Shown: piece by piece, positions 1-64,000 of the stretch
Position numbering within the stretch: position 1 is the first letter of the stretch
Layout: the number at the start of each line of letters is the position of its first letter
Source: Gammaproteobacteria bacterium
Lineage (GTDB): Bacteria > Pseudomonadota > Gammaproteobacteria > Ga0077536
DNA length: 64,000 nt
Reading direction: 5' to 3'
Assembly: GCA_963662545.2 (NCBI GenBank)
Contig: CAXXLL010000003.1
Span: 2,080,001 to 2,144,000, forward strand
The notes under the pieces: generated by a model
Told to the model about the DNA's origin: nothing
The model's database searches: none
Seen by the model: only the letters and a program-made list of their open reading frames with translations
Translations under genes and position numbers: made by a program

Positions 1-394
1 CGTCACCGCTTTGAACGGTGCGAAGACAGAAGAGGGTCTGGGGATCCAGGCGGAAGTTGTCGATGCTGGCGAGGGCCTGGTTAAGGTCGAACTGGAGGAG
101 CGCGAGGAATTCCCGATCATGATCGATGTCAGTGAGGATCAGATCACGGCGATCGCCAACTTGTGGGACCAACACGACGTCAAGGAAGGTATGGAGACAG
201 AGATGATGAACGTCATGCTGTCGATGAACATTGCGCTTCCGCTATCGGCCTTTGCCAAAACCGGCAGTACTTATCAACTGTTCGGAGCGATGTCGGCGAA
301 CACCGTTATGGCCAACGTCGTAGAAGAAATAACCGTACTGAGTGACAACACGATTGCCGTATTCGAGGCCCTTGGTGAGTACCTGAACCGGTAA
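1..394 (+). CDS. yjfI: YjfI-like (DUF2170) protein, probably 5'-truncated by the window edge
   Basis: LPLSAFAK...YQLFGAMSANT...EITVLSDNT signature; lies directly upstream of a PspA homolog as in the yjfIJ order; the frame is open from the window start. Confidence 0.75.
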   Translation, partial: VTALNGAKTEEGLGIQAEVVDAGEGLVKVELEEREEFPIMIDVSEDQITAIANLWDQHDVKEGMETEMMNVMLSMNIALPLSAFAKTGSTYQLFGAMSANTVMANVVEEITVLSDNTIAVFEALGEYLNR

Positions 395-429
395 TTTTCG
401 CGAACATTTTGTCTTAAGGAGAACACAAC

Positions 430-1125
430 ATGAGTTGGTTAAATGAACTGTTTGATTCCGTGCGCGGCCACGTGAATGCTACCGGCGAGGCCTTGGCGGA
501 TTCCCAGGCAATCCCGGCGCTGGAGCAGAAAATTCGCGACGCCAAGAAGGATCTGGCCAAGTCCAAGAGCGCCCTGACGGAGATCATGTCGCAAGAGAAA
601 ATGACCAAAAAACGGGTCCACGACCTCGAGGCAAGCCTGACTGAACATGAAGAATACGCGGTGCAGGCGAGCGACAAGGGCGACGATAATTTGATGAATG
701 AAATCGTCGATAAGATCGCAGAGATCGAAGATGATCTCGGAGCGCAGCGTGAAGTGCATACGCAACTGCAAGCAAATGTCGGGCGCATCAAAGCAACCGT
801 TCTCGAGACCGAACGCGGAGTCAAGGCGATGGATCGTGAGGTGAAGAATATAAAAGCGACTGAATATGCCCAGCGAGCCGCTGAGGCAACCGCGGCCCAG
901 CATTCGGGATCATCGGCCTCCATGGCGAGCGCGGCGGAACGCATGAAGCGTATAAAAGCCCGACAGGAGGAGCGGCGGCATCGCATGGATGCAGCCCGGG
1001 AACTCGCCGATGCCGAGAGCGGTGACGATCTCAAAGCCAAATTAGCGGCCGCCGGCATCGGCGCTAAAAAGCCATCTCGCGAAGCCATTCTGGAGCGTAT
1101 CAACGCCCGCAGGTCGGCTGGTTGA
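430..1125 (+). CDS. PspA/IM30 family protein (YjfJ-like)
   Basis: 231-aa all-helical coiled coil, LEQKIRDAK, C-terminal LKAKLAAAGI...ILERI; AAGGAG RBS. Confidence 0.9.
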   Translation: MSWLNELFDSVRGHVNATGEALADSQAIPALEQKIRDAKKDLAKSKSALTEIMSQEKMTKKRVHDLEASLTEHEEYAVQASDKGDDNLMNEIVDKIAEIEDDLGAQREVHTQLQANVGRIKATVLETERGVKAMDREVKNIKATEYAQRAAEATAAQHSGSSASMASAAERMKRIKARQEERRHRMDAARELADAESGDDLKAKLAAAGIGAKKPSREAILERINARRSAG

Positions 1126-1137
1126 CGGGGATCACAC

Positions 1138-1800
1138 GTGAGCTTTCTGAAGCGATTCGGTATCGGCAAGGACCGCGACAAAAGTCCCCGCATACTCGAG
1201 CACCCACGGCATCTCGAACCCGGGGATATCATCCGGTTCGGGTTTGCCGCCCAGACCGAGATCAGCAGCGAAAGCTTCACCGTCGATCGGGTCGAGACGC
1301 TCGATATCGGAGGCGACGCCACTAAGCTGACTTATTTCATGCTGTCGGGCGTGAAACATTCAGTCCGCCTGCACATAGTAGACGACGATACCGTGGAAAT
1401 AGCCCTCGAGGTTCTGCCCGAGGTTCTGTTCGCGGCTTTTAATGAAGATGATCTCGCCGAGGTGCTTGAGCCCGACAGCGGCGAACACCATCACATTACT
1501 GCACGTAAGCTGAGCAAGATTCCATCAGAGGTTCAACCGTGGGTTGGGACGAAGTACCGACAAGAAGCCTATGACAATGCCTATCTCCACAAAGGCGATT
1601 ACAGAAACCGGGCGTTGCCAACCACCGTGGGCGCAGAGGGGATCGGCTGTGACTACGTCATGCTGATCAGCGACGACCGCGAGCGAAGTTTGGAATTTCG
1701 GGTCTTCGACGGCGGCCGGACCGAGGCCCATTTGTGCGCATTATTACCGGTGAGAAAAATCGAGGAATTATGGCCTCGTAGCGGGAAGCCTGACGTGTGA
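1138..1800 (+). CDS. YjfK-like (DUF2491-like) protein
   Basis: Position after the PspA gene in a yjf-type operon; PRHLEPGDII motif; assignment mostly by synteny. Confidence 0.55.
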   Translation: MSFLKRFGIGKDRDKSPRILEHPRHLEPGDIIRFGFAAQTEISSESFTVDRVETLDIGGDATKLTYFMLSGVKHSVRLHIVDDDTVEIALEVLPEVLFAAFNEDDLAEVLEPDSGEHHHITARKLSKIPSEVQPWVGTKYRQEAYDNAYLHKGDYRNRALPTTVGAEGIGCDYVMLISDDRERSLEFRVFDGGRTEAHLCALLPVRKIEELWPRSGKPDV

Positions 1801-2903
1801 TTCACCTACTGCGTTCTTTGCTATACGAGCGCCGGTTCCGCAGCCTGGCGTTTACCGAAGATGAGCTAAAACGCGAGATGTTGCGGTCATCATTCTTCGT
1901 GATGGTGATCTTTATGCTGCATGTGATCGCAATGATGGTCTTTGAAGGCATGCCGGTAGGTGATGCCTTGTGGCTCACATTCACCACGGCGACAACGGTG
2001 GGTTACGGGGACATATCCGCCACGACTCTCCCGGGTCGTGGCGCTACCGTGGTGCTGCTCTACCTCGGCGGAATTTTCATCGTGGCAAAGGCTGCGGGTG
2101 ATTATTTCGACTATCGAGCGAAATCCAGATTACGTAAGAAATGCGGTAATTGGAGCTGGCATATGAACGGACATATCCTGATCATCAATACGCCACGTGA
2201 AGACGGTGAAAGATTCTTTCTCCGCGTCATTGAGCAGTTGCGGGCCAGTGAAGCGTACCGCGACAAAATGGTTCAAATCGTCACACGCCAGTTCGCGGAC
2301 GGCCTCCCCGACCGACTTGCGCAGCTGACGGGACTCGCCCATCACAATGGCGACGGCAGCGACCCGGATACGCTCAAGCGCGTGGATGCAAACGAGGCCG
2401 CTGTCATCGTCATTCTCGCCCGCAAGGAGACCGATGTCGGATCCGACAGCCGCACCTTCGACATTCTCCATCGCTTGCGGGACCTTGGCATTGAGGACGC
2501 TTTGGTCTTGGCGGAGTGTGTGGACGATCGCAATCGCGAACGGTTCAGGCAGGTCGGCGCAGACATCATCATTCGCCCGGTACGGGCCTATCCGGAAATG
2601 TTGGTGCGTGGACTGGTGGCGCCGGGATCCGAACAGATCATCGAAAACATGTTCACGTCGAGTTCTGCTGAATACGCGCGGTATGACCTTGCGATAAACG
2701 GCAAGACATGGTCCGAGGTGGTCTGTACACTAATGCGTGACGATCTCGGGACTGCCGTCGGCTACATCGATGCGGACACGGGCCAGCTCGAAACGAACCC
2801 GCGCGCACGAAACCAGATAAACGGGTCGGCTCTGTTTATCATTGCCAGCGAAGGCGCAATACCAAACGTCGAGCAGGTCCGGGACTCCTTAGCTGCCGCA
2901 TAA
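1797..2903 (+). CDS. Potassium channel (2TM pore + TrkA-N/RCK domain)
   Basis: TATTVGYGD selectivity filter, two TM helices, RCK-type motifs (GHILII, GDGSD, VLAECVD); GTGA overlap with the upstream gene. Confidence 0.92.
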   Translation: MIHLLRSLLYERRFRSLAFTEDELKREMLRSSFFVMVIFMLHVIAMMVFEGMPVGDALWLTFTTATTVGYGDISATTLPGRGATVVLLYLGGIFIVAKAAGDYFDYRAKSRLRKKCGNWSWHMNGHILIINTPREDGERFFLRVIEQLRASEAYRDKMVQIVTRQFADGLPDRLAQLTGLAHHNGDGSDPDTLKRVDANEAAVIVILARKETDVGSDSRTFDILHRLRDLGIEDALVLAECVDDRNRERFRQVGADIIIRPVRAYPEMLVRGLVAPGSEQIIENMFTSSSAEYARYDLAINGKTWSEVVCTLMRDDLGTAVGYIDADTGQLETNPRARNQINGSALFIIASEGAIPNVEQVRDSLAAA

Positions 2904-2956
2904 GTGCTGCGGAATCGCGACGAAGACCTGGTTATAAGAGAAATGGGGAGCGAGCG

Positions 2957-3901
2957 ATGACGAAGAAAAAGGCATTGGGCGGATGGTTTACTTGCGCGCT
3001 ACTCACCGCCTTGGTTTTCGTGAACGGCTGTTCCAATCAGTACGCAGAAGAAACCAGGCGGCAAAAACAGACGGTCACGGCCAAACTCAGCGCTCTCGGC
3101 TCGAAGATAAACTCAGGCGAGCTCGCCAATATCCTTCTTATCGCCAACTACGCCGATAAACTCGCGCAATCAAAGCCCGATCTGGAGCCCGTAGCTGGCG
3201 TGTTACGACAGGATGCGACGACGTCGGGTCCGCTCTACCAGGGTTTGAAAGAACGCCTCGCTGCCGTCAAAGACGAGCCGGCCAACAAAAATGAGTTTCT
3301 GCCGATCATCGGGGAACTCGACTCCTTGAACGCGGCGACCGATCCCACCATCTTCAATGACAGTTTGATCGACGTCGTGAACACGCTGGCCGATCTCTCA
3401 GGCGGTGAGCTGGCCCGAATCAACATCCCTCAAAATGCCCTGGCCGCAAATGTGCAAGGGAACCCTGTCGCGGGTAGCTACCTCGTTGGTAACCCGTCCT
3501 ACGGTCGCTGGAACAGCGATTCCGGCGGTCGGTCGTTTTGGGTGTTTTATGGTCAGTACCGATTGTTTTCGGATGTCTTGTTCGGCCGGGGATACCACCG
3601 CGGCCCGCTTTACTACAACAGCTGGTACGGCGGTGCTAACCGCTATTCGTATTACAACGATTATGGGCGGAGCACTTACGGGAGGGCCGGCGATCGCGGC
3701 TTTACCCGCGCCCGTCGTAGTGACATGCGATCGAAGGGGCTCACGGTACCCACCCCGGCCAAGCAATATGGATCGGCGGCCGGGAATAAGCGCGTGAGCA
3801 CCTATGCCGCTGCGCGTACCAATCGCGCCCAAGGGGCATCGAAGAGACAATCCAGCTTATTCGGCAGCAGTTCCCGCCGCGCGCGCGCGGGCGGCAAATA
3901 G
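2957..3901 (+). CDS. Putative lipoprotein with Gly/Tyr/Arg/Ser-rich C-terminal tail
   Basis: Basic N-terminus, hydrophobic stretch, VNGC lipobox-like site; LVGNPSYGRW...SFWVFYGQY motif; low-complexity tail. Confidence 0.7.
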   Translation: MTKKKALGGWFTCALLTALVFVNGCSNQYAEETRRQKQTVTAKLSALGSKINSGELANILLIANYADKLAQSKPDLEPVAGVLRQDATTSGPLYQGLKERLAAVKDEPANKNEFLPIIGELDSLNAATDPTIFNDSLIDVVNTLADLSGGELARINIPQNALAANVQGNPVAGSYLVGNPSYGRWNSDSGGRSFWVFYGQYRLFSDVLFGRGYHRGPLYYNSWYGGANRYSYYNDYGRSTYGRAGDRGFTRARRSDMRSKGLTVPTPAKQYGSAAGNKRVSTYAAARTNRAQGASKRQSSLFGSSSRRARAGGK

Positions 3902-3930
3902 AAAGATTTATTTATTAAAGGAGAGGGAAA

Positions 3931-4836
3931 GTGGAGCAGATCGCCTCATTGTTGATACTCCAAGACGCGTCGATCAACTACTACGCCATCGATTTCATCA
4001 TGATGCTCGGGTTCATGGCTGCGTTGCGTATTCTGGCGGGCTCGATTGCCGAAGTGTCTTTGACGGACGTGTTGGCAACACAAGACAATTTCGCCGTCGG
4101 CATTTCCCTCGCCGGCGCGATCGTGGCCGTCGCTGTGTTGATGATGGGTGTTGTATCAGGTGATGCCGGCGGAAGCTACGTAGACGAAATCTCCTTGATG
4201 GCCGGCTACGGCGTACTGGCAATGGTGTTGATGTGGCTGACGCGGAAAGTCTTCGATCACATCGCCTTGCCCGGCGTTTCCATTCACGAGGAGATCATGA
4301 AAGGAAATGTGGCCGCGGGCCTCGTCGATGCGGGAAACATGATCGCCACCGCGATTATCGTGAGAGCCGCGATGACGTGGGTGGACGGCGCTACTTTAAC
4401 GGGGCTCGCGATGGTTGTGGCCGCCTACATTGCGTCGCAGATCATTCTCGTTCTCGCCACGCTTTATCGCAAGAAAGTGTTCGAAGCACGACATCAAGGA
4501 AAACGGACCTTGGGCGGTGAACTTGCCGATGGCAATACCGCGCTCGCCGTCCGGTTCGCCGGATACCGCCTGGGTGTTGGCCTCGCCGTAACGGCGACGT
4601 CGGGCGTCGTGACCTATGATCCGGCGTTGCTCCCGTTGTCGATGGCCGTATGGTGCATAGTTGCGGTGGTCATGTTTGTCGCCCAGTCGACCTTATCCAT
4701 TGCACTGCGTCTCGTTCTCCTTCCCGGCATCGACATCGGCAAGGAAGTTGGCGAGCAACGCAACGTCGCGATCGGCGCGATCGAAGCAGCGATCTATATC
4801 GGCGTCGGATTCGCGTTCGTCGGCTTGTTGGGATGA
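3931..4836 (+). CDS. DUF350 (YjfL-like) multi-repeat membrane protein
   Basis: Repeated DNFAVGIS / GNVAAGL / GNTALA / RNVAIGA motifs between TM helices. Confidence 0.85.
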   Translation: MEQIASLLILQDASINYYAIDFIMMLGFMAALRILAGSIAEVSLTDVLATQDNFAVGISLAGAIVAVAVLMMGVVSGDAGGSYVDEISLMAGYGVLAMVLMWLTRKVFDHIALPGVSIHEEIMKGNVAAGLVDAGNMIATAIIVRAAMTWVDGATLTGLAMVVAAYIASQIILVLATLYRKKVFEARHQGKRTLGGELADGNTALAVRFAGYRLGVGLAVTATSGVVTYDPALLPLSMAVWCIVAVVMFVAQSTLSIALRLVLLPGIDIGKEVGEQRNVAIGAIEAAIYIGVGFAFVGLLG

Positions 4837-4997
4837 GGCGGCTGTTCCCCTAAATAATCGTCTGTATTGATTCTATAGCTTTCCCGGACGAGCAAGGCTA
4901 GTCTTCGGGTGATGCTCAATCGGGTGGTGATCATCGCGGGAGCGCTGAGATCGGCGCTGCGTTTTCAATGGGAACTAGCCTTGAAGACGTCGTTGCG

Positions 4998-5150
4998 ATT
5001 AGCATTTTGATTCGCCAGGTGTGTATGGCCAATCCAATGTGGGGCGCGCCTCGGATACATTGAGAGCTATTGAAGCTCGGATTTAGCGTGTCCGAGGCTA
5101 CGGTTTCCAAATACATGATCAAGCATTCCAGGCCGCCTTCTCGGAGTGGA
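4998..5150 (+). pseudogene. Relic of an integrase-core (IS3/IS481-like) transposase
   Basis: Reads LIRQVCMANPMWGAPRIH*ELLKLGFSVSEATVSKYM; matches the WGAPRIHGELLKLG motif with G replaced by a stop. Confidence 0.8.
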
Positions 5151-5454
5151 ATCGATTTTACGCCGTATACCTGCAACGCGAGCGCGGGATCATAACGGAT
5201 GGAGAATTCGGATTAACGCAAGGGACGATCGCCTTTATCATTACCCAATGGAACGAGCGCGGAGATTCCGACTTTGATGACCCATTGTGGGGACCCTCTC
5301 TATTTGGTAAAGAGTTTTATCAATGGGCGAGTGAAAGGCGTCGGCAGATTAAGAGCGCCCGCGGGTTAAACGGCGTTTAACAATGAGGTCACGAAGGGCA
5401 CCTATTGCGCGACCGTTCATTCTTAAATCGCACTCCAACCGCTAGCGACATCAA

Positions 5455-5958
5455 ATGACACTGGACACACTTGTAAAATTGGCCGAATTTATAGGCGGCG
5501 CCGCGGTCGTTATCTCTCTCATTTACCTTGCGCTGCAGGCGAGGCAATCGGCGCAGATGGAGAAGTCTGAGAACTACGGGCGCGTTTTCGACATGGCCTC
5601 TGCCATTATTTCAAGGGTTATCGAAAACGCGGAAGTTGCCAATCTTATGATCGTGGGGTCGACGAATATTGACGAGATGGAGACCGTCGATCGCGTTCGC
5701 TTTGGATTGCTGATGTACGACATATTCGGTGCCTACGAATTCGTGTTCGAACAATCCCAGGCCAAGGCATTGCCGAAACATGTGTGGGCGCATTATCTGC
5801 AACATCTCGAATTCTGGTCATCGCTCCCGGGTGTAAAAAAGTGGTGGGCGTCGAAGAAAGCAATATTCAGCGCACATTTCATGGATATCGCTTCGGCGTA
5901 TATAGAGAAACCGGGCTTGAGCCCCGAAGAGACGCGTGAAATGTGGCGTACGTGGTGA
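5455..5958 (+). CDS. Hypothetical protein with N-terminal membrane anchor (AEFIGGAAVVISLIYLALQ family)
   Basis: N-terminal TM helix; WSSLPGVKKWW; paralogous to 6826..7326. Confidence 0.75.
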   Translation: MTLDTLVKLAEFIGGAAVVISLIYLALQARQSAQMEKSENYGRVFDMASAIISRVIENAEVANLMIVGSTNIDEMETVDRVRFGLLMYDIFGAYEFVFEQSQAKALPKHVWAHYLQHLEFWSSLPGVKKWWASKKAIFSAHFMDIASAYIEKPGLSPEETREMWRTW

Positions 5959-5990
5959 ACGCCACACGGCGAAGAGGAGGTTTTAATGCA

Positions 5991-6803
5991 ATGCTTGATC
6001 AATCATCCGAGGCATATCTAAACGCCCGTATCCTAATCACCCTGGCGCTCTGGTTCATCGCCTCGCCGTTGTTCGCCTTCGACCTCGCTGACTACCAGCT
6101 CGTGGATCTCAGTTACCCACTGAACAGTGAAGCGATCTACTGGCCGACCCAAGCGTCCGGATTCGAAAAGCACGAAATGGCTTACGGTGAAACCGAAGCC
6201 GGCTTCTTCTATTCGTCCTATTCGATCTGCACGCCCGAGCATGTTGGCACCCACCTGGATGCGCCCTTACATTTCGCTGCTGAGGGTCAGACGACCGATC
6301 AGATACCCTTGCACCGCTTGATTGCGCCGGGCGTCGTTATTGACGTGACCGAACAGGCAGCGGCAGATCGGAACTATATTCTCGATACTTCAGATGTGCT
6401 TGCATTCGAAGCCGAGCACGGCCCTATCGAGCCGGGAAGCGTCGTTCTTCTTCGTACCGGATGGGGCCGATATTGGCCTGACAAACAGGCGTATCTGGGT
6501 GACGACACGCCCGGCGATGCGAGCAAGCTCGAGTTTCCGAGTTACGGTCCCGAGGCGGCGCGGTTTCTCGTTGACGAGCGACAGGTCGCCGTACTCGGCG
6601 TGGATACTGCCTCCATCGACTACGGAAAATCCACGGCCTTCGAAGTGCATCGCATCACTGGCGCCGCCAACGTCAGCGGTCTCGAAAACTTGATGGCGCT
6701 GGATCAGTTGCCACCCAGGGGTTTCGTCGTCGTCGCGCTGCCGATGAAGATCGAAGGCGGTTCCGGCGGCCCGGCCAGGGTCGTGGCGCTGGTCCCTAAG
6801 TAG
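5991..6803 (+). CDS. Cyclase/kynurenine formamidase (KynB-like) metal hydrolase, likely exported
   Basis: HVGTHLDAPLH (HxGTHxDxPxH), GVDTASID, ENL, PMKIEGGSGGPAR; signal-like N-terminus; GAGGAGG RBS. Confidence 0.9.
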   Translation: MLDQSSEAYLNARILITLALWFIASPLFAFDLADYQLVDLSYPLNSEAIYWPTQASGFEKHEMAYGETEAGFFYSSYSICTPEHVGTHLDAPLHFAAEGQTTDQIPLHRLIAPGVVIDVTEQAAADRNYILDTSDVLAFEAEHGPIEPGSVVLLRTGWGRYWPDKQAYLGDDTPGDASKLEFPSYGPEAARFLVDERQVAVLGVDTASIDYGKSTAFEVHRITGAANVSGLENLMALDQLPPRGFVVVALPMKIEGGSGGPARVVALVPK

Positions 6804-6825
6804 GCCCCCGCGGCGAGAGCGGACA

Positions 6826-7326
6826 ATGAATTGGCAAGCCCTCGGAACGGTCGCCGAAATCATCGGTGCTGCAGCGATCCTGATTACGCTGGTGTACCTG
6901 GCAGTACAGATCCGGCAGGCGAAAATCGTAACGCTCGGCCAGATCGTTCAATCACGGGCGAGTGAGTTCAATGTTGTGGCTGGGTCGTTAGCCGGGAACG
7001 GAGAACTCGCCGACATCATGACCCCGATGTCGAATAATGACGCGATCACGGATGCGAATGAACTGAGGATACGGGCTTTCATTATGATGTTGTGGAATCA
7101 GGTTTACTCCGCTTACGTTCATCGCCAGAGGGAGATCATCACCGAAGACGAATTCGCGTTGACCCAACAGACAATCGTTTTCATTCTTACTGGGTACAAC
7201 GGCTACGGCGATTCTTGCTTCGATGATCCCTCGGCGGAACCGTCATTATTTGGTGATGAGTTTTATCGTTCGGCGAGCAAACAGCGTGGGCAGATATTGG
7301 ACGCTGGGGAGAATGCCAATGAATGA
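6826..7326 (+). CDS. Hypothetical protein (MNWQALGTVAEIIGAAAILITLVYLAVQIRQ family)
   Basis: Same N-terminal TM signature as 5455..5958. Confidence 0.75.
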   Translation: MNWQALGTVAEIIGAAAILITLVYLAVQIRQAKIVTLGQIVQSRASEFNVVAGSLAGNGELADIMTPMSNNDAITDANELRIRAFIMMLWNQVYSAYVHRQREIITEDEFALTQQTIVFILTGYNGYGDSCFDDPSAEPSLFGDEFYRSASKQRGQILDAGENANE

Positions 7327-7855
7327 CGAGATTATGGAAAATCCGGTAACGGGCGAAACGATGAAGGTACTCGAATCCACACAGGAGACCTTCAAGATTG
7401 AATACGCTCTACGCCCACACGGCGAAATTCCGCTCGAGCACTTTCATCCTGATGTCGAACAGGAGATCGCGGTCAGCTCGGGTGAGATGCACATCACGGT
7501 CAACGGCGAGCACGTCGTGATCAAGGCCGGAGAGTCGGCCACCGCGCCGAAGGGCGCCCTTCATTTTCAGTGGAACCCGTGCGACGAGGAAGCCGTCGCA
7601 ATCGAGACCTACCGGCCAGCGGGACGCAACCATGATTTTTTCAGAACGCTGTTTGGCCTCGCGCGCGATGGGCACACCGACGCGTACGGTATGCCGTCAA
7701 TGTTCATGCGCGCCGCCATCTTCACTGAATTCCGGGACACTATCAGACCTGCGGCAGTAAACACCCGGTTGGTGATTGCGTTGCTGGCGCCGATCAGTTG
7801 GTTACTCGGGCATCGACGTCGGGTAAAGCGATACGCTCGCGCGCGGGCCGACTGA
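7313..7855 (+). CDS. Cupin domain protein
   Basis: NPVTGE, HFHP...E and PKGALH cupin metal motifs. Confidence 0.85.
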   Translation: MPMNDEIMENPVTGETMKVLESTQETFKIEYALRPHGEIPLEHFHPDVEQEIAVSSGEMHITVNGEHVVIKAGESATAPKGALHFQWNPCDEEAVAIETYRPAGRNHDFFRTLFGLARDGHTDAYGMPSMFMRAAIFTEFRDTIRPAAVNTRLVIALLAPISWLLGHRRRVKRYARARAD

Positions 7856-7891
7856 CCATTCTCACGGGTGGCCCGTAGCCGGGGAAGCGTC

Positions 7892-8161
7892 GTGAATTTA
7901 TTCTGCGATCTCAGCGCGCCGAAATGGATGTACCTGAAGACCGTACTATTTTTTCTCATCCTGCTATCTTGCAGTGGACTACTCCTCATCGAAGCTCCCA
8001 CATGGCGCACGGTGATTTTTTTGGTCCTGCTGATCTGGTCCGCGGCGCGACTTTATTACTTCATGTTTTACGTAATCGAAAAATATATTGATCCCGATTT
8101 TAGATACTCGGGAATTGGTTCGGCTTTGTCGCATTTGTGGGGACGCATGCGCGGCGGTTAG
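7892..8161 (+). CDS. Small membrane protein
   Basis: Two hydrophobic helices, RLYYFMFYVIEKYIDP; start uncertain. Confidence 0.6.
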   Translation: MNLFCDLSAPKWMYLKTVLFFLILLSCSGLLLIEAPTWRTVIFLVLLIWSAARLYYFMFYVIEKYIDPDFRYSGIGSALSHLWGRMRGG

Positions 8162-8191
8162 GGTTTATCGAGATGGGAATAAAAATGCGTA

Positions 8192-10345
8192 TCAAGGGCG
8201 TTCGAAACACCCCCCATGCGCCGCATCCAGACATTTGCCATCGGCGCTTAACTTGGCGTTCCAACTATTACTGAAACCGGCCGCCGTCAGGGTGATCCGA
8301 AACGTGCGGGATTGCGGGTTCGAGCATTCCCAACGGCCGCTACCGCTGACTGTCGAGTGATAGTCGATGGCGCCGCCTTCCTTCATGTTTAAAGTATCGG
8401 TACCGAACAAGCGTTTATAGACCCAGCGTCCCAGAACTTCGTAGCACACCTTATGCAGTAGACGTTCGGCATCCCTAAGTCCGCCGGAGGCCGTTTGATC
8501 GGCCGGATAGAGGCTGAGCGCCGCCTGGAAATCGCGCACAGCGGTTTCCTTGTCGCGCTCGGATACCGCTGCCACCGCACTCGCGAGGTGTTTCTCGAAA
8601 CGCGCGCGTTTCTCCTGTTCGGCACGCGCCGCCGCTTCGGTTTGCAATCGCAGGCGTTCGAGTTCGGCTAGGCGCGTTTCCTCGCGCTGGCGTTGCTCTT
8701 CAGCCAGCCGACGCTCCTCTTCCGCCCTGCGCGAGCGCTCGGCTTCGAGCGTCTGGCGTTCGCCTTCTTTGCGCTCGATCTCCAACTGCGCCTGGCGCTG
8801 CTTTTCGGCTTCAGCACGCGCCGTTGCCTCCTCCGCGGCAATTCGCTCCGCCTCCGCTTCGGCATCTTTGAGACGTACACGTAGCAATCGAAGTTCGGTC
8901 GAATCGGGATCGACCACGGCCGCGCGCAGGAGGGCGCCGTCCGCCTCATCGAAACGTTTATCGACGGTCAATGCCTTCGCCTGATCGAGGAAATGAACGA
9001 GCAGGCGGTGCTTTCCCCTAAGCGCTTCCTCGTGATCCGGTACGCGAGCCAACAACTCGGTAAAACGCTCGAGCGCATTCTCGCCGGGTGGTTCGAGCAA
9101 CTGCCTGGCTTGCTCGAATGCCTCGGCCTGCGCGAGCAATGCTTGCTCCTCGGCAGCTTGCTGGGCGAGGATTTCCCCCCGGGCTCGTTGCAGTTCAGAT
9201 GTGCGTTTCGCCAGTGCGTCGTCCGCTTCGAACGGTGAGGTCCAGGGGATTGTCGAGCTCATCCGTTCGAAAACGCCGTGCCAATCGGGTATGGAATCCG
9301 TGACACCAATCGTTATCGTGATGGCGGCGAGGAGAACCGCGGCACATAAGGCAAGCAATGTCCGCCGCGACACCTTCCCCGAGGACCCTTTCCGCATTGT
9401 CGTTTGCACGGAACCGATGAGGTCTTGGGGCACTTCGAATTCCGACAACCAATCCGCCAAGGTCTGCGGCCGGTCTTGCGGTTTGAACGCGAGTGCGCGG
9501 TCGATCGCTTTCAGGAATCGCTTGGAATATCGTTTCCTGCCGATCTCCGTTGCACTAACGAAATGTTCCTTGGACCTCTCGACGATCGATTTGCTGCGAT
9601 CGATCGCGTCGATCGGGGTGGCGCCACTGATCGCGCGGTAAAGCGTGGCGCCCAGCCCGTAGATGTCGGTCCACGGGCCTTGCTCGTCGCTCTTCGAATA
9701 ATATTGCTCGAACGGCGCGTAGCCCGGCGTGACCAGACTCGTCAGGGTCGCGCCGTGCCTGCCCAGCGACTGCCGCGCCGAGCCGAAATCCAATAGAACA
9801 GGGCTATGGTCCCGCCGAATGAAGATGTTCGCCGGTTTGATATCGCGGTGGATGAAGCCGGCTTCATGGACGAGCGCCAGCCCGCCGAGTATGGGGATCA
9901 GGATTTGGAATAATTCTGCTTCTTCGAGGGTCTTGCGCCGGGTCAAGACGGCCTGCAGGCTCTCGCCCTCCTCGTAGCGCATCACCATGTAGGCCGTATT
10001 GTTGGCCTCGAATACCGCAAAAACGTGCACGACGTTCGGATGATTGAACTGCGCCAGCGTCTGCGCCTCGACGATGAATTTTTCGAGTCCCTGCACGAAT
10101 CCCGAGCTCCTGTCTTCGGATATCGGATGCACGGAGTCGTCGCCCTCGCGGACCGCGAGTTCGATGGGGAGATATTCCTTGATCGCCACCTGCTGCTGCA
10201 GGTTCGTATCCAGCGCGAGATATGTGATTCCGAAGCCGCCCTGGCCCAGAATCTCAATGATCTCGTACCAATGTACCCGGTGCCCCGGCTTGAGTGAATT
10301 GCGGTGAACTTTCGCCACTGCGGCAGGATTCCGGATTGTTGACAA
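8192..10345 (-). CDS. Hanks-type Ser/Thr protein kinase with TM helix and TPR-like/coiled-coil C-terminal region
   Basis: LGQGGFGITY, VAIKE, HRDIKPAN, DFG, TPGYAPFEQ; TM near residue 335; E/R/A-rich coil. Confidence 0.95.
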   Translation of the reverse strand: MSTIRNPAAVAKVHRNSLKPGHRVHWYEIIEILGQGGFGITYLALDTNLQQQVAIKEYLPIELAVREGDDSVHPISEDRSSGFVQGLEKFIVEAQTLAQFNHPNVVHVFAVFEANNTAYMVMRYEEGESLQAVLTRRKTLEEAELFQILIPILGGLALVHEAGFIHRDIKPANIFIRRDHSPVLLDFGSARQSLGRHGATLTSLVTPGYAPFEQYYSKSDEQGPWTDIYGLGATLYRAISGATPIDAIDRSKSIVERSKEHFVSATEIGRKRYSKRFLKAIDRALAFKPQDRPQTLADWLSEFEVPQDLIGSVQTTMRKGSSGKVSRRTLLALCAAVLLAAITITIGVTDSIPDWHGVFERMSSTIPWTSPFEADDALAKRTSELQRARGEILAQQAAEEQALLAQAEAFEQARQLLEPPGENALERFTELLARVPDHEEALRGKHRLLVHFLDQAKALTVDKRFDEADGALLRAAVVDPDSTELRLLRVRLKDAEAEAERIAAEEATARAEAEKQRQAQLEIERKEGERQTLEAERSRRAEEERRLAEEQRQREETRLAELERLRLQTEAAARAEQEKRARFEKHLASAVAAVSERDKETAVRDFQAALSLYPADQTASGGLRDAERLLHKVCYEVLGRWVYKRLFGTDTLNMKEGGAIDYHSTVSGSGRWECSNPQSRTFRITLTAAGFSNSWNAKLSADGKCLDAAHGGCFERP

Positions 10346-10431
10346 GCCCGGGTGATAAATTCGCCGAAGAGTCTACTCCTGACATTCCGGCGATGGAAAG
10401 CACTACCGGATGCGAGTGGCATAATTAGCAG

Positions 10432-11166
10432 ATGACCTGGCCCGCCATATTGTTGATCTTGTCGACCGCCGCATTCCTATGCATCGAAAGGATTTCTCCG
10501 GGTAGGGAGTTACCGCACGTTCCAGGCTGGTACTTTCGTGCGCTGCTGATCAACGTCGTTCAATTGACCATCACACTGAGTCTCGCGCGTATCTGGATAG
10601 ACATCTTTCAAGCCGGATCAATTTTCTCCTTGGCTTCCTGGGACATCCCCTTCCTCGAAGGTTTCTTCGGATGGTTCGTGGGGACCTTGATTTTTTATTG
10701 GTGGCACCGCCTACGCCACGTGAAGGGATTTTGGCGTGTGTTTCATCAAATCCACCATTCGCCGTCACGTATAGAGGTGTTGACCAGTTTCTACAAGCAT
10801 CCCGTCGAGATCCTCACGAACTCATTTCTGAGCGCGTTCATTCTCTTCCCCGTGTTGGGCTGCTCCATGCTCGGAACGTACTGGTACAACTTCTTCGCCG
10901 CGACGGGCGAGTATTTCTATCACGCCAATTTCAGGTCGCCGAAGCTTCTACGCTACTTCATCCAGACGCCCGAGCTGCATTCGATACACCACCAGTTGGA
11001 CGTTCACGATTACAATTATTCCGACCTGCCAATTTGGGACCGGATCTTTGGAACGTACAAAGACACGACCGAATTCATGCCTGCATGCGGTTTCCCGGGC
11101 GATAACGAAGAACACCTGGTGGAAATGATCGCTTTCAAGGACGTTTATGAAATCAGCCGATCATAA
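10432..11166 (+). CDS. Sterol desaturase/fatty acid hydroxylase family protein
   Basis: His boxes HRLRH, HQIHH, HAN, HSIHH; WDRIFGT. Confidence 0.92.
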   Translation: MTWPAILLILSTAAFLCIERISPGRELPHVPGWYFRALLINVVQLTITLSLARIWIDIFQAGSIFSLASWDIPFLEGFFGWFVGTLIFYWWHRLRHVKGFWRVFHQIHHSPSRIEVLTSFYKHPVEILTNSFLSAFILFPVLGCSMLGTYWYNFFAATGEYFYHANFRSPKLLRYFIQTPELHSIHHQLDVHDYNYSDLPIWDRIFGTYKDTTEFMPACGFPGDNEEHLVEMIAFKDVYEISRS

Positions 11167-11217
11167 GGTAGTGATTCATCCTGTTACACCCATTCCGGCC
11201 TTCGGCCGATTGCGGTT

Positions 11218-11439
11218 ATGAGCCCTGAAGCACTTCTATGGAATCTCACCGGGGCCGTGCTCATTGGCGGCGGCGTCGCCCTTCAGTTCGCGAATAATTT
11301 CAGTGACCGGTTGTCGGAAGCAATACGTAGCAGGCTGGTATTGGCATTGCTGAATTCAAGGGTATTCCAACTTTTCGGCGGTCTCGCGTTGATCGCCCTT
11401 GGGATTCTTGCGCTTTCTCAAGGAAAGGCTGTCGGTTGA
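11218..11439 (+). CDS. Small 2-TM hypothetical protein
   Basis: 73 aa, two hydrophobic segments, fills an intergenic gap. Confidence 0.45.
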   Translation: MSPEALLWNLTGAVLIGGGVALQFANNFSDRLSEAIRSRLVLALLNSRVFQLFGGLALIALGILALSQGKAVG

Positions 11440-11546
11440 GATGCCGATTTGAATAGTTGAACATTTCGTTCGCCCGCCGTTCGTTGTCACCGCGAACGAA
11501 CGGTGATAGCTTCGCTCACCAGATCCGACTAAAAGGAGGAGCACCC

Positions 11547-12107
11547 ATGGCACGACTGAGCGCCGTTCCCTTCGAGCAGGTCCCCAAAGACCTGCAGGCC
11601 GTCATGCGTCAGTACGACGAAGAACTGGGTGGTTCCGGCTTCGTTCAGGTGCTGGCCAACGCGCCCGACGTGTTTCGTAAGTTCATCGATTTTTATTTTC
11701 CGCTCGCACTCGAAACCCGCGGCGCCGTTACCACGAAGATCACCGAACTCGCGCGCTTGATGGTCGCGCAAAAGAACGAATGTAATCTCTGAATGAACGC
11801 CCGCCTTGCAGTTGCACGGCAGGAAGGACTGACAGAAGAAGAAATCGCTGAGATTCCGAACTACGAATCGAGTGAACTACTCTCTCCGCGCGAAAAAGCC
11901 GCCATCCATTTCGCGGAAGTACTCGCCGGGGATCACCGTCGGGCGTCGGACGCCCTGTTCGACGAGCTGAGAGAGCATTTCACCGAACCGGAGATCCTCG
12001 ATCTCGGCTGGCGTATCGTGACTTTTATCGGATACGGTCGCTTGATCTACGCCCTTGGGCTCGAGATCGGGCAGACCTGTCCGCTACCCCACGCCGCCGC
12101 ATCGTAA
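11547..12107 (+). CDS. AhpD/carboxymuconolactone-decarboxylase-like selenoprotein (CxxU)
   Basis: AGGAGG RBS; ELARLMVAQKNECNL-TGA(11790-92)-MNARL continues in frame into REKAAIHFAE...LREHFTEPEILDL; hairpin GCC-T-TGC[AGTT]GCA-C-GGC downstream of the TGA. Confidence 0.88.
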
Positions 12108-12162
12108 TCCTCTCTAATCCGGACGAAAGCAGGCGTGAGTCTGCTTTCGTCTTTTGCGGCTG

Positions 12163-13710
12163 CTAGGGTCGGTTCTGGGGACCGAGCGGCACGATCTTGT
12201 TGCCGGTGCGTCCGAAATACCCCTTGCGGCAATGTTCCAGGTTGCTGGCTTCGGCGACGCCTGGAATGAAGAGCATGTCTTCGAGCCAGCGTTTGAGCGA
12301 CGGTATGTCGCGCACCATGCGTTCGTTGAGATTGAAGCGCGTGTAATAAACCGCGTCGAAGCGGAATATCGTCGGGAATAGCCGTACATCGGCTTCAGTT
12401 ACCGAATCCCCGAGGAGAAACCGCCGGCCTCTGAGCATGTGATCGAGGGTCTCCAAAGCGTCGAAGAACGTTCGGTACGCCGCTTCGTAGGCGGCCTGGC
12501 TGTCCGTGAATCCCGCCTTATAGGCGCCGTTATTGATGGCGTGGTAGGTGAAGGTGTTGACGCCGTCGATCTGCGCCTGCAGATGCGCGGGATAGAGCGG
12601 TGGAGCGCCGTTGGAGAAACCGTCGAACGCATCGTCGAACATGCGGATGATTTCGGCTGACTCGTTACTGACGATAGTCTCCGTTTTGCGGTCCCATAAG
12701 ATGGGCACCGAGGATTCCGCCGAGCCCACACGATCGTAGAGTTCGCGAATGTGGTGATACCCGAAAAGCGTGTCAAGGGTGCATCCGGATTCCTCGGGGC
12801 GGAATTGCCAGCCACGATCCGCATCCCGGCGATAGAAAAGAACGTCCATTGAAATGACGTCTTCGAGTCCTTTCAATTTGCGCGTCAATACGGCGCGATG
12901 ACACCACGGACAATTGTTCGCAACATACAGATGGTAACGACCGCGCTCGGCCGGAAAGTCCGAACTGCCGTCGGCGGTGATACGGTGGCGGTGGCGGCTG
13001 ATCTTGCGCACCCATTCCCCGTCCACCCGGCGCTTGTTCTGATCTTCCTCGACGTCGGATTCCCCGTCGTGCGATGCGAATCGAATGGCACGATCGTGTC
13101 GTGCATCCAGTTCGATCGAACCCAGCGGGACTTTCTGAGTCGGGTTAATGAGCTCGCTCTCGAGGTAGAAACTTCGCTTCAAGGACTCTAAGTCGATCGC
13201 GTCGCGAAACCCGCGGTCGCTGAAGACATCCCGTGTGTAGTGAGCCAGATTGGAAAATTCTTCAAGGCGCTGGCGATTGAGCTTGTATAGGCCGTAGAAC
13301 ACCGATTCGTACAACCACAGCAAGACGGCCAGCCATTGGTCCGTAGCACTCGGCGCCTCGCCACCGAGAAGAAACCGCCGCTTATCGAGTTCGATATCGA
13401 TGTCATCGAGGGCGGCGTAAAACCGTTCGTAGTTGGCGGCATAAATGCCGGGGTCATCCGTCAATCCGGCTGACCGCGCCGCCTGGTAGATCTCGAAATC
13501 CAGTCGTGAACGCCAGGGATCATCCACCGCTTTCGGCGGAATTGAATGCAGGTCAAAAGGCTTGATCCATTCGGCAGGCATGACGCGCCGAGTGTAGCCG
13601 GCATTGAGTAAGGGAAAAAGCTTTGCACGGTCGCTACGCGGCCGGCGTTTGAAGAAGCCGAATGGCGTCTCATATTGCATGGATATTCCGGCCGCATTGG
13701 CCGGCCTCAC
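12163..13710 (-). CDS. Glutathionyl-hydroquinone reductase (YqjG/ECM4-like GST) with extra N-terminal helical domain
   Basis: FPAERGRYHLYV, CPWCHR, SVPILWD, IVSNESAEII, INNGAYKAGF, TEADVRLFPTIFRFDAVY; start uncertain. Confidence 0.9.
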   Translation of the reverse strand: MRPANAAGISMQYETPFGFFKRRPRSDRAKLFPLLNAGYTRRVMPAEWIKPFDLHSIPPKAVDDPWRSRLDFEIYQAARSAGLTDDPGIYAANYERFYAALDDIDIELDKRRFLLGGEAPSATDQWLAVLLWLYESVFYGLYKLNRQRLEEFSNLAHYTRDVFSDRGFRDAIDLESLKRSFYLESELINPTQKVPLGSIELDARHDRAIRFASHDGESDVEEDQNKRRVDGEWVRKISRHRHRITADGSSDFPAERGRYHLYVANNCPWCHRAVLTRKLKGLEDVISMDVLFYRRDADRGWQFRPEESGCTLDTLFGYHHIRELYDRVGSAESSVPILWDRKTETIVSNESAEIIRMFDDAFDGFSNGAPPLYPAHLQAQIDGVNTFTYHAINNGAYKAGFTDSQAAYEAAYRTFFDALETLDHMLRGRRFLLGDSVTEADVRLFPTIFRFDAVYYTRFNLNERMVRDIPSLKRWLEDMLFIPGVAEASNLEHCRKGYFGRTGNKIVPLGPQNRP

Positions 13711-13825
13711 CGCGTTTTTTCAGTATCATGGCAAGGAGGAGATCAGAAACGGCACGCGATCGCAGCGGTTGAACGGGTGTTTCGGATGGCAGGACGTTTT
13801 ATAGCCTAAGCTGGAAAGCTCACTG

Positions 13826-13886
13826 GCCCGCAAGCGGGCTCCTAGGCGGACAGAACCCTAGGGGCCTTATTGCCGGCGAGCCGAAT
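13826..13886. repeat. Degenerate GTAG-family REP doublet
   Basis: GCCCGCAAGCGGGCTCCTA is identical to the REP at 24886-24904, followed by a decayed inverted copy. Confidence 0.7.
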
Positions 13887-13917
13887 CCGCCGCGGAACGC
13901 AAAAATAGCTAATCCGA

Positions 13918-14751
13918 ATGAAAGACGTTCGAATGGGCCATGCCCGTACGAAAGAAATCGCGACGCTTCTTCTAGAGGCGAAAGCGCACGGTCGAATGAT
14001 CGAACGTCCCGGGAGCGGCCTCGATCGATTCGAACTCAATGACGGCTATACGGTGTATGCTGAAGTCGATGCCCGCTTGCGCCAGGAAGGCTTTGTACCC
14101 GCAGGACGCAAGCTCGGCTTCACCAATGAAGCGACCTGGCGGGAATTCGATCTGGCGACCCCGATCTGGGCCTACGTCTACGACCGGACCTTGAATTTTG
14201 CCGACGTGCGAGTGTTAGAAATCGCTGTCAGCGGCCTCGTGGCGCCTCGGATCGAGCCCGAGGTGGTCTTGAAGCTCAAAGCAATACCCGATGTCAGCGA
14301 CGACACCGCGGGGATGGTCGACGCCATCGAGTGGGTTGCGATTGGATTCGAAATCGTCGACTGTCATTTCGCCGATTGGCAGTTCACGGCCGCCGAGATT
14401 GTCGCGGATTTCGGCGCGCATTCGCGCCTGATCGTGGGCGAGCCGCTCAAGGTCGACGAGCGCTCGAGACCTGCGCTGACGCGCACGCTCGAGGAGTTGA
14501 CGGTGGCATTGCGGTGCGATTCCACCCTTATCGATAGGGGCGTCGGAAGCAACGCCCTCGGGGGACCCCTCAACACGCTAGGGTTCCTCATGGACGCGCT
14601 CGATGCACAGGATTGGGCGGAAGATCTCCGGACGGGGGAGGTCATCACGACCGGTACCCTGACGGGGATTCCCTACATACATCCGGGCGAATGTTGGACC
14701 GTTGAAGTAACGGGCATGGATCTCAATCCGTTGTCGATCCAGCTCATGTGA
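13918..14751 (+). CDS. 2-keto-4-pentenoate hydratase / FAA hydrolase family (MhpD-like)
   Basis: GRKLGFT, PRIEPE, FEIVD, ADFG, GEVITTGT. Confidence 0.88.
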   Translation: MKDVRMGHARTKEIATLLLEAKAHGRMIERPGSGLDRFELNDGYTVYAEVDARLRQEGFVPAGRKLGFTNEATWREFDLATPIWAYVYDRTLNFADVRVLEIAVSGLVAPRIEPEVVLKLKAIPDVSDDTAGMVDAIEWVAIGFEIVDCHFADWQFTAAEIVADFGAHSRLIVGEPLKVDERSRPALTRTLEELTVALRCDSTLIDRGVGSNALGGPLNTLGFLMDALDAQDWAEDLRTGEVITTGTLTGIPYIHPGECWTVEVTGMDLNPLSIQLM

Positions 14752-14782
14752 AAAACACGCCGGCTGAACGGCTAACCGATGT

Positions 14783-15055
14783 CTAGAACCCATCTCAAAA
14801 TTATTCGGGCCCACGTTGGCGGCCCATTTCGTACAATTCAAGGCGCGAGAAGCGTGGCAAAGCATTACTCAATGAGCGACGAGCAACGCGGAGATGTGCG
14901 AAATGGGCCACCAGCCCTTCGGCTTACCCTCTGAAAACCGCGTTTGCTGCGTTGCAGCGCTTGAACATGGAACCACCATGCCCTTCGCGCAGCGCCTTGC
15001 AACCCCGATTTTCAGGGGGCAACGTGGGTCCGAATAATTTTGAGATGGATTCTAG
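14783..15055. mobile_element. MITE (~273 bp) with ~36-bp imperfect terminal inverted repeats and CTAG ends
   Basis: CTAGAACCCATCTCAAAATTATTCGGGCCCACGTTG ... CAACGTGGGTCCGAATAATTTTGAGATGGATTCTAG; non-coding; two internal hairpin arms. Confidence 0.88.
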
Positions 15056-15111
15056 TAATTTTTTGGAAAAACGCCATACACGGGCATTGGAGTAAGTAAG
15101 GAGGTGCAGCG

Positions 15112-15498
15112 ATGCAGGACGATGACAAGCTCAGACATTTGAAAACGGCGCTCTACGTATTCGGCGTGGTCTTCGTCGTTGGCGTGCCCGCGATGATGAT
15201 GTGGATCTGGCCCGACGGATGGGCATGGACGCCGCGCCAACCCGAATACGAACAGATGATCATGGGCGTCTACATGACACTCGGCGTATTCTTGATCCTC
15301 GCGGCCAAAGATCCGCTGGCCAATCGCAGTCTGATCGGGTTCACGGTGTGGTCGAGCATCGTCCACGGCGGCATCATGCTGGTGCAGGCGATCGCCGATG
15401 AAACCGAACGCGCGAACCTGCTCGGGGATATACCCGCACTGTTTCTGGTCGCGTTCGTGTTCTGGTTCCTGATGCCCGCGCGCGCTGCCGAGACTTGA
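15112..15498 (+). CDS. Membrane protein, DUF6632-like
   Basis: WPDGWAW, YEQMIMGVY, AKDPLANRSLI, HGGIM; AAGGAGG RBS. Confidence 0.75.
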   Translation: MQDDDKLRHLKTALYVFGVVFVVGVPAMMMWIWPDGWAWTPRQPEYEQMIMGVYMTLGVFLILAAKDPLANRSLIGFTVWSSIVHGGIMLVQAIADETERANLLGDIPALFLVAFVFWFLMPARAAET

Positions 15499-15537
15499 TT
15501 TGCGGTCGGATTGTCCCGCTTCGCGACCCCGCCCGGT

Positions 15538-16632
15538 TCAATGATCCAGGCTGTTTTTCGCTGAAGGAAAAGCGTTGACCCCGAGGGCATCGCGAAAGGC
15601 CTCGGATCCCTTTATGAACATCGGATCCGTCGGAATGCCAATCCCATTCGCAATGAGATCGTTCTTAGTGAAATTCCCCGCAATGATCGAGGCGCCGGCG
15701 ACGCTGCTGGGTCCCAATCGCACCGCCAATGAATCGCGCGCCCGCGCCAGGACATCGGGGTCATGACCCAGGACCGCGTTTGCAAAATTCAACAGGGCAT
15801 CGCCGCCATCGACGCCGATATCGAGAACCGTGTCCATCAGTGCTTGAACGTCGAAGGTTTTATTGATCGCGCGACCCGTCTCACGGAGGGTCATGGCATG
15901 CGCGACCGTTCAGTAGAAGCATTCATTGATCGCCGATACGCGCCCCGCGACGACCTCGACCTGCGGCCGAGTCAATCCCTCATGATGCTGATATTCGTAG
16001 TCACCGAAACGATCGAGCGGGAGATACTGCACCTGCTCGAGTTCCACATGAGCGGGGGTTTTCGCCGGAACCAGGCTCAAGGCGCGAATGATGAAAGGCA
16101 TCATAGCGTCTCCGTACAGTGCCTTGGCTTCCTCGCCGCCGCGGCGCCCGGCCGGTACCGTCGGCGCCCAGGCTCCTTCGCGCATGGCGCTCGAGGGTCA
16201 CTCCCTCGACGGTTCGCCGTCTCTCGGCTCGGGGAGCACGCGCATCGGCACACCGAGACCGCGCACCATCACATCGAAGTTGGTCAGGCGCGAAATCAGT
16301 CCGACGGTCTCGACGTATTCGGCATCCGTCAGGCCCTCGCGTAATACCGATTCGTAGAAAGAGCTTTCCATTGACTGCGGGTCGACGGCGAGCTGCCTCG
16401 CGACGCGGCACGCCGGGGGCGGTAGTTCGACCCCAGTCAAATCCCGGGGTCGGTAGCCGTTTGATTCCTGCAAGCCGGCTTCACAGCGTGCGTGGCGCGC
16501 TTCCTCGGCGATCGCGATGCGCTGGGAACCGCTCCACCAGGTACCCGGATCTCCTAGTCCATCGATCTGTCGGTCGTGTATCGCATCCAGATCCGAGCGT
16601 ATCTCGTAAGCGGAATCCGCATACAGGCTCAT
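15538..16632 (-). CDS. Tandem AhpD-like selenoprotein (NECFYU), with a second in-frame TGA at 16198-16200 that is probably a nonsense change or error
   Basis: Three track ORFs share one frame: ...PGTWWSGSQRIAIA...GEPSRE*PSSAMREGAW...QVEVVAGRVSAINECFY-TGA(15910-12)-TVAHAMTLRE; CxxUxxxH matches AhpD CxxCxxxH; SECIS-like hairpin follows only the 15910 TGA. Confidence 0.82.
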
Positions 16633-16762
16633 AGGGACACATCCTCGCATGACCGCGCGTCGCATCAAGATTTTAAGACTGCAGAAATTAGCAGGGGACG
16701 CCGGTGCACGGCAGTTTGCCGCGCACGTTCTATGAGATCAACGACAGGAGTGCGTGTGTCGC

Positions 16763-17455
16763 TCAGGCGGTTTTTAGATAGGTGCCGAAAAGCTCGTTGA
16801 ATTCTTCGGGGTCGACTTCGCAATCCTCGACGGTCACGGTCAGATTTTTTTCGACGAACTGCGTCTGATATTCGTAGGCGATGTGAATGGTGGACAGTGG
16901 CACCGACGCGAGACGCAAATCGCAGACACTCAGGCCGCTGATACCGTTTTTGACCTCGACCATGTCCAATACCACGACCGGGATCAGGTTGCTATCGAGC
17001 ATCAACTTGTAGGCGCGGTAGACACTGCCCTCGAAGCCCATCAACGTATCGCCGTACTGGTTGCGTGAGTGGGCCAGAAGATTGGTGCGCGTCGCTGACA
17101 AATCGCCTTCAATGTGACAATGGTCGATGCCGAGGACGGAGAGGCTTTCCCAATCTCGGTCGTCGAGGCTGCACAGCGCCCCGATCGCGCCCGACTCGAG
17201 ACAGGGCGCGACCTGCTCGGGCGTGACGCCCTGGGCGAAGCCGTGGTCCTTCAGGATCATCTTGTCTTTTTCGAACAAGATGTTGCCGAGCAGCACGTTC
17301 GACGCCGACACGTGCAGGATCAGCAGGTCGCCGAGCCCGTGGGCAAAAAAGTTTTTCAGCAGCTCTCTCGAGACCATCGGTAGTAGGGGCCGTCCCGCAC
17401 CGCTTAGGAGTACAGGATCGTTAGCGGCCACGGCCGGCGATATCTTTAGCCGCAT
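16763..17455 (-). CDS. Hypothetical protein
   Basis: 230-aa ORF with protein-like composition and acidic C-terminus; family not recognised. Confidence 0.7.
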   Translation of the reverse strand: MRLKISPAVAANDPVLLSGAGRPLLPMVSRELLKNFFAHGLGDLLILHVSASNVLLGNILFEKDKMILKDHGFAQGVTPEQVAPCLESGAIGALCSLDDRDWESLSVLGIDHCHIEGDLSATRTNLLAHSRNQYGDTLMGFEGSVYRAYKLMLDSNLIPVVVLDMVEVKNGISGLSVCDLRLASVPLSTIHIAYEYQTQFVEKNLTVTVEDCEVDPEEFNELFGTYLKTA

Positions 17456-17550
17456 TACGAATGATAGGACGCTTTATCGTTTGAAACGGTCCACGTCATT
17501 CGCCGCCAATCGGGCCATTTGAATGCTGTGCTGTCATTCACATCAGGTAT

Positions 17551-17964
17551 TTAAATTTCGGGGTCCTTCTCGAACGCCTTCAATCCGGTGACGCTTTCGA
17601 GCCAATGCAGGCTTCTTGGTGTCCAGCATTGCACATTCGGGGTCACCCGGGAGGGATCATCCAGCGTGCCGGCGGCTACGAAGACGTGACCGGGATATCC
17701 CGTCGTAGTTTCGGATATGTGAGTTCCGCAGATACCACAAAACGCTCGAGTCATCATGTTTCCGGCATCGGTTCCCTTATCGAAGGATTTCAATTCACCG
17801 GTCATTTCGACGTCGCTTTGGAGGTAGAACATCGTCGTCAAGAATGCGCTGCCCGAACGCTTCTGGCAATCGAGGCAGTGACAAACCACCGTCGCCGCAG
17901 GTTCGGTTTTGCAGGAGTAGCGCACGGCCCCGCACATGCAGCCGCCGTTCAACGCATCAGCCAT
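17551..17964 (-). CDS. GFA/CENP-V family Zn protein
   Basis: GGCMCGAVRY, CHCLDCQKRSG, FCGICGT, GTLDD. Confidence 0.92.
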   Translation of the reverse strand: MADALNGGCMCGAVRYSCKTEPAATVVCHCLDCQKRSGSAFLTTMFYLQSDVEMTGELKSFDKGTDAGNMMTRAFCGICGTHISETTTGYPGHVFVAAGTLDDPSRVTPNVQCWTPRSLHWLESVTGLKAFEKDPEI

Positions 17965-18154
17965 GGCATTGCCCTCTCTTTTTGTCCGATCATGGCGCGA
18001 CATCGCTCCGCGCCATCTCGAAATATCGGTTAGACACGCTCCAATATTATCTTTTGTAGCGGCTGAGATTGCGTTGAGTCAATCGACGAGGTCGAGTGAT
18101 CCGCGCAGATGCGATATGGTGCGCGGCTGACGCCGGCCTTGCCGGCGGGACTGG

Positions 18155-19975
18155 ATGACATTCGAGACAGCACAGATGAAAAACAGGGTCATACGCCAAT
18201 TTTCGGATTTTATTTTCATAGTCGCGTGGTTTTTTGCAATACCTGCCGCAGGCCAGATCTCGCTCGATCAGGCCACACCGGCTGCGGCACCGGCGTCTGA
18301 ACAGCGCCCGATCCCCGCCAGCCTTGAGTCTCCCCGAGCGACTATGGAGACCTTTCTTGCCTCTATGAAAGCCGTGATAGGTGGCGATCAGACGAAGATC
18401 GCTAAGGCCATCTCGACCCTCGATCTTTCGGAGATGAGCCCGCTGGTGCGTGACGAGAAAGGTAGGGATCTGGTGTGGATCCTCAACGAGGTCATCGACC
18501 GTACCCGCGTGCCGGATGCGAAGCGCTTTGCGACGCGTGCGAAAGGCGACCCCTACGTTTTTCAGACCTACGCTCAGGGTAAGCTCTCCATTGTTTTCAA
18601 GGAAAACGAAGGTTGGCGATTCGGTGTGGAGACCGTCGTAGCGCTGCCCGCCATCCTCGACGAACTGGTGGAGCAGCAAAAGGCCGAGGGTGTGCAACCG
18701 GTCGAGCTGAGTCACCTGCCGTTCCATTTGCGACTGCGCAGCCAATTGCCACCGGCAATGAAAGAGAGAACGCTGGTGCTCGAGCACTGGCAGTGGCTCG
18801 GGATCCTGTTGATCATCCTGCTCGGTATCGTACTCGACAAGCTGGTGTCGATGCTGTTGAGCCTCGGGGTCCGCGTTTGGCGCGATCGGTTCACCACGAG
18901 ATCTTACCGCGAGGTTACTGATTCCATCCTGCGCCCGCTCGGCCTCATGGCCATGGCCTTCGTGTGGTGGGCGGGCTTGAACATGCTGGGCCTGCCGGCG
19001 AAGGCGCTGGTGATCCTCCTGGTATCGGTCAAATTCCTGGCCTGCCTTTCGACGGTCTGGGGCGCTTATCGGCTGGTGGATGTGCTGGGCGCTTTCCTCA
19101 GGGACAAAGCGCTCGACACTGAGACCAAGCTGGACGACGCGCTGGTCCCACTCGTAACCAAGACCATAAAGGTCTTCGTCACGGTTATGGGTGTGGTTTT
19201 CATCGCAGACAATCTCGACGTCGATGTGACGAGCCTGCTGGCGGGTCTCGGTCTAGGCGGCCTGGCGTTCGCCCTCGCGGCCAAGGACGTTGCCGGCAAC
19301 CTGTTCGGTTCCATCACGGTGCTGCTCGACCAGACCTTCCATGTCGGTGACTGGGTCATCATCGGCGATGTGGAAGGCACGGTCGAACGCATCGGCTTTC
19401 GCAGCACGCGCGTCCGGACTTTCTACAATTCGCTGGTGTCGGTCCCGAACTCGATTTTGATCACGGCCAACGTCGACAACATGGGCAGCCGCCAGTTCAG
19501 ACGATTGAGCTGCAAGCTGTCGATCACCTACGACACGCCGCCCGAACGAATCGAGGCCTTCTGCGAAGGCATACGGGAGATCGTTCGCCAGCATCCCTAC
19601 ATGCGCAAGGATTACTATCACGTCTATTTCAACGAGTTCGCTGACGCGTCCCTGAACATTCTCGTTTACGTCTTCTGGAACGTGCCGGACTGGAGTACGG
19701 AGTTGCGCGAACGCCATCGTTTCCTGCTTGATTGCCTGCGCCTGGCGAAGCGTCTCGGCATTGAATATGCCTATCCGACCCAGACGCTGCATCTGAAGCA
19801 GGCCGAGCCCGGGCCGCCGACACCTGAAGAGGGGGTATTCCAGCCGGCTATAACCGAAGACAATGCGCGGGCGCTGGGCCGCGACGAAGCCCGGGCGATC
19901 GTGGCAGCGACGACAGGGCTGGATGTCGTTCCCGGGCCCGTTAAGATCGGTGGTGGTGCGAACGGTGGAGAATGA
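18155..19975 (+). CDS. MscS-family mechanosensitive channel with N-terminal extension
   Basis: LLAGLGLGGLAFALAAKD, FHVGDWV, GTVERIGFRST, VPNS, EFADASLNI, AYPTQT. Confidence 0.93.
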   Translation: MTFETAQMKNRVIRQFSDFIFIVAWFFAIPAAGQISLDQATPAAAPASEQRPIPASLESPRATMETFLASMKAVIGGDQTKIAKAISTLDLSEMSPLVRDEKGRDLVWILNEVIDRTRVPDAKRFATRAKGDPYVFQTYAQGKLSIVFKENEGWRFGVETVVALPAILDELVEQQKAEGVQPVELSHLPFHLRLRSQLPPAMKERTLVLEHWQWLGILLIILLGIVLDKLVSMLLSLGVRVWRDRFTTRSYREVTDSILRPLGLMAMAFVWWAGLNMLGLPAKALVILLVSVKFLACLSTVWGAYRLVDVLGAFLRDKALDTETKLDDALVPLVTKTIKVFVTVMGVVFIADNLDVDVTSLLAGLGLGGLAFALAAKDVAGNLFGSITVLLDQTFHVGDWVIIGDVEGTVERIGFRSTRVRTFYNSLVSVPNSILITANVDNMGSRQFRRLSCKLSITYDTPPERIEAFCEGIREIVRQHPYMRKDYYHVYFNEFADASLNILVYVFWNVPDWSTELRERHRFLLDCLRLAKRLGIEYAYPTQTLHLKQAEPGPPTPEEGVFQPAITEDNARALGRDEARAIVAATTGLDVVPGPVKIGGGANGGE

Positions 19976-20045
19976 TGAATCCTATTTCGCGGCTCGCAAT
20001 GTTCCGGCGGCCTCATTAACTAAGGGACACCGAGTGATCAGAAAA

Positions 20046-20735
20046 ATGAATAAATTTATATGCACCCACTCCCTCATGGCGGCATTGCTGTTTTCCCTGT
20101 CGCCATTTGCCCTAGCCGATGAGCCGATCGATATTCTGCGCGAGAACATCGCGCGGGGAATCGGCGTACTGGAAGATCCGCAATACGAGGCGAACGGTAA
20201 TCGGGACGTTCAACTGGACAAGCTGTGTGAGATCACAATGGAGATCTTCGATGCGAAGCTGTTCACTCGATTGGCCCTGACTTCGGATTGGAAAAGATTC
20301 AGTACCGAGCAGCAGACAGAGTTCGTCGATGTGTTTGCTACGTTTCTGTGTCGGTATTACCTCACCCGGATGCAGGATCGCTACGACGGCCAGCGAATTG
20401 AATTCACTGAGCAGACTTTCAAGTCCGATACCCGCGTATCAGTCGGGGCCGACGTTATCTGGCGGGGTCTCGAAATACCGATCGAAGTTCGCATGGTGCT
20501 TCGTCATGAAAAATGGACTGCTTATGATCTTGTTGTCGCGGGCGTGAGCGCGGTCATATTGTATCGAGCGCAGTTTCGCTCAGTATTACGGGACGGTACG
20601 CCCGCCGACTTGATCGATACCATCAAGCAGAAAACACCCGCCGCCGCCTATGCCGGCGCGGTGGACAGTTCCGTGCCCGCAACGCCCGCTGAACCGGATC
20701 CCGGTCCAGAGGGATCCGAACGGAGTGAAACCTGA
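20046..20735 (+). CDS. MlaC/Ttg2D-type phospholipid-binding periplasmic protein
   Basis: Signal peptide; FDAKLFTRLAL..W...EQQTEFVDVF; W.AYDLVVAGVS...YRAQF. Confidence 0.85.
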   Translation: MNKFICTHSLMAALLFSLSPFALADEPIDILRENIARGIGVLEDPQYEANGNRDVQLDKLCEITMEIFDAKLFTRLALTSDWKRFSTEQQTEFVDVFATFLCRYYLTRMQDRYDGQRIEFTEQTFKSDTRVSVGADVIWRGLEIPIEVRMVLRHEKWTAYDLVVAGVSAVILYRAQFRSVLRDGTPADLIDTIKQKTPAAAYAGAVDSSVPATPAEPDPGPEGSERSET

Positions 20736-20936
20736 ATCGCCGCTGATCGATGGAGGAAGGCAGCGGGCGATCACCGCTGCCTTCACGGGCACGCGAGGCG
20801 GTTGGGGTACGACGCCTCGTTGATCGAAGCACACGAGCGCCCGTGCCTTTAAGTCTAGTCGTTCGCCGCCGATTTTTCCGCGCGGTTCGAGCGTCGGCCT
20901 CGCATTGATTCACATCCCCTTAATGAGGGAGGCAAC

Positions 20937-21338
20937 ATGCCCAACAAGCATTTAAATCCAGATACCTTGTTCACTCCGGAAGGCAACAGCTATACGCAGG
21001 TTGTCACGAGTACGGGCGGTACGACCATCCACGTCGCGGGGCAGGTCGCGTTCGATATGGCGGGCAATGTCATTGGCATTGGTGACTTGCAGGCTCAGAC
21101 CGAAAAAGCGCTCGATAACCTGCGCCTGGCGCTCACGGCTGCCGGAGCGGGTATCAAGGACCTGGTTCGCATGCGTTATTACGTAGTCAACTACGATCCA
21201 GCGTGTCTCGAGTTCCTGCTGCCCGTAGTGACGGCATTTTTCGACGATGCACCTGCGCCGGCCAGCACGCTGGTCGGGGTGTCCGCGTTGTTTGTGGACG
21301 GCCTGCTGATTGAGATCGACGCGACTGCGGTCCTCTGA
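20937..21338 (+). CDS. RidA/YjgF family protein
   Basis: YTQVV, VAGQV, PASTLVGVSAL, LIEIDATAV. Confidence 0.92.
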   Translation: MPNKHLNPDTLFTPEGNSYTQVVTSTGGTTIHVAGQVAFDMAGNVIGIGDLQAQTEKALDNLRLALTAAGAGIKDLVRMRYYVVNYDPACLEFLLPVVTAFFDDAPAPASTLVGVSALFVDGLLIEIDATAVL

Positions 21339-21502
21339 TCATCTATCTATACGGTATCTGGCATAAGGGCTGCGTGATCTAACCGGCATCACGGCGTCAT
21401 CCTCCGTCGGTTGACTTGCACATCGACGAACGCGGGCTCGATCTGTTCGGGTAGAATCCGTCGGAGAACCACCTTCGGCGATCGATCCAAGGGAGAACGA
21501 CA

Positions 21503-22297
21503 ATGGACCTAAACGCTTACGAAACGTTCAAGTTCGAGCGTCGCGGAAACATTCTGACGGCGATCATTAATCGACCCGATCACATGAACGCGGTCAACGC
21601 CCAGATGCATACTGAAATGGCGAGCGTGTTCTACGATCTGCAGAAGGATCCGGATAGCGACGTCATCATCCTGACCGGCGAAGGGCGGGCATTCTGCGCG
21701 GGCGGGGACACGGCGTGGTTCCAGAAGATGATCGACGATCCCGTGTTATTCGAACGCCTGATGCCCGAGGCGAAGGCTATTGTGTTCGGATTGCTGGAGC
21801 TCGAAAAACCCATCATCTGCCGGCTGAACGGCGCGGCTGCCGGGCTCGGCGCTACCATTGCGTTGTTGTGCGATATCGTCATCGCTTCGGAGAAGGCACT
21901 GATCGGCGATCCCCATGTGTGCATGGGCCTCGTCGCCGGTGACGGCGGTTGCGTGATCTGGCCGCAGCTCATCGGATTCAACAAGGCCAAGGAACTGCTC
22001 ATGCTTGGCGACATGCTGAAGGCGCACGAAGCCGACAAGTACGGTCTGATCAATCATCTGGTGCCGCCCGAAGAACTCGACCTAAAGACGAACGAAATTG
22101 CCGATCGGCTCGCCAAAGGTGCGACCAAGTCCATCCGCTTCACCAAGATCACCGCGAACATTCCACTGCGCCGGATCGCGGCGGAACTAATGGATGCCAG
22201 CTTGCCTTATGAAGCTTTGACCAATCTGACTGCGGATCATCAGGAGGCCGTCAATGCCTTTATCGAAAAGCGGGCCGCCAATTTCACCGGGAACTAG
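21503..22297 (+). CDS. Enoyl-CoA hydratase/isomerase (crotonase family)
   Basis: NRPDHMNA, LTGEGRAFCAGGD, NGAAAGLG, GLVAGDGG. Confidence 0.93.
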   Translation: MDLNAYETFKFERRGNILTAIINRPDHMNAVNAQMHTEMASVFYDLQKDPDSDVIILTGEGRAFCAGGDTAWFQKMIDDPVLFERLMPEAKAIVFGLLELEKPIICRLNGAAAGLGATIALLCDIVIASEKALIGDPHVCMGLVAGDGGCVIWPQLIGFNKAKELLMLGDMLKAHEADKYGLINHLVPPEELDLKTNEIADRLAKGATKSIRFTKITANIPLRRIAAELMDASLPYEALTNLTADHQEAVNAFIEKRAANFTGN

Positions 22298-22564
22298 CAG
22301 TCTGTCGGACTTAGGCAATCGTCGCGAGCAGAGTGGGAGAGCGAGGCCAAATGTTCACGATTTTGAGGCGCATAGTGGTTCTATGTAACGATAAATCGTG
22401 GATATTTGGGCCGCTCTCCCATCTGCGTAGCAGATTGTTCCTAAGTCCGACAGGCTGCTAGGAAGGCGTTGCGACATAATATTCGCCAGCAAGCCGGCTC
22501 CTACATCATCGAAGCCCCTGTAGGGACCAGCTTGCTGGCGAATCAAACGACCGGAGCAAACCCG

Positions 22565-23737
22565 ATGTATTTCCAGGAAGAACCCGAACACATCACGATA
22601 TTGCGGCGGCAGCTCAAGCGCCTAGTTGAGGAGGAAATGCCGCGCGAGCTCGTCAGGCAGTGGGACAGGGACAGGCACATGCCGCGCGACGCCATCGCCA
22701 AGATGGTGGATCTGGGGGTCTGCGGGCTGACTATCGACGAGGAATACGGTGGCCTCGGGCGCGATGTCGTCGCCGCCATCGTCGTCATCGAGGAGCTCTC
22801 GCGGCGCAGCATGCACCTCGCGGGACCGTATATCCACATCGCCTTCTACGGCGGTATGAATATCTCCGAGAGCGGCAGCGAGGAGCAGAAGCGTGAATAC
22901 CTGCCGAAGCTTGCCAGGGGCGAAATTCTGTTTGCCTATGGCTTATCGGAACCTGACGTCGGCGGCGATCTCGCCTCGGTGACGACCACCGCCAAGCGGA
23001 CGCAGGGCGGCGATGCGGTTGTGATCAATGGTACCAAGCGCTGGTGCTCCGCAGCCCGCGACGCGGACTATATTTACTGTCTCGTTAAATCCGATCCCGA
23101 TGCACCGCGCTACAAGAATCTTTCCTTCGTCCTGGTACCAACCGACAGTCCCGGCATCAGTTTCAACGACATCGCCCATACGGGGATCCGGTACACCACG
23201 ACGGGAGACGTCATTTTCGACGACGTCGAGGTACCCGCCAGCTATATCATCGGGGGGGAAGAGGGCTGGAATGCCGGCTGGCCGAAACTCATCGGCCCGG
23301 CGCTCGACGTCGAACGGCTCGAGATCACCGCGTTCGCGCTTGGCACAGCGCACGCGGCGGTGGAAGACGCCTGGAACTACGCGCAAGTTCGCAAGCAGTT
23401 TGGGAAAGTGATCTCTTCACACCAGGCCATCAGACACGCTTTGGTCGATGCCAAGACCAAGCTGCAAGCCTGCGATCACATGCTCTACCATGCGGCGTGG
23501 TTGGCGAACGAGCGTAAACCGTGTTCGGTTGAGAGTTCTATGGCGAAACTCTTCATCGGTGAAACCGCACTGGAGATCGCGCTCAGCTGCCAGCAGATCA
23601 TGGGTGCGTACGGTCTTGCGGAGGAGTACGACATGGAACGTTACGTGCGCGATCTGATGTGCATGCCGATCGTCGGTGGCAGTTCCAACATGCAGCGTAA
23701 TAACATCGCCGGAAGGCTGCGGCTGGCTTCGGAATAG
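22565..23737 (+). CDS. Acyl-CoA dehydrogenase
   Basis: EEYGGLG, GLSEPDVGGD, INGTKRW, RKQFGK, SMAK, QIMGAYG, IVGGSSNMQR. Confidence 0.95.
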   Translation: MYFQEEPEHITILRRQLKRLVEEEMPRELVRQWDRDRHMPRDAIAKMVDLGVCGLTIDEEYGGLGRDVVAAIVVIEELSRRSMHLAGPYIHIAFYGGMNISESGSEEQKREYLPKLARGEILFAYGLSEPDVGGDLASVTTTAKRTQGGDAVVINGTKRWCSAARDADYIYCLVKSDPDAPRYKNLSFVLVPTDSPGISFNDIAHTGIRYTTTGDVIFDDVEVPASYIIGGEEGWNAGWPKLIGPALDVERLEITAFALGTAHAAVEDAWNYAQVRKQFGKVISSHQAIRHALVDAKTKLQACDHMLYHAAWLANERKPCSVESSMAKLFIGETALEIALSCQQIMGAYGLAEEYDMERYVRDLMCMPIVGGSSNMQRNNIAGRLRLASE

Positions 23738-23901
23738 GGAACCTATGATTAAGTCATGGTGCGTCTGAGTGGTTCATGCAATGGTGCAGATCAAGGCACG
23801 AATCGCGGCCATAGCGGGGATTAGGGCTAAGGTTCGTAACGTAAGACTCCGCGATTTCATGGGCAAGGCAGATGTGCCATGATTTATTCAGAGGTTTCTT
23901 A
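23735..23901. mobile_element. Degenerate MITE inserted at the acyl-CoA dehydrogenase stop codon
   Basis: TAGGGAACCTATGATTAAGTCATGG ... CCATGATTTATTCAGAGGTTTCTTA imperfect TIRs. Confidence 0.75.
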
Positions 23902-24272
23902 AGTGGTCGTGACGGCTGAGACCGTCCCTGCTCCGGGATCTAGGCAGCGGATTGCCCGGCCCGGCCCCGACGGTCTTCTTCCAGGTAGCCCCGGTTCGCC
24001 GAAAACGAGGAGCAAGATCAGACCGAATCACCCCCCCTCCCCGTTTAAACGCCCATCTTATTCGTAGCTTATCGAGTGATTCGTACCTTCATAAACAGAA
24101 ATAGTTGCTAAGCGACTGACTTAGTTTCATATCGGAAATAATGCCAATTATTTCCTGGATCTTGGTTCTACGAGGCGGTAATTTGACAGTTGCGGACCGG
24201 GCTTCCGGTGCGCAAGCATGCCTCAAAATAATTAGACTGCGCAGATAAATACAAGCCACGGAGGTACGCGCT

Positions 24273-24803
24273 ATGTTGTTTAAGAAAAAGGACCAGGAAG
24301 AGCAAGGTGAAATCATCGGTGAGGCCAAAGTAGTCGATCGATCAGACGAAATCACCGAAGTGCGGGGTGCGTCGATCGAAGTAACGGCGGAAGAACCGGA
24401 ACTCGTTGCACCGGCTGCGATCATCGGCCAATCGATCCTCATCAAGGGAGACGTCAGTGGTGATGAGGATCTCATCGTCGAGGGCCGTATCGAAGGCACG
24501 GTGTCATTACTGAAGAGCCGTTTGACGGTTGGATCGAATGGCAACATCCATGCAACCGTCAATGCGAAAACCCTCAATATCGAAGGAAACATCGAGGGCG
24601 ACGTCAATGCTGGCGAATATGTGGTACTGACGAGCTCCGGCAGGATGCAGGGCAACATCAAGGCCCCGCGGATAACGCTTCAGGACGGCTGCAAGTTCAA
24701 GGGAACGATCGACATGGAGATGGATCCCAGCTCGGTCGTGACCGATCTAAAGCAGCCTTTTTCGAGCTCCTCGCAGAAAACGAGCCCGGATCAGGCGATT
24801 TAA
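24273..24803 (+). CDS. Bactofilin (polymer-forming cytoskeletal protein)
   Basis: IIGQSILIKGDVSGDEDLIVEGRIEGTV...IEGNIEGDV...GNIKAPRITLQDGCKFKGTIDM beta-helix repeats; GGAGG RBS. Confidence 0.93.
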   Translation: MLFKKKDQEEQGEIIGEAKVVDRSDEITEVRGASIEVTAEEPELVAPAAIIGQSILIKGDVSGDEDLIVEGRIEGTVSLLKSRLTVGSNGNIHATVNAKTLNIEGNIEGDVNAGEYVVLTSSGRMQGNIKAPRITLQDGCKFKGTIDMEMDPSSVVTDLKQPFSSSSQKTSPDQAI

Positions 24804-24830
24804 GCCAGGCCGACGCTGCGCAATTTCCGA

Positions 24831-24860
24831 CGGCGCTCCGGGTTTGTACTCGGGGCGCCG
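24831..24860. terminator. GC-rich hairpin between convergent genes (possible bidirectional terminator)
   Basis: CGGCGCTCCGGGT-TTGT-ACTCGGGGCGCCG 13-bp stem; no clear U-tract. Confidence 0.45.
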
Positions 24861-24881
24861 CGCGGGAAGTGCTTCGTTTAG

Positions 24882-24941
24882 ATTCGCCCGCAAGCGGGCT
24901 CCTACCTTCGGTTCCGCGTAGGAGCCTGCTTGCGGGCGAAT
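24882..24941. repeat. REPIN: inverted pair of GTAG-family REPs
   Basis: ATTCGCCCGCAAGCGGGCTCCTAC - spacer - GTAGGAGCCTGCTTGCGGGCGAAT. Confidence 0.88.
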
Positions 24942-24972
24942 GAATTACGCATCCCGAATCGCGAACGCCGGT

Positions 24973-25503
24973 TCAATCCTCGGAAGAATCCCTGTACACC
25001 ATCGCATAGATCGCCGCGAAGGCGTCGTCCGCCATCGCGCGCACTTCTTCATCGGTGCGATCCTGAATGGGGTGCGGAACAAACACCCGCTTGGGATGGA
25101 AGCCGAGCGCTTCCCCTTGGGTATCGGCCGCCGTCACGAACGCACTTGACGCGACGTACCCGCCGGGAATGCCGCGGCTGTCGAGATTCTTGATGTCATG
25201 CAAACTGCACGACGTACACGATCCTCAGTCAGCCAGGCCTTCGACCACCACGTCGCATTGGCTGGCGATGTCCTGCAACAGTCCGACCGGCGCGGGTCTA
25301 GCGAAGGTCGGTTTCTTGAAGCGGATGGTCTTGAGCCCGCGTTCGCTCAGCAGGGCGTCGATGCGATCGAGAAACACGTCCCCCTTCACCTTGGAGATGT
25401 CCAGCAGACCCACCGTCAGGTCTTTGAGAGAAGCCGGCGTCGGCAGCGGATCACGCTGCGCCGTGCCCTGCTCGCCGGTGGGGTCGAGAATTACCTGCGT
25501 CAT
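24973..25503 (-). CDS. UGSC-family selenoprotein
   Basis: VVVEGLAD-TGA(25225-27)-GSCTSCSLHD continues in frame into ...VPHPIQDRT; 8-bp hairpin GTCGTGCA[GTT]TGCATGAC starts 11 nt after the TGA. Confidence 0.92.
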
Positions 25504-26927
25504 GAGAGTATCTCCTTGGTAACCGGGTTGGTGCCGAGAGGGCCCTTCATCAACCATCCCGGGATGATAGCGGAGAAGAGGCCCGCCCGCCCGCCCGCTC
25601 GGATCAGCGTTAAACCTTCGGGCCGGAACTTCGGCATCCTCCCGCCGGCGGATGCTGTCGTCGGCGCTGCGTCATCATTCGTACCCATGGCGAGGTCGTC
25701 GCCAGGAACATTCAATTGCGCATGCAGGGCTTCGACCGCTTGGGCTTTGCTCCAGCCCGCTTCGTCGAACACACGCCCGTGCTCGGGCCCGATCAATACG
25801 ACGGCGTCCGAACCGTTGACCAGGTCGGCGTGACCGACCGTGCGCAGGCTCTGGGCGATCGACACGATCAAGGGTTCGGGCACGCGGGCTTTCTGATCGA
25901 GGACGCCCTGTACGCCGTCGGCGCTGAACAGGGTGACGGTCGATTGACCGGCATCGAATCCGCGTTCTTCCGCCAGGCTCGGCCACGGCGTATCTTCGTC
26001 TTCCGCGAAACAAAAGGTGTATTTGCCCGGTGTCCCAAACGTCGATTGGTCGGCTTCCTGCGGGCGTCCCCCGCCGACGTTACGAATGATCAATTGCAGA
26101 GCCCGGCCGATCGTCGCATTGGCCCGGTTGCCTTGTCCCAACACGTTGCCCTGCCAGTTCATGCCTATGGCTTTACGCAACGGTCCGTTCACGATCAACA
26201 TAGGCCCCGAAAACCAGGTCGTCGCCAACAATCCGTGCATGCAGAACGCGGGATCGAGCGCGGCTTCGGTGGCAGCGATGACGACGGGCAGGTATTCCGG
26301 CTTACAGCCGGCCATCACCGCATTGACGGCGATTTTTTCGATCGTCAGAGGCACCAGGACAGGCGGGACCTCGCCCAGCAGCTCATCGGATCGCCGACGG
26401 GTACCCTGGAGCATGCGGTAAACCCGTTCTTCGGTCGGCGGCACCAGCGGCAGACCATCGCTCCAGCCGCGCTCGAAGCAATACTCGATATCGTCTTCCA
26501 GTTCCGGGATCGCAAGGCGACGGGAATGGATCGAGACATCGCCGAAGCGCAGCGCGAGCTTTTCTGCGTTACCGGGTTCGACCGACAGCGATCCGCAGCC
26601 TGGCCGGTAGGGAGGCAGATCCGTGCCGATGTTCTCGAGTCCCGTCAGGGCCGCCCATTCCTCGCGAGCCCAGCCGATGACGCGCGATCGTTCTTCACCG
26701 TTTTCAACTTGAATGAGCGTGGGCACGGTCTCGATGTCGAGACGGTAGGAGCGTTCGAGCGAGGTATCGTCGACGACGTGATCGAGCTTCGGGAAACTCG
26801 TGTCGTCCTGCGTATACACCGTGAGCGGCAGGCCGCCTCGCGCGATTTCCTGGAGGACCGGTTCGATCAGTACGCAAGTGGGACAGTCGCGCTTTACGAC
26901 GGCGACGAATCCTTCGGGTAATTTCAT
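25500..26927 (-). CDS. Thioredoxin-fold (CPTC) protein fused to a UGSC-associated domain
   Basis: VVKRDCPTC, IETVPTL, RPGCGS, GWSDGLPLVPPT, AVNAVMAGCKPEY, GNRANATIGRA; ATGA overlap with the UGSC gene. Confidence 0.88.
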   Translation of the reverse strand: MKLPEGFVAVVKRDCPTCVLIEPVLQEIARGGLPLTVYTQDDTSFPKLDHVVDDTSLERSYRLDIETVPTLIQVENGEERSRVIGWAREEWAALTGLENIGTDLPPYRPGCGSLSVEPGNAEKLALRFGDVSIHSRRLAIPELEDDIEYCFERGWSDGLPLVPPTEERVYRMLQGTRRRSDELLGEVPPVLVPLTIEKIAVNAVMAGCKPEYLPVVIAATEAALDPAFCMHGLLATTWFSGPMLIVNGPLRKAIGMNWQGNVLGQGNRANATIGRALQLIIRNVGGGRPQEADQSTFGTPGKYTFCFAEDEDTPWPSLAEERGFDAGQSTVTLFSADGVQGVLDQKARVPEPLIVSIAQSLRTVGHADLVNGSDAVVLIGPEHGRVFDEAGWSKAQAVEALHAQLNVPGDDLAMGTNDDAAPTTASAGGRMPKFRPEGLTLIRAGGRAGLFSAIIPGWLMKGPLGTNPVTKEILS

Positions 26928-27091
26928 TACATCGATCTCCACGTTTCGGGCCCGATCCCGCGGCGCTAAACTGCGCAAAGGGCGAGCCGATGTCTATACT
27001 ACGAAGGAAGCGACGGTCAGCGACACACCCATCTACTGGTTGGTGTCTCGCGACGATGCACCGTGCAGCTCGCAAATAACATAACTATTAG

Positions 27092-27430
27092 ATGGAGCCC
27101 ATTATGAGCATTCGAATTTCGATGATTATTTTGACATCAATGTTGATCTTCTTGTCCGCCGCGTCTCTGGCAGGCGAGCGCATGATCGCCGGATCGCAGC
27201 GCGGCAGCGACCTCGTGGCGACCGGTGCCGCGGATGCGCTCACTTCGCCCGCCCGGGTCTTGACCGAAATTCGCGATGAGACGAAGAACTTCGGGGCATT
27301 CGGAATCATTGGCGGCAGCGTCAGAGGCCCCATAAAAGCCGGCGGCCAGGCCTTGAGGGGCGGTGCACGGATGGCGATTGGGATACTCGATGTCTTGTTA
27401 TCGCCGTTTGTGGAACCCGAGCCTGAGTAA
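27092..27430 (+). CDS. Small hypothetical protein with signal peptide
   Basis: Hydrophobic N-terminus ending ASLA; Gly-rich helices. Confidence 0.6.
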   Translation: MEPIMSIRISMIILTSMLIFLSAASLAGERMIAGSQRGSDLVATGAADALTSPARVLTEIRDETKNFGAFGIIGGSVRGPIKAGGQALRGGARMAIGILDVLLSPFVEPEPE

Positions 27431-27604
27431 GTGAGGGGGCGAATGGAAGTGCCTTGGTGAAGCGGGGGCATCAGCAATGTACTGTTGCGAACCGTATAGA
27501 ACTGCTTGCGGCCGGGAGGAGGTAATCGACAAGGAACCAGTTTTCACTCCCTCCCCTGAATGAGTGCTTGCGACCTGAGGGAGACATTCGCAATCGTGGT
27601 TGCT

Positions 27605-27778
27605 TTACTCCAATTCGAACAACTGTGCCTTCGCCTCTTGCAGGTCTTTGGTGTCAAAGCCGTCGGTGAACCAGTTGTAAATTTGGGATAGCAACTCGCG
27701 GGTTTTGGTTGTCTTCCCCTGCTGCTGCCACAGCCGGGTAAGGCTGGTGGCGGCCAGGAGTTCCCAAGATTTGCCTTC
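27605..27778 (-). pseudogene. C-terminal relic of an adenylate-cyclase/AAA-ATPase/TPR (TOMM kinase-cyclase-type) protein
   Basis: EGKSWELLAATSLTRLWQQQGK...ELLSQIYNWFTDGFDTKDLQEAKAQLFELE*; 5' part missing at a CTAG junction. Confidence 0.85.
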
Positions 27779-28049
27779 CTAGTGTTTAGCGTTTTTCGAC
27801 AAGTTGAATACCACCTTGCGCGACCACCCATGGACAAATCGACAAAAATACGTTCCCGCGGAGACGCTTTTATAGTGAGAATCATTCGCATGCACTAATC
27901 GACCGGATTTAGTGGGAAGCGGAAATAATGGGGTCGGAGTAATCTTGCCGGTCCGCAATTGCGATAGCATGTAGAGCGTAATAATGAGCCGTATTGCCCC
28001 TGAGCGACGTTCGCTCCGGCAATCTTTCGTTTTTGAGGAAAATCCGTTA

Positions 28050-28280
28050 ATGAGCAATTTTCTGTTTCCGCGGCCGGCTGAGGCTGCGCCGGTTCAGTCG
28101 CGGGAACCCGTGGAAGGTGCCTGCGATGAATGCGGGGCGGAGGATCTTCTGCGATACCCCGTTCTTTCCGAAGGCGGTTGGTTCATCGTCGTTAAGTGCC
28201 AGAGCTGTCTGTATTCGATGAGTCGGGAACATTGGGCCCGGCTCGGCGCCGTTCAACTCATGACAGACGCCATCGAGTGA
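28050..28280 (+). CDS. Small Zn-ribbon protein (CxxC...CxxC) preceding the hydantoinase genes
   Basis: CDECG ... KCQSCL; GAGG RBS; 15 nt upstream of hydantoinase A. Confidence 0.75.
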   Translation: MSNFLFPRPAEAAPVQSREPVEGACDECGAEDLLRYPVLSEGGWFIVVKCQSCLYSMSREHWARLGAVQLMTDAIE

Positions 28281-28295
28281 GGGGGAAATAACACC

Positions 28296-30320
28296 ATGAT
28301 GGCAGTCGATGTTGGCGGTACGTTCACCGATGTCGTGACCGTCGTAGGGGGCGAGATCCGCACCGCCAAAGTTTCTACCGACGTCAATCACGTCGACAAC
28401 AGCGTGATCGCCGGCGCCGCAGAATTGGCGGTAAAGAATGCCACGGTCTTCAACCACGCCAGCACCCATGGGTTGAACGCGATCATCACGCGCTCGCTGC
28501 CGAAGATCGGTTTCCTGACGACCATGGGGCATCGCGATATTCTCGATATCGGCCGTACGTGGCGGCCGGCGAAGGCCTTGACCGATCCCCGATGGCGGCG
28601 CTCGTTTGGCGACACTATGAAACCGCTGGTGGAACGTTACCTGCGTCGCGGTGTTGCGGAACGGATCATGGCCTCCGGGGAAATCTTTGCGCCGCTGGAC
28701 GAAGAGCAGGCGCGCGAGGAAATTCGTGTATTAGCGAAATGCAAGGTCGAAGGCGTGGCAATCTGTCTGCTCAATGCCTATACCAATGACGTACATGAAG
28801 TGCGCCTGCGTGAACTGGTCAAGGAAGAATTGGGCGATATTCCCTGTTCGGTATCGAGCGAAATTTCTCCGCTCGCCAAGGAATACGCGCGCGCGTCGAC
28901 CTCTTTGGTCGATGTGTTTATGAAGATCATCTACGAGGAATACGCTGAGCGGCTCGACGCCGGCTTACGCGATCTTGGATTTGCCGGGCAGTTGAATTTC
29001 GCGGACTGTACGGCGAACCTCATCCCGGCCGCCGACGCGATGGCGAACCCCTTTCGTCTGGTGTTCTCGGGACCTGCGGCGGGGACGGTCGGCAGCGCCC
29101 ATTTCGGCACCCTGATCGACGAGCCCAACCTTTTATGTGCCGACGTCGGTGGCACGAGCTGTGACATCAGCCTGGTCACGAACGGCCAACCCTTCGTCAA
29201 CACCACTTTCGAGATCGAACACGACCTTATCGTCAATGCCCTGTCGAACGATATCTCGAGTATCGGTGCGGGCGGCGGTAGCCTCGTTGCGATTTCTCCG
29301 ACCGGCGATATCACGGTGGGCCCGGAAAGCGCCGGCGCCGATCCCGGCCCCGCGTGTTATGGCCGCGGTGGTTCGCAACCGACGATAACGGATGTCTGTG
29401 TCCTCGCCGGCTTGATCGATCCAGCCGGTTTCGCAGGCGGTAAAATGGCGCTCGATCCCGAACTATCGCGACGCGCCTTCGAGGCGCTGGACACGCCGCT
29501 AGCATTCGAACAGCGCGTGCGTTACGCCTATGACATCGGTTTGAACAACATCGCCGAAGGGATCTTCAATATCGCGGTCAAGAACGGTATCGACCCGAGA
29601 AATTACACACTCATGGCCTACGGTGCCGCAGGGCCCTTACTGCTCCCTGCAATAGCCGATCTAATCCACGTGCGGCGCGTGGTGGTACCCCCGCATCCCG
29701 GCTTGTTTTCTGCGCTGGGGTTGTTGAGCGCGGACCAGGCCTATTCGAGCAGCCGGAGCGCCTATACGGTTTTGACGCCGGATACAGCCGACGCCATCGA
29801 TGCGGTTTACCGAACGATGGAAGACAAGCTGCTCGAGAGACTTCGCGAGCATGCGAACGTCGAGCTCATTCGATCGTTTGACGGCCAGCTGGTCGGGCAG
29901 ACCTGGGAGACCCCTTTCATTAACGTGCCGGCCGGCCCAATCACCACCGAGACCATCGACACGATGATCCAGAACTTTCATGTGGCTTACGAAGAACGCA
30001 ACGGTAATCGCTTTGAATCGATTCCGGTTCAGGGCGTGACTTATCGGATTCGGGCCGTCGTGCCCACTGACAACGTGAATTACGCGACCTTGCCTGAGCG
30101 TGATGGTGAACCGCTGCGCGGCATTGACACTACCGTGTTGCGTTACGTGTCGGATGCAGAACAATTGGCGCAAGTCTACAATCGCGAGATGCTGTGCGCT
30201 AACGACGAAATCCATGGACCTGCGATCGTTCGCGAACCGTTGTCCACGACTTATATCACCCAGAACCAATTGGGACGAGTCGGCAGCTTCGGTGAGATCA
30301 GCATCGAGAAAATTGGATAA
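28296..30320 (+). CDS. Hydantoinase A/5-oxoprolinase-like ATP-binding subunit
   Basis: VDVGGTFTD, SGPAAG, DVGGTSCD, IGAGGGS, GPESAGADPGPACYGRGG. Confidence 0.95.
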   Translation: MMAVDVGGTFTDVVTVVGGEIRTAKVSTDVNHVDNSVIAGAAELAVKNATVFNHASTHGLNAIITRSLPKIGFLTTMGHRDILDIGRTWRPAKALTDPRWRRSFGDTMKPLVERYLRRGVAERIMASGEIFAPLDEEQAREEIRVLAKCKVEGVAICLLNAYTNDVHEVRLRELVKEELGDIPCSVSSEISPLAKEYARASTSLVDVFMKIIYEEYAERLDAGLRDLGFAGQLNFADCTANLIPAADAMANPFRLVFSGPAAGTVGSAHFGTLIDEPNLLCADVGGTSCDISLVTNGQPFVNTTFEIEHDLIVNALSNDISSIGAGGGSLVAISPTGDITVGPESAGADPGPACYGRGGSQPTITDVCVLAGLIDPAGFAGGKMALDPELSRRAFEALDTPLAFEQRVRYAYDIGLNNIAEGIFNIAVKNGIDPRNYTLMAYGAAGPLLLPAIADLIHVRRVVVPPHPGLFSALGLLSADQAYSSSRSAYTVLTPDTADAIDAVYRTMEDKLLERLREHANVELIRSFDGQLVGQTWETPFINVPAGPITTETIDTMIQNFHVAYEERNGNRFESIPVQGVTYRIRAVVPTDNVNYATLPERDGEPLRGIDTTVLRYVSDAEQLAQVYNREMLCANDEIHGPAIVREPLSTTYITQNQLGRVGSFGEISIEKIG

Positions 30321-30336
30321 TCTTTCGGAGAAATTC

Positions 30337-32295
30337 ATGACCTAGCAAGCCCGGTCTGTACCGTCCGAACGGCAAATACCGACAACAAAGCTGCATGACT
30401 GGACGGAAGAGAAGTTCGCCGACGCCTATCAATGCGATCGGTTTACCGCCACCGTTCTCGGCAACCGCCTGCGCTATACCGTCGCGCATATGAGTACGGG
30501 TCTTATGTTCAGCTCGTTCTCTCCGATCATTCGCGATTGGTATGACTTCGCGATCACGGTTTCCGGGCCGCCCGACATGGACTACCTCATGCCGGCGGTC
30601 AGCAGCAGCCTGGTCGTGTTTCTTGGCACCATGGAAGACGCCGTTCGCAATACCGTCCAAGAATACGGACCGGAGAACCTGAAGCCCGGCGATGTCTTGG
30701 TCTGTAACGACCCCTACCGGGTCGGTACGCATGTCAATGATGTTTGCTTTATTCGCCCGGTGTTCTTCGAGGGTAAACTGATCGCTTTCGTCAATGTACG
30801 TGCTCACCAACTCGACATGGGCGGCGTGGTGCCGGGTGGTTTCAGCGGGACCAAGGCCAATGTCTACGAAAATGGTCTGGTACTGGGCCCGATGCTCTTG
30901 TTCGAGCACGACAAACCCGTGCGTTCAACCTTCAGCCTCGTTTTCGACAACACGCGTTTGGCGGCCTTACTGCAACCGGATTTCATGACCATGTTTCAGC
31001 AACTCCAGCTTGGAGAACGGTTGATCGTGGAGAGTATCGCGCGCTACGGCCTCGACGCCTTTCGCGGCACCATGCGTTACTGTTGTGACGCTTCTGCTGA
31101 AGCCATGCGCGATGCGTTTCAAAAATTACCCGATGGCGTTTATTACGCTGAAGAACAGTTGGACGCCGACGGCGCTGGTGACGACGAAGAGATCGTCGTG
31201 TGCGCGAAAATTACGAAGCTGGGGAGCCGGGTCGAAATTGACTTGAGCGGTTCATCCAGACAAGCGCGAACCTGTATTAACGCGGGCCCGCTGGATGCAA
31301 AAACTGCGATAGGGGCGGCATTCAAACTGCTGTTCGATCGTGAAACACCGTTTACCTCCGGTGCTTACCGCGACATAGACATCGTCGTACCCCCCGGCAC
31401 GATCTTGAGTGCAATGCCGCCGGACGGCGCCATCATGCTGTATTGGGAAGTCACCCAGGCGCTATTGACCGCAGTACTGCGCGAACTCGGAGCAGCACTC
31501 GGCGAAGATGCCTTTGGCGGCGATTACGGTTCAATCGCCGTGCACAATGCGCATGGCCTGCGTGCCGACGGCAGTGCCTGGACTAACGTCGGGACCTGCG
31601 GCGGCGAGCATGGCCCCTGGGGCGCGGACAAGAATCACGACGGTGACAGCTACACCGTAACCTACATGGTAAATGGGTTAGATCCAGCGACCGAGGCGAT
31701 AGAACAAGATTCGCCGGTGCTCATGCTGCGCAAGGAATATGCTATCGACACCGGCGGGGCCGGCTTGAATCGGGGCGGCGCGGGCGTCATCAAGGATACT
31801 TGCTGGTTAACCGATGCGGAGCATTACGCCATGCCCTTGCGGGTCAAGAAGGCGACGGGAAACGGCGCCTTCGGCGGTGCAGCGGGTCAGGTGGGCGCGG
31901 CATGGTTTTTCGAACCGGATTCGAAGGCTTTATCGGATGTTGGTTCGATGCTGCCGGTTGAGGATGGCGTTTATGAAGAGTCAACCCCGATCGCGGGCGT
32001 TCTCGATCCGACGACCAAGGCACTCGATTCGAGCGGCGAATACTTTTATTTCGCCCGAAAATCCGTCTGGCGTACTCAGGCGGGGGCGGTATCGCGCTAC
32101 GTGACTAATGGCGGCGGCGGTTGGGGCGAGCCGAAGGCACGGGACCCGGAGCGCGTCATGGCAGATGTTCGCAACGGTTACGTAAGCCTTACGAAGGCGC
32201 GCGAAATTTACGGCGTTGCGATCGAGGGCGATCCGGATCGGGATCCGGAAGGTCTAGTGTTGAATACGAAAGCCACGCAAAAGCTGAGGCAGTAA
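30337..32295 (+). CDS. Hydantoinase B/oxoprolinase-like subunit; predicted start ATG 30337 is followed by an in-frame TAG at codon 3
   Basis: FSPIIRD, GDVLVCNDPY..GTHVND, HQLDMGG, GGGGWGEP; conserved-looking DRFTATVLGNRL lies upstream of the track start (30490) in the same frame. Confidence 0.88.
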
Positions 32296-32379
32296 TTGGC
32301 GTCAGGCAGCAGCAATTGCAGCCGGACATTAACCTATCAATTGCCTTTCCTACCTTGGGCGGTGTCGCTCGCCGTTGAG

Positions 32380-32404
32380 CCATGACTTATTCAGAGGCTC
32401 CTTA
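32380..32404. repeat. Solo right end of the 23735-23901 MITE family
   Basis: CCATGACTTATTCAGAGGCTCCTTA. Confidence 0.65.
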
Positions 32405-32617
32405 GGGCCTTGCGATACTGATGCCGGCCATTAAAAGCCATTTTCGGCGCTGAGAATCGCAGTCCCAACGAGTTGGGTGCGCAGCATCCGAGGACGCCGT
32501 GCGCCGCTGATTACAGGGGTATGGATCAAAATCATGGACGCTCGATTACACGAAAAAGGGCGGTTATCCTTCTTCTATTCATGTGTAAAGCCTTCTTGCT
32601 CATCGGGTGATCCCTGA

Positions 32618-33928
32618 ATGTTAGAAACGGCGTATTTCCTCACCGCTTTGATCTCGCTCGGTATGGCGTGGGCTTTCGTGCGCGCGGATCCGGATTCGAG
32701 TACCAGCCGGGCTCTGGGAATCGCTCTTGCGATGACGGGCTTTGCCATCATCGGAAATAATCTGGTATTGGATATGGCTGTTGGCGGGCCCTTGCCAGGT
32801 TGGGCCGGTGTACTTGTCGTCCCGGAAGTCATCGCGTTTTGTGCGGTGTTTGAATGGGTGCACCGCGTTCGCCGCACGATCCCGGCAGGCGAACTCAAGA
32901 CCCTGTTTGGCGATAATTCGATTCGTATCGCGCAGGGCCTGGTCATTATTTATGGCATTGCTTCTTGTCGGTATCCCGATCTGCGCATGCGCGAGTTTTT
33001 CGGTGGTATACATAATCCGCTGGACTGGTCCGGACCTGTAATCGTGATGTTCGCTGTGCCTTTGAGTCTTGCGATGTTGTTATGGGCCGGTTCCATCCTC
33101 CTGTGTCTGAATCGGCGCCCGGATCCGGCCGAACGCGTGCGGCTGGTTGCATTCCTTCTCGCTTGTCCGTTGATAGTGGTGGGACTGGTACTACCAAGAT
33201 CGATATCACCCACGACGACAACCCTTGGTCTCATCGTGCTCCTGGGGGGGGCCATGCGCCATGCGCAATTGCACGGCCGTCGCGGTTTATTCATGAGCCG
33301 CTTTCTGTCGCCTCAGGTAGCATCGCTGGTGAATCGAGAAGGCCTACGCAAAGCGATGCAGGAAGACTGCCTTGAGCTCTCGGTCGTGTGTTGTGATTTG
33401 CGTGGGTTCACGGCGTTCGCCGGGGCGAATACCTCAGAGCAAGTGATTCAATTGTTGCGCGAATACTATGATGCGGTGGGCGCCGTCGTTCTTGAGGTCG
33501 AGGGTACGATCAAAGATTACGCGGGCGACGGGGTCTTGATCTTGATCGGAGCGCCGGTGCGTATGGACGATCATGCGCAACGCGCGGTGCGGTTGGCCGA
33601 TCGTATTCGAGAGGTCGTGACCGAGGTGACCATTAAATGGGGCCGCAAAGAATATCCGCTCGGTGTCGGCGTTGGCGTGGCGAGTGGTCCCGTTACCGTT
33701 GGCATCATTGGCGGTGAGGGCCGGCTGGAATACGCGGCAGTCGGTTTGGCGGTAAACCTTGCATCACGGCTTTGCGAGCAAGCAAAACCCGAAGAAGTTC
33801 TGGTCGATCGCAACACGTTCGAGGTGTTTGAAGATCAGGCCGGCGCAGGGTTTGAACCTCGCGATCCGTTGACACTAAAGGGCTTCCGGGATCCGGTGGC
33901 GACTTTCGCGCTGGGAGGGATCTCATGA
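32618..33928 (+). CDS. Membrane-bound class III adenylate/guanylate cyclase
   Basis: About 7 TM helices, then CDLRGFT, IKDYAGDGV, GVGVASG, VNLASRL. Confidence 0.92.
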   Translation: MLETAYFLTALISLGMAWAFVRADPDSSTSRALGIALAMTGFAIIGNNLVLDMAVGGPLPGWAGVLVVPEVIAFCAVFEWVHRVRRTIPAGELKTLFGDNSIRIAQGLVIIYGIASCRYPDLRMREFFGGIHNPLDWSGPVIVMFAVPLSLAMLLWAGSILLCLNRRPDPAERVRLVAFLLACPLIVVGLVLPRSISPTTTTLGLIVLLGGAMRHAQLHGRRGLFMSRFLSPQVASLVNREGLRKAMQEDCLELSVVCCDLRGFTAFAGANTSEQVIQLLREYYDAVGAVVLEVEGTIKDYAGDGVLILIGAPVRMDDHAQRAVRLADRIREVVTEVTIKWGRKEYPLGVGVGVASGPVTVGIIGGEGRLEYAAVGLAVNLASRLCEQAKPEEVLVDRNTFEVFEDQAGAGFEPRDPLTLKGFRDPVATFALGGIS

Positions 33929-34068
33929 CGAAGCAGAAGCGATACAAACGATCTAGAAGGATGCATGAATCCAGTTCGACCGTGCGGGGGGGGATTGTCC
34001 TCGATAGTGTCGAGGTGAAGCGTGTAACTGGAAATTGATTCCTCGATTCGATCGCCGGGTGTTGACGC

Positions 34069-35058
34069 ATGCAATATTTGAACGAATGCCCGCTTTGTTC
34101 GAACCCCGAGCTCGAGCTGGTTCATCGTCCCAACAACTTGCAAAATCCCGAGGCCCGAGGAGAGGTGCCGGCGGAGTGGGGCAGAAGCGATTACTCTTTT
34201 TGCAGCCGCTGCGGTCTGATCTCGGCCCGGCAACGTCAGGATCCCGGCTCGGTTGCTGATTTCTACGATGAGTTCAAGAGACTCGAGCGCCGCCACTACG
34301 TCACTTATCCGCTGCCAGAGAAGTACATCGAGAATCAGACTGTGCTGGCGAACGGACTCTTTGAGGCCTCCGCCGCGCGCACGAAACATCTCGAAGAACC
34401 TGTCGTCCTCAACCTCAGGTCCGAGTGCGGCATCGTGCTCGAGCGCTTCAGGCGTGGCCTGGCAACTGAGCAGGTCTACGCGCTGGATCACTTCGAAACG
34501 AACTGCCGCTACGCCACTGAGGATCTGCATCTTCCTCACGTTGCCGTGCTTATGCCCGGGACTCCGAACATACCCGAGTCGTGGCCGCCGCGCTACGATC
34601 TCGTCCTCGCGAACCACATGTTGACGCACGCTCTCGATCTCCGTCGCTGCATGGAGATCTTGAAGGCGCTGCTGAAGCCCGGGGGCATGCTCCTCTGCTA
34701 CAACGAAATCGACCACGCGAAGATGCTTCTACGCCACGGAGTTTACAAACGCGGCCTCAACAGCTTCCACACCCAACTCTTCTCCCCTAAGAGCTTCGAG
34801 AACCTGTTTCGGGTGTGTGGACTTGAGCTCGTTCACCTGCGATCAATACCGGGAATTCAATGGGCGGTGCCCTATCACAGTATGATCGTCATCGCCACAG
34901 CTGGCGCTCCGCCGTCTGGGCTTATCGGTGATCATGAAAGTTACCGTGACACGTTCAAGGACTGGGAGCGGAGACGCGAGTCTTCAAGGCGGTCGATCGT
35001 TTCGCGCGCGAAACGCGGGTTGAAGTCGCTATTACAGCGGGCTACTCCGTCTTCGTGA
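34069..35058 (+). CDS. Class I SAM-dependent methyltransferase-like protein with N-terminal Zn ribbon
   Basis: CPLC...CSRCGL; YDLVLANHMLTH; LLKPGGML; SAM motif I is atypical. Confidence 0.7.
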   Translation: MQYLNECPLCSNPELELVHRPNNLQNPEARGEVPAEWGRSDYSFCSRCGLISARQRQDPGSVADFYDEFKRLERRHYVTYPLPEKYIENQTVLANGLFEASAARTKHLEEPVVLNLRSECGIVLERFRRGLATEQVYALDHFETNCRYATEDLHLPHVAVLMPGTPNIPESWPPRYDLVLANHMLTHALDLRRCMEILKALLKPGGMLLCYNEIDHAKMLLRHGVYKRGLNSFHTQLFSPKSFENLFRVCGLELVHLRSIPGIQWAVPYHSMIVIATAGAPPSGLIGDHESYRDTFKDWERRRESSRRSIVSRAKRGLKSLLQRATPSS

Positions 35059-35153
35059 CGCCAGCTAAGGCACGCGAAGGCGGACACGGCCTCGACGCGG
35101 TTCCGACGATACGGGCACGGTTTACTTAACGACACTCGAACCATGAGATTGCG

Positions 35154-36333
35154 ATGAACAGCGCGACCACCCAAGCATGTATTGTTGGCGTCGGCGAAAC
35201 GGCCTACACCCGTTGGGGCCAGATGAGCGATCGGGGCGAATGGCAATTGGCCTGCGAAGCTGTTATCAACGCCGTGACGGACGCCGGTCTCGATATTGAC
35301 CAGATCGATGGGCTGGCGTCCTTCTCGAACGATACAAGTCTGCCGTGGCTGATGCAGCAGGCACTCGGACTCCCGCGGCTCGGTTTTACCTCCATGGTCT
35401 GGGGTGGCGGTGGTACGGGCACTTGCGGTGCTATCGCCCATGCTGCCGCCGCGGTCGAATCCGGCCAGGGCCACCTATGTCGCTGTTTTACGCTCTCTGT
35501 GCCAGCTTGAAGGCCATCGCTATGGCCAGTATGGGGGCTTTAGTGATCTACCCCATCTCAGTTTCATGGTGCCGTTTGGAATGTTTTCGCCGCCGATCAT
35601 GATCGCGCCGCTGGTACAACGCTATGTTCACGAATTCGGAGCGCAGCCGGAGCACTTTGGTGAGGTCGCCCTCGTCTGCCGGGAGAATGCCCGCCGCAAC
35701 CCCCGTGCGGTAATGGGCGATCGCGCGCTGACCATGCATGATTACTTGAACTCTAGGATGATTTCAGAGCCGCTTCGTTTGTACGACTGCTGCCAGGAGA
35801 ATGACGGCGCGTGTGCGTTGATCGTAACGACGCTGGAACGTGCGCGCGACCTGCGCCAAAAACCGGTCCTGATCCTGGCTGCGGCTCAAGGTGGTTCAGC
35901 CGGCTGGGGCGATGGCGCCTTGGGGTCGCACAATATGCCAATTGAAGAGTATGGATTAGGTAATGGTGCAAGCTTGGCGAAGGAGTTGTATCAACGGGCC
36001 GGTGTATCACCTAAGGATGTCGATGTAGTGCAGGTCTATGACCACTTCACGGGTTGTGTGCTCATGACATTGGAGAACTTCGGCTTCTGTGGGCGAGGAG
36101 AAGCCGGGCCTTTTGTTGCTGACGGCAATATTCGCTGGCCAAACGGAAGCCTGCCGCTCAACACCTCGGGTGGCCATCTTTCCGAAGCTTACATTCACGG
36201 CCTCAATCTCGCGGTAGAGGGGGTACGGCAACTACGCGGAGAATCAAGCTCGCAGGTAGACAAAGCCGAAGTCTGTTTGGTGACGGCCGGGCTCACGGCC
36301 TCGCCCGTGAGCGCGGCCTTGCTGGGAGTGTAA
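35154..36333 (+). pseudogene. SCP2-type thiolase/lipid-transfer protein (Ltp2-like), frameshifted by one extra G near 35468-35470
   Basis: ACIVGVGET...AAAAVESGQ joins ATYVAV...CCQENDGA...YDHF...PLNTSGGHLSEAYIHG if one G of GGG is removed. Confidence 0.85.
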
Positions 36334-36335
36334 GC

Positions 36336-36758
36336 TTGGCCTACCTATCGAAGGACACCCCGGGCCCAACTCCAAATTTGGCCGACCAGGTATTCTGGGA
36401 CTACTGTCAGCAGCGCGAATTACGTTTTCAGCGCTGCCCTGCTTGCCGTCGTTTTCGGCATCCGCCTACACCCGTCTGTCCTTCCTGCCGATCGTTCGAA
36501 ATAGAGTGGGTGCAGGCCACGGATATCGGAGTCGTATTCAGTTTCACCATCGTTCATTACGCGGCCCACGCGTCTATCAAATCAGTCGTGCCCTACAATG
36601 TGGCCATCATAGATTTCCCGGAGTGTGGCCATGCACGCCTCGTCAGTAACGTGATTGACGTGGGCCCGACGGAAATGCACATCGGCATGCAGGTCTCGCT
36701 CGTATGGGAAATGGCCGGAAATGACATGCTGGTGCCACGGTTTCGTAAAAAGATCTGA
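36336..36758 (+). CDS. DUF35 Zn-ribbon/OB-fold protein (thiolase partner)
   Basis: QRCPAC...HPP...CPSC, G.VFSFTIVH, PYNVAII. Confidence 0.9.
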   Translation: MAYLSKDTPGPTPNLADQVFWDYCQQRELRFQRCPACRRFRHPPTPVCPSCRSFEIEWVQATDIGVVFSFTIVHYAAHASIKSVVPYNVAIIDFPECGHARLVSNVIDVGPTEMHIGMQVSLVWEMAGNDMLVPRFRKKI

Positions 36759-36807
36759 GAGTCGAAAGAGCAATTGTTCGGAATACCTTTCCAGGAGTCC
36801 AACCGAC

Positions 36808-37146
36808 ATGTCGTCAATCGTCAAAACGCCCGAGCCGCCGTATTACGCCGTGATATTCACCGTAACGCATACCGATGACATTAAAGGCTACCTGGAGAAG
36901 GCCGAAGAGATGGCTGCACTCGCATCGACGATGCCGGGCTTCATCGGCGTCGAAGCGGCCGAAATGGAATCCGGCGGCGAAGTCTCGGTGACCTACTGGC
37001 GGGACGAAGAATCGATCCGTCATTGGAAAGCGAACGCCGATCATCTCGTCGCCCAGAAACTGGGGCGGGAGCGTTGGTTCGAAAGCTACGCCATTCGCGT
37101 CGCGAAGGTCGAGCGCGCGTACGACTTTGCGCGGCAGAGCGAATAA
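36808..37146 (+). CDS. Antibiotic biosynthesis monooxygenase (ABM) family protein
   Basis: PPYYAVIFT, PGFIGVE, YWRDEESIRHWK..H..AQ..GR..W; AGGAG RBS. Confidence 0.9.
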   Translation: MSSIVKTPEPPYYAVIFTVTHTDDIKGYLEKAEEMAALASTMPGFIGVEAAEMESGGEVSVTYWRDEESIRHWKANADHLVAQKLGRERWFESYAIRVAKVERAYDFARQSE

Positions 37147-37379
37147 TTCTCTCGCCGATACTTCGACCACGATAAACGATGCGAAAAGGCAAGCACCGGT
37201 TCCAGGCGACAGACTTTAGTAATGTGGACAGACGGCGGTTTGTATGCCCGTAGAGCGGCTTAGGGAGCGTAAGCCGTTATTCGCCCAATATTCAATGTGA
37301 GGCGTGAACACTCGGTCCCAGGCGTTATCCGATGGAATGCCTGTCAACGAATAGAAGTTCAGGCTAGCCGATCCATCAC

Positions 37380-37644
37380 AGAGTACATTGTCACGTTCCA
37401 AAAGACGCCAGAGAGCATAAGTCACCGCCAGTACTGCACTAAATGCGGTGGGCATTTGATGATCAGTCATCCAACTTTCGGGCTGTTTGATGTGTATGCA
37501 GCAACTTTGCCAACACTGAAGTTTATTCCCAGTTTTCACGTCAACTATTCAGAGTCGGTGCTAGCCATAAAGGACGGACTCCCAAAGTTCCGCGATTTCC
37601 CGAGCGAGCTCGGCGGATCGGGGGAACACGTACCGGAGCTCTAG
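37380..37644 (+). pseudogene. C-terminal fragment of a GFA-family protein
   Basis: SHRQYCTKCGGHL...HVNYSESVL..KDGLPKFRDFP.ELGGSGE; N-terminal CxC and CHC motifs absent. Confidence 0.7.
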
Positions 37645-37758
37645 GCGCGAGCTACGCTGCCCCAGCGACGCCTTGCGGGCTTAGTTCGTAGCAAGCGTTC
37701 GCCTGGGGTCGGCAGCTGTGAGCCCGAATGCGGGCCTGTTTCGGTTGGAGTAATTTGG

Positions 37759-38526
37759 ATGCGGAGAGGTGGCGTGAACAAGGTAGATAGCGAAAGGATC
37801 GATGACTGCGTTCGGATCCGCTTGTCGTCCGGCGATACTAATGTGCTGACCACAGATGTCATAAGGGACCTGTCAGCGGCGCTGGAAGATGCCGAGCATA
37901 GTGCCCAAGGTGTGATGCTTTGTGGTGGCGAAAAGTTCTTCTCAAACGGCGTCGATCTTGAATGGGCCCTGTCACAGTCGAGTGCGGAGATGCGCACAAT
38001 GTTTCTCGAACTGGGTCACTGCATCCTAAAGGTCATGGAATCTCCGTTGCCTGTCGTCGGGGTCATTAAAGGGCATGCAATTGGCGGGGCGCTGGCGCTT
38101 CTTCTCGCCTGTGACTATCGCTACGGAGCAACAGGGCGGGTGCTGCTCGGTAAACCCGAAATTCTGCTCGGTGTCCCAAACCCCTACTTTGGCGATCAAT
38201 TGTTACGCTTTATAGCAGGGGATTTTATTGCCTCAGACTTGATTTACAGCGGAAAGCTGGTTTCAGCCGACGAAGCCACCGCACTCAACATGATTCACGG
38301 CGTTGAGACGAAAGAGAAAATTGAAGATGTTGCTTGGAAGCAGCTGATGTTCCTGATCGGTCTCGCCCCGGAAGCATTCGCTGAGTCGAAACGCATGCGA
38401 ACCGGACGCTTTTGCTCCGATGTCAGAGCACAAATGTCGGCCCGTGTAGCGCGCCAAGTCGAGATCTGGAGCAGCGCAGACGCCCAGGCACGGTTACACG
38501 ACGCGGCGAAGCGGCTTTCTCGCTAA
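37759..38526 (+). CDS. Enoyl-CoA hydratase/isomerase (delta-isomerase-like)
   Basis: KFFSNGVDL, GHAIGGA, ACDYR, PEILLG. Confidence 0.88.
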   Translation: MRRGGVNKVDSERIDDCVRIRLSSGDTNVLTTDVIRDLSAALEDAEHSAQGVMLCGGEKFFSNGVDLEWALSQSSAEMRTMFLELGHCILKVMESPLPVVGVIKGHAIGGALALLLACDYRYGATGRVLLGKPEILLGVPNPYFGDQLLRFIAGDFIASDLIYSGKLVSADEATALNMIHGVETKEKIEDVAWKQLMFLIGLAPEAFAESKRMRTGRFCSDVRAQMSARVARQVEIWSSADAQARLHDAAKRLSR

Positions 38527-38643
38527 CCGAATAATATTCTGGGGTCGGAGGCACCTCAGGGCGAGCCTGCCAGGAATTTTGTGTTTATGAGCCGGTTCAT
38601 CGATCGGTTACCACGAAGTGTCTGAGTAAATTCCGCGATGCGT

Positions 38644-39951
38644 CTACCCCTCTTCAACCACGGGTACTGTTGTTACATTCACCTGACCTGCGTCACGATC
38701 GTTGAAGACACTTAAGTCCATCGAACCTTCGCTCTTAGCGATAATGCAGGTCACGGCACAGTCGCCGGTGACGTTGCAGGCGGTGCGCATCATGTCCAAC
38801 AGCCGATCCACACCGATGATCAACGCGATCCCCTCGACCGGCAAGCCGACTTGATTGAGCACCATGGTCAACATGACGAGCCCCACACCTGGCACAGCGG
38901 CCGTACCGATCGAGGCGAGGGTGGCGGTCAGGACCACCATAAGATAGTCCGCAACGCCTAAGTCGACGCCGTATACATTCGCAATGAAGACTGTCGCCAC
39001 GCCCTGCATGATGGCCGTGCCGTCCATATTGATGGTGGCCCCGAGCGGCACGGTGAACGACGACACCGTGTCTTTGACCCCCATTTTCACTTCCGTCGTG
39101 CGCAGTGTTATCGGAATCGTCGCCCCAGAGCTTGCAGTTGAGAACGCGAACGTCGCTGGGTCACGCATCTTGCGCAGGAAGGTCAACGGATTGAGGTTCA
39201 CCAGGCCCTTCAGCAACGTCGGGTAGACGCAGAACGCGTGTACACCGAGGGCCAAGGTCAAGGTTAGAAAATAGCCGATGAGGGGCCCGATGAGATCGAT
39301 GCCCTGGGTCGCAAAGGTCCGGGTGATCAACGCAAACACGCCGTATGGCGCGAGACCCATGATGATCTCGACCATTTTCATGATGATCACGTCCAGATCC
39401 TTGAAGACGTCGAGCACGTGCTTACCGCGCTCTCCGGACAAGGTGATGGCGATGCCAAACAACAGCGCGAAGACGATGATCTGCAGCATGTTGGCCGAGG
39501 CCATCGCCTCGATCGGATTTGACGGCACCATATCTATGAATACTTCAGCGAGCGGCGGCGCCTCCTTGCCCTTGAACGCCACCTCTTGAACGCCGGCATC
39601 CAGGCCCGCGCCCGGCGCGAACGAAATCGCCAATGTCAATGCAATGGTGATCGCGATGGCCGTGGTCAGCAAATAAAGCGTAATGGCCTTGACGCTCATG
39701 CGTCCCAACGCGGCTAGATTGCCCAACGACGTGACCCCGCCGACCAGTGACACGAACACCAAGGGCACCACGAGCATCTTCAGCGATGCGATGAAGATGG
39801 ATCCCACGACGTAGAGCAACCCATCGATCACGTAATCCCTGATAATGCCGGTGTCACCGACGAACAGATTGATCAATACGCCCAACACGGCGCCTACCGC
39901 CATGCCGATTATGATTTTTTTGGTCAGACTGGTCGTTTTAGGTTCTGCCAA
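38644..39951 (-). CDS. Dicarboxylate/amino acid:cation symporter (DAACS, GltP-like)
   Basis: LKMLVVPLVF, FSTASSGATIP, PLGATINMDGT, SIGTAAVPG, DRLLDMMRTACNVTGD. Confidence 0.96.
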   Translation of the reverse strand: MAEPKTTSLTKKIIIGMAVGAVLGVLINLFVGDTGIIRDYVIDGLLYVVGSIFIASLKMLVVPLVFVSLVGGVTSLGNLAALGRMSVKAITLYLLTTAIAITIALTLAISFAPGAGLDAGVQEVAFKGKEAPPLAEVFIDMVPSNPIEAMASANMLQIIVFALLFGIAITLSGERGKHVLDVFKDLDVIIMKMVEIIMGLAPYGVFALITRTFATQGIDLIGPLIGYFLTLTLALGVHAFCVYPTLLKGLVNLNPLTFLRKMRDPATFAFSTASSGATIPITLRTTEVKMGVKDTVSSFTVPLGATINMDGTAIMQGVATVFIANVYGVDLGVADYLMVVLTATLASIGTAAVPGVGLVMLTMVLNQVGLPVEGIALIIGVDRLLDMMRTACNVTGDCAVTCIIAKSEGSMDLSVFNDRDAGQVNVTTVPVVEEG

Positions 39952-40131
39952 TGGGGTACTCCTGCCGCGCTGTGACGCATCGCCGCTCGAAATCCGAATT
40001 CGGCGACACTAACGAAGCGTCGAGGCCGCTGCAAGCATAATCCGGCCCCGTATCGACGGGAGGCGGGCAATGTCGATATCATTACGAATGGCTCGAATGC
40101 GAGTCGTATTTCTCATTGACGGGTACCAACC

Positions 40132-40683
40132 ATGCAACGATTCGGCTCTGTAATCGTAAGTTCGTTAACGATGTGGTTTCTGCGTGCCGCTGCGATGGCG
40201 CTATTGGCGTCTCAAACGTTCGCCGCGGACTTGCAAATCGGTGATGCTGCGCCGGACTTTAATATGCAAGGATCGGACGATAAGGTGCACAAGCTATCCG
40301 ACTATCGCGGGCAGACAGTCGTCCTCGCCTGGTTTCCGAAAGCGTTCACCGAGGGCTGAACCCTCGAGTGTAAATCGCTCCGTGAGAGTGGTGCCGAAAT
40401 AAAATCCTTCGAGGTCGCTTATTTCATGGCGAGCACGGACGATGCGAATATCAATCGGAAGTTTGCCGAGGCGAACGAGGCCGATTTTCCGGTGCTGAGT
40501 GATCCCGACAGGCATGTGGCGGAGGCGTTTGGCGTTCTATCGGACGTCGGTTATGCCTCACGCTGGACCTATTACATCGACCGCGACGGCAAGATCGCGT
40601 ATGTCGACAAGCGCGTGAAAGCGTTGACTGCCGGGCAGGATATCGCCAAACGATTGGAAACATTGGGTGTGCCTAAAAAATAG
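40132..40683 (+). CDS. Peroxiredoxin (BCP/PrxQ-like) selenoprotein with signal peptide
   Basis: GDAAPDF...WFPKAFTEG-TGA(40357-59)-TLECKSLRE; the TGA is at the peroxidatic PxxxTxxC position; hairpin ATCGCTC[CGTGA]GAGTGGT downstream. Confidence 0.92.
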
Positions 40684-40695
40684 TGGAGAACCACG

Positions 40696-41118
40696 ATGTC
40701 GAAAAATGACAAAACCGTAACGATGGTCAAAGATGCTATTCACAACCCTGCCGATGCGCGCCATTTCATGCGCCTAGGTCGCCCCGAATACACCATCTCG
40801 GCGACCGTCAACGGCACCGAACTCGCGCGCTCGTCGCGAGCGCTCAAGCTCAAAGAGGTGGGATACGACATCTACGACCCGGTCATCTATTTTCCGCGCG
40901 ACGACGTGCAGATGGATCGTTTACAGAAAAATGAAAAATCCACACACTGTCCGCTCAAAGGCGATACTGAATATTTCGACGCGGTCACGGATAAAGGCAC
41001 GGTCGATAACGCGGCCTGGTCCTACGATCGCGCCATCGAGATCGCCAAAGAAATTGAGAATTACATCGGCTTCGACGTGCGTTACACGCAGATCGTCGAA
41101 CATACCGTGCAGAGTTAA
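40696..41118 (+). CDS. DUF427 domain protein
   Basis: VIYFPRDDV, THCPLKGDTEYF, NAAWSY. Confidence 0.9.
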   Translation: MSKNDKTVTMVKDAIHNPADARHFMRLGRPEYTISATVNGTELARSSRALKLKEVGYDIYDPVIYFPRDDVQMDRLQKNEKSTHCPLKGDTEYFDAVTDKGTVDNAAWSYDRAIEIAKEIENYIGFDVRYTQIVEHTVQS

Positions 41119-41128
41119 TGGCGAGCTA

Positions 41129-42088
41129 TCAATGCGCTAGATGACGTTTGTCCACCAGTTGCTCGTCGCCGGTCGGGGCCGCGGTCATGCGCCGCGTGAC
41201 GATCACGAACCGCCCGAAAAGTAGGCCGGCCGCCGTCCACAGTGCGCAGGTCAATCCGATCCAGATCCCGCGCTCTCCAAATTCGAAATAGATCCCGAGA
41301 CCATAGGCGAGCGTAAACCCCACGCCCCAGTAATTGATCGCGTTCAGGATCATCGGCACCTGTGTATCCTTGAGTCCGCGCAGGGCGAACGCGGCCGCAA
41401 CCTGAGTGGCGTCGCCGATCTGTAGCACTGCGGCGACCTTAAACAACATGATCGCTAGCGCGACGATTTGTGGGTCACTGACATAAGCGCGGGTGATGGT
41501 CTCGGCGAAGACGAACGTGGTGACGCCGAAAAAAAGCGAAATCGACGTACACAGTGCAATGCCTGTGAAACCAATGCGGATCGCGCCGGAAACGTCCTGC
41601 CGGCCGACCGCCTGCCCGACAACGACTGTGATGGCCATGCCCAACCCGAGCGGAATCATGAATACCAATCCCGAATAGTTGAGCACGACTTGATGGGCGG
41701 CGAGCGCGGTGGTGCCGAGCGTGCCCATCAACAGCGCCACGACCGTGAATAATCCGGATTGCATGGAAAGCGATAAACCGATCGGGAGACCGAGGACGAC
41801 CAGCCGCCTCAGCGCAACCGGATCCGGCGGTTCAAGGCCACGCCAGATGTCGAACCGCCGATAATGCGGTGAACGCGAGGTATACAGCGCCAGCATGATG
41901 AACATCAGCCAGAAACTGATGCCGTTGCCGAGTCCGCAGCCGACCGCCCCTAGCGGTTCCGCACCGAAGCGGCCGTACATAAAGGAATAATTCATGAGGA
42001 TATTGATCGGCAAAGCAACACCCATAACGGCCATGATAGGTACCGTGCGACCGACCCCTTCGCTCATCTGTTTAAGCGTGTGCTCCAA
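41129..42088 (-). pseudogene. MATE efflux transporter (NorM-like), N-terminal third missing
   Basis: LGLPIG, LAAHQV, FMIPLGLG, VGQAVG, LRGLKDT; 5' end abuts a transposase fragment. Confidence 0.85.
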
Positions 42089-42280
42089 CCCCGAGTAGGG
42101 CCACCGCCCGTTTCATGTTGTACGCCAGCACGTGCAAACTCATTTCCGTATCCACGTTCTTCAGCGTCTTCATCTGGAAGTGTGTCGAGCCCATCCAGGA
42201 TTTCAGCTTGCCGAAGGGATGTTCGACGGTCTGTCGTCGAACGCGCATGCGCTCAGGCTCTTTATCCAACCTGAGCCGTC
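42085..42280 (-). mobile_element. IS1182-family transposase C-terminal fragment
   Basis: MRVRRQTVEHPFGKLKSWMGSTHFQMKTLKNVDTEMSLHVLAYNMKR. Confidence 0.85.
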
Positions 42281-42731
42281 GAGCCCCCAGCCATTCGGTT
42301 GCCGCCCTACCGGGCGCCGCCCCAGTGGGGCTGTTCGACTGAGCCGGATGACCCAACGATGACGACTCGGGGCTGCGACACCAGCGGCGCGGCCACGGTG
42401 GCGGCTGGCCTGTGGGCCGGCGCCACGGCGAACCGTGCACAGGCGAACCCGTGGCCGGGGTAGATTCGGGCGCCGGAATACCGGTTTGAGGGCGTTCGCG
42501 GGTCAGACCGGCCACCGACAAACGTGACGACGGGATGCTGCTGGACGAAAAGCCTGTTTATACTGCTTATAAGCAGGTGTTATTTGACTCGACGCGGTAC
42601 CAAAAACGTTAGTAGGCACTAACATTATTCGCCTATACGCATTGCAGCCGCTCGGCATTGACGGGCGGCGTGAGCGGCCCCCGCGGCGCAACGAAAACAG
42701 CACGAAACGACACAGGACCCCCGCGCATTCC

Positions 42732-43214
42732 ATGGACATACAAGGTGAATACCACATAGCGGCGCCACCCGCCGAGGTCTGGCAACGGCTCATCGACCCC
42801 GACGTGCTGTCGGCCTGCATACCCGGATGCGAGTCGATGACGAGGGCGTCGGAGGATGCCTATGACTGCGTCGTCACGGCGAAGTACGGCCCCGTCAAGG
42901 CGAAATTCAAGACCACCCTGACCTTGTCGAACATCAACGCGCCCGTGTCCTACACTTTGAGCGGGCGCGGCCAGGGCGGCGCGGCAGGGTTCGGAGAAGG
43001 CGTTGCCGACGTCATGCTCGAGGAAACCGGGGACGGAACGGTGTTGCGCTACACCGCCAAGTTCAATGCGGGCGGGCGCATCGCGCAGGTCGGATCGCGT
43101 CTGATCGTGGCGGTAACGCGCAAGCTCGCCGACAAGTTTTTCGCGGCCTTTTCATCGGGCTTCGATGCCGCGGCGGACGACGCGTCCGCGTTCATGACTT
43201 CCACGGTGTTCTGA
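42732..43214 (+). CDS. coxG: CoxG/SRPBCC family protein
   Basis: VWQRLIDPDVLSACIPGCE, GPVKAKF, GQGGAAGF, GRIAQVGSRLI. Confidence 0.88.
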   Translation: MDIQGEYHIAAPPAEVWQRLIDPDVLSACIPGCESMTRASEDAYDCVVTAKYGPVKAKFKTTLTLSNINAPVSYTLSGRGQGGAAGFGEGVADVMLEETGDGTVLRYTAKFNAGGRIAQVGSRLIVAVTRKLADKFFAAFSSGFDAAADDASAFMTSTVF

Positions 43215-43330
43215 GTGATGCCAGACTATTCATAAGATTCAATCTGTTCGGTTGACTCTGGTAGCTTGACGGTTCTACCAAGTGCTACTACATTCCCACT
43301 CGTTGTGTGGGATCGAATGAGGGTACGACT

Positions 43331-44521
43331 GTGGCAGCCAGACTGACGGCGAGGTTCTCGGCGACGGTGACGAAGCCCGGCCGGCACGGCGACGGCAATG
43401 GCCTGTATCTGCTGATCAAGCCGAGCGGCACGAAGTCTTGGGTTTTGCGAACTGTCGTGCACGGGCGCCGATGCGACATCGGACTGGGCGGCTATCCACT
43501 GGTCTCGCTGGCCGAAGCCCGCACGGCGGCTTTCGAGCATCGCAAGCTGGCTCGTGCCGGTGGCGACCCGCTGGCACGCAAGCGGCGACGGGACATACCG
43601 ACCTTTGAAGAAGCCGCTCGCATGGTGATCGAAATCCACACACCGACGTGGCGCAAAGGCGGCAAGTCCGCGGAGCAATGGGAGTCCTCGTTGCGGCAAT
43701 ACGCCTTTCCGCGCCTCGGGGCCAAGTGCGTGGACACGATCACCACGGCGGACGTGATGGCCGTCCTGGTTCCGATCTGGACCGATAAGGCCGAGACTGC
43801 CCGCCGTGTTCGCCAACGTATAAGCGCGGTTATGAAATTGGCGGTCGCGCAAGGGTATCGCGCCGACAATCCCGCCGGCGAGGCAATTGCGGCCGCGTTG
43901 CCGAGAGTCGGCGGCACACCCCGGCATTTTCGAGCGGTTCATCACGCCGAGGCCGGCGATGTGGTCCGGGCGGTCAGGGAATCGCAGGGCTCGCTTGCGG
44001 CACGGCTGGCGTTCGAGTTCCTGGTTCTGACCGCGGCGCGCTCTGGGGAGGTACGGGGCGCTATGTGGTCCGAGTTCGACCTCAAGGCGGCGGTATGGAC
44101 GATACCCGGCGAGCGGATGAAGGGCGGACGCGCGCATCGCGTTCCGCTATCGGACCGGGCGCTGTCGCTTCTAGACGAGGCGCGGGCGCTCGATGACGGA
44201 AGCGGTTTGGTGTTTCCGTCGCCGACCGGGCGCAAGCCGATGTCCAATTCTATGCTTTCCAAGCCGTTGCGCGAACTCGGTATCGATGCCGTTCCGCACG
44301 GTTTCCGTTCCACCTTCCGGGACTGGTGTTCGGAGTCCGCGCAGGTGCCCCGGGATGTTGCCGAAGCCTGCCTTGCCCACGTCGTGAAGGGTGTCGAGGG
44401 CGCCTATGCCCGCTCGGACTTGCTGGACCGCCGCCGCACTCTGATGGCGCGGTGGGCCGCGTATCTAAATCCCGAGCCGGCAACTGTGGTGTCGCTTGAC
44501 GTGCGGCGGACGACAAGTTGA
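43331..44521 (+). CDS. P4-family tyrosine integrase
   Basis: Arm-binding HGDGNGLYL...GLGGYPLVSLAEAR; TAARSGEVR, HRVPL, PHGFRSTFRDW, LAH...AYARS. Confidence 0.96.
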   Translation: MAARLTARFSATVTKPGRHGDGNGLYLLIKPSGTKSWVLRTVVHGRRCDIGLGGYPLVSLAEARTAAFEHRKLARAGGDPLARKRRRDIPTFEEAARMVIEIHTPTWRKGGKSAEQWESSLRQYAFPRLGAKCVDTITTADVMAVLVPIWTDKAETARRVRQRISAVMKLAVAQGYRADNPAGEAIAAALPRVGGTPRHFRAVHHAEAGDVVRAVRESQGSLAARLAFEFLVLTAARSGEVRGAMWSEFDLKAAVWTIPGERMKGGRAHRVPLSDRALSLLDEARALDDGSGLVFPSPTGRKPMSNSMLSKPLRELGIDAVPHGFRSTFRDWCSESAQVPRDVAEACLAHVVKGVEGAYARSDLLDRRRTLMARWAAYLNPEPATVVSLDVRRTTS

Positions 44522-44667
44522 CGCGGTGGGCAGCGATTACCACCCTCTCCCCGGGTGGGAGGACTTTAACGAATGCCGCACGACGGTCCCGGTGCCGGCG
44601 ACTCCGGGCGAACCTGCGGTGAGGCCTGAGCCGTTGCGCCCATTGCCTCCGGCAAAACCGCGCAGAC

Positions 44668-45576
44668 GTGAACAAACCTAACACACCGGACACGAGCGTG
44701 CCGGCAGCGGGTGCGGATTTGGATAGGTTCCTGCTCAAGATAACCGGCTTCGCGGCCTTGACGGATTTGTTCTGTACGGGCATGTCCGAGACCGAATCCG
44801 AAAGGCTATGTTGGGACGCCCAACATTTCGCCTTTCTGGCTTCTAATTACCGAGAGCGTTTCGAGAATGACAAAATCATCCTAAGGCATGACGAAGCCGT
44901 GGAGGCCTACCGACTCTTATCACCGCTTATACGCGCGTCACAGGACCCAATTGTTTATAGCCGGATGATGGTTTCCCGGCTTCTCGATACCGGAGGCTTG
45001 GCCCTTGACCCTGGCGCCGTAGAGACGCTTCTCCACGAGCATGAGGATGATGCCTGTTTCGAGGGCAAAGAGGCTTGGGACAGATATATAACCCACGAAG
45101 CACTCCTCCTCTCCGTGGAGCGCATAGACCGCAAGGAGCGCACCGAAGCGATCGATCCCGATTGGCGCTGGTTGCGCGATCAGTGCCGAGACGTACTTGA
45201 ACGCCGGCCCGTCACTCGCCCACGCGGCGGGAGGCTCGATCCGCGCATTCGCGAACTGCGCGACGCGCTGGTGAGCGCGTACTTGCAATTGTTCGACGGC
45301 TGCGGGCTTACCGTCACTTCCCGGAACGGTGTCTCACTTGCTAGCGCGATGGCAGAGGCGACGGACATCCCCGAAACCACCATCGACAGCATTTGGCGGC
45401 GCGCTGGCGCTGGGGTTGGAGCATTTCCACCGTATCGTGACGATATGCACTCACGGGAGCGATTCGTTACGTGCGCCGGTTGCGGCGCCCTGGTGTCGAA
45501 GATTGACGCAGGACTCGACTTTGAGTCTGGGCGAGGCGAGCCGCGCTGCGAGTCGTGCCGCGGCCTTCGGGAATAG
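44668..45576 (+). CDS. Hypothetical protein with C-terminal Cys4 motif
   Basis: Long ORF between integrase and alpA; CAGC...CESC. Confidence 0.6.
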   Translation: MNKPNTPDTSVPAAGADLDRFLLKITGFAALTDLFCTGMSETESERLCWDAQHFAFLASNYRERFENDKIILRHDEAVEAYRLLSPLIRASQDPIVYSRMMVSRLLDTGGLALDPGAVETLLHEHEDDACFEGKEAWDRYITHEALLLSVERIDRKERTEAIDPDWRWLRDQCRDVLERRPVTRPRGGRLDPRIRELRDALVSAYLQLFDGCGLTVTSRNGVSLASAMAEATDIPETTIDSIWRRAGAGVGAFPPYRDDMHSRERFVTCAGCGALVSKIDAGLDFESGRGEPRCESCRGLRE

Positions 45577-45673
45577 CACGACCAATTTTATTCTTCGTAC
45601 CGCGAGCCGCGGTTCTTCTGTAATCCTCTCGAGCTAAGCCGGTACTTGACCGGTCTGAACGAGGATTTCAAAG

Positions 45674-45916
45674 ATGAACAGATTGTTGCGGCGCCCCGAA
45701 GTCGAATCGATCACCGGACTGTCGAGGGCGAGCATCTACGCCAAGATGCAGAAGGGCGAATTCTCCGCACCGGTGCGACTCGGCACCAACTCCGTCGCAT
45801 GGCGTGCGGCCGACATCAAGACATGGATTGACGCCCTGCCCCCAGCGAGGTTGGGGAGATCTAGCCGTACAACATCCCGTGCGGCGGCTGGCCCAGAAAC
45901 GAGTACGCCGCGGTAG
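45674..45916 (+). CDS. alpA: AlpA-family regulator/excisionase
   Basis: RLLRRPEVESITGLSRASIY...GEF..PVRLG..SVAW....I..WI. Confidence 0.93.
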   Translation: MNRLLRRPEVESITGLSRASIYAKMQKGEFSAPVRLGTNSVAWRAADIKTWIDALPPARLGRSSRTTSRAAAGPETSTPR

Positions 45917-46045
45917 TGATCGGGGCGCGGGGATGTATCGGTGGGATGCGCAGGTTCGCCGGGAGCGGTGTCGAGAGCCAGCTCCGTCGGGCTCGATTCC
46001 CGAGTCGCCAACCCAACTCCGAACAACCGCAGGCAGGCCGTCACG

Positions 46046-47719
46046 GTGAGTGATTCTACGCTTACCGATTGGCTACCGGCACTTGAGCGTGTTACGGGAA
46101 AGGCGCCCCGGCGCTCTGGGGACGAGTACCGCTCTCCCTGCCCGGCGCACGGTGGTGAGGACGACAACCTGTCCGTGACGAAGCGCGACGGGCGGGTGCT
46201 GACAACCTGCCACTCGCACGGCTGCGCGCACGAGGATATCCGGGTGGCCACGTTCGGCGTAAACGGAACGACCTATCAGGACCGGGACCGACCCCCATAT
46301 GTGAGTCCCGGTCCCGACAGGCCCTGGAACTACTACAACGCTGACGGCTCGCTACATCTGACGGTCATTCGGTCGAATACTCCGCATGGGAAACGCATTC
46401 GTCGAGAGCCGAGCGGCGTAAAACCGCCGCACCCGATCTATGCCGTGCGTGAAGTCCTGGAACGTCAAGGTGACCCAGTCCTTGTCGTCGAGGGTGAGAA
46501 GGCTGCCGACGCAGCAGCGAAGCGATTCCCCGGGTACGTCGTGACGACATCGTGCGGCGGCTCGAAGCAAGCAAAGCAATCGGACTGGAAACCCGTCGCG
46601 GGCCGCGAGGTGGTGATCTGGCCGGACGCGGACGACCCGGGCCTAAAGTACGCCGCGGACGTCGCAGCGCTTACGCGGGAGGCTGGCGCGGCAGAGGTGC
46701 GGATCGTCGAGTTGCCGGTTGGTTTGCCAGAATCATGGGATCTGGCCGACGCAGTGCCGACCGGTACCGACATCGAGCTCATCCTCGAGAGCCGGCCGAT
46801 GCTTCCGGTGGTGAGCCTGGGCGAGCTGTACGCGGAGCCCGATGCAGAGGTGGATTGGCTCGTCGACGGCCTGCTGCCGTCAGACGGTATCTCCCTGCTG
46901 GTGGCGCCGCCGAAGGTCGGAAAGTCGACCTTGGTGCGGTGTCTAGCGGTAACGGTGGCGGACGGTCGGGGGTGGTGGCTCGGCAGGGCGGTGAAGGCCG
47001 GGACTGTGCTGCACTTGGCGCTCGAAGAACGGCGGTCCACGGTGCGCGACCACTACCGTAGTCTGAACGCCCCGGAAAACAGCATCTATGCGTTCGTCGG
47101 GATGGCGCCGGCACAAAAAGATCGGCTCCGGCTGTTGCGAGAAACGGTGCGCGCTATCCGGCCCGCGCTTGTCATCATCGATCCGCTGTTCAGGTACGCG
47201 CACATCCTGGACGGGAACAACTACGCTGAGACTGTGGAGAGGCTCGGTCCCTTTATCGACCTCGCCCGGAGTGAATCAACGCATGTCCTGCTCGTGCACC
47301 ATGCGCGCAAAGGAGGTGGCGAGCATGGCGCCGAATCGCTCGGCAGTACAGGCCTATGTGCGTCTGTCGATACCTTCATGGGTCTTTCTCGAAACGAAAC
47401 CACCCGAAATTTGTACGCATTCGGCCGCGATGGGGTTGAGATCGAGAAAACCGTGCTGCGCATGGACGAGGACGGATGGGTCACGGCGGCCGGGACGAAG
47501 CATCAAGCCGGCGTGCGCGACGTCATGCGCGAGGTCCTCGACTTCATTGGCGAAAGTCCAAAACCAGTGTCGGGGCCGGAGGTCAGGGAAGGGGTTTCGC
47601 GAGGTAAGCCGGTGGTTCGAGAAGCGCTCAAGAAGCTAGTGGCCGACGGCGACCTTGAGCAGACCGGCAATGGGCCAACGGTTCGGTATTCGGCTATCGG
47701 GACCAGGACTCACCCATAG
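46046..47719 (+). CDS. Primase-helicase: Zn-binding domain + TOPRIM + RecA-like AAA_25 (RepA-type)
   Basis: CPAH...CHSHGC; VVEGEKAAD, IWPDAD; APPKVGKST, LALEE, LVIIDP, LVHHARK. Confidence 0.9.
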   Translation: MSDSTLTDWLPALERVTGKAPRRSGDEYRSPCPAHGGEDDNLSVTKRDGRVLTTCHSHGCAHEDIRVATFGVNGTTYQDRDRPPYVSPGPDRPWNYYNADGSLHLTVIRSNTPHGKRIRREPSGVKPPHPIYAVREVLERQGDPVLVVEGEKAADAAAKRFPGYVVTTSCGGSKQAKQSDWKPVAGREVVIWPDADDPGLKYAADVAALTREAGAAEVRIVELPVGLPESWDLADAVPTGTDIELILESRPMLPVVSLGELYAEPDAEVDWLVDGLLPSDGISLLVAPPKVGKSTLVRCLAVTVADGRGWWLGRAVKAGTVLHLALEERRSTVRDHYRSLNAPENSIYAFVGMAPAQKDRLRLLRETVRAIRPALVIIDPLFRYAHILDGNNYAETVERLGPFIDLARSESTHVLLVHHARKGGGEHGAESLGSTGLCASVDTFMGLSRNETTRNLYAFGRDGVEIEKTVLRMDEDGWVTAAGTKHQAGVRDVMREVLDFIGESPKPVSGPEVREGVSRGKPVVREALKKLVADGDLEQTGNGPTVRYSAIGTRTHP

Positions 47720-47857
47720 AGAGCGGTCCCGGTCCCGATTCGGGGGAGAACATGTCATCAACGCATACATCGCAGCCTGCCGGCCAGCGTTCAGACGGGC
47801 GATGACGGCGGACTCCCCAGATGACTTAATGCAAGCTGTCATCAGGAGCAATCGATT

Positions 47858-48376
47858 ATGACGAAAAGGAAACTTGCCAAGGGAAAGGCACCGGCGACCG
47901 TCGTCGCCAACGATGGGGAAGACGGAAGAGGCGCGCTTGCGCGTGTCGGCGGCTCGCAGTCCAACGATTGGAACACCACCATCGCGAATCAAGCGTTGCA
48001 GACGCTGTGGTTGAACAACTCGGATGATGAGGAACGGGACCGCCAACTGCAGAGGGCCACGCTCGTCGCCTTGGCCGGCATCGGGCCGAAGGACGAATTG
48101 GAAGGCATGATGGCTGCACAGCTGCTCGCCGCACACAACACTGCGATGGAGTGCTACCGCCGGGCCATGCTCGAAGAACAGACCGTCGAGGGACGGCGCG
48201 AGAACCTCAATCAGGCGAACAAGCTCTCGCGTACTTGGGCGACACTGCTGGAGGCGCTCAACAAGCATCGCGGCAAGGGCCAGCAGAAGGTCACGGTCGA
48301 GCACGTCCATGTCCACCCTGGCGGGCAGGCCGTAGTCGGCAATGTCGAAAGACCGGGGGGTGGGGGTGAGGAGTAA
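47858..48376 (+). CDS. Conserved hypothetical protein (partner of the HGGxSTG protein)
   Basis: GPKDELEGMMAAQL..H, RGKGQQKVTVEHVHVHPGGQAVVGNV. Confidence 0.8.
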   Translation: MTKRKLAKGKAPATVVANDGEDGRGALARVGGSQSNDWNTTIANQALQTLWLNNSDDEERDRQLQRATLVALAGIGPKDELEGMMAAQLLAAHNTAMECYRRAMLEEQTVEGRRENLNQANKLSRTWATLLEALNKHRGKGQQKVTVEHVHVHPGGQAVVGNVERPGGGGEE

Positions 48377-48392
48377 TTGGAGGAACAACCCC

Positions 48393-48650
48393 ATGCAAAG
48401 CAGATTGGCGATGCACCGGAGTCCTCGATGTGGAGCCCGAACGAGAAAAGGCAACCCGTGCCGGTCGCCCGCGATGGCGAACGGCCGATGCCGGATGCAC
48501 GGGGGCACGTCCCCCGGCGCACCGCGGGGTAACGACAACGCCCTGAAGCACGGTCGCTACACAGCCACTGCCATCGCAGAACGGCGGAAACTGGTGGCAC
48601 TCATCCGTTCCATACGCAAGTTAGTGGTGGAGGTGAACGGGTCCGATTGA
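48393..48650 (+). CDS. HGGxSTG-domain small Zn-binding protein
   Basis: CGARTRKGNPCRSPAMANGRCRMHGGTSPGAPRGN.NALKHGRY; GGAGG RBS. Confidence 0.88.
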   Translation: MQSRLAMHRSPRCGARTRKGNPCRSPAMANGRCRMHGGTSPGAPRGNDNALKHGRYTATAIAERRKLVALIRSIRKLVVEVNGSD

Positions 48651-48751
48651 GACCGCGGTCGGCGCTTACGGGTCCTTCCGGTTTGATCTTCAAGCGGGGC
48701 CCATGAGGACATGTGAAACCGGACCGCGAGTGGCGATGTTTGCCAGCGCCG

Positions 48752-49018
48752 CTAATGCTCACAGGCGTACGAAGATGCAGGAGCGAGCCCGGACTCCGAA
48801 GCGCAATCGACCCCGAACGTTGCAAGTCTAGCATCGGCTGACTGTCTGGCTGGCCCTGATTCGCCAAGCAGCGTGTAGAGATCTTTCTCGACCATTAGGT
48901 TCTTCGGGGTCGTGGCAAACACACCGCGGGCCGGGTTCGACTTCACGAAGCCGTAGATCTTCCCACTTGAATCCCGGAAGTTCCGTAATAGCCATTGTGG
49001 AATGTAGTGATGCCGCAC
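48752..49018 (-). pseudogene. DUF4238 N-terminal fragment
   Basis: RHHYIPQWLLRNF...EKDLYT, then similarity is lost. Confidence 0.75.
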
Positions 49019-49344
49019 GTTCCCGTCTTCACTTGAGACAAGATTAGTCTGATGTTCTCACGCGGGTTAGTCGAGCACCGGTAAGAGTTTATCCGTCACC
49101 CACGAGTCAGCATCTTCGATCTCAGCAATACGTGCCGCCCGGTCGTACCTTGCAGAGTTGGCAGCCCCGTACCTTCGACGGTGAGACGAACCGCATGATT
49201 GTGTCTGCCTCTGGCCATTAGTTCCCGTTCTTCTCGTTCATCATCTCGATGAGCCCACCCTCGGCTGCCCGCAGCAGTTCGAAGATCATGCCTTCATCGA
49301 AGGCTCGCGCCCGAGTGTTAGGCCGATTCGTCATAAGCGTTGAT

Positions 49345-49534
49345 TCTCGTGGTAAAAGCTTGATTGGCCAACGCCGAAGTATCTGCAGGTTCTCGCCACA
49401 TGCCTGTCTTTTCAGCGTGGCGCAGTACTTTGAGCTTGCGCTGAATGTCATGTGCATCGTTGATCATTCGCTCCATCCTGCTTTCTGCCAATCGGCAGCA
49501 AGCAGGATGCCCCGCAAGTCCGTACAGTGCTACA
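49345..49534 (-). mobile_element. IS481-family left-end relic
   Basis: TGT terminus; DIQRKLKVLRHAEKTG / HVARTCRYFGVGQSSFY across a frameshift. Confidence 0.75.
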
Positions 49535-49771
49535 GTCACTAACGGCGGCGGTGTACACATAGATTCACCGTCGGACCCACTGCGACAATGCGCAGTTGCT
49601 GAGATGCTTGTGACCTGCTCGGGGGCTTACCGCCCTACCACGAGCACGTTGCCCTTGGACGCAAGTTCAATCGGGGGAAAGCCCAACCCTTTGCTAATAC
49701 TGCCCGACGAGTAGCAGCGATGTTGCAAGCCACGGAAACTGCTAAGTTCCGGAAACGGAGAGATATACGAC

Positions 49772-50638
49772 GTGAAACATCACTTCATACCTCAATTCTT
49801 ACTGAAAGCCTGGGCCGACACGACGGAGGACGCAAAGCTTGAGGTCTTTCGACTTGACTTGCCAAATTTTCCATCCTCTCGGTGGATGCCCGAATACACT
49901 GCATACGAAGACAACCTTTACACGTTGACTAAACCTGTAGTGGCCGGTGTTGAGCAACAAGCCATCGAGACAGACTTCCTACAGCGCGTTGATAGTGACG
50001 GTGCAATGGTGCTGCACAAGTTAAGCACTATGGGTCTCTCCAACCTGAGTCCTCAGGAATTAGGTGTTTGGGCTTACTTCATAGAATCGCTTTTGTTTCG
50101 CACTCCAGACGCTGCTTCATGGCTCCGCGCTAAGGCACCCAATAATCTAAGAGCCTCTTTGAATGAACGGCCGGAGGAGTACGATGCGATAGCGGCAACT
50201 TGCGACCCACCGACGCTCGCAGACTTTGTTGAAGAGAATTTCCCAGGATACATTGAAAATTACGGAATCATGTCTTTAGGTAAATTGGTCTGCGATCAAG
50301 AGCGCGTCGAGAAGATACTACACATGAGATGGTGGTTATGGGATTTTAGTGGGCAAAAAAACCATTTGTTTCTTGCAGATCGGCCCTGCATTTTCACGGC
50401 AAACATCGACGATCCCGACTTGATCGTTGCGCTACCCATCGGTCCATGGAAGGCGTTTATGGCTACCAAGACGGAAGGGGTTGCAAGCGCGGTCAGACAG
50501 CAACGCCGACAGGACTTGCTAATGCAGATAAACGAGAGTTCGATCGGGCAAGCGAAGCAACGTGTTTACGCACGTGACGCGTCTACACGCCGTTTCATTT
50601 CCAATCGCTTGGCCAATCAAACGTCGGTGCGGCGTTGA
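49772..50638 (+). CDS. DUF4238 domain protein (candidate anti-phage gene)
   Basis: KHHFIPQFLLKAW, YEDNLYT, FLADRP, LPIGP. Confidence 0.85.
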   Translation: MKHHFIPQFLLKAWADTTEDAKLEVFRLDLPNFPSSRWMPEYTAYEDNLYTLTKPVVAGVEQQAIETDFLQRVDSDGAMVLHKLSTMGLSNLSPQELGVWAYFIESLLFRTPDAASWLRAKAPNNLRASLNERPEEYDAIAATCDPPTLADFVEENFPGYIENYGIMSLGKLVCDQERVEKILHMRWWLWDFSGQKNHLFLADRPCIFTANIDDPDLIVALPIGPWKAFMATKTEGVASAVRQQRRQDLLMQINESSIGQAKQRVYARDASTRRFISNRLANQTSVRR

Positions 50639-50861
50639 CGTGGAGACGGGCCAATGAAGGCGTCATTTGCGCCTTTACGGTTGTCGGTAGTCCGAAGGAA
50701 AAAGGCGAAGCGATGCATTGATGCTGTATTCCAGCATGTGCACTCGGAACGGAAACGAAAGAGAGTTGAGCCTTGATGTGGTCGTCATTGCAATTCCTAA
50801 ATCGCTACGGAGTGGATAATTGTCGACTGCCCACATAGGGGCAGAAGCATTGCCATCGGTC

Positions 50862-52140
50862 TGGCCTGAGTTGGGTTTTTTGGTCCAATTTAATTGAGAG
50901 AGTCTGGCTTATTCTGAATCTTGAAGAAGGAGGAACGAATGAGCCGGAAGAGATATGCGACGGAACAGATTATTGGGATGCTGCGTGAAGCGGAGGTGCT
51001 GCTTTCGCAGGGCAAGACGGCCGGCGAGGTCTGCCGTCATCTCGGTGTGTCAGAGCAGAGCTACTACCGCTGGCGTAGGGAGTACGGCGACCTCAAGGTC
51101 GATCAGGCGAAGCGCCTGAAAGAACTTGAACGGGAGAACGCCCGGCTTCGCAAGGCAGTGTCTGACCTGACCCTGGACAAGATGATCCTTAAAGAGACGT
51201 CCAAGGGAAACTTCTAAGCCCCGCCCGCCGCCGTGCTGCAGTCGAGCATATGCAGGAAGTGTTGTCTATCTCGGAGCGCCGGGCCTGCTGGGTTCTGGGC
51301 CAGCACCGCTCGACCCAGCGCAAGGTGCCGCGGGGCCGCCCAGATGAGGATGCCCTGAGCCGAGCCATTATTGCTCTGGCAAGTGAATATGGCCGCTATG
51401 GCTACCGGCGTATCTGCGCCCTGTTGAATGAGCAGGGCTGGAGTGTCGGTGTCAGCCGGGTGGCCCGGGTCTGGCGACGGAAGGGCTCAAGGTTCCCAGT
51501 AAACAGCCCAAACGGAGCCGTCTGTGGCTGAACCATGGCTCCTGTATCCGGCTGAGGCCGAGCTGGCCCAACCACGTCTGGGCTTACGACTTCGTCATGG
51601 ACCGGACCCACGACGGCAAGGCCTTCCGCATGCTCACTGTGATCGATGAGTACACCCGCAGGTGCCTGGCCATTGAGGTGGAACGGAAGCTCCGCCATGA
51701 CGATGTCCTGGCCTGTCTGACTGAGCTGTTCACCCAGTATGGGCCACCAGATCATATCCGGTCTGATAACGGGGCCGAGTTCACAGCCAAAGCAGTGCGC
51801 AAATGGCTCCCCAAAGTAGGCGTGAAGACCCTGTTCATAGAGCCGGGCTTACCCTGGGAGAACGGCTACAACGAGAGTTTCAACGGCAAACTCAGAGACG
51901 AGTTACTCAACGGAGAAATCTTCTACACTTTGAAGGAGGTCAAAGTGCTCATCGAACAATGGCGCAACCACTACAACACGGTCAGGCCGCATAGCGCGCT
52001 GGGCTACAGGCCGCCGGCTCCAATGGCCATCTTGCCAGCACCTCACGCAGCCCATTACCCTGATCACGCATCACTGCAAAAAGGAAACCAACAGGCCAGA
52101 TTCTCTCTTAACACTTGGACCACTTAAATCTGGCTGGCCA
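50862..52140 (+). mobile_element. IS3-family element (IS407-group-like); orfA 50939..51217, orfB damaged by a 1-nt deletion near 51480
   Basis: TG...CA ends with TGGCC...TGGTCCAA / TTGGACCA...GGCCA IRs; slippery GGGAAAC junction; [25 protein letters not shown]. Confidence 0.9.
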
Positions 52141-52435
52141 CCCGATAGTCCGCCTTTAAGCCTTTTTCTCTTTTCATGGCTTCAAATGTACCCGCCTGCC
52201 CATATCAGGGCAAAGCGACTCTGGCCGACCTCGCACTAGTTCTGCAATAATCACGAATCGTGACAACCCGCAGGGTTCGCATCGTCGGGCTACCTGCTGA
52301 ATACAATAGTCATTTATATCTGGCATAGGGTAGCTCCCTAAGCCTGACGAATAGGCGGGAACGCTTCGCATACCTGTGTGGTTGTCACAAATGGCCCGGC
52401 ATCATTTCGATGCTGGGGACAATTAGTAGCAAGCT

Positions 52436-52750
52436 ATGCGGATCTATCACTTTGCCATTTTTCTCGGCATCTTCGCTTGTGCGATCCCATCTGCGCATGC
52501 AGCGTGCAGCACCTACGACACGGACTGCGTCACCCCTCGATACGGGTACGATCGATTGGCAGAGCCCTACGACCCAAACCCGCCACGACTCTACGACCGC
52601 GAGGGAAGATACCGGGGAGACTACAGCTCGAACCGATATGACCCTGATTCGGTATCCAACCCTTACGGGAGGTATGGAAGCGAATACTCGCCCGACAGCA
52701 TCAACAACCCCATCAATGCGTGGGAGGACTACGAAATTAGGCGGGAATAG
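52436..52750 (+). CDS. Small secreted protein with NPYG.YGS.YS motif
   Basis: Signal peptide ending AHA; DPDSVSNPYGRYGSEYSPDSINNP. Confidence 0.75.
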   Translation: MRIYHFAIFLGIFACAIPSAHAACSTYDTDCVTPRYGYDRLAEPYDPNPPRLYDREGRYRGDYSSNRYDPDSVSNPYGRYGSEYSPDSINNPINAWEDYEIRRE

Positions 52751-52760
52751 GGGACAGAGG

Positions 52761-53312
52761 ATGGGAGGCCTTGAAAATTACCATCGGGAAATTACCGCGA
52801 GAATTCGGGCGGGCAAATTGCGTTTGGAAGTGATCAAAGAGGCAGGCGCAGATCCTAATTCTGTCGCCTTCTCGAAATTCTGGACGCTTTTTTCCTTCTA
52901 TGCTGCTGCTGGGAGCATAGGCATCGTCTGGAGATTGAATGGTCCGTGGTGGTGGTACCTCATTGGCGCTATTTGTGCGTTCTTTTGCGGCTCAGCGATC
53001 GCATTCATACTAGGGAAGAGAAGGGCAAGGCGATTAGCCATGGGGAAGCCGCTCGCCTTCGATAGCCTCTGGACAGAAGGCGTCCTAGCACTCGAACTGC
53101 CAGAATTAGACTCCCTCGACGAAGAGGGTACATGCGTGTCTCCCGATGATGATTACAGGGAGTTCGTGGCCCGACATTTCCTTAAAGCACCTCAAACTCG
53201 TATTGACGGTCTACAGCCCGCCATCATCGAATATCCAGACGGCACGGAGGTGGAAACGCTCGTGAGAGTCTGCCGCGGCCACGACTCAACACACAAGAAG
53301 GAGGATTCTTAA
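52761..53312 (+). CDS. Hypothetical 2-TM membrane protein
   Basis: GAGG RBS before ATG 52761; two TM segments. Confidence 0.6.
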   Translation: MGGLENYHREITARIRAGKLRLEVIKEAGADPNSVAFSKFWTLFSFYAAAGSIGIVWRLNGPWWWYLIGAICAFFCGSAIAFILGKRRARRLAMGKPLAFDSLWTEGVLALELPELDSLDEEGTCVSPDDDYREFVARHFLKAPQTRIDGLQPAIIEYPDGTEVETLVRVCRGHDSTHKKEDS

Positions 53313-53344
53313 TATCAAGTGTTGAGACCATTCCTGAGAGTAAA

Positions 53345-53596
53345 TTGCGCTCGAACGAGAATTTGCGTGGAGGATTGGGAGAGGTCACGGTTCATTCCGC
53401 TGAAGGGAAACCGGCTGACTTGGTTTTAACAGTTGACGTAGATTCACCCTTCGACGGCGAATGTAATCGTCATACATTCCTGACGAATGCGGTCCGGCTT
53501 TTGGAATTGGCGTCCCGCATACAGAACACGCTTCTGCCGAAGAGTGAGATTCTTGAGGCTCTAGAACGGATTGAGTCGAAGCTTGATTCGACATAA
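53345..53596 (+). CDS. Small hypothetical protein
   Basis: 83-aa ORF with C-terminal coiled coil. Confidence 0.4.
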   Translation: MRSNENLRGGLGEVTVHSAEGKPADLVLTVDVDSPFDGECNRHTFLTNAVRLLELASRIQNTLLPKSEILEALERIESKLDST

Positions 53597-53748
53597 CAGG
53601 TTCCCTCAATTGTAGTTGATAAAAGTCGCCATGCGACGCTACCGTTCTCATGCGAATAGAAGCGAGCGGTTCCTCAAAACCGCCAATGCACCCCGACCTC
53701 GATGGCCTTGCGCTCGAAGTAGTAGTCGTACGGGTTAAGCGCCCAGGG

Positions 53749-56220
53749 TGTTGATTTGCACTGAAAACTGACCCACCTGAGGCCGATATTTGCATCGAAA
53801 TTTGACCCACGACTAGACACTGACCTGCCCGATATCCGGGCAGGAGACAAAGGAGTGATCGACGTGGCGTTATTGAGTGTGATCCGAAGGTGGCGGTGAC
53901 GGGACGGACTCCCGATCCGCGAGATCTGCAGACGAAGCGGATTGTCGCGGAACACCATCCGTAAATATCTGAAGAACAAAGTCGTTGAGCCGAAGTAGGC
54001 AACGCCGAAACGAGCCAGCAAGCTTGATGCGTTTGAGAACAAGCTCGGACGTTGGCTGGAGACAGAGCCCGGTAAAGGCCGCAAGCAGCGCCGTAATCTG
54101 CGGCAGATGTACGGTGACCTGGTCGCATTGGGTTACCGGGGCTCCTACGATCGGGTAGCTGCTTTTGCGCGAGACTGGCGTCGCCGGCAACGGGAAGTGG
54201 CCCGGATTGCTGGCGGTGGTACGTTCGTAGCGTTGGTATTTGCGCCGGGCGAGGCGTTCCAATTCGACTGGAGCGAGGATTGGGCTGTGATCGGCGGCGA
54301 GCGTATGAAGCTCAAGGTCGCGCACTTCAAGTTGGCCCATAGTCGGGCGTTTGTCCTGCGCGCCTACCGACAGGAAACCCACGAGATGTTGTTCGATGCG
54401 CACAATCATGCGCTGCCGGTCTTGGGCGGAGTACCGGCCCGGGGCTTGTACGACAACATGAAGACTGCGGTCGATAAGATTGGCCGCGGCAAAGCGCGAA
54501 CGGTCAACGCGCGCTTCATCGCCATGGCCAGTCATTACCTGTTCGAGCCGACGTTCTGCAATCCGGCGTCGGGCTGGGAGAAGGGCCAGGTCGAGAAGAA
54601 CGTACAGGATGCACGGCGTCGGGTGTGGCAGGACGTGCCGGCGTTTGCGCGTCTGGCGGCGCTGAATGACTGGCTAGAACAACGTTGTGTGGCGCTGTGG
54701 CACGCGATAAAACACCCCGAGCAGAAAGATCGCACGAGAGCCGAGGTGTGGGCTGACGAGCAGCCCCACTTGATGCTGCTGCCGCCACCCTTCGACGGCT
54801 TTGTCGAACACACCAAGCGCGTTTCACCGACCTGCCTGCTTGCGTTCGAGCGTGACCGCTACAGCGTCCCGTCGCCGTTCGCTAATCGGCCGGTCACTCT
54901 GCGTGTTTACGCTGATCGGCTGATCGTGGTGGCTGAAGGCGAGGTCATCGCCGAGCATGCGCGGTTGATGGCGCAGAGCCACGACCGCCCAGGCCGCACG
55001 GTGTACGACTGGCGGCATTATCTCGCCATCGTACAGCGCAAGCCCGGTGCCCTACGCAACGGTGCACCGTTTGCCGAGTTGCCGGAAGCCTTCAAACGCC
55101 GGCAGTCGATTGTGGTTAAGCGGCCCGGTGGTGATCGCGAGATGGCCGAGGTCCTGGCTTTGGTATTGCATCATGACGAGCAAGCGGTGTTGTGCGCGGT
55201 CGAACTTGCGCTCGACGCCGAGGGCGTCTCCAAGCAACACGTTCTGAACGTATTAGCGCGTCTGCTCGAGCCGGCATTACCTGCGCCAATCGATACCCCA
55301 GGGCACCTGGCGTTAGAAGCTGAGCCAGTCGCCAACGTTAGCCGTTACGACGGTTTACGGGAGGTGGACCATGCATCCTGAGGCGATGATTGCGACACTC
55401 AAATCGCTCAAGCTGTTCGGCATGGCACAAGCCATCGACGATCTTGCCCAACAAAGTTCACCGGCCTGGCAAGGTGCTGAGTCGGTCCTCGACAGCCTGC
55501 TCAAAGCCGAGGTGGCCGAGCGCGAGGTGCGCTCGATTAACGACCAAACCAAGGTTGCGCGCTTCCCCGTCCATCGTGACCTGGTTGGCTTTGAGTTCCA
55601 CGAGAGCACGGTCAACGAGGCCCTGGTGAGGTCGCTGCATCGCGGCGACTTCATTGATGATGCGCACAACGTCGTGCTAATCGGCGGACCGGGAACGGGT
55701 AAAACCCATCTCGCTACAGCCATCGGCTGACAGGCGATTGTGCACCAACATCGACGCGTTCGCTGCTTCTCGACTATCGAGCTGGTTAACGTACTGGAGC
55801 AGGAGAAAGCCCGTGGCAAGCCGGGACAAATGGCTCATCGGCTGGTCCACACCGATCTGGTTGTGCTCGACGAACTCGGCTCTCTACCGTTCAGCCAGGC
55901 CGGTGGTGCGCTGCTGTTCCACTTATTGAGTAAGCTCTATGAGCGCACCAGCATCCTAATCACGACCAACCTGAGCTTCGCCGAGTGGGCCAATGTGTTC
56001 GGTGATCCCAAGATGACGACGGCGTTACTCGACCGGCTGACTCATCACTGCCACATCGTTGAAACCGGCAACGATAGCTACCGCTTCAAACACAGCTCGA
56101 CGAAGAAAACCAAGGAGACAAAAACTAGAAAATCCAAGAACACTTGAGCCATACTCTGGCTCTTCCAGGTGGGTCACTTTTAAATGCAAAACCTGGGTCA
56201 GTTTTAGGTGCAACTCAACA
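53749..56220 (+). mobile_element. IS21-family element, inactive: istA (53855..55381) and istB (55371..56147) both carry nonsense codons
   Basis: TIRs TGTTGATTTGCACTGAAAACTGACCCA / TGGGTCAGTTTTAGGTGCAACTCAACA with internal repeats; FQFDWSE, YDNMKTAV, EKGQVE; GGPGTGKTH, LDEL; stops at 53897, 53996, 55728; no target duplication. Confidence 0.95.
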
Positions 56221-56391
56221 CCGTGGTCTCCCGTCGCTTTTTATACCCTCCGCCTTTACCCGATAATCAGCACGCGATACGGCGGAGACGGCTATCAAAT
56301 CGTTTAGCGGTAATTCAAGCGCGCACGCCAATGCGCGGTCGCTACGGATAGGTTTGTGCCTATAACAAGGTTGAATTTCGGAGGGTGTCAT
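56221..56391 (-). pseudogene. N-terminal 57 codons of a probable retron-type reverse transcriptase, cut by IS21
   Basis: Not in the ORF track (<60 aa): MTPSEIQPCYRHKPIRSDRALACALELPLNDLIAVSAVSRADYRVKAEGIKSDGRPR is open right up to the IS21 end and overlaps the HTH 3' end. Confidence 0.62.
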
Positions 56392-56665
56392 CTTCTAGAA
56401 AGGTGAGACTCGATAAGGCTAGGCGTTGGGCCAAATCTTCATCAATGCCCGATAGCTCGCCCTTATCCACCGCCAGAAATATCAGAATGCTAAATGGCAT
56501 ATTCAGCGCGTGGGCGATCTTCTCAACCGTACTTAAGGTCGGGTCGCGCTTGTTCTTTTCCAATAGAGACACGTACGACACGGAAAAACCCGCGCGGTTG
56601 GCGAGGGCAGCTTGCGTCATCCGACGCTGACTGCGGCAAAGTTTAAGTGCGCGTCCTATATCCAT
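56360..56665 (-). CDS. XRE/Cro-C1 HTH protein
   Basis: IGRALKLCR...MTQAALA...SVSYVSLLEKNKRDPTLSTVEKIAHAL. Confidence 0.92.
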   Translation of the reverse strand: MDIGRALKLCRSQRRMTQAALANRAGFSVSYVSLLEKNKRDPTLSTVEKIAHALNMPFSILIFLAVDKGELSGIDEDLAQRLALSSLTFLEDDTLRNSTLL

Positions 56666-56704
56666 GCGAAAACCAAAGATTAGAGATTTAAAGGGTCTGT
56701 GACA

Positions 56705-56953
56705 TCATTTGAAAAAGCGGTCTACCAGGTTTGCAATATTCGTCACGGCCGGAAGCAGACGACCGAGGACATCCAAGGCCCGTTGCTTCTGTTTTGGACT
56801 GAGTTGCGAACTCTGTGTTCCTGTTTTTTCCTTGCGCTTGAGCTCGTCTATGACGCTATCAAGCTCATCCATCATGTCGCGTTCTATCTTGCCATTTACG
56901 TGTGCCCGAAATTCTTCGAGCACCTCGAGCGTGTTTTTAACGTACTTCGTCAT
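56705..56953 (-). CDS. Small helical protein (82 aa), candidate retron effector
   Basis: AAAGGGA RBS; amphipathic helices; sits between the structured RNA and the HTH gene. Confidence 0.7.
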   Translation of the reverse strand: MTKYVKNTLEVLEEFRAHVNGKIERDMMDELDSVIDELKRKEKTGTQSSQLSPKQKQRALDVLGRLLPAVTNIANLVDRFFK

Positions 56954-56959
56954 TTACAC

Positions 56960-57340
56960 GTCCCTTTGGTAGCGACGCAAAATTGCGCCTGCCCTGTCGC
57001 AAATCTGGTGTCGATACGGAAGCAAGAAAGAACTGCAGACCCAAAAATCCCGGGCTGAACCTGCCCCTATCTATCACCTGGTTGCCAAGTACTTAGCCAG
57101 GTGCAAGAGGAGCTATTAGCCGCAAAGGAGCAATTACCAACTCAACTCGCTCAGTTACCCATCGCCGGATATCGGCTATCCGGGTTGCAGGTGCCGAAGA
57201 GCTTGCCCGATAATCAGGCCGTCTTTGCCAAGGACACTCTACCGCCCGGTCCGGCTTTCGGGTCTAACCCCCGTAAGCCTTGGCCGGGGGCCTCACAGAG
57301 CGCCCGTTACTGAAGTTGGTCGGTTGGCGGTCCAACCAGC
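56960..57340 (-). ncRNA. Structured leader RNA, candidate retron msr-msd
   Basis: Minus-strand stems GGGCGCTCT/AGAGTGTCC, CCCCCG/CGGGGG, CCGGATA/TATCCGG, CACCTGG/CCAGGTG, ACCAACT/AGTTGGT, GGTTGG/CCAACC; TATAAC -10-like box at 57343-48. Confidence 0.6.
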
Positions 57341-57539
57341 CCGTTATACCGAGTGGGTTGCACCGATGCGCGTTTATGCAGGGATGAAGAGACAGCGTGA
57401 AGCTAACGGACGACAATCAAGCGAACCTCGATGCGATTATCGAAGTGTTAGCGCTTCGGGTGCCAAAGGACAAGATCGATTCCGCGTTCGCGTTACGCTC
57501 GATTGGACGGCGGCTTGTTTCAAGAGCGGCACGCTGACA

Positions 57540-57755
57540 ATGTCGCGCGCGCGTTACGCGACGCTGGCGAATGCGAAAGCCGTGTCGTGCGCCGTCGAAG
57601 CGCTGCGCGCGTTAGGTCACATTGTCGAAGTGGGCGAACTGAACGGCAAGGCCGTGCTAACCGTCGATGGTGAGGCGCTTGTGTTGGATAGCGGCTTGAT
57701 CGATGAGCAACTACGCCGCGCGGCGGCACAATGCGAAGATGCGCGCGTTCACTAG
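57540..57755 (+). CDS. Small hypothetical protein
   Basis: MSRARYATL...LRALGHIVEVGE; start uncertain. Confidence 0.35.
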   Translation: MSRARYATLANAKAVSCAVEALRALGHIVEVGELNGKAVLTVDGEALVLDSGLIDEQLRRAAAQCEDARVH

Positions 57756-57785
57756 GCACGCTACGCGGCTGTTCAAATATCTGCT

Positions 57786-58238
57786 TTAGCTATCGCGCTG
57801 TTGTTCCAGATCGAGATACTTGAAAACGCCGTAGCCGGCGCGGCGGTTGTCGTTCACATACCGAATCGGCACGAGTTGAAGACCCTCCCATTGCGCATAT
57901 TCGGCAAACTCGCGGGTCCCTGTCAGAAAAAGCCCAACGGACACGCGCTGACCTGTCGTTGTCTCGAATCGGCAGTCATACCCGGCTGTGAATCGAGAGT
58001 CTGCGGGCGAGAACACGTTGGATAACCACTTGATAACGTTCGAGCGTTTCTCCGTGCGCGCGGAGCGCTCGCGGTAGTCGAGCGCGTTGGCTTCGGCGTA
58101 TGCCTTCGCGAACGCTTCGCAATAGCTGGTAACGGATACGTTGTCCCGTTGCGCGACGGCGACGACCGCAACCGCGATGAGGCCGAGGGCGCATAGCCGT
58201 CGTGCCCTACTGCCACCGCGCATATTAGACGTGCTCAA
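57786..58238 (-). CDS. Secreted hypothetical protein
   Basis: Signal-peptide-like N-terminus and two Cys in the mature part; 1 nt from the upstream gene. Confidence 0.6.
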   Translation of the reverse strand: MSTSNMRGGSRARRLCALGLIAVAVVAVAQRDNVSVTSYCEAFAKAYAEANALDYRERSARTEKRSNVIKWLSNVFSPADSRFTAGYDCRFETTTGQRVSVGLFLTGTREFAEYAQWEGLQLVPIRYVNDNRRAGYGVFKYLDLEQQRDS

Positions 58239-58239
58239 T

Positions 58240-58752
58240 CTAATCCGCGAGATAGCGCCTGCACGCTAAGTCAAACTCGTGTCCGTCCTCTTTCCGGCGC
58301 GGATAGTTGCGATAGTCCTGCCACAGCCCGGCTTCTCGCGCTATGCCCCTTTCCTCGCCGTAGTGATACCGGAAACGGGTCTTTGCCCATGAACTAACAG
58401 GCCCGTAGACGTGCTCCAGGTCCCGGCAGCCAGCATCACAGAGATCCGACACATTCAGAAGTGTTTGAACAGATGAGCAGCTAAGATATTTGACAGCCTC
58501 GTCCAATTCATCGAATGATGGATCGCGAGTTAAATCAATTCCGCTTCTGGCCGCGCGACCAAGAAGATCGACGAGCTGCCCTACTGTAGAGGCATAGACC
58601 GCGTTGGCCCCATTGGTCAGGTTGACAACGTCGACTGTGCAGCGCGAGTAACACTCGCTGACCTTCTCGCGGCCGGCTTCGGCTTTGGTCAGATCGTGCG
58701 CGTGCGAAACGTACGCGATCGCGCAGAGCGCCATGATTGAAAAGTGTTTCAT
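58240..58752 (-). CDS. Secreted Cys-rich hypothetical protein
   Basis: MKHFSIMALCAIAYVSHA signal; CYSRC, CDAGC and two further Cys. Confidence 0.65.
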   Translation of the reverse strand: MKHFSIMALCAIAYVSHAHDLTKAEAGREKVSECYSRCTVDVVNLTNGANAVYASTVGQLVDLLGRAARSGIDLTRDPSFDELDEAVKYLSCSSVQTLLNVSDLCDAGCRDLEHVYGPVSSWAKTRFRYHYGEERGIAREAGLWQDYRNYPRRKEDGHEFDLACRRYLAD

Positions 58753-58781
58753 GTCGGGTGTCCTGTAATAAGCCAATAGAG

Positions 58782-59586
58782 GGCATTGTCAGAGTAAATG
58801 GGCTTGAGCTGAAAAGTAAGGCCTCGTAGCCTCCGGTGATGCACAATCCTTTCCGTTATTTCAACAGTTCGCCCGAAGTGATCCGCTTCGCGGTGATGTT
58901 GTATGTCCGATACCCTTTGTCGCTGAGACAGGTCGAAGATCTCCTGTTCGAGCGCGGCATCGAGATCTGCCATGAGACCGTGCGGTATGGGTGGAACCGC
59001 TTTGGTCCGCTGTTTGCCGCGGAGATCCGGACACGCCGTGTTCATCATGGATCCTATTCGAACTGGCGCTGGCACCTTGATGAAGTGTTTGTCCGCATCA
59101 ACGGCAAGACACATTACCTATGGCGTGCCGTTGACCATGAAGGCGAAGTCCTTGAGGGTTTTGTGACGAAACGGCGGGACCGCAAGGCTGCGCTTGAGTT
59201 CCTGAAGGGCACGATGAAGCGTTATGGCCGGCCGGCTTCGATGGTCACGGATAGGCTACCGTCATATCGTGCTGCGATGAAGGTGATCGGCAACGAAGGT
59301 TGCCAAGAGACCGGGCGTTGGCTGAACAACCGGGCAGAAAACTCACATCAGCCCTTTCGAAGGCGGGAAGGGGCAATGGCGCGGTTCAGAGACATCAAGA
59401 CCCTACAGAAATTCGCCGCCGTCCATGCCTCGATCTATAACCATTTCAACCACCAACGCCACCTCAACCGCCGCGCTATTTTCAAACAAGCCCGAGCCGC
59501 TGCCCTGGCTGAGTGGTGTCAACTTGCAGCCTAAAAGGCCTCGATTGCAGGTTCTACCGGTCCGACCCAGTTAGTCTGACAATGCC
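58782..59586 (+). mobile_element. IS6-family element with apparently intact transposase (58836..59534)
   Basis: TIRs GGCATTGTCAGA / TCTGACAATGCC; WHLDEVFV, YLWRAVD, TDRL.SY, LNNRAENSH. Confidence 0.95.
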
Positions 59587-59722
59587 CCAGCGACGTACTA
59601 GAGGCGGACCAAGCCCCGCCAGCGGACGCCCTCGAGCTGCTCCCGGAGCGCCCGCGGAGAACCTCGATTCGCCCCCACCAGACCTGACGCGCTCGCCAGC
59701 CAGGTCCAGACCACACTTCCTT

Positions 59723-60523
59723 CTAGTTTATCGTCCTGGTCGCAATGCCTTCCAGGCAGGCCCTCCACCGAATGGTCGGCCAATCATTGCTCTGAACCGC
59801 AAGGTTCCGGTCGATGTAGAACAGGAACAGATCCCGCACACGTCCGGGCCTGGTGATCCTGTCGCATTCGGCCATCGCCTCATCCGAAACCGCCGCCTCG
59901 TCAGCGTACTCGCTCCACAAGGATGTGTTTTGCAACATGTCCGACACCAGCAGGAACGAATCGATGTCCTCATTTCGCTCAACGAGCGAGGCCATCGTCT
60001 CGACGATCGGCGACACGTCCGCTTCTTCCCGGTCCCGCAGTTCATCGAGTATGCGTCTGAGCCGGTTCAGGAATGTCGCAAACTCGATTTCGACGACTCG
60101 GGGATTCTCGTAGAGCAGATCAGCCATCCTCCCCTGCTTGGGTATGCACCACGAGCGGCCGGATTGGCTCGGGGCCTCGTGTTCCGATTCGGGCAGTCCA
60201 TGGATGGACAGTTTCTGCAGGAATGGCGCCCGCAGCGTGTCCCTGGTCCATTCCTCGATTCTCTCGAAGGCCTTCGCTCCGTCCTCCTCCGATATCTCGT
60301 TGGAGGTGTCAACGAGGATTACCGTGTGACCGGGTATCCGTATTCCTTCCCGCACTTGCGCTCTTGTACCCGTCGGACAATACCCGTTGGCCTCACGCAC
60401 CCGAAGTTGGTCGGCGTAGTTCAATCTGTATCCGACGAAGACCACCACCACACCGAGCAACACGATAACCGAGACGAGTCCTATTACCTTGAAGAGGTGG
60501 GGCGACTCGCTGCCGGAGCTCAT
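59723..60523 (-). CDS. Membrane-anchored vWA-like protein
   Basis: N-terminal TM; TVILVDTS (MIDAS-like), SPIVET, FLLVSDMLQN. Confidence 0.7.
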   Translation of the reverse strand: MSSGSESPHLFKVIGLVSVIVLLGVVVVFVGYRLNYADQLRVREANGYCPTGTRAQVREGIRIPGHTVILVDTSNEISEEDGAKAFERIEEWTRDTLRAPFLQKLSIHGLPESEHEAPSQSGRSWCIPKQGRMADLLYENPRVVEIEFATFLNRLRRILDELRDREEADVSPIVETMASLVERNEDIDSFLLVSDMLQNTSLWSEYADEAAVSDEAMAECDRITRPGRVRDLFLFYIDRNLAVQSNDWPTIRWRACLEGIATRTIN

Positions 60524-60528
60524 CGGTG

Positions 60529-61902
60529 TCAGGGTTTCCTGTCCCGGTTGGTCGGCTCGAGGACGACGGTTTCATATCGCTTCCACAAATCGGCCACCTT
60601 TGCGCACTCCTGTTCAACGCTGTCGAAGAATTCCTCCTGCCCCGAATCCCGCCACTCGGTCACAATTGCATCCGCCTCGTCCAGGATGTGCCAATCCGCA
60701 GGTGTAGCCGGAAACGACCAGTCGATATTGACGCTTTCCCTGTGCACGTTCAGCATCCCCCGGTCAATCTTATCGGCGTTGTGTTTGTTGTGTGCGGCAA
60801 TGAAATCGGCTTCTACGAGATCCAGATACACCCTTTGCTCCCAGCTTTCCCTGACGTCCTCCAGAACGTTCCATGCACCTCGCCGCTTTCTGTCGAGTTC
60901 CTCAATCCATCCCGCAACATCGGCCCTGACACCCTTCGTGAGTTGCGTCCGGTAGCGCCCCGACAAAGTTGTGTAGCTCTCCTTGATATCCTTCCATTCG
61001 CGGTCCAGGCGCCTTTCCGCCTCTTCGCGCTTGATCCCCGTTCGCACGAAGGTGAATCCCTTGTAGAAACCCACGGCACAGAGCGCCAAGCCCAGCACGA
61101 AGAAGAGTAGAGACTCCAGTTCCCACGTCGCCGGATTGAACGAGATGCCCGCTACGAGCTCCCGCACCGATGCCAGGTCGATTTCGGTTGCCTGCAGCGT
61201 TTGCCGTTCTCTTTCCTCGATCAGCCTCGCGAAATTCTCCCGGTGACGTCCCACGATGAGGTTCAGACCCGTAGCGAACACCAGCAGCAAACCACACGCC
61301 GATAGAAAAGGCACGCGTGATTTCGAGTGGCGCCGCACCGCCGACAGCGTCAATCCACCTCCTGCGCCGAGGGCGCCCACGTTGATGGCGGACACGAGCA
61401 CTGCCGTGATGAAAGCACCAACCAGGCCGGTCGACAGGGCGCGGGTCAGGAGGGTTACATTTGCCAGGGCCTCGACAACGATGCAGACCACGAGCAACGC
61501 AATGAGCTTCAACCACTGGTACGCCGTTGGGGGATCGATATCGCTCGCCGGAGGCAACTCTGTCCGAGCTTTCCGATGCTGCGAGCGGCGGTGCTGGAGG
61601 GCCTTGAGTTCCTCTTCGGCGTCGATTGTTACCTGTCGAGACCCCTTGGTTCGTTTGAAATCCCAGCCGTTCAGCGGTTGGCCGATTTCCTTGGCGACGG
61701 TACCGAGGGTGCGGTTGACCAGGTCGCGATAGGCCAGCGCCAAAGAAGTGAGGAGCTTGTGGTGGGCCGGCTTCCAGTCTCCATCGGCGTGGATGGCGAT
61801 CTCGGCCGGATCGAGGCCCAGAGACCGGGGATCGGTCGGCCAGGAGGCCGGCGGGGTCAGGCCCGATCCGGCGGCTTCAGGCGACCCGTTCGTTGGTTCC
61901 AA
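60529..61902 (-). CDS. Multi-TM coiled-coil membrane protein
   Basis: Four TM segments (VEALAN...GLVGA...SAINVG) flanked by coiled coils; AGGAGG upstream; 5 nt from the vWA-like gene. Confidence 0.75.
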   Translation of the reverse strand: MEPTNGSPEAAGSGLTPPASWPTDPRSLGLDPAEIAIHADGDWKPAHHKLLTSLALAYRDLVNRTLGTVAKEIGQPLNGWDFKRTKGSRQVTIDAEEELKALQHRRSQHRKARTELPPASDIDPPTAYQWLKLIALLVVCIVVEALANVTLLTRALSTGLVGAFITAVLVSAINVGALGAGGGLTLSAVRRHSKSRVPFLSACGLLLVFATGLNLIVGRHRENFARLIEERERQTLQATEIDLASVRELVAGISFNPATWELESLLFFVLGLALCAVGFYKGFTFVRTGIKREEAERRLDREWKDIKESYTTLSGRYRTQLTKGVRADVAGWIEELDRKRRGAWNVLEDVRESWEQRVYLDLVEADFIAAHNKHNADKIDRGMLNVHRESVNIDWSFPATPADWHILDEADAIVTEWRDSGQEEFFDSVEQECAKVADLWKRYETVVLEPTNRDRKP

Positions 61903-62301
61903 AGCCCTTTGGCCTCCTGTCCTCAGTCATCGGGTATCCCGTCCTCGGCGTTGAGCCTGGCAGTGACATGGCGAATTCGGAGTGTAGTCCTACGGCCTCA
62001 GCTCACGCAACCGCATCCCGGCCCGCCAGATCTCCTGGTCGGCCATCTCGCCGAGTTCCGCTTCGAGGCGCTCCCGGTAGACGGCCCGGCCGCACTCCTC
62101 AATGACGTATATGGAATCCTCTTCATTTTGCAAGCAACCTGACTGAGGGCATAGCATGTTGTGTTGTCGGTGCCGGCGCGCGATGCGGTATCGTGGGCGG
62201 CATGCATCGGGGCAAGGTCGCGTGATGAAGGGGGCATTCACGGCGAAAGGATTGACGAACCCGGCACAGTTCAAGCGTCGGCATTCTTAGCCGATGCTAA
62301 A

Positions 62302-62815
62302 TAGGTGTTCCAAAAACTCGATCAAATAAAAAGAACTCAGGTGACATTCAGAGATCAGAGGTTGTATCGAGCAATCTACGTTCCCGAAAGAGGTCACCTG
62401 AGTATGGATAGTTTAGTGTCATTGACGCGCTCACAGAAACGTCGCTTTAAGCGGTTGATTCAACGCAGCGATAACGGGCGGGTGGTTCGCCGCGCTCAAG
62501 TCCTGTTGCAGTTAGCTTCAGGCGTCTCACCGACGGCCGTGTCACGCAGTTTGTCGGTCGCGCGTTCAACGGTTTATCGATGGGTCACGCAATTCCAGAC
62601 CGCGGGTGAAGCCTTTCTCGAGGCGTGCGGCTCGGGCCGGCGGGCGTATACGGTGGATGACACCCTGTTGGAGACGCTCGCCGAGTTAGTTGAGCAGCCG
62701 CCCAGTGATTATGGCTACCTGCGCAGTACGTGGACGAGCGAGATGCTGGCCGAGACGCTGAATTCGTTGCTGTCACGGCCCATTCACGCCTCTACGGTAC
62801 GTCGCTGGCTAGTTA
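62302..62815 (+). mobile_element. IS630-family element, 5' part only
   Basis: TA-GGTGTTCC left end; RRAQVLL...VARSTVYRWV..F...G, P.DYGY..STWTSEML, HASTVRRWL; interrupted by the next IS. Confidence 0.82.
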
Positions 62816-64000
62816 GTGTCCGTCCATAAACAGGCATTTTCTTCGATGGGCACGGAGAAATCGAGGTGTTGAAAGTAGGTTGTTGGAGCGGTAGCGGCGG
62901 TTCGGTGGGGGTCGAAGGGCTCTTCGAGCGTAATTGTGAGTACGTTCGCCGGCCGCAGAGCGCTGCAACCCAAAGTCGCCCGTTCGACGATATCGAGGAG
63001 GTCAGTTAGTGCGAGTGAACGTCGCTATTCGAGTTGATAGCGCGCGAGCAGGCTGAGGTTGTAGGCGACCACAGAAGACCACACGTAGGCTTCGAAGTGC
63101 GGCAGGCTCTTCCAGGTGCAACGTGCCAATCCGTATGCACGCTTCAGGCAGGAGATACCGGCCTCGATGCCGGCGCGGAAGTTGCGCAAGCGTCGATAGA
63201 CCCACTGACTCTTGACCATGTCGGCGATCGCGAGCCCGCGCTTCTTGTGGAAGGCAACGTCTTCGATGCCTTCTGCTTTCGCCGCCCGGAGATTGTCGAG
63301 GCTCGCATAGCCGCCATCGGCGGCGACCTGTCGTGGCATCGTCCCGTAGTGTGTTCGATGCCGTTCGAGCATCGGCATGAAGCGCTGACTATCGACCGGA
63401 TTGCCTCGCTCGATGACCACGTCGAGGATGAGGCCACTGCGCCCCGAAGCCAGATTGATTTTGTGTCCGTACTGAACGTCGCGCGCACCCTTTATGATGA
63501 TGTCGGTATGCGGCTCGAACAAGCTCACGCACTTCTCGCTCGCGGGGACCTTCTCACCGCCGAACACCCGCCGCTCAGTTTGCGAAATCACCTGCAGAAC
63601 AAGTGTTTCGTAGTGCGCTACCTGCGCTAGCCAGTCCGGCAGTTCAACGCCGGTGACGCCCGGGCTCAGCAGCTGCTCACGTACCCTCGCTACCGCTTCC
63701 AAGGTTGAACGCGTCGCCCCAATCAAATCGCGATACAGACGTTGGCGTTGCTTCGCACCACGCGCATACCACAGCGCCCGCGCACGCTTCTTCGCCAATC
63801 GAGTGTGGTTCACGAAGCACAACTCCGGCGCGCCAGGCAACTCGCGCGCCTGTGCGAGCAGACGAACCACAACACGCACGCCATCCCACAGCAGATGACT
63901 GTCGCTCGGCGCGTGGATGGCACTGTCCGTTACCGTGCTATCAATCCGTACACGCTGTGCCGGCTCAATGCGCGTCTCTTTCGCCGTCGCCAGCAGGGCG
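62816..64000 (-). mobile_element. ISNCY/IS5-like DDE transposase element; transposase ends at 63025 and runs off the window
   Basis: RIDSTVT..AIHAPSDS.LLWD, SLFEPHTDII.KG, GHK, ADGGY, FRAGIEAGISCLKR; end sequence GTGTCCGTCCATAAA. Confidence 0.88.

What the first reader, a model, noticed from the sequence alone, without database searches (positions are those of the whole stretch)
56221..57350. Hidden retron-like locus: structured RNA, small protein, XRE-HTH and an RT N-terminus amputated by IS21
Seen: on the minus strand, a ~380-nt non-coding stretch dense in stems precedes an 82-aa helical ORF and an XRE-HTH gene. An unannotated ATG at 56391 overlaps the HTH end and opens a 57-codon frame (PCYRHKPIRS..ALA.AL...YRV...IKSDGRPR) that stops exactly at the IS21 terminus. 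Known: retron RTs carry a Y..x..K.xG..R motif just before RT domain 1, and type VI retrons have the order ncRNA - small protein - HTH - RT. Inferred: this is a type VI retron-like anti-phage system whose RT core was deleted. The sequence across IS21 is unrelated and there is no target duplication, which fits an IS-mediated adjacent deletion. The small protein would be a new effector. How the cell tolerates it without an RT is an open question.
Basis: partly seen in the sequence, partly recalled or inferred. Interest (0 to 1): 0.85.

Follow-up and report, generated by a model that had tools for sequence, protein, structure and literature searches.

The report
Type VI retron beheaded by IS21
This is the leftover of a known anti-phage system, a Type VI retron, whose reverse transcriptase gene was cut off after 57 codons at the end of a mobile element, while its small toxin gene and antitoxin gene are still whole.

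Summary
On the minus strand lie a 377+ nt structured leader, an 82-aa ORF (56953-56705), a 101-aa XRE-HTH gene (56665-56360) and a 58-codon frame (56391-56215).

- **The stub is a real RT N-terminus.** It is 86-88% identical over 57 residues to two 323/324-aa reverse transcriptases, whose best PADLOC model is RT_VI.
- **The other two genes are known parts.** The HTH matches HTH_VI (1.5e-26) and the small protein matches SP_VI (1.3e-8).
- **The cut is at an IS end.** RT-derived sequence stops at 56221, next to the last base (56220) of a 2472-bp IS21-family copy.
- **The rest of the RT is gone.** No further RT sequence was found in the assembly.

So this is a Type VI retron remnant, a known kind. 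The small protein is the known SP toxin, not a new effector. Two preprints already show that cells tolerate loss of RT activity, because the HTH and/or the RNA keep SP silent. A complex model supports HTH-SP binding (0.79, best control 0.00). The missing target duplication proves little, since none of the other IS21-family copies examined has one either. Phage defence is probably lost, and SP-HTH probably persists as a toxin-antitoxin pair. Interest is modest.

The parts
53749..56220 (+). IS21-family insertion sequence copy, 2472 bp, with terminal inverted repeats (TGTTGA...TCAACA). It is probably defective. istA has in-frame stops at 53897-53899 (TGA) and 53996-53998 (TAG). istB has a premature TGA at 55728-55730.
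   Evidence: Pfam finds rve plus Mu-transpos_C_2 and IstB_IS21. The limits come from two other full copies, about 99.6% identical, in the same genome. The frames and stops were read.
56215..56391 (-). Stub of the retron reverse transcriptase gene. Codons 1-57 (56391-56221) are RT-derived. Codon 58 and the stop (56220-56215) are the last six bases of the IS.
   Evidence: tblastn of P0001 and P0002 against the genome matches only residues 1-57 here, at 88% and 86% identity. The word-based search gives E 6e-24 at 100% coverage. P0001 and P0002 match RT_VI at 4.6e-64 and 2.6e-65. The stub alone hits no Pfam or PADLOC model.
56360..56665 (-). Type VI retron HTH protein of 101 aa, the Cro/C1-type regulator and antitoxin. 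It is full length.
   Evidence: It matches PADLOC HTH_VI at 1.5e-26 over 3-91 of the protein and 2-89 of the 92 profile positions, and Pfam HTH_3 at 7.5e-13. Relatives of the same 101-aa length are 92% and 89% identical.
56705..56953 (-). Type VI retron small protein (SP) of 82 aa, the toxin. It is full length and keeps the conserved hydrophobic C-terminal helix.
   Evidence: It matches PADLOC SP_VI model PDLC02969 at 1.3e-8 and PDLC02971 at 5e-4. A relative is 90% identical. It shares its helix pattern with the small ORFs of homologous loci.
56954..57330 (-). Non-coding leader, the candidate msr-msd part of the retron hybrid RNA. The 5' limit is not determined; it lies somewhere between about 57240 and 57396.
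   Evidence: MFE z is -2.8, with 0 of 150 shuffles as stable. A first fold of 56666-57400 gave z -3.0 on 20 shuffles. There is no Rfam match, no hit with a covariance model built from homologs, and no significant blastn match to homolog leaders.
57036..57051 (-). IR1, the 5' arm of the long-range stem that encloses the SP gene. It lies 83-98 nt before the SP start.
   Evidence: Coordinates are. It pairs with IR2 both in the duplex fold and in the MFE fold of 56683-57330. Homologs have a stem at the same place built from different sequences.
56683..56699 (-). IR2, the 3' arm of the long-range stem. It lies 6-22 nt after the SP stop codon, in the SP-HTH spacer.
   Evidence: The window's duplex energy is -23.3 kcal/mol against -18.2 +/- 3.1 for shuffles, and 30 of 500 shuffles do as well, so on its own this is weak evidence.

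Best explanation
This is the remnant of a canonical Type VI retron. That system has a hybrid RNA (structured leader plus SP coding sequence), the SP toxin, the HTH antitoxin/regulator and an RT.

An IS21-family element sits where the RT gene should continue. Everything from RT codon 58 onward has been lost through an IS-associated deletion or rearrangement.

- **Shown:** what each of the three genes is, where the break lies, and that no other RT sequence was found in the assembly.
- **Inferred from experiments on Retron-Vpa2 and Retron-Sen3:** without an RT the locus can no longer defend against phage. The loss is harmless, because SP is held in check by the HTH (modelled here to bind it) and perhaps by the RNA fold.
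- **Inferred:** SP-HTH now behaves as a toxin-antitoxin pair. That would explain why a deletion coming from the RT side stopped short of the HTH gene, since clones that lost HTH but kept SP would die.
For: - **RT stub.** It is 86-88% identical over 57 residues to two 323/324-aa RTs. Their best PADLOC model is RT_VI, at 214 and 218 bits, against 194 and 186 bits for RT_V.
- **HTH and SP.** The HTH matches HTH_VI at 1.5e-26 and the SP matches SP_VI at 1.3e-8. All 4 of the closest SP relatives match SP_VI.
- **Synteny.** Of the 32 fetched loci whose RT is 30-47% identical to P0001, 28 have an HTH 38-57% identical right before or overlapping the RT. All 28 have a small ORF ending 32-61 nt before the HTH. 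Of 11 SP sequences scanned (the window's and 10 of these), 9 match PDLC02971 and 6 match PDLC02969.
- **The break.** RT homology ends at 56221 and the IS ends at 56220.
- **No RT elsewhere.** There is no RVT_1 match (0 at E<=1) and no tblastn hit below E 1 anywhere else in a 96.85%-complete, 3-contig genome.
- **Same junction in public runs.** Contigs from runs of two studies, 2619 nt long, cover 56192-57600 with no differences. One of them may be the source sample.
- **RNA.** Folding z is -2.8 for the leader and -4.6 for the whole hybrid RNA, and the IR1-IR2 stem closes the SP domain. This is the published architecture.
- **HTH-SP binding model.** ipSAE was 0.79 (runs 0.81, 0.79, 0.79) against a best control of 0.00. 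The mark was reached by 58 of 80 solved complexes and 2 of 110 mismatched pairs. The runs agree in at least 85% of their contacts and the partner pLDDT is at least 79. The interface joins HTH 70-93 to SP 51-81 and SP 7-18, the same mode as modelled for Sen3.
- **Literature.** SP plus HTH without RT and ncRNA is non-toxic, and defence needs the RT (Sen3). A dead RT is not toxic (Vpa2).
Against: - **The leader RNA is not shown to be homologous to known Type VI RNAs.** There is no Rfam match. A covariance model built from 26 homolog leaders does not find it. blastn finds nothing significant. The IR1-IR2 duplex is only marginal against shuffles (30 of 500).
- **Expression is untested.** No sigma-70-like promoter was found on the minus strand. 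The palindrome-plus-promoter block seen before homolog leaders has no visible counterpart here, so the remnant may not be transcribed.
- **The literature tests are not RT deletions in the native context.** They were catalytic-site mutants or a minimal SP-HTH construct. In Vpa2 and Sen3 the RT also binds the HTH, so an RT-less state in the native locus is not strictly the same.
- **The RT_VI model beats RT_V by only 20-32 bits.**
- **The binding model may partly reflect likeness to other small helical pairs.** It says nothing about affinity.
Confidence: 0.88

Rival explanations
1. The locus is a completely dead relic. It is no longer transcribed, SP and HTH are intact only because the truncation is recent, and the pair has no toxin-antitoxin activity or selective value.
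For: No promoter-like site was found on the minus strand in 56100-57900. The promoter and palindrome block of the homologs is not recognisable here. The IS copy differs from its sister copies at only about 0.4% of positions, with 4 private substitutions in 2472 bp, so the event is fairly young. No data on expression could be obtained.
Against: Both ORFs are full length, without frameshifts or stops, and keep the residues that are invariant among their closest relatives. The HTH-SP interface is modelled with confidence. The promoter scan covers one promoter type only.
Confidence: 0.3
2. The RT was lost through homologous recombination between two IS21-family copies, following a simple insertion into the RT gene. 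It was not lost through a one-step adjacent deletion made by the transposase.
For: The genome holds at least two more full copies about 99.6% identical, one partial copy, and about eight copies 68-72% identical. Of the 9 full-length IS21-family copies whose two ends I read (this one and 8 others), none has a target duplication. This suggests widespread reshuffling of flanks.
Against: No reciprocal product, meaning an IS copy flanked by the rest of the RT, is present in the assembly. An inversion is therefore excluded, and a deletion by either route leaves the same scar. The two routes cannot be told apart from this sequence.
Confidence: 0.4
3. The junction is an assembly artefact. An intact RT, or its remainder, exists in the cell but was collapsed or misjoined at the repeated IS.
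For: The IS is present in several near-identical copies, which short-read assemblers cannot bridge. The public contigs reach only 29 nt into the IS.
Against: The genome is in 3 contigs of 2.97 Mb, 2.59 Mb and 17.6 kb, and no RT fragment beyond codon 57 was found in any of them. A misjoin would displace the missing part, not erase it.
Confidence: 0.03

Closest known systems
Retron-Sen3, a Type VI retron of Salmonella enterica in the cl2075 SP lineage (bioRxiv 10.64898/2026.04.27.721009; I read the abstract and sections 25, 27, 29, 31 and 34)
   Same: The gene order is leader RNA, SP, HTH, RT, and the HTH overlaps the RT start. SP is an ~80-aa helical protein with a hydrophobic C-terminal helix. 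The modelled HTH-SP interface uses the C-terminal helix of the HTH against the SP C-terminal helix and its N-terminal helix. A long-range IR1-IR2 stem brackets the SP gene. In Sen3 the SP-HTH pair is non-toxic without RT and ncRNA, which is the state found naturally here.
   Different: The RT is reduced to 57 codons here. I had no Sen3 sequence, so I did not measure sequence identity or place this SP in an SP cluster. The leader was not shown to match the Sen3 covariance model, which is not available to me.
Retron-Vpa2, a Type VI retron of Vibrio parahaemolyticus in the 'Large' lineage (bioRxiv 10.1101/2025.10.22.683967; I read the abstract and sections 7 and 10, plus passages)
   Same: The hybrid RNA idea fits. 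The leader plus SP coding sequence fold together much better than chance, while the SP coding sequence alone does not, and the 3' end anneals back onto the leader. In Vpa2 a dead RT is not toxic and SP translation needs msDNA, so an RT-less copy would keep SP silent.
   Different: There is no RT here, so no msDNA can be made. The conserved 7-nt direct repeats described for Vpa2 are shown only in a supplementary figure that I could not see, so I could not test for them.
Type VI retrons as defined by Mestre et al. 2020 (PMC7736814; passages read) and the PADLOC models RT_VI, HTH_VI and SP_VI
   Same: The definition is a clade-3 RT, a Cro/C1-type HTH protein of 91-110 aa (here 101 aa) and a small accessory protein of 75-79 aa (here 82 aa). 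All three PADLOC models are matched, the RT model through the stub's full-length relatives.
   Different: The defining enzyme is absent, so by a strict detection rule such as PADLOC's this locus would not be called a retron at all.
IS21 family insertion sequences (IstA transposase plus IstB ATPase)
   Same: The element has two genes, istA (rve and Mu-transposase C-terminal domain) and istB (IstB_IS21). It has terminal inverted repeats ending in TG...CA and occurs in many copies in the genome.
   Different: No target-site duplication is seen at this copy or at any of the other 8 full-length copies examined. This copy has stop codons in both genes.

Membership tests
Type VI retron | A reverse transcriptase of the Type VI clade with an intact catalytic core (RT domains 1-7, YxDD motif) | tested here: not met
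   Only codons 1-57 remain. They are 86-88% identical to RTs whose best model is RT_VI. The own genome has no RVT_1 match at E<=1 and no further tblastn hit below E 1. The locus therefore descends from a Type VI retron but is no longer a complete member.
Type VI retron | A Cro/C1-type HTH protein of 91-110 aa (cluster 2_1) directly upstream of, or overlapping, the RT gene | tested here: met
   The protein is 101 aa. It matches HTH_VI at 1.5e-26 across nearly the whole profile. Its gene overlaps the RT start by 32 nt. The definition comes from PMC7736814.
Type VI retron | A small helical accessory protein (SP, about 75-80 aa) upstream of the HTH | tested here: met
   The ORF is 82 aa and ends 39 nt before the HTH start. 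It matches SP_VI model PDLC02969 at 1.3e-8 and PDLC02971 at 5e-4. It aligns with the SPs of homologous loci.
Type VI retron | A structured leader/hybrid RNA upstream of and including the SP gene, closed by inverted repeats that bracket the SP coding sequence | tested here: inconclusive
   **For:** folding z is -2.8 for the leader and -4.6 for leader plus SP plus tail, and the MFE fold closes with IR1-IR2. Homologs have a stem at the same position built from different sequences, significant in 12 of 15 homologs, which are not independent and represent about 6 clades.

**Against:** the window's duplex is marginal (30 of 500 shuffles). There is no Rfam hit, no hit with my covariance model and no significant blastn similarity.
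Type VI retron | RT-dependent ssDNA (msDNA) synthesis and anti-phage defence | not testable with these tools
   This needs wet-lab work. With no RT in the genome neither is expected, because RT catalytic mutants abolish defence in Sen3.
IS21 family | istA (DDE transposase) followed by istB (AAA+ helper) between terminal inverted repeats | tested here: met
   Pfam finds rve, Mu-transpos_C_2 and IstB_IS21. The inverted repeats and ends were fixed by comparing three copies.
IS21 family | A short direct target-site duplication flanking the element (4-8 bp, a figure I recall and that comes from no call) | tested here: not met
   No duplication is seen at this copy, at the two copies about 99.6% identical, or at six copies 68-70% identical.

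The most novel reading that the evidence does not exclude
The RT-less remnant is not junk. It would be a naturally minimised Type VI module, made of hybrid RNA, SP and HTH, that is kept by selection. It could act as an addiction module that stabilises this IS-rich island. It could also still sense phage interference with RecBCD through the HTH-SP pair alone, which would mean Type VI retrons can decay into free-standing toxin-antitoxin defence units. One hint, not followed up: the closest SP (90%) and HTH (92%) relatives share a 10.7-kb contig length, yet the stub search returned no RT from a contig of that length.
Probability: 0.12. Interest if true: 0.55.

Novelty: new member of a known kind. 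Interest (0 to 1): 0.28.

Why it matters
This is a natural version of an experiment done in the laboratory. In Retron-Sen3 the SP-HTH pair was shown to be self-sufficient and harmless without the RT and the RNA. Here a genome carries that state, produced by an insertion sequence.

It shows how a toxin-bearing defence system can decay. The parts whose loss is safe go first, and the antitoxin and toxin stay.

It also warns annotators that SP-HTH pairs without an RT may be retron relics. Rule-based defence finders will miss them, and they could be mistaken for new toxin-antitoxin families.

Beyond that it is an ordinary pseudogenised defence locus in an IS-rich island.

Tried and rejected
- **Rfam scan.** A scan of 52000-62000 at E<=10 gave only a chance miRNA match.
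- **Covariance model R1.** I built it from the last 140 nt of the leaders of 26 homologous loci, leaving the window out. It did not find the window's leader, either with default filters over the 64 kb or with filters off over 54000-60000. The best hits were elsewhere and weak. The model had only 11 base pairs and was dominated by one clade, so this is a weak negative.
- **blastn, word size 7.** The window's leader against the homolog leaders gave nothing below E 0.26.
- **Masking of the SP ribosome-binding site.** I tested whether the conserved 5' motif (TGTTCTTTRA in homologs, about 281-336 nt before the SP start) pairs with the SP ribosome-binding site. It was not better than shuffles in the window or in any of the 12 homologs tested, so I make no claim of RBS masking by that motif.
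- **A closer intact copy.**
  - The HTH query in genome contigs found only generic XRE proteins at 34-41% identity.
  - The DNA of the locus was found in 0 of the 2 other genomes of the genus.
  - P0001 matched 0 of 81 genomes of the order at E<=1e-30.
  - The best plasmid hit was 42.6% identical.
  - The best metagenome loci were 41-47% identical.
- **PADLOC on neighbours.** Ten neighbouring ORFs gave no defence-system match.
- **Public runs.** X6 and X7 do not cover 56276-56400, so they say nothing about the junction.
Full report
**What is there**

On the minus strand of 56215-57400 the ORF list gives three genes:
- an 82-aa ORF at 56953-56705;
- a 101-aa ORF at 56665-56360;
- a 58-codon ORF at 56391-56215, whose ATG lies 32 nt inside the second gene.

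Upstream of the first ORF, some 380-440 nt carry no convincing gene. A divergent plus-strand frame starts at 57397.

On the plus strand, 54107-56147 encodes IstA-like and IstB-like proteins (Pfam rve, Mu-transpos_C_2 and IstB_IS21).

**The stub is a real RT N-terminus**

Searching the stub against longer proteins returned two reverse transcriptases of 324 and 323 aa, P0001 and P0002. They are 86% identical to it over 98-100% of the stub, with E 6e-24 and 3e-23. Both carry Pfam RVT_1.

Run the other way, tblastn of P0001 and P0002 against the whole genome matches only residues 1-57. The match lies at window 56391-56221, at 88% and 86% identity, and nothing else scores below E 1.

An RVT_1 profile search of the genome finds nothing at E<=1. 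The genome has 3 contigs and is 96.85% complete. The RT core is therefore not elsewhere in the assembly.

**Which system**

PADLOC models give a consistent answer:
- P0001 and P0002 score best on RT_VI, at 4.6e-64 and 2.6e-65. RT_V comes next, 20-32 bits lower.
- The window's HTH matches HTH_VI at 1.5e-26, over almost the whole profile.
- The 82-aa protein matches SP_VI (PDLC02969 at 1.3e-8, PDLC02971 at 5e-4).

Mestre et al. 2020 define type VI as follows (PMC7736814, passages):
- a clade-3 RT;
- a Cro/C1 HTH protein of 91-110 aa;
- small auxiliary proteins of 75-79 aa.

Garcia-Rodriguez et al. 2026 describe the canonical order SP-HTH-RT, with the HTH upstream of or overlapping the RT.

**Synteny in relatives**

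I fetched 21 metagenome loci and 19 genome loci other than the window's own with P0001 as the query.
- **HTH.** Of the 32 loci whose RT is 30-47% identical, 28 have an HTH 38-57% identical right upstream. Of the other four, two start at a contig end, one has a partial RT match, and L037 showed none.
- **Small ORF.** tblastn with the window's SP found nothing in any of the 40 loci. Yet all 28 loci with an HTH have a small ORF ending 32-61 nt before it.
- **SP family.** Ten of these small ORFs align with the window's SP in a shared pattern: an N-terminal helix, an ELDxVI motif and a hydrophobic C-terminal helix. Of the 11 sequences, 9 match PDLC02971 and 6 match PDLC02969.

**Closest relatives**

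The closest SP relatives are 90%, 84% and 76% identical in alignment A4; BLASTP gave 78% for the second. The closest HTH relatives are 92%, 89% and 91% identical. Both window proteins are full length and keep the invariant positions.

**The break**

Two other full copies of the IS in the genome, about 99.6% identical to this one, fix its limits at 53749-56220. It is 2472 bp long, with inverted repeats TGTTGA...TCAACA.

RT homology ends at 56221. The stub's last codon (Cys) and its TGA stop are the terminal six bases of the IS.

The left flank is unrelated to RT, and there is no target duplication. However, none of the other 8 full-length IS21-family copies I examined has one either. The missing duplication therefore does not single out an adjacent deletion. 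Recombination between IS copies is equally possible.

A different IS21-family copy has the same 7 bases, CCGTGGT, after its right end. The exact junction could therefore lie anywhere from 56220/56221 to 56227/56228.

The IS copy itself has stops in istA (53897-53899 and 53996-53998) and in istB (55728-55730).

Contigs from public runs of two studies, 2619 nt long, cover 56192-57600 without a difference, so they carry the same IS-retron junction. One of them may be the source sample. No alternative continuation into an RT was seen.

**The RNA**

*In favour:*
- The leader 56954-57330 folds better than all 150 dinucleotide shuffles (z -2.8).
- Leader plus SP gene plus 3' tail (56683-57330) gives z -4.6. 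The SP coding sequence alone (z -0.5) and the HTH coding sequence (z +0.35) are unremarkable.
- The MFE fold of the long form closes with a stem between 57051-57036 and 56699-56683. This stem brackets the SP gene, as described for the Vpa2 hybrid RNA and for the Sen3 IR1-IR2 pairing.
- In homologs, a stem of 10-16 bp joins the same two places using different sequences in different clades. Its duplex energy beats shuffles in 12 of 15 loci, representing about 6 clades.

*Against:*
- The window's own duplex is marginal (30 of 500 shuffles).
- Rfam has no match.
- A covariance model built from homolog leaders does not find the window.
- blastn finds no significant similarity.
- No promoter-like site was found on the minus strand.

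I therefore treat the RNA as probable but not shown.

**How it works now**

*What the experiments show:*
- In Sen3, defence needs the RT, the SL3 region of the ncRNA and SP. An HTH frameshift cannot be maintained. SP plus HTH without RT and ncRNA is harmless, while SP without a working HTH is toxic.
- In Vpa2, SP alone is toxic and a dead RT is not. SP translation needs msDNA.

Either way, a cell that loses the RT loses defence but stays healthy.

*The complex model:*
A complex model of the window's HTH (9-row alignment) with its SP (4-row alignment) scored ipSAE 0.79 (runs 0.81, 0.79, 0.79), against a best control of 0.00.
- The mark was reached by 58 of 80 solved complexes and by 2 of 110 mismatched pairs.
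- The runs agree in at least 85% of their contacts, and the partner pLDDT is at least 79.
- The interface joins HTH residues 70-93 (also 55-66) to SP residues 51-81 and 7-18. It mirrors the AlphaFold3 model of Sen3.
- This supports binding but does not show it.

*My inference:*
- SP-HTH persists as a toxin-antitoxin pair.
- Deletions that reached the HTH gene would have been lethal, which would explain a breakpoint 139 nt beyond the HTH stop.

**Context**

The locus sits in an IS-rich island:
- a phage-type integrase at 43307-44521;
- an AAA_25 protein at 45941-47719;
- DUF4238 at 49772-50638;
- an IS3-like fragment;
- IS6-like and DDE_Tnp_1 transposases.

GC content drops to 0.50 over the retron. 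No relative of the RT was found in the 80 other genomes of the order at E<=1e-30. In the class sample, 21 of 401 genomes, including the window's own, had a match at E<=1e-10. The retron was therefore probably acquired horizontally.

**Novelty**

Earlier reports of this scan describe complete Type VI retrons on other DNA. None that I saw describes an RT-less remnant.

A full-text search for retron, reverse transcriptase, insertion sequence and truncated listed 11 of 12 matching papers. Judging by titles and abstracts only, none is about IS-truncated retrons.

This is a decayed member of a known kind. It is useful as a natural example and as an annotation warning, but it is not a new system.

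Noticed in passing
window 53749-56220; genome C2:1696800-1699271, C3:2947951-2950422 and six more IS21-family copies: I read both ends of nine full-length IS21-family copies, and none has a flanking target-site duplication. Either this IS lineage makes none, or the genome has undergone extensive recombination between IS copies.
   Followed up: partly
window 56221-56227; genome C3:2191515 (duplicated at C2:739-745): A different IS21-family copy, about 69% identical, is followed by the same 7 bases, CCGTGGT, as the copy next to the retron. This could be chance (roughly 1 in 1600 for ten flanks), a target preference, or a carried-over flank.
   Followed up: no
window 53996-53998 and the same position in two sister copies: All three near-identical IS copies share an in-frame TAG early in istA. 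Only copy C3:2947951-2950422 has an otherwise open istA N-terminal part and an intact istB. The family may be defective throughout this genome, or the stop may be read through.
   Followed up: no
P0001 and P0002 (closest full-length RT relatives), residues about 199-202: The catalytic motif reads LTDD, where the other 11 aligned Type VI RTs have YVDD, YIDD or YADD. This is an unusual first residue for a retron RT.
   Followed up: no
L010-L029, about 60-100 nt before the conserved leader stem-loop: The homologous retron loci carry a perfect-looking palindrome just upstream of a TTGAC-type -35 box and a TGnTGTAAT -10 box. The palindrome has an AATTCACT half-site, a 3-4 nt spacer and then AGTGAATT. 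It is a likely operator for the HTH protein. I saw no counterpart in the window.
   Followed up: no
P0004 with P0008, and P0005 with P0011: The closest SP (90%) and HTH (92%) relatives both report a 10,684-nt contig, and another pair reports a 28,089-nt contig. The stub search returned RTs only from contigs of 5015 and 1473 nt. These may be further RT-less copies, or the search may simply have missed their RTs.
   Followed up: no
window 57397-57755, plus strand: Two adjacent frames, 57397-57537 and the 3' part of 57225-57755, read like one gene broken by a frameshift, divergent from the retron. Neither has a family match (57225-57755 in Pfam; 57397-57537 in PADLOC).
   Followed up: no
window 43307-53312: The island upstream holds a phage-type integrase, a 592-aa AAA_25/DUF6371 protein, DUF4238 and an IS3-like fragment. 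No tRNA gene lies in the window. The island's limits and nature were not worked out.
   Followed up: partly
L038:880-1060: In this homologous locus the frame that starts at the expected SP start behind the ribosome-binding site meets an early stop, and only a 51-aa ORF remains. It is possibly another decaying Type VI retron.
   Followed up: no
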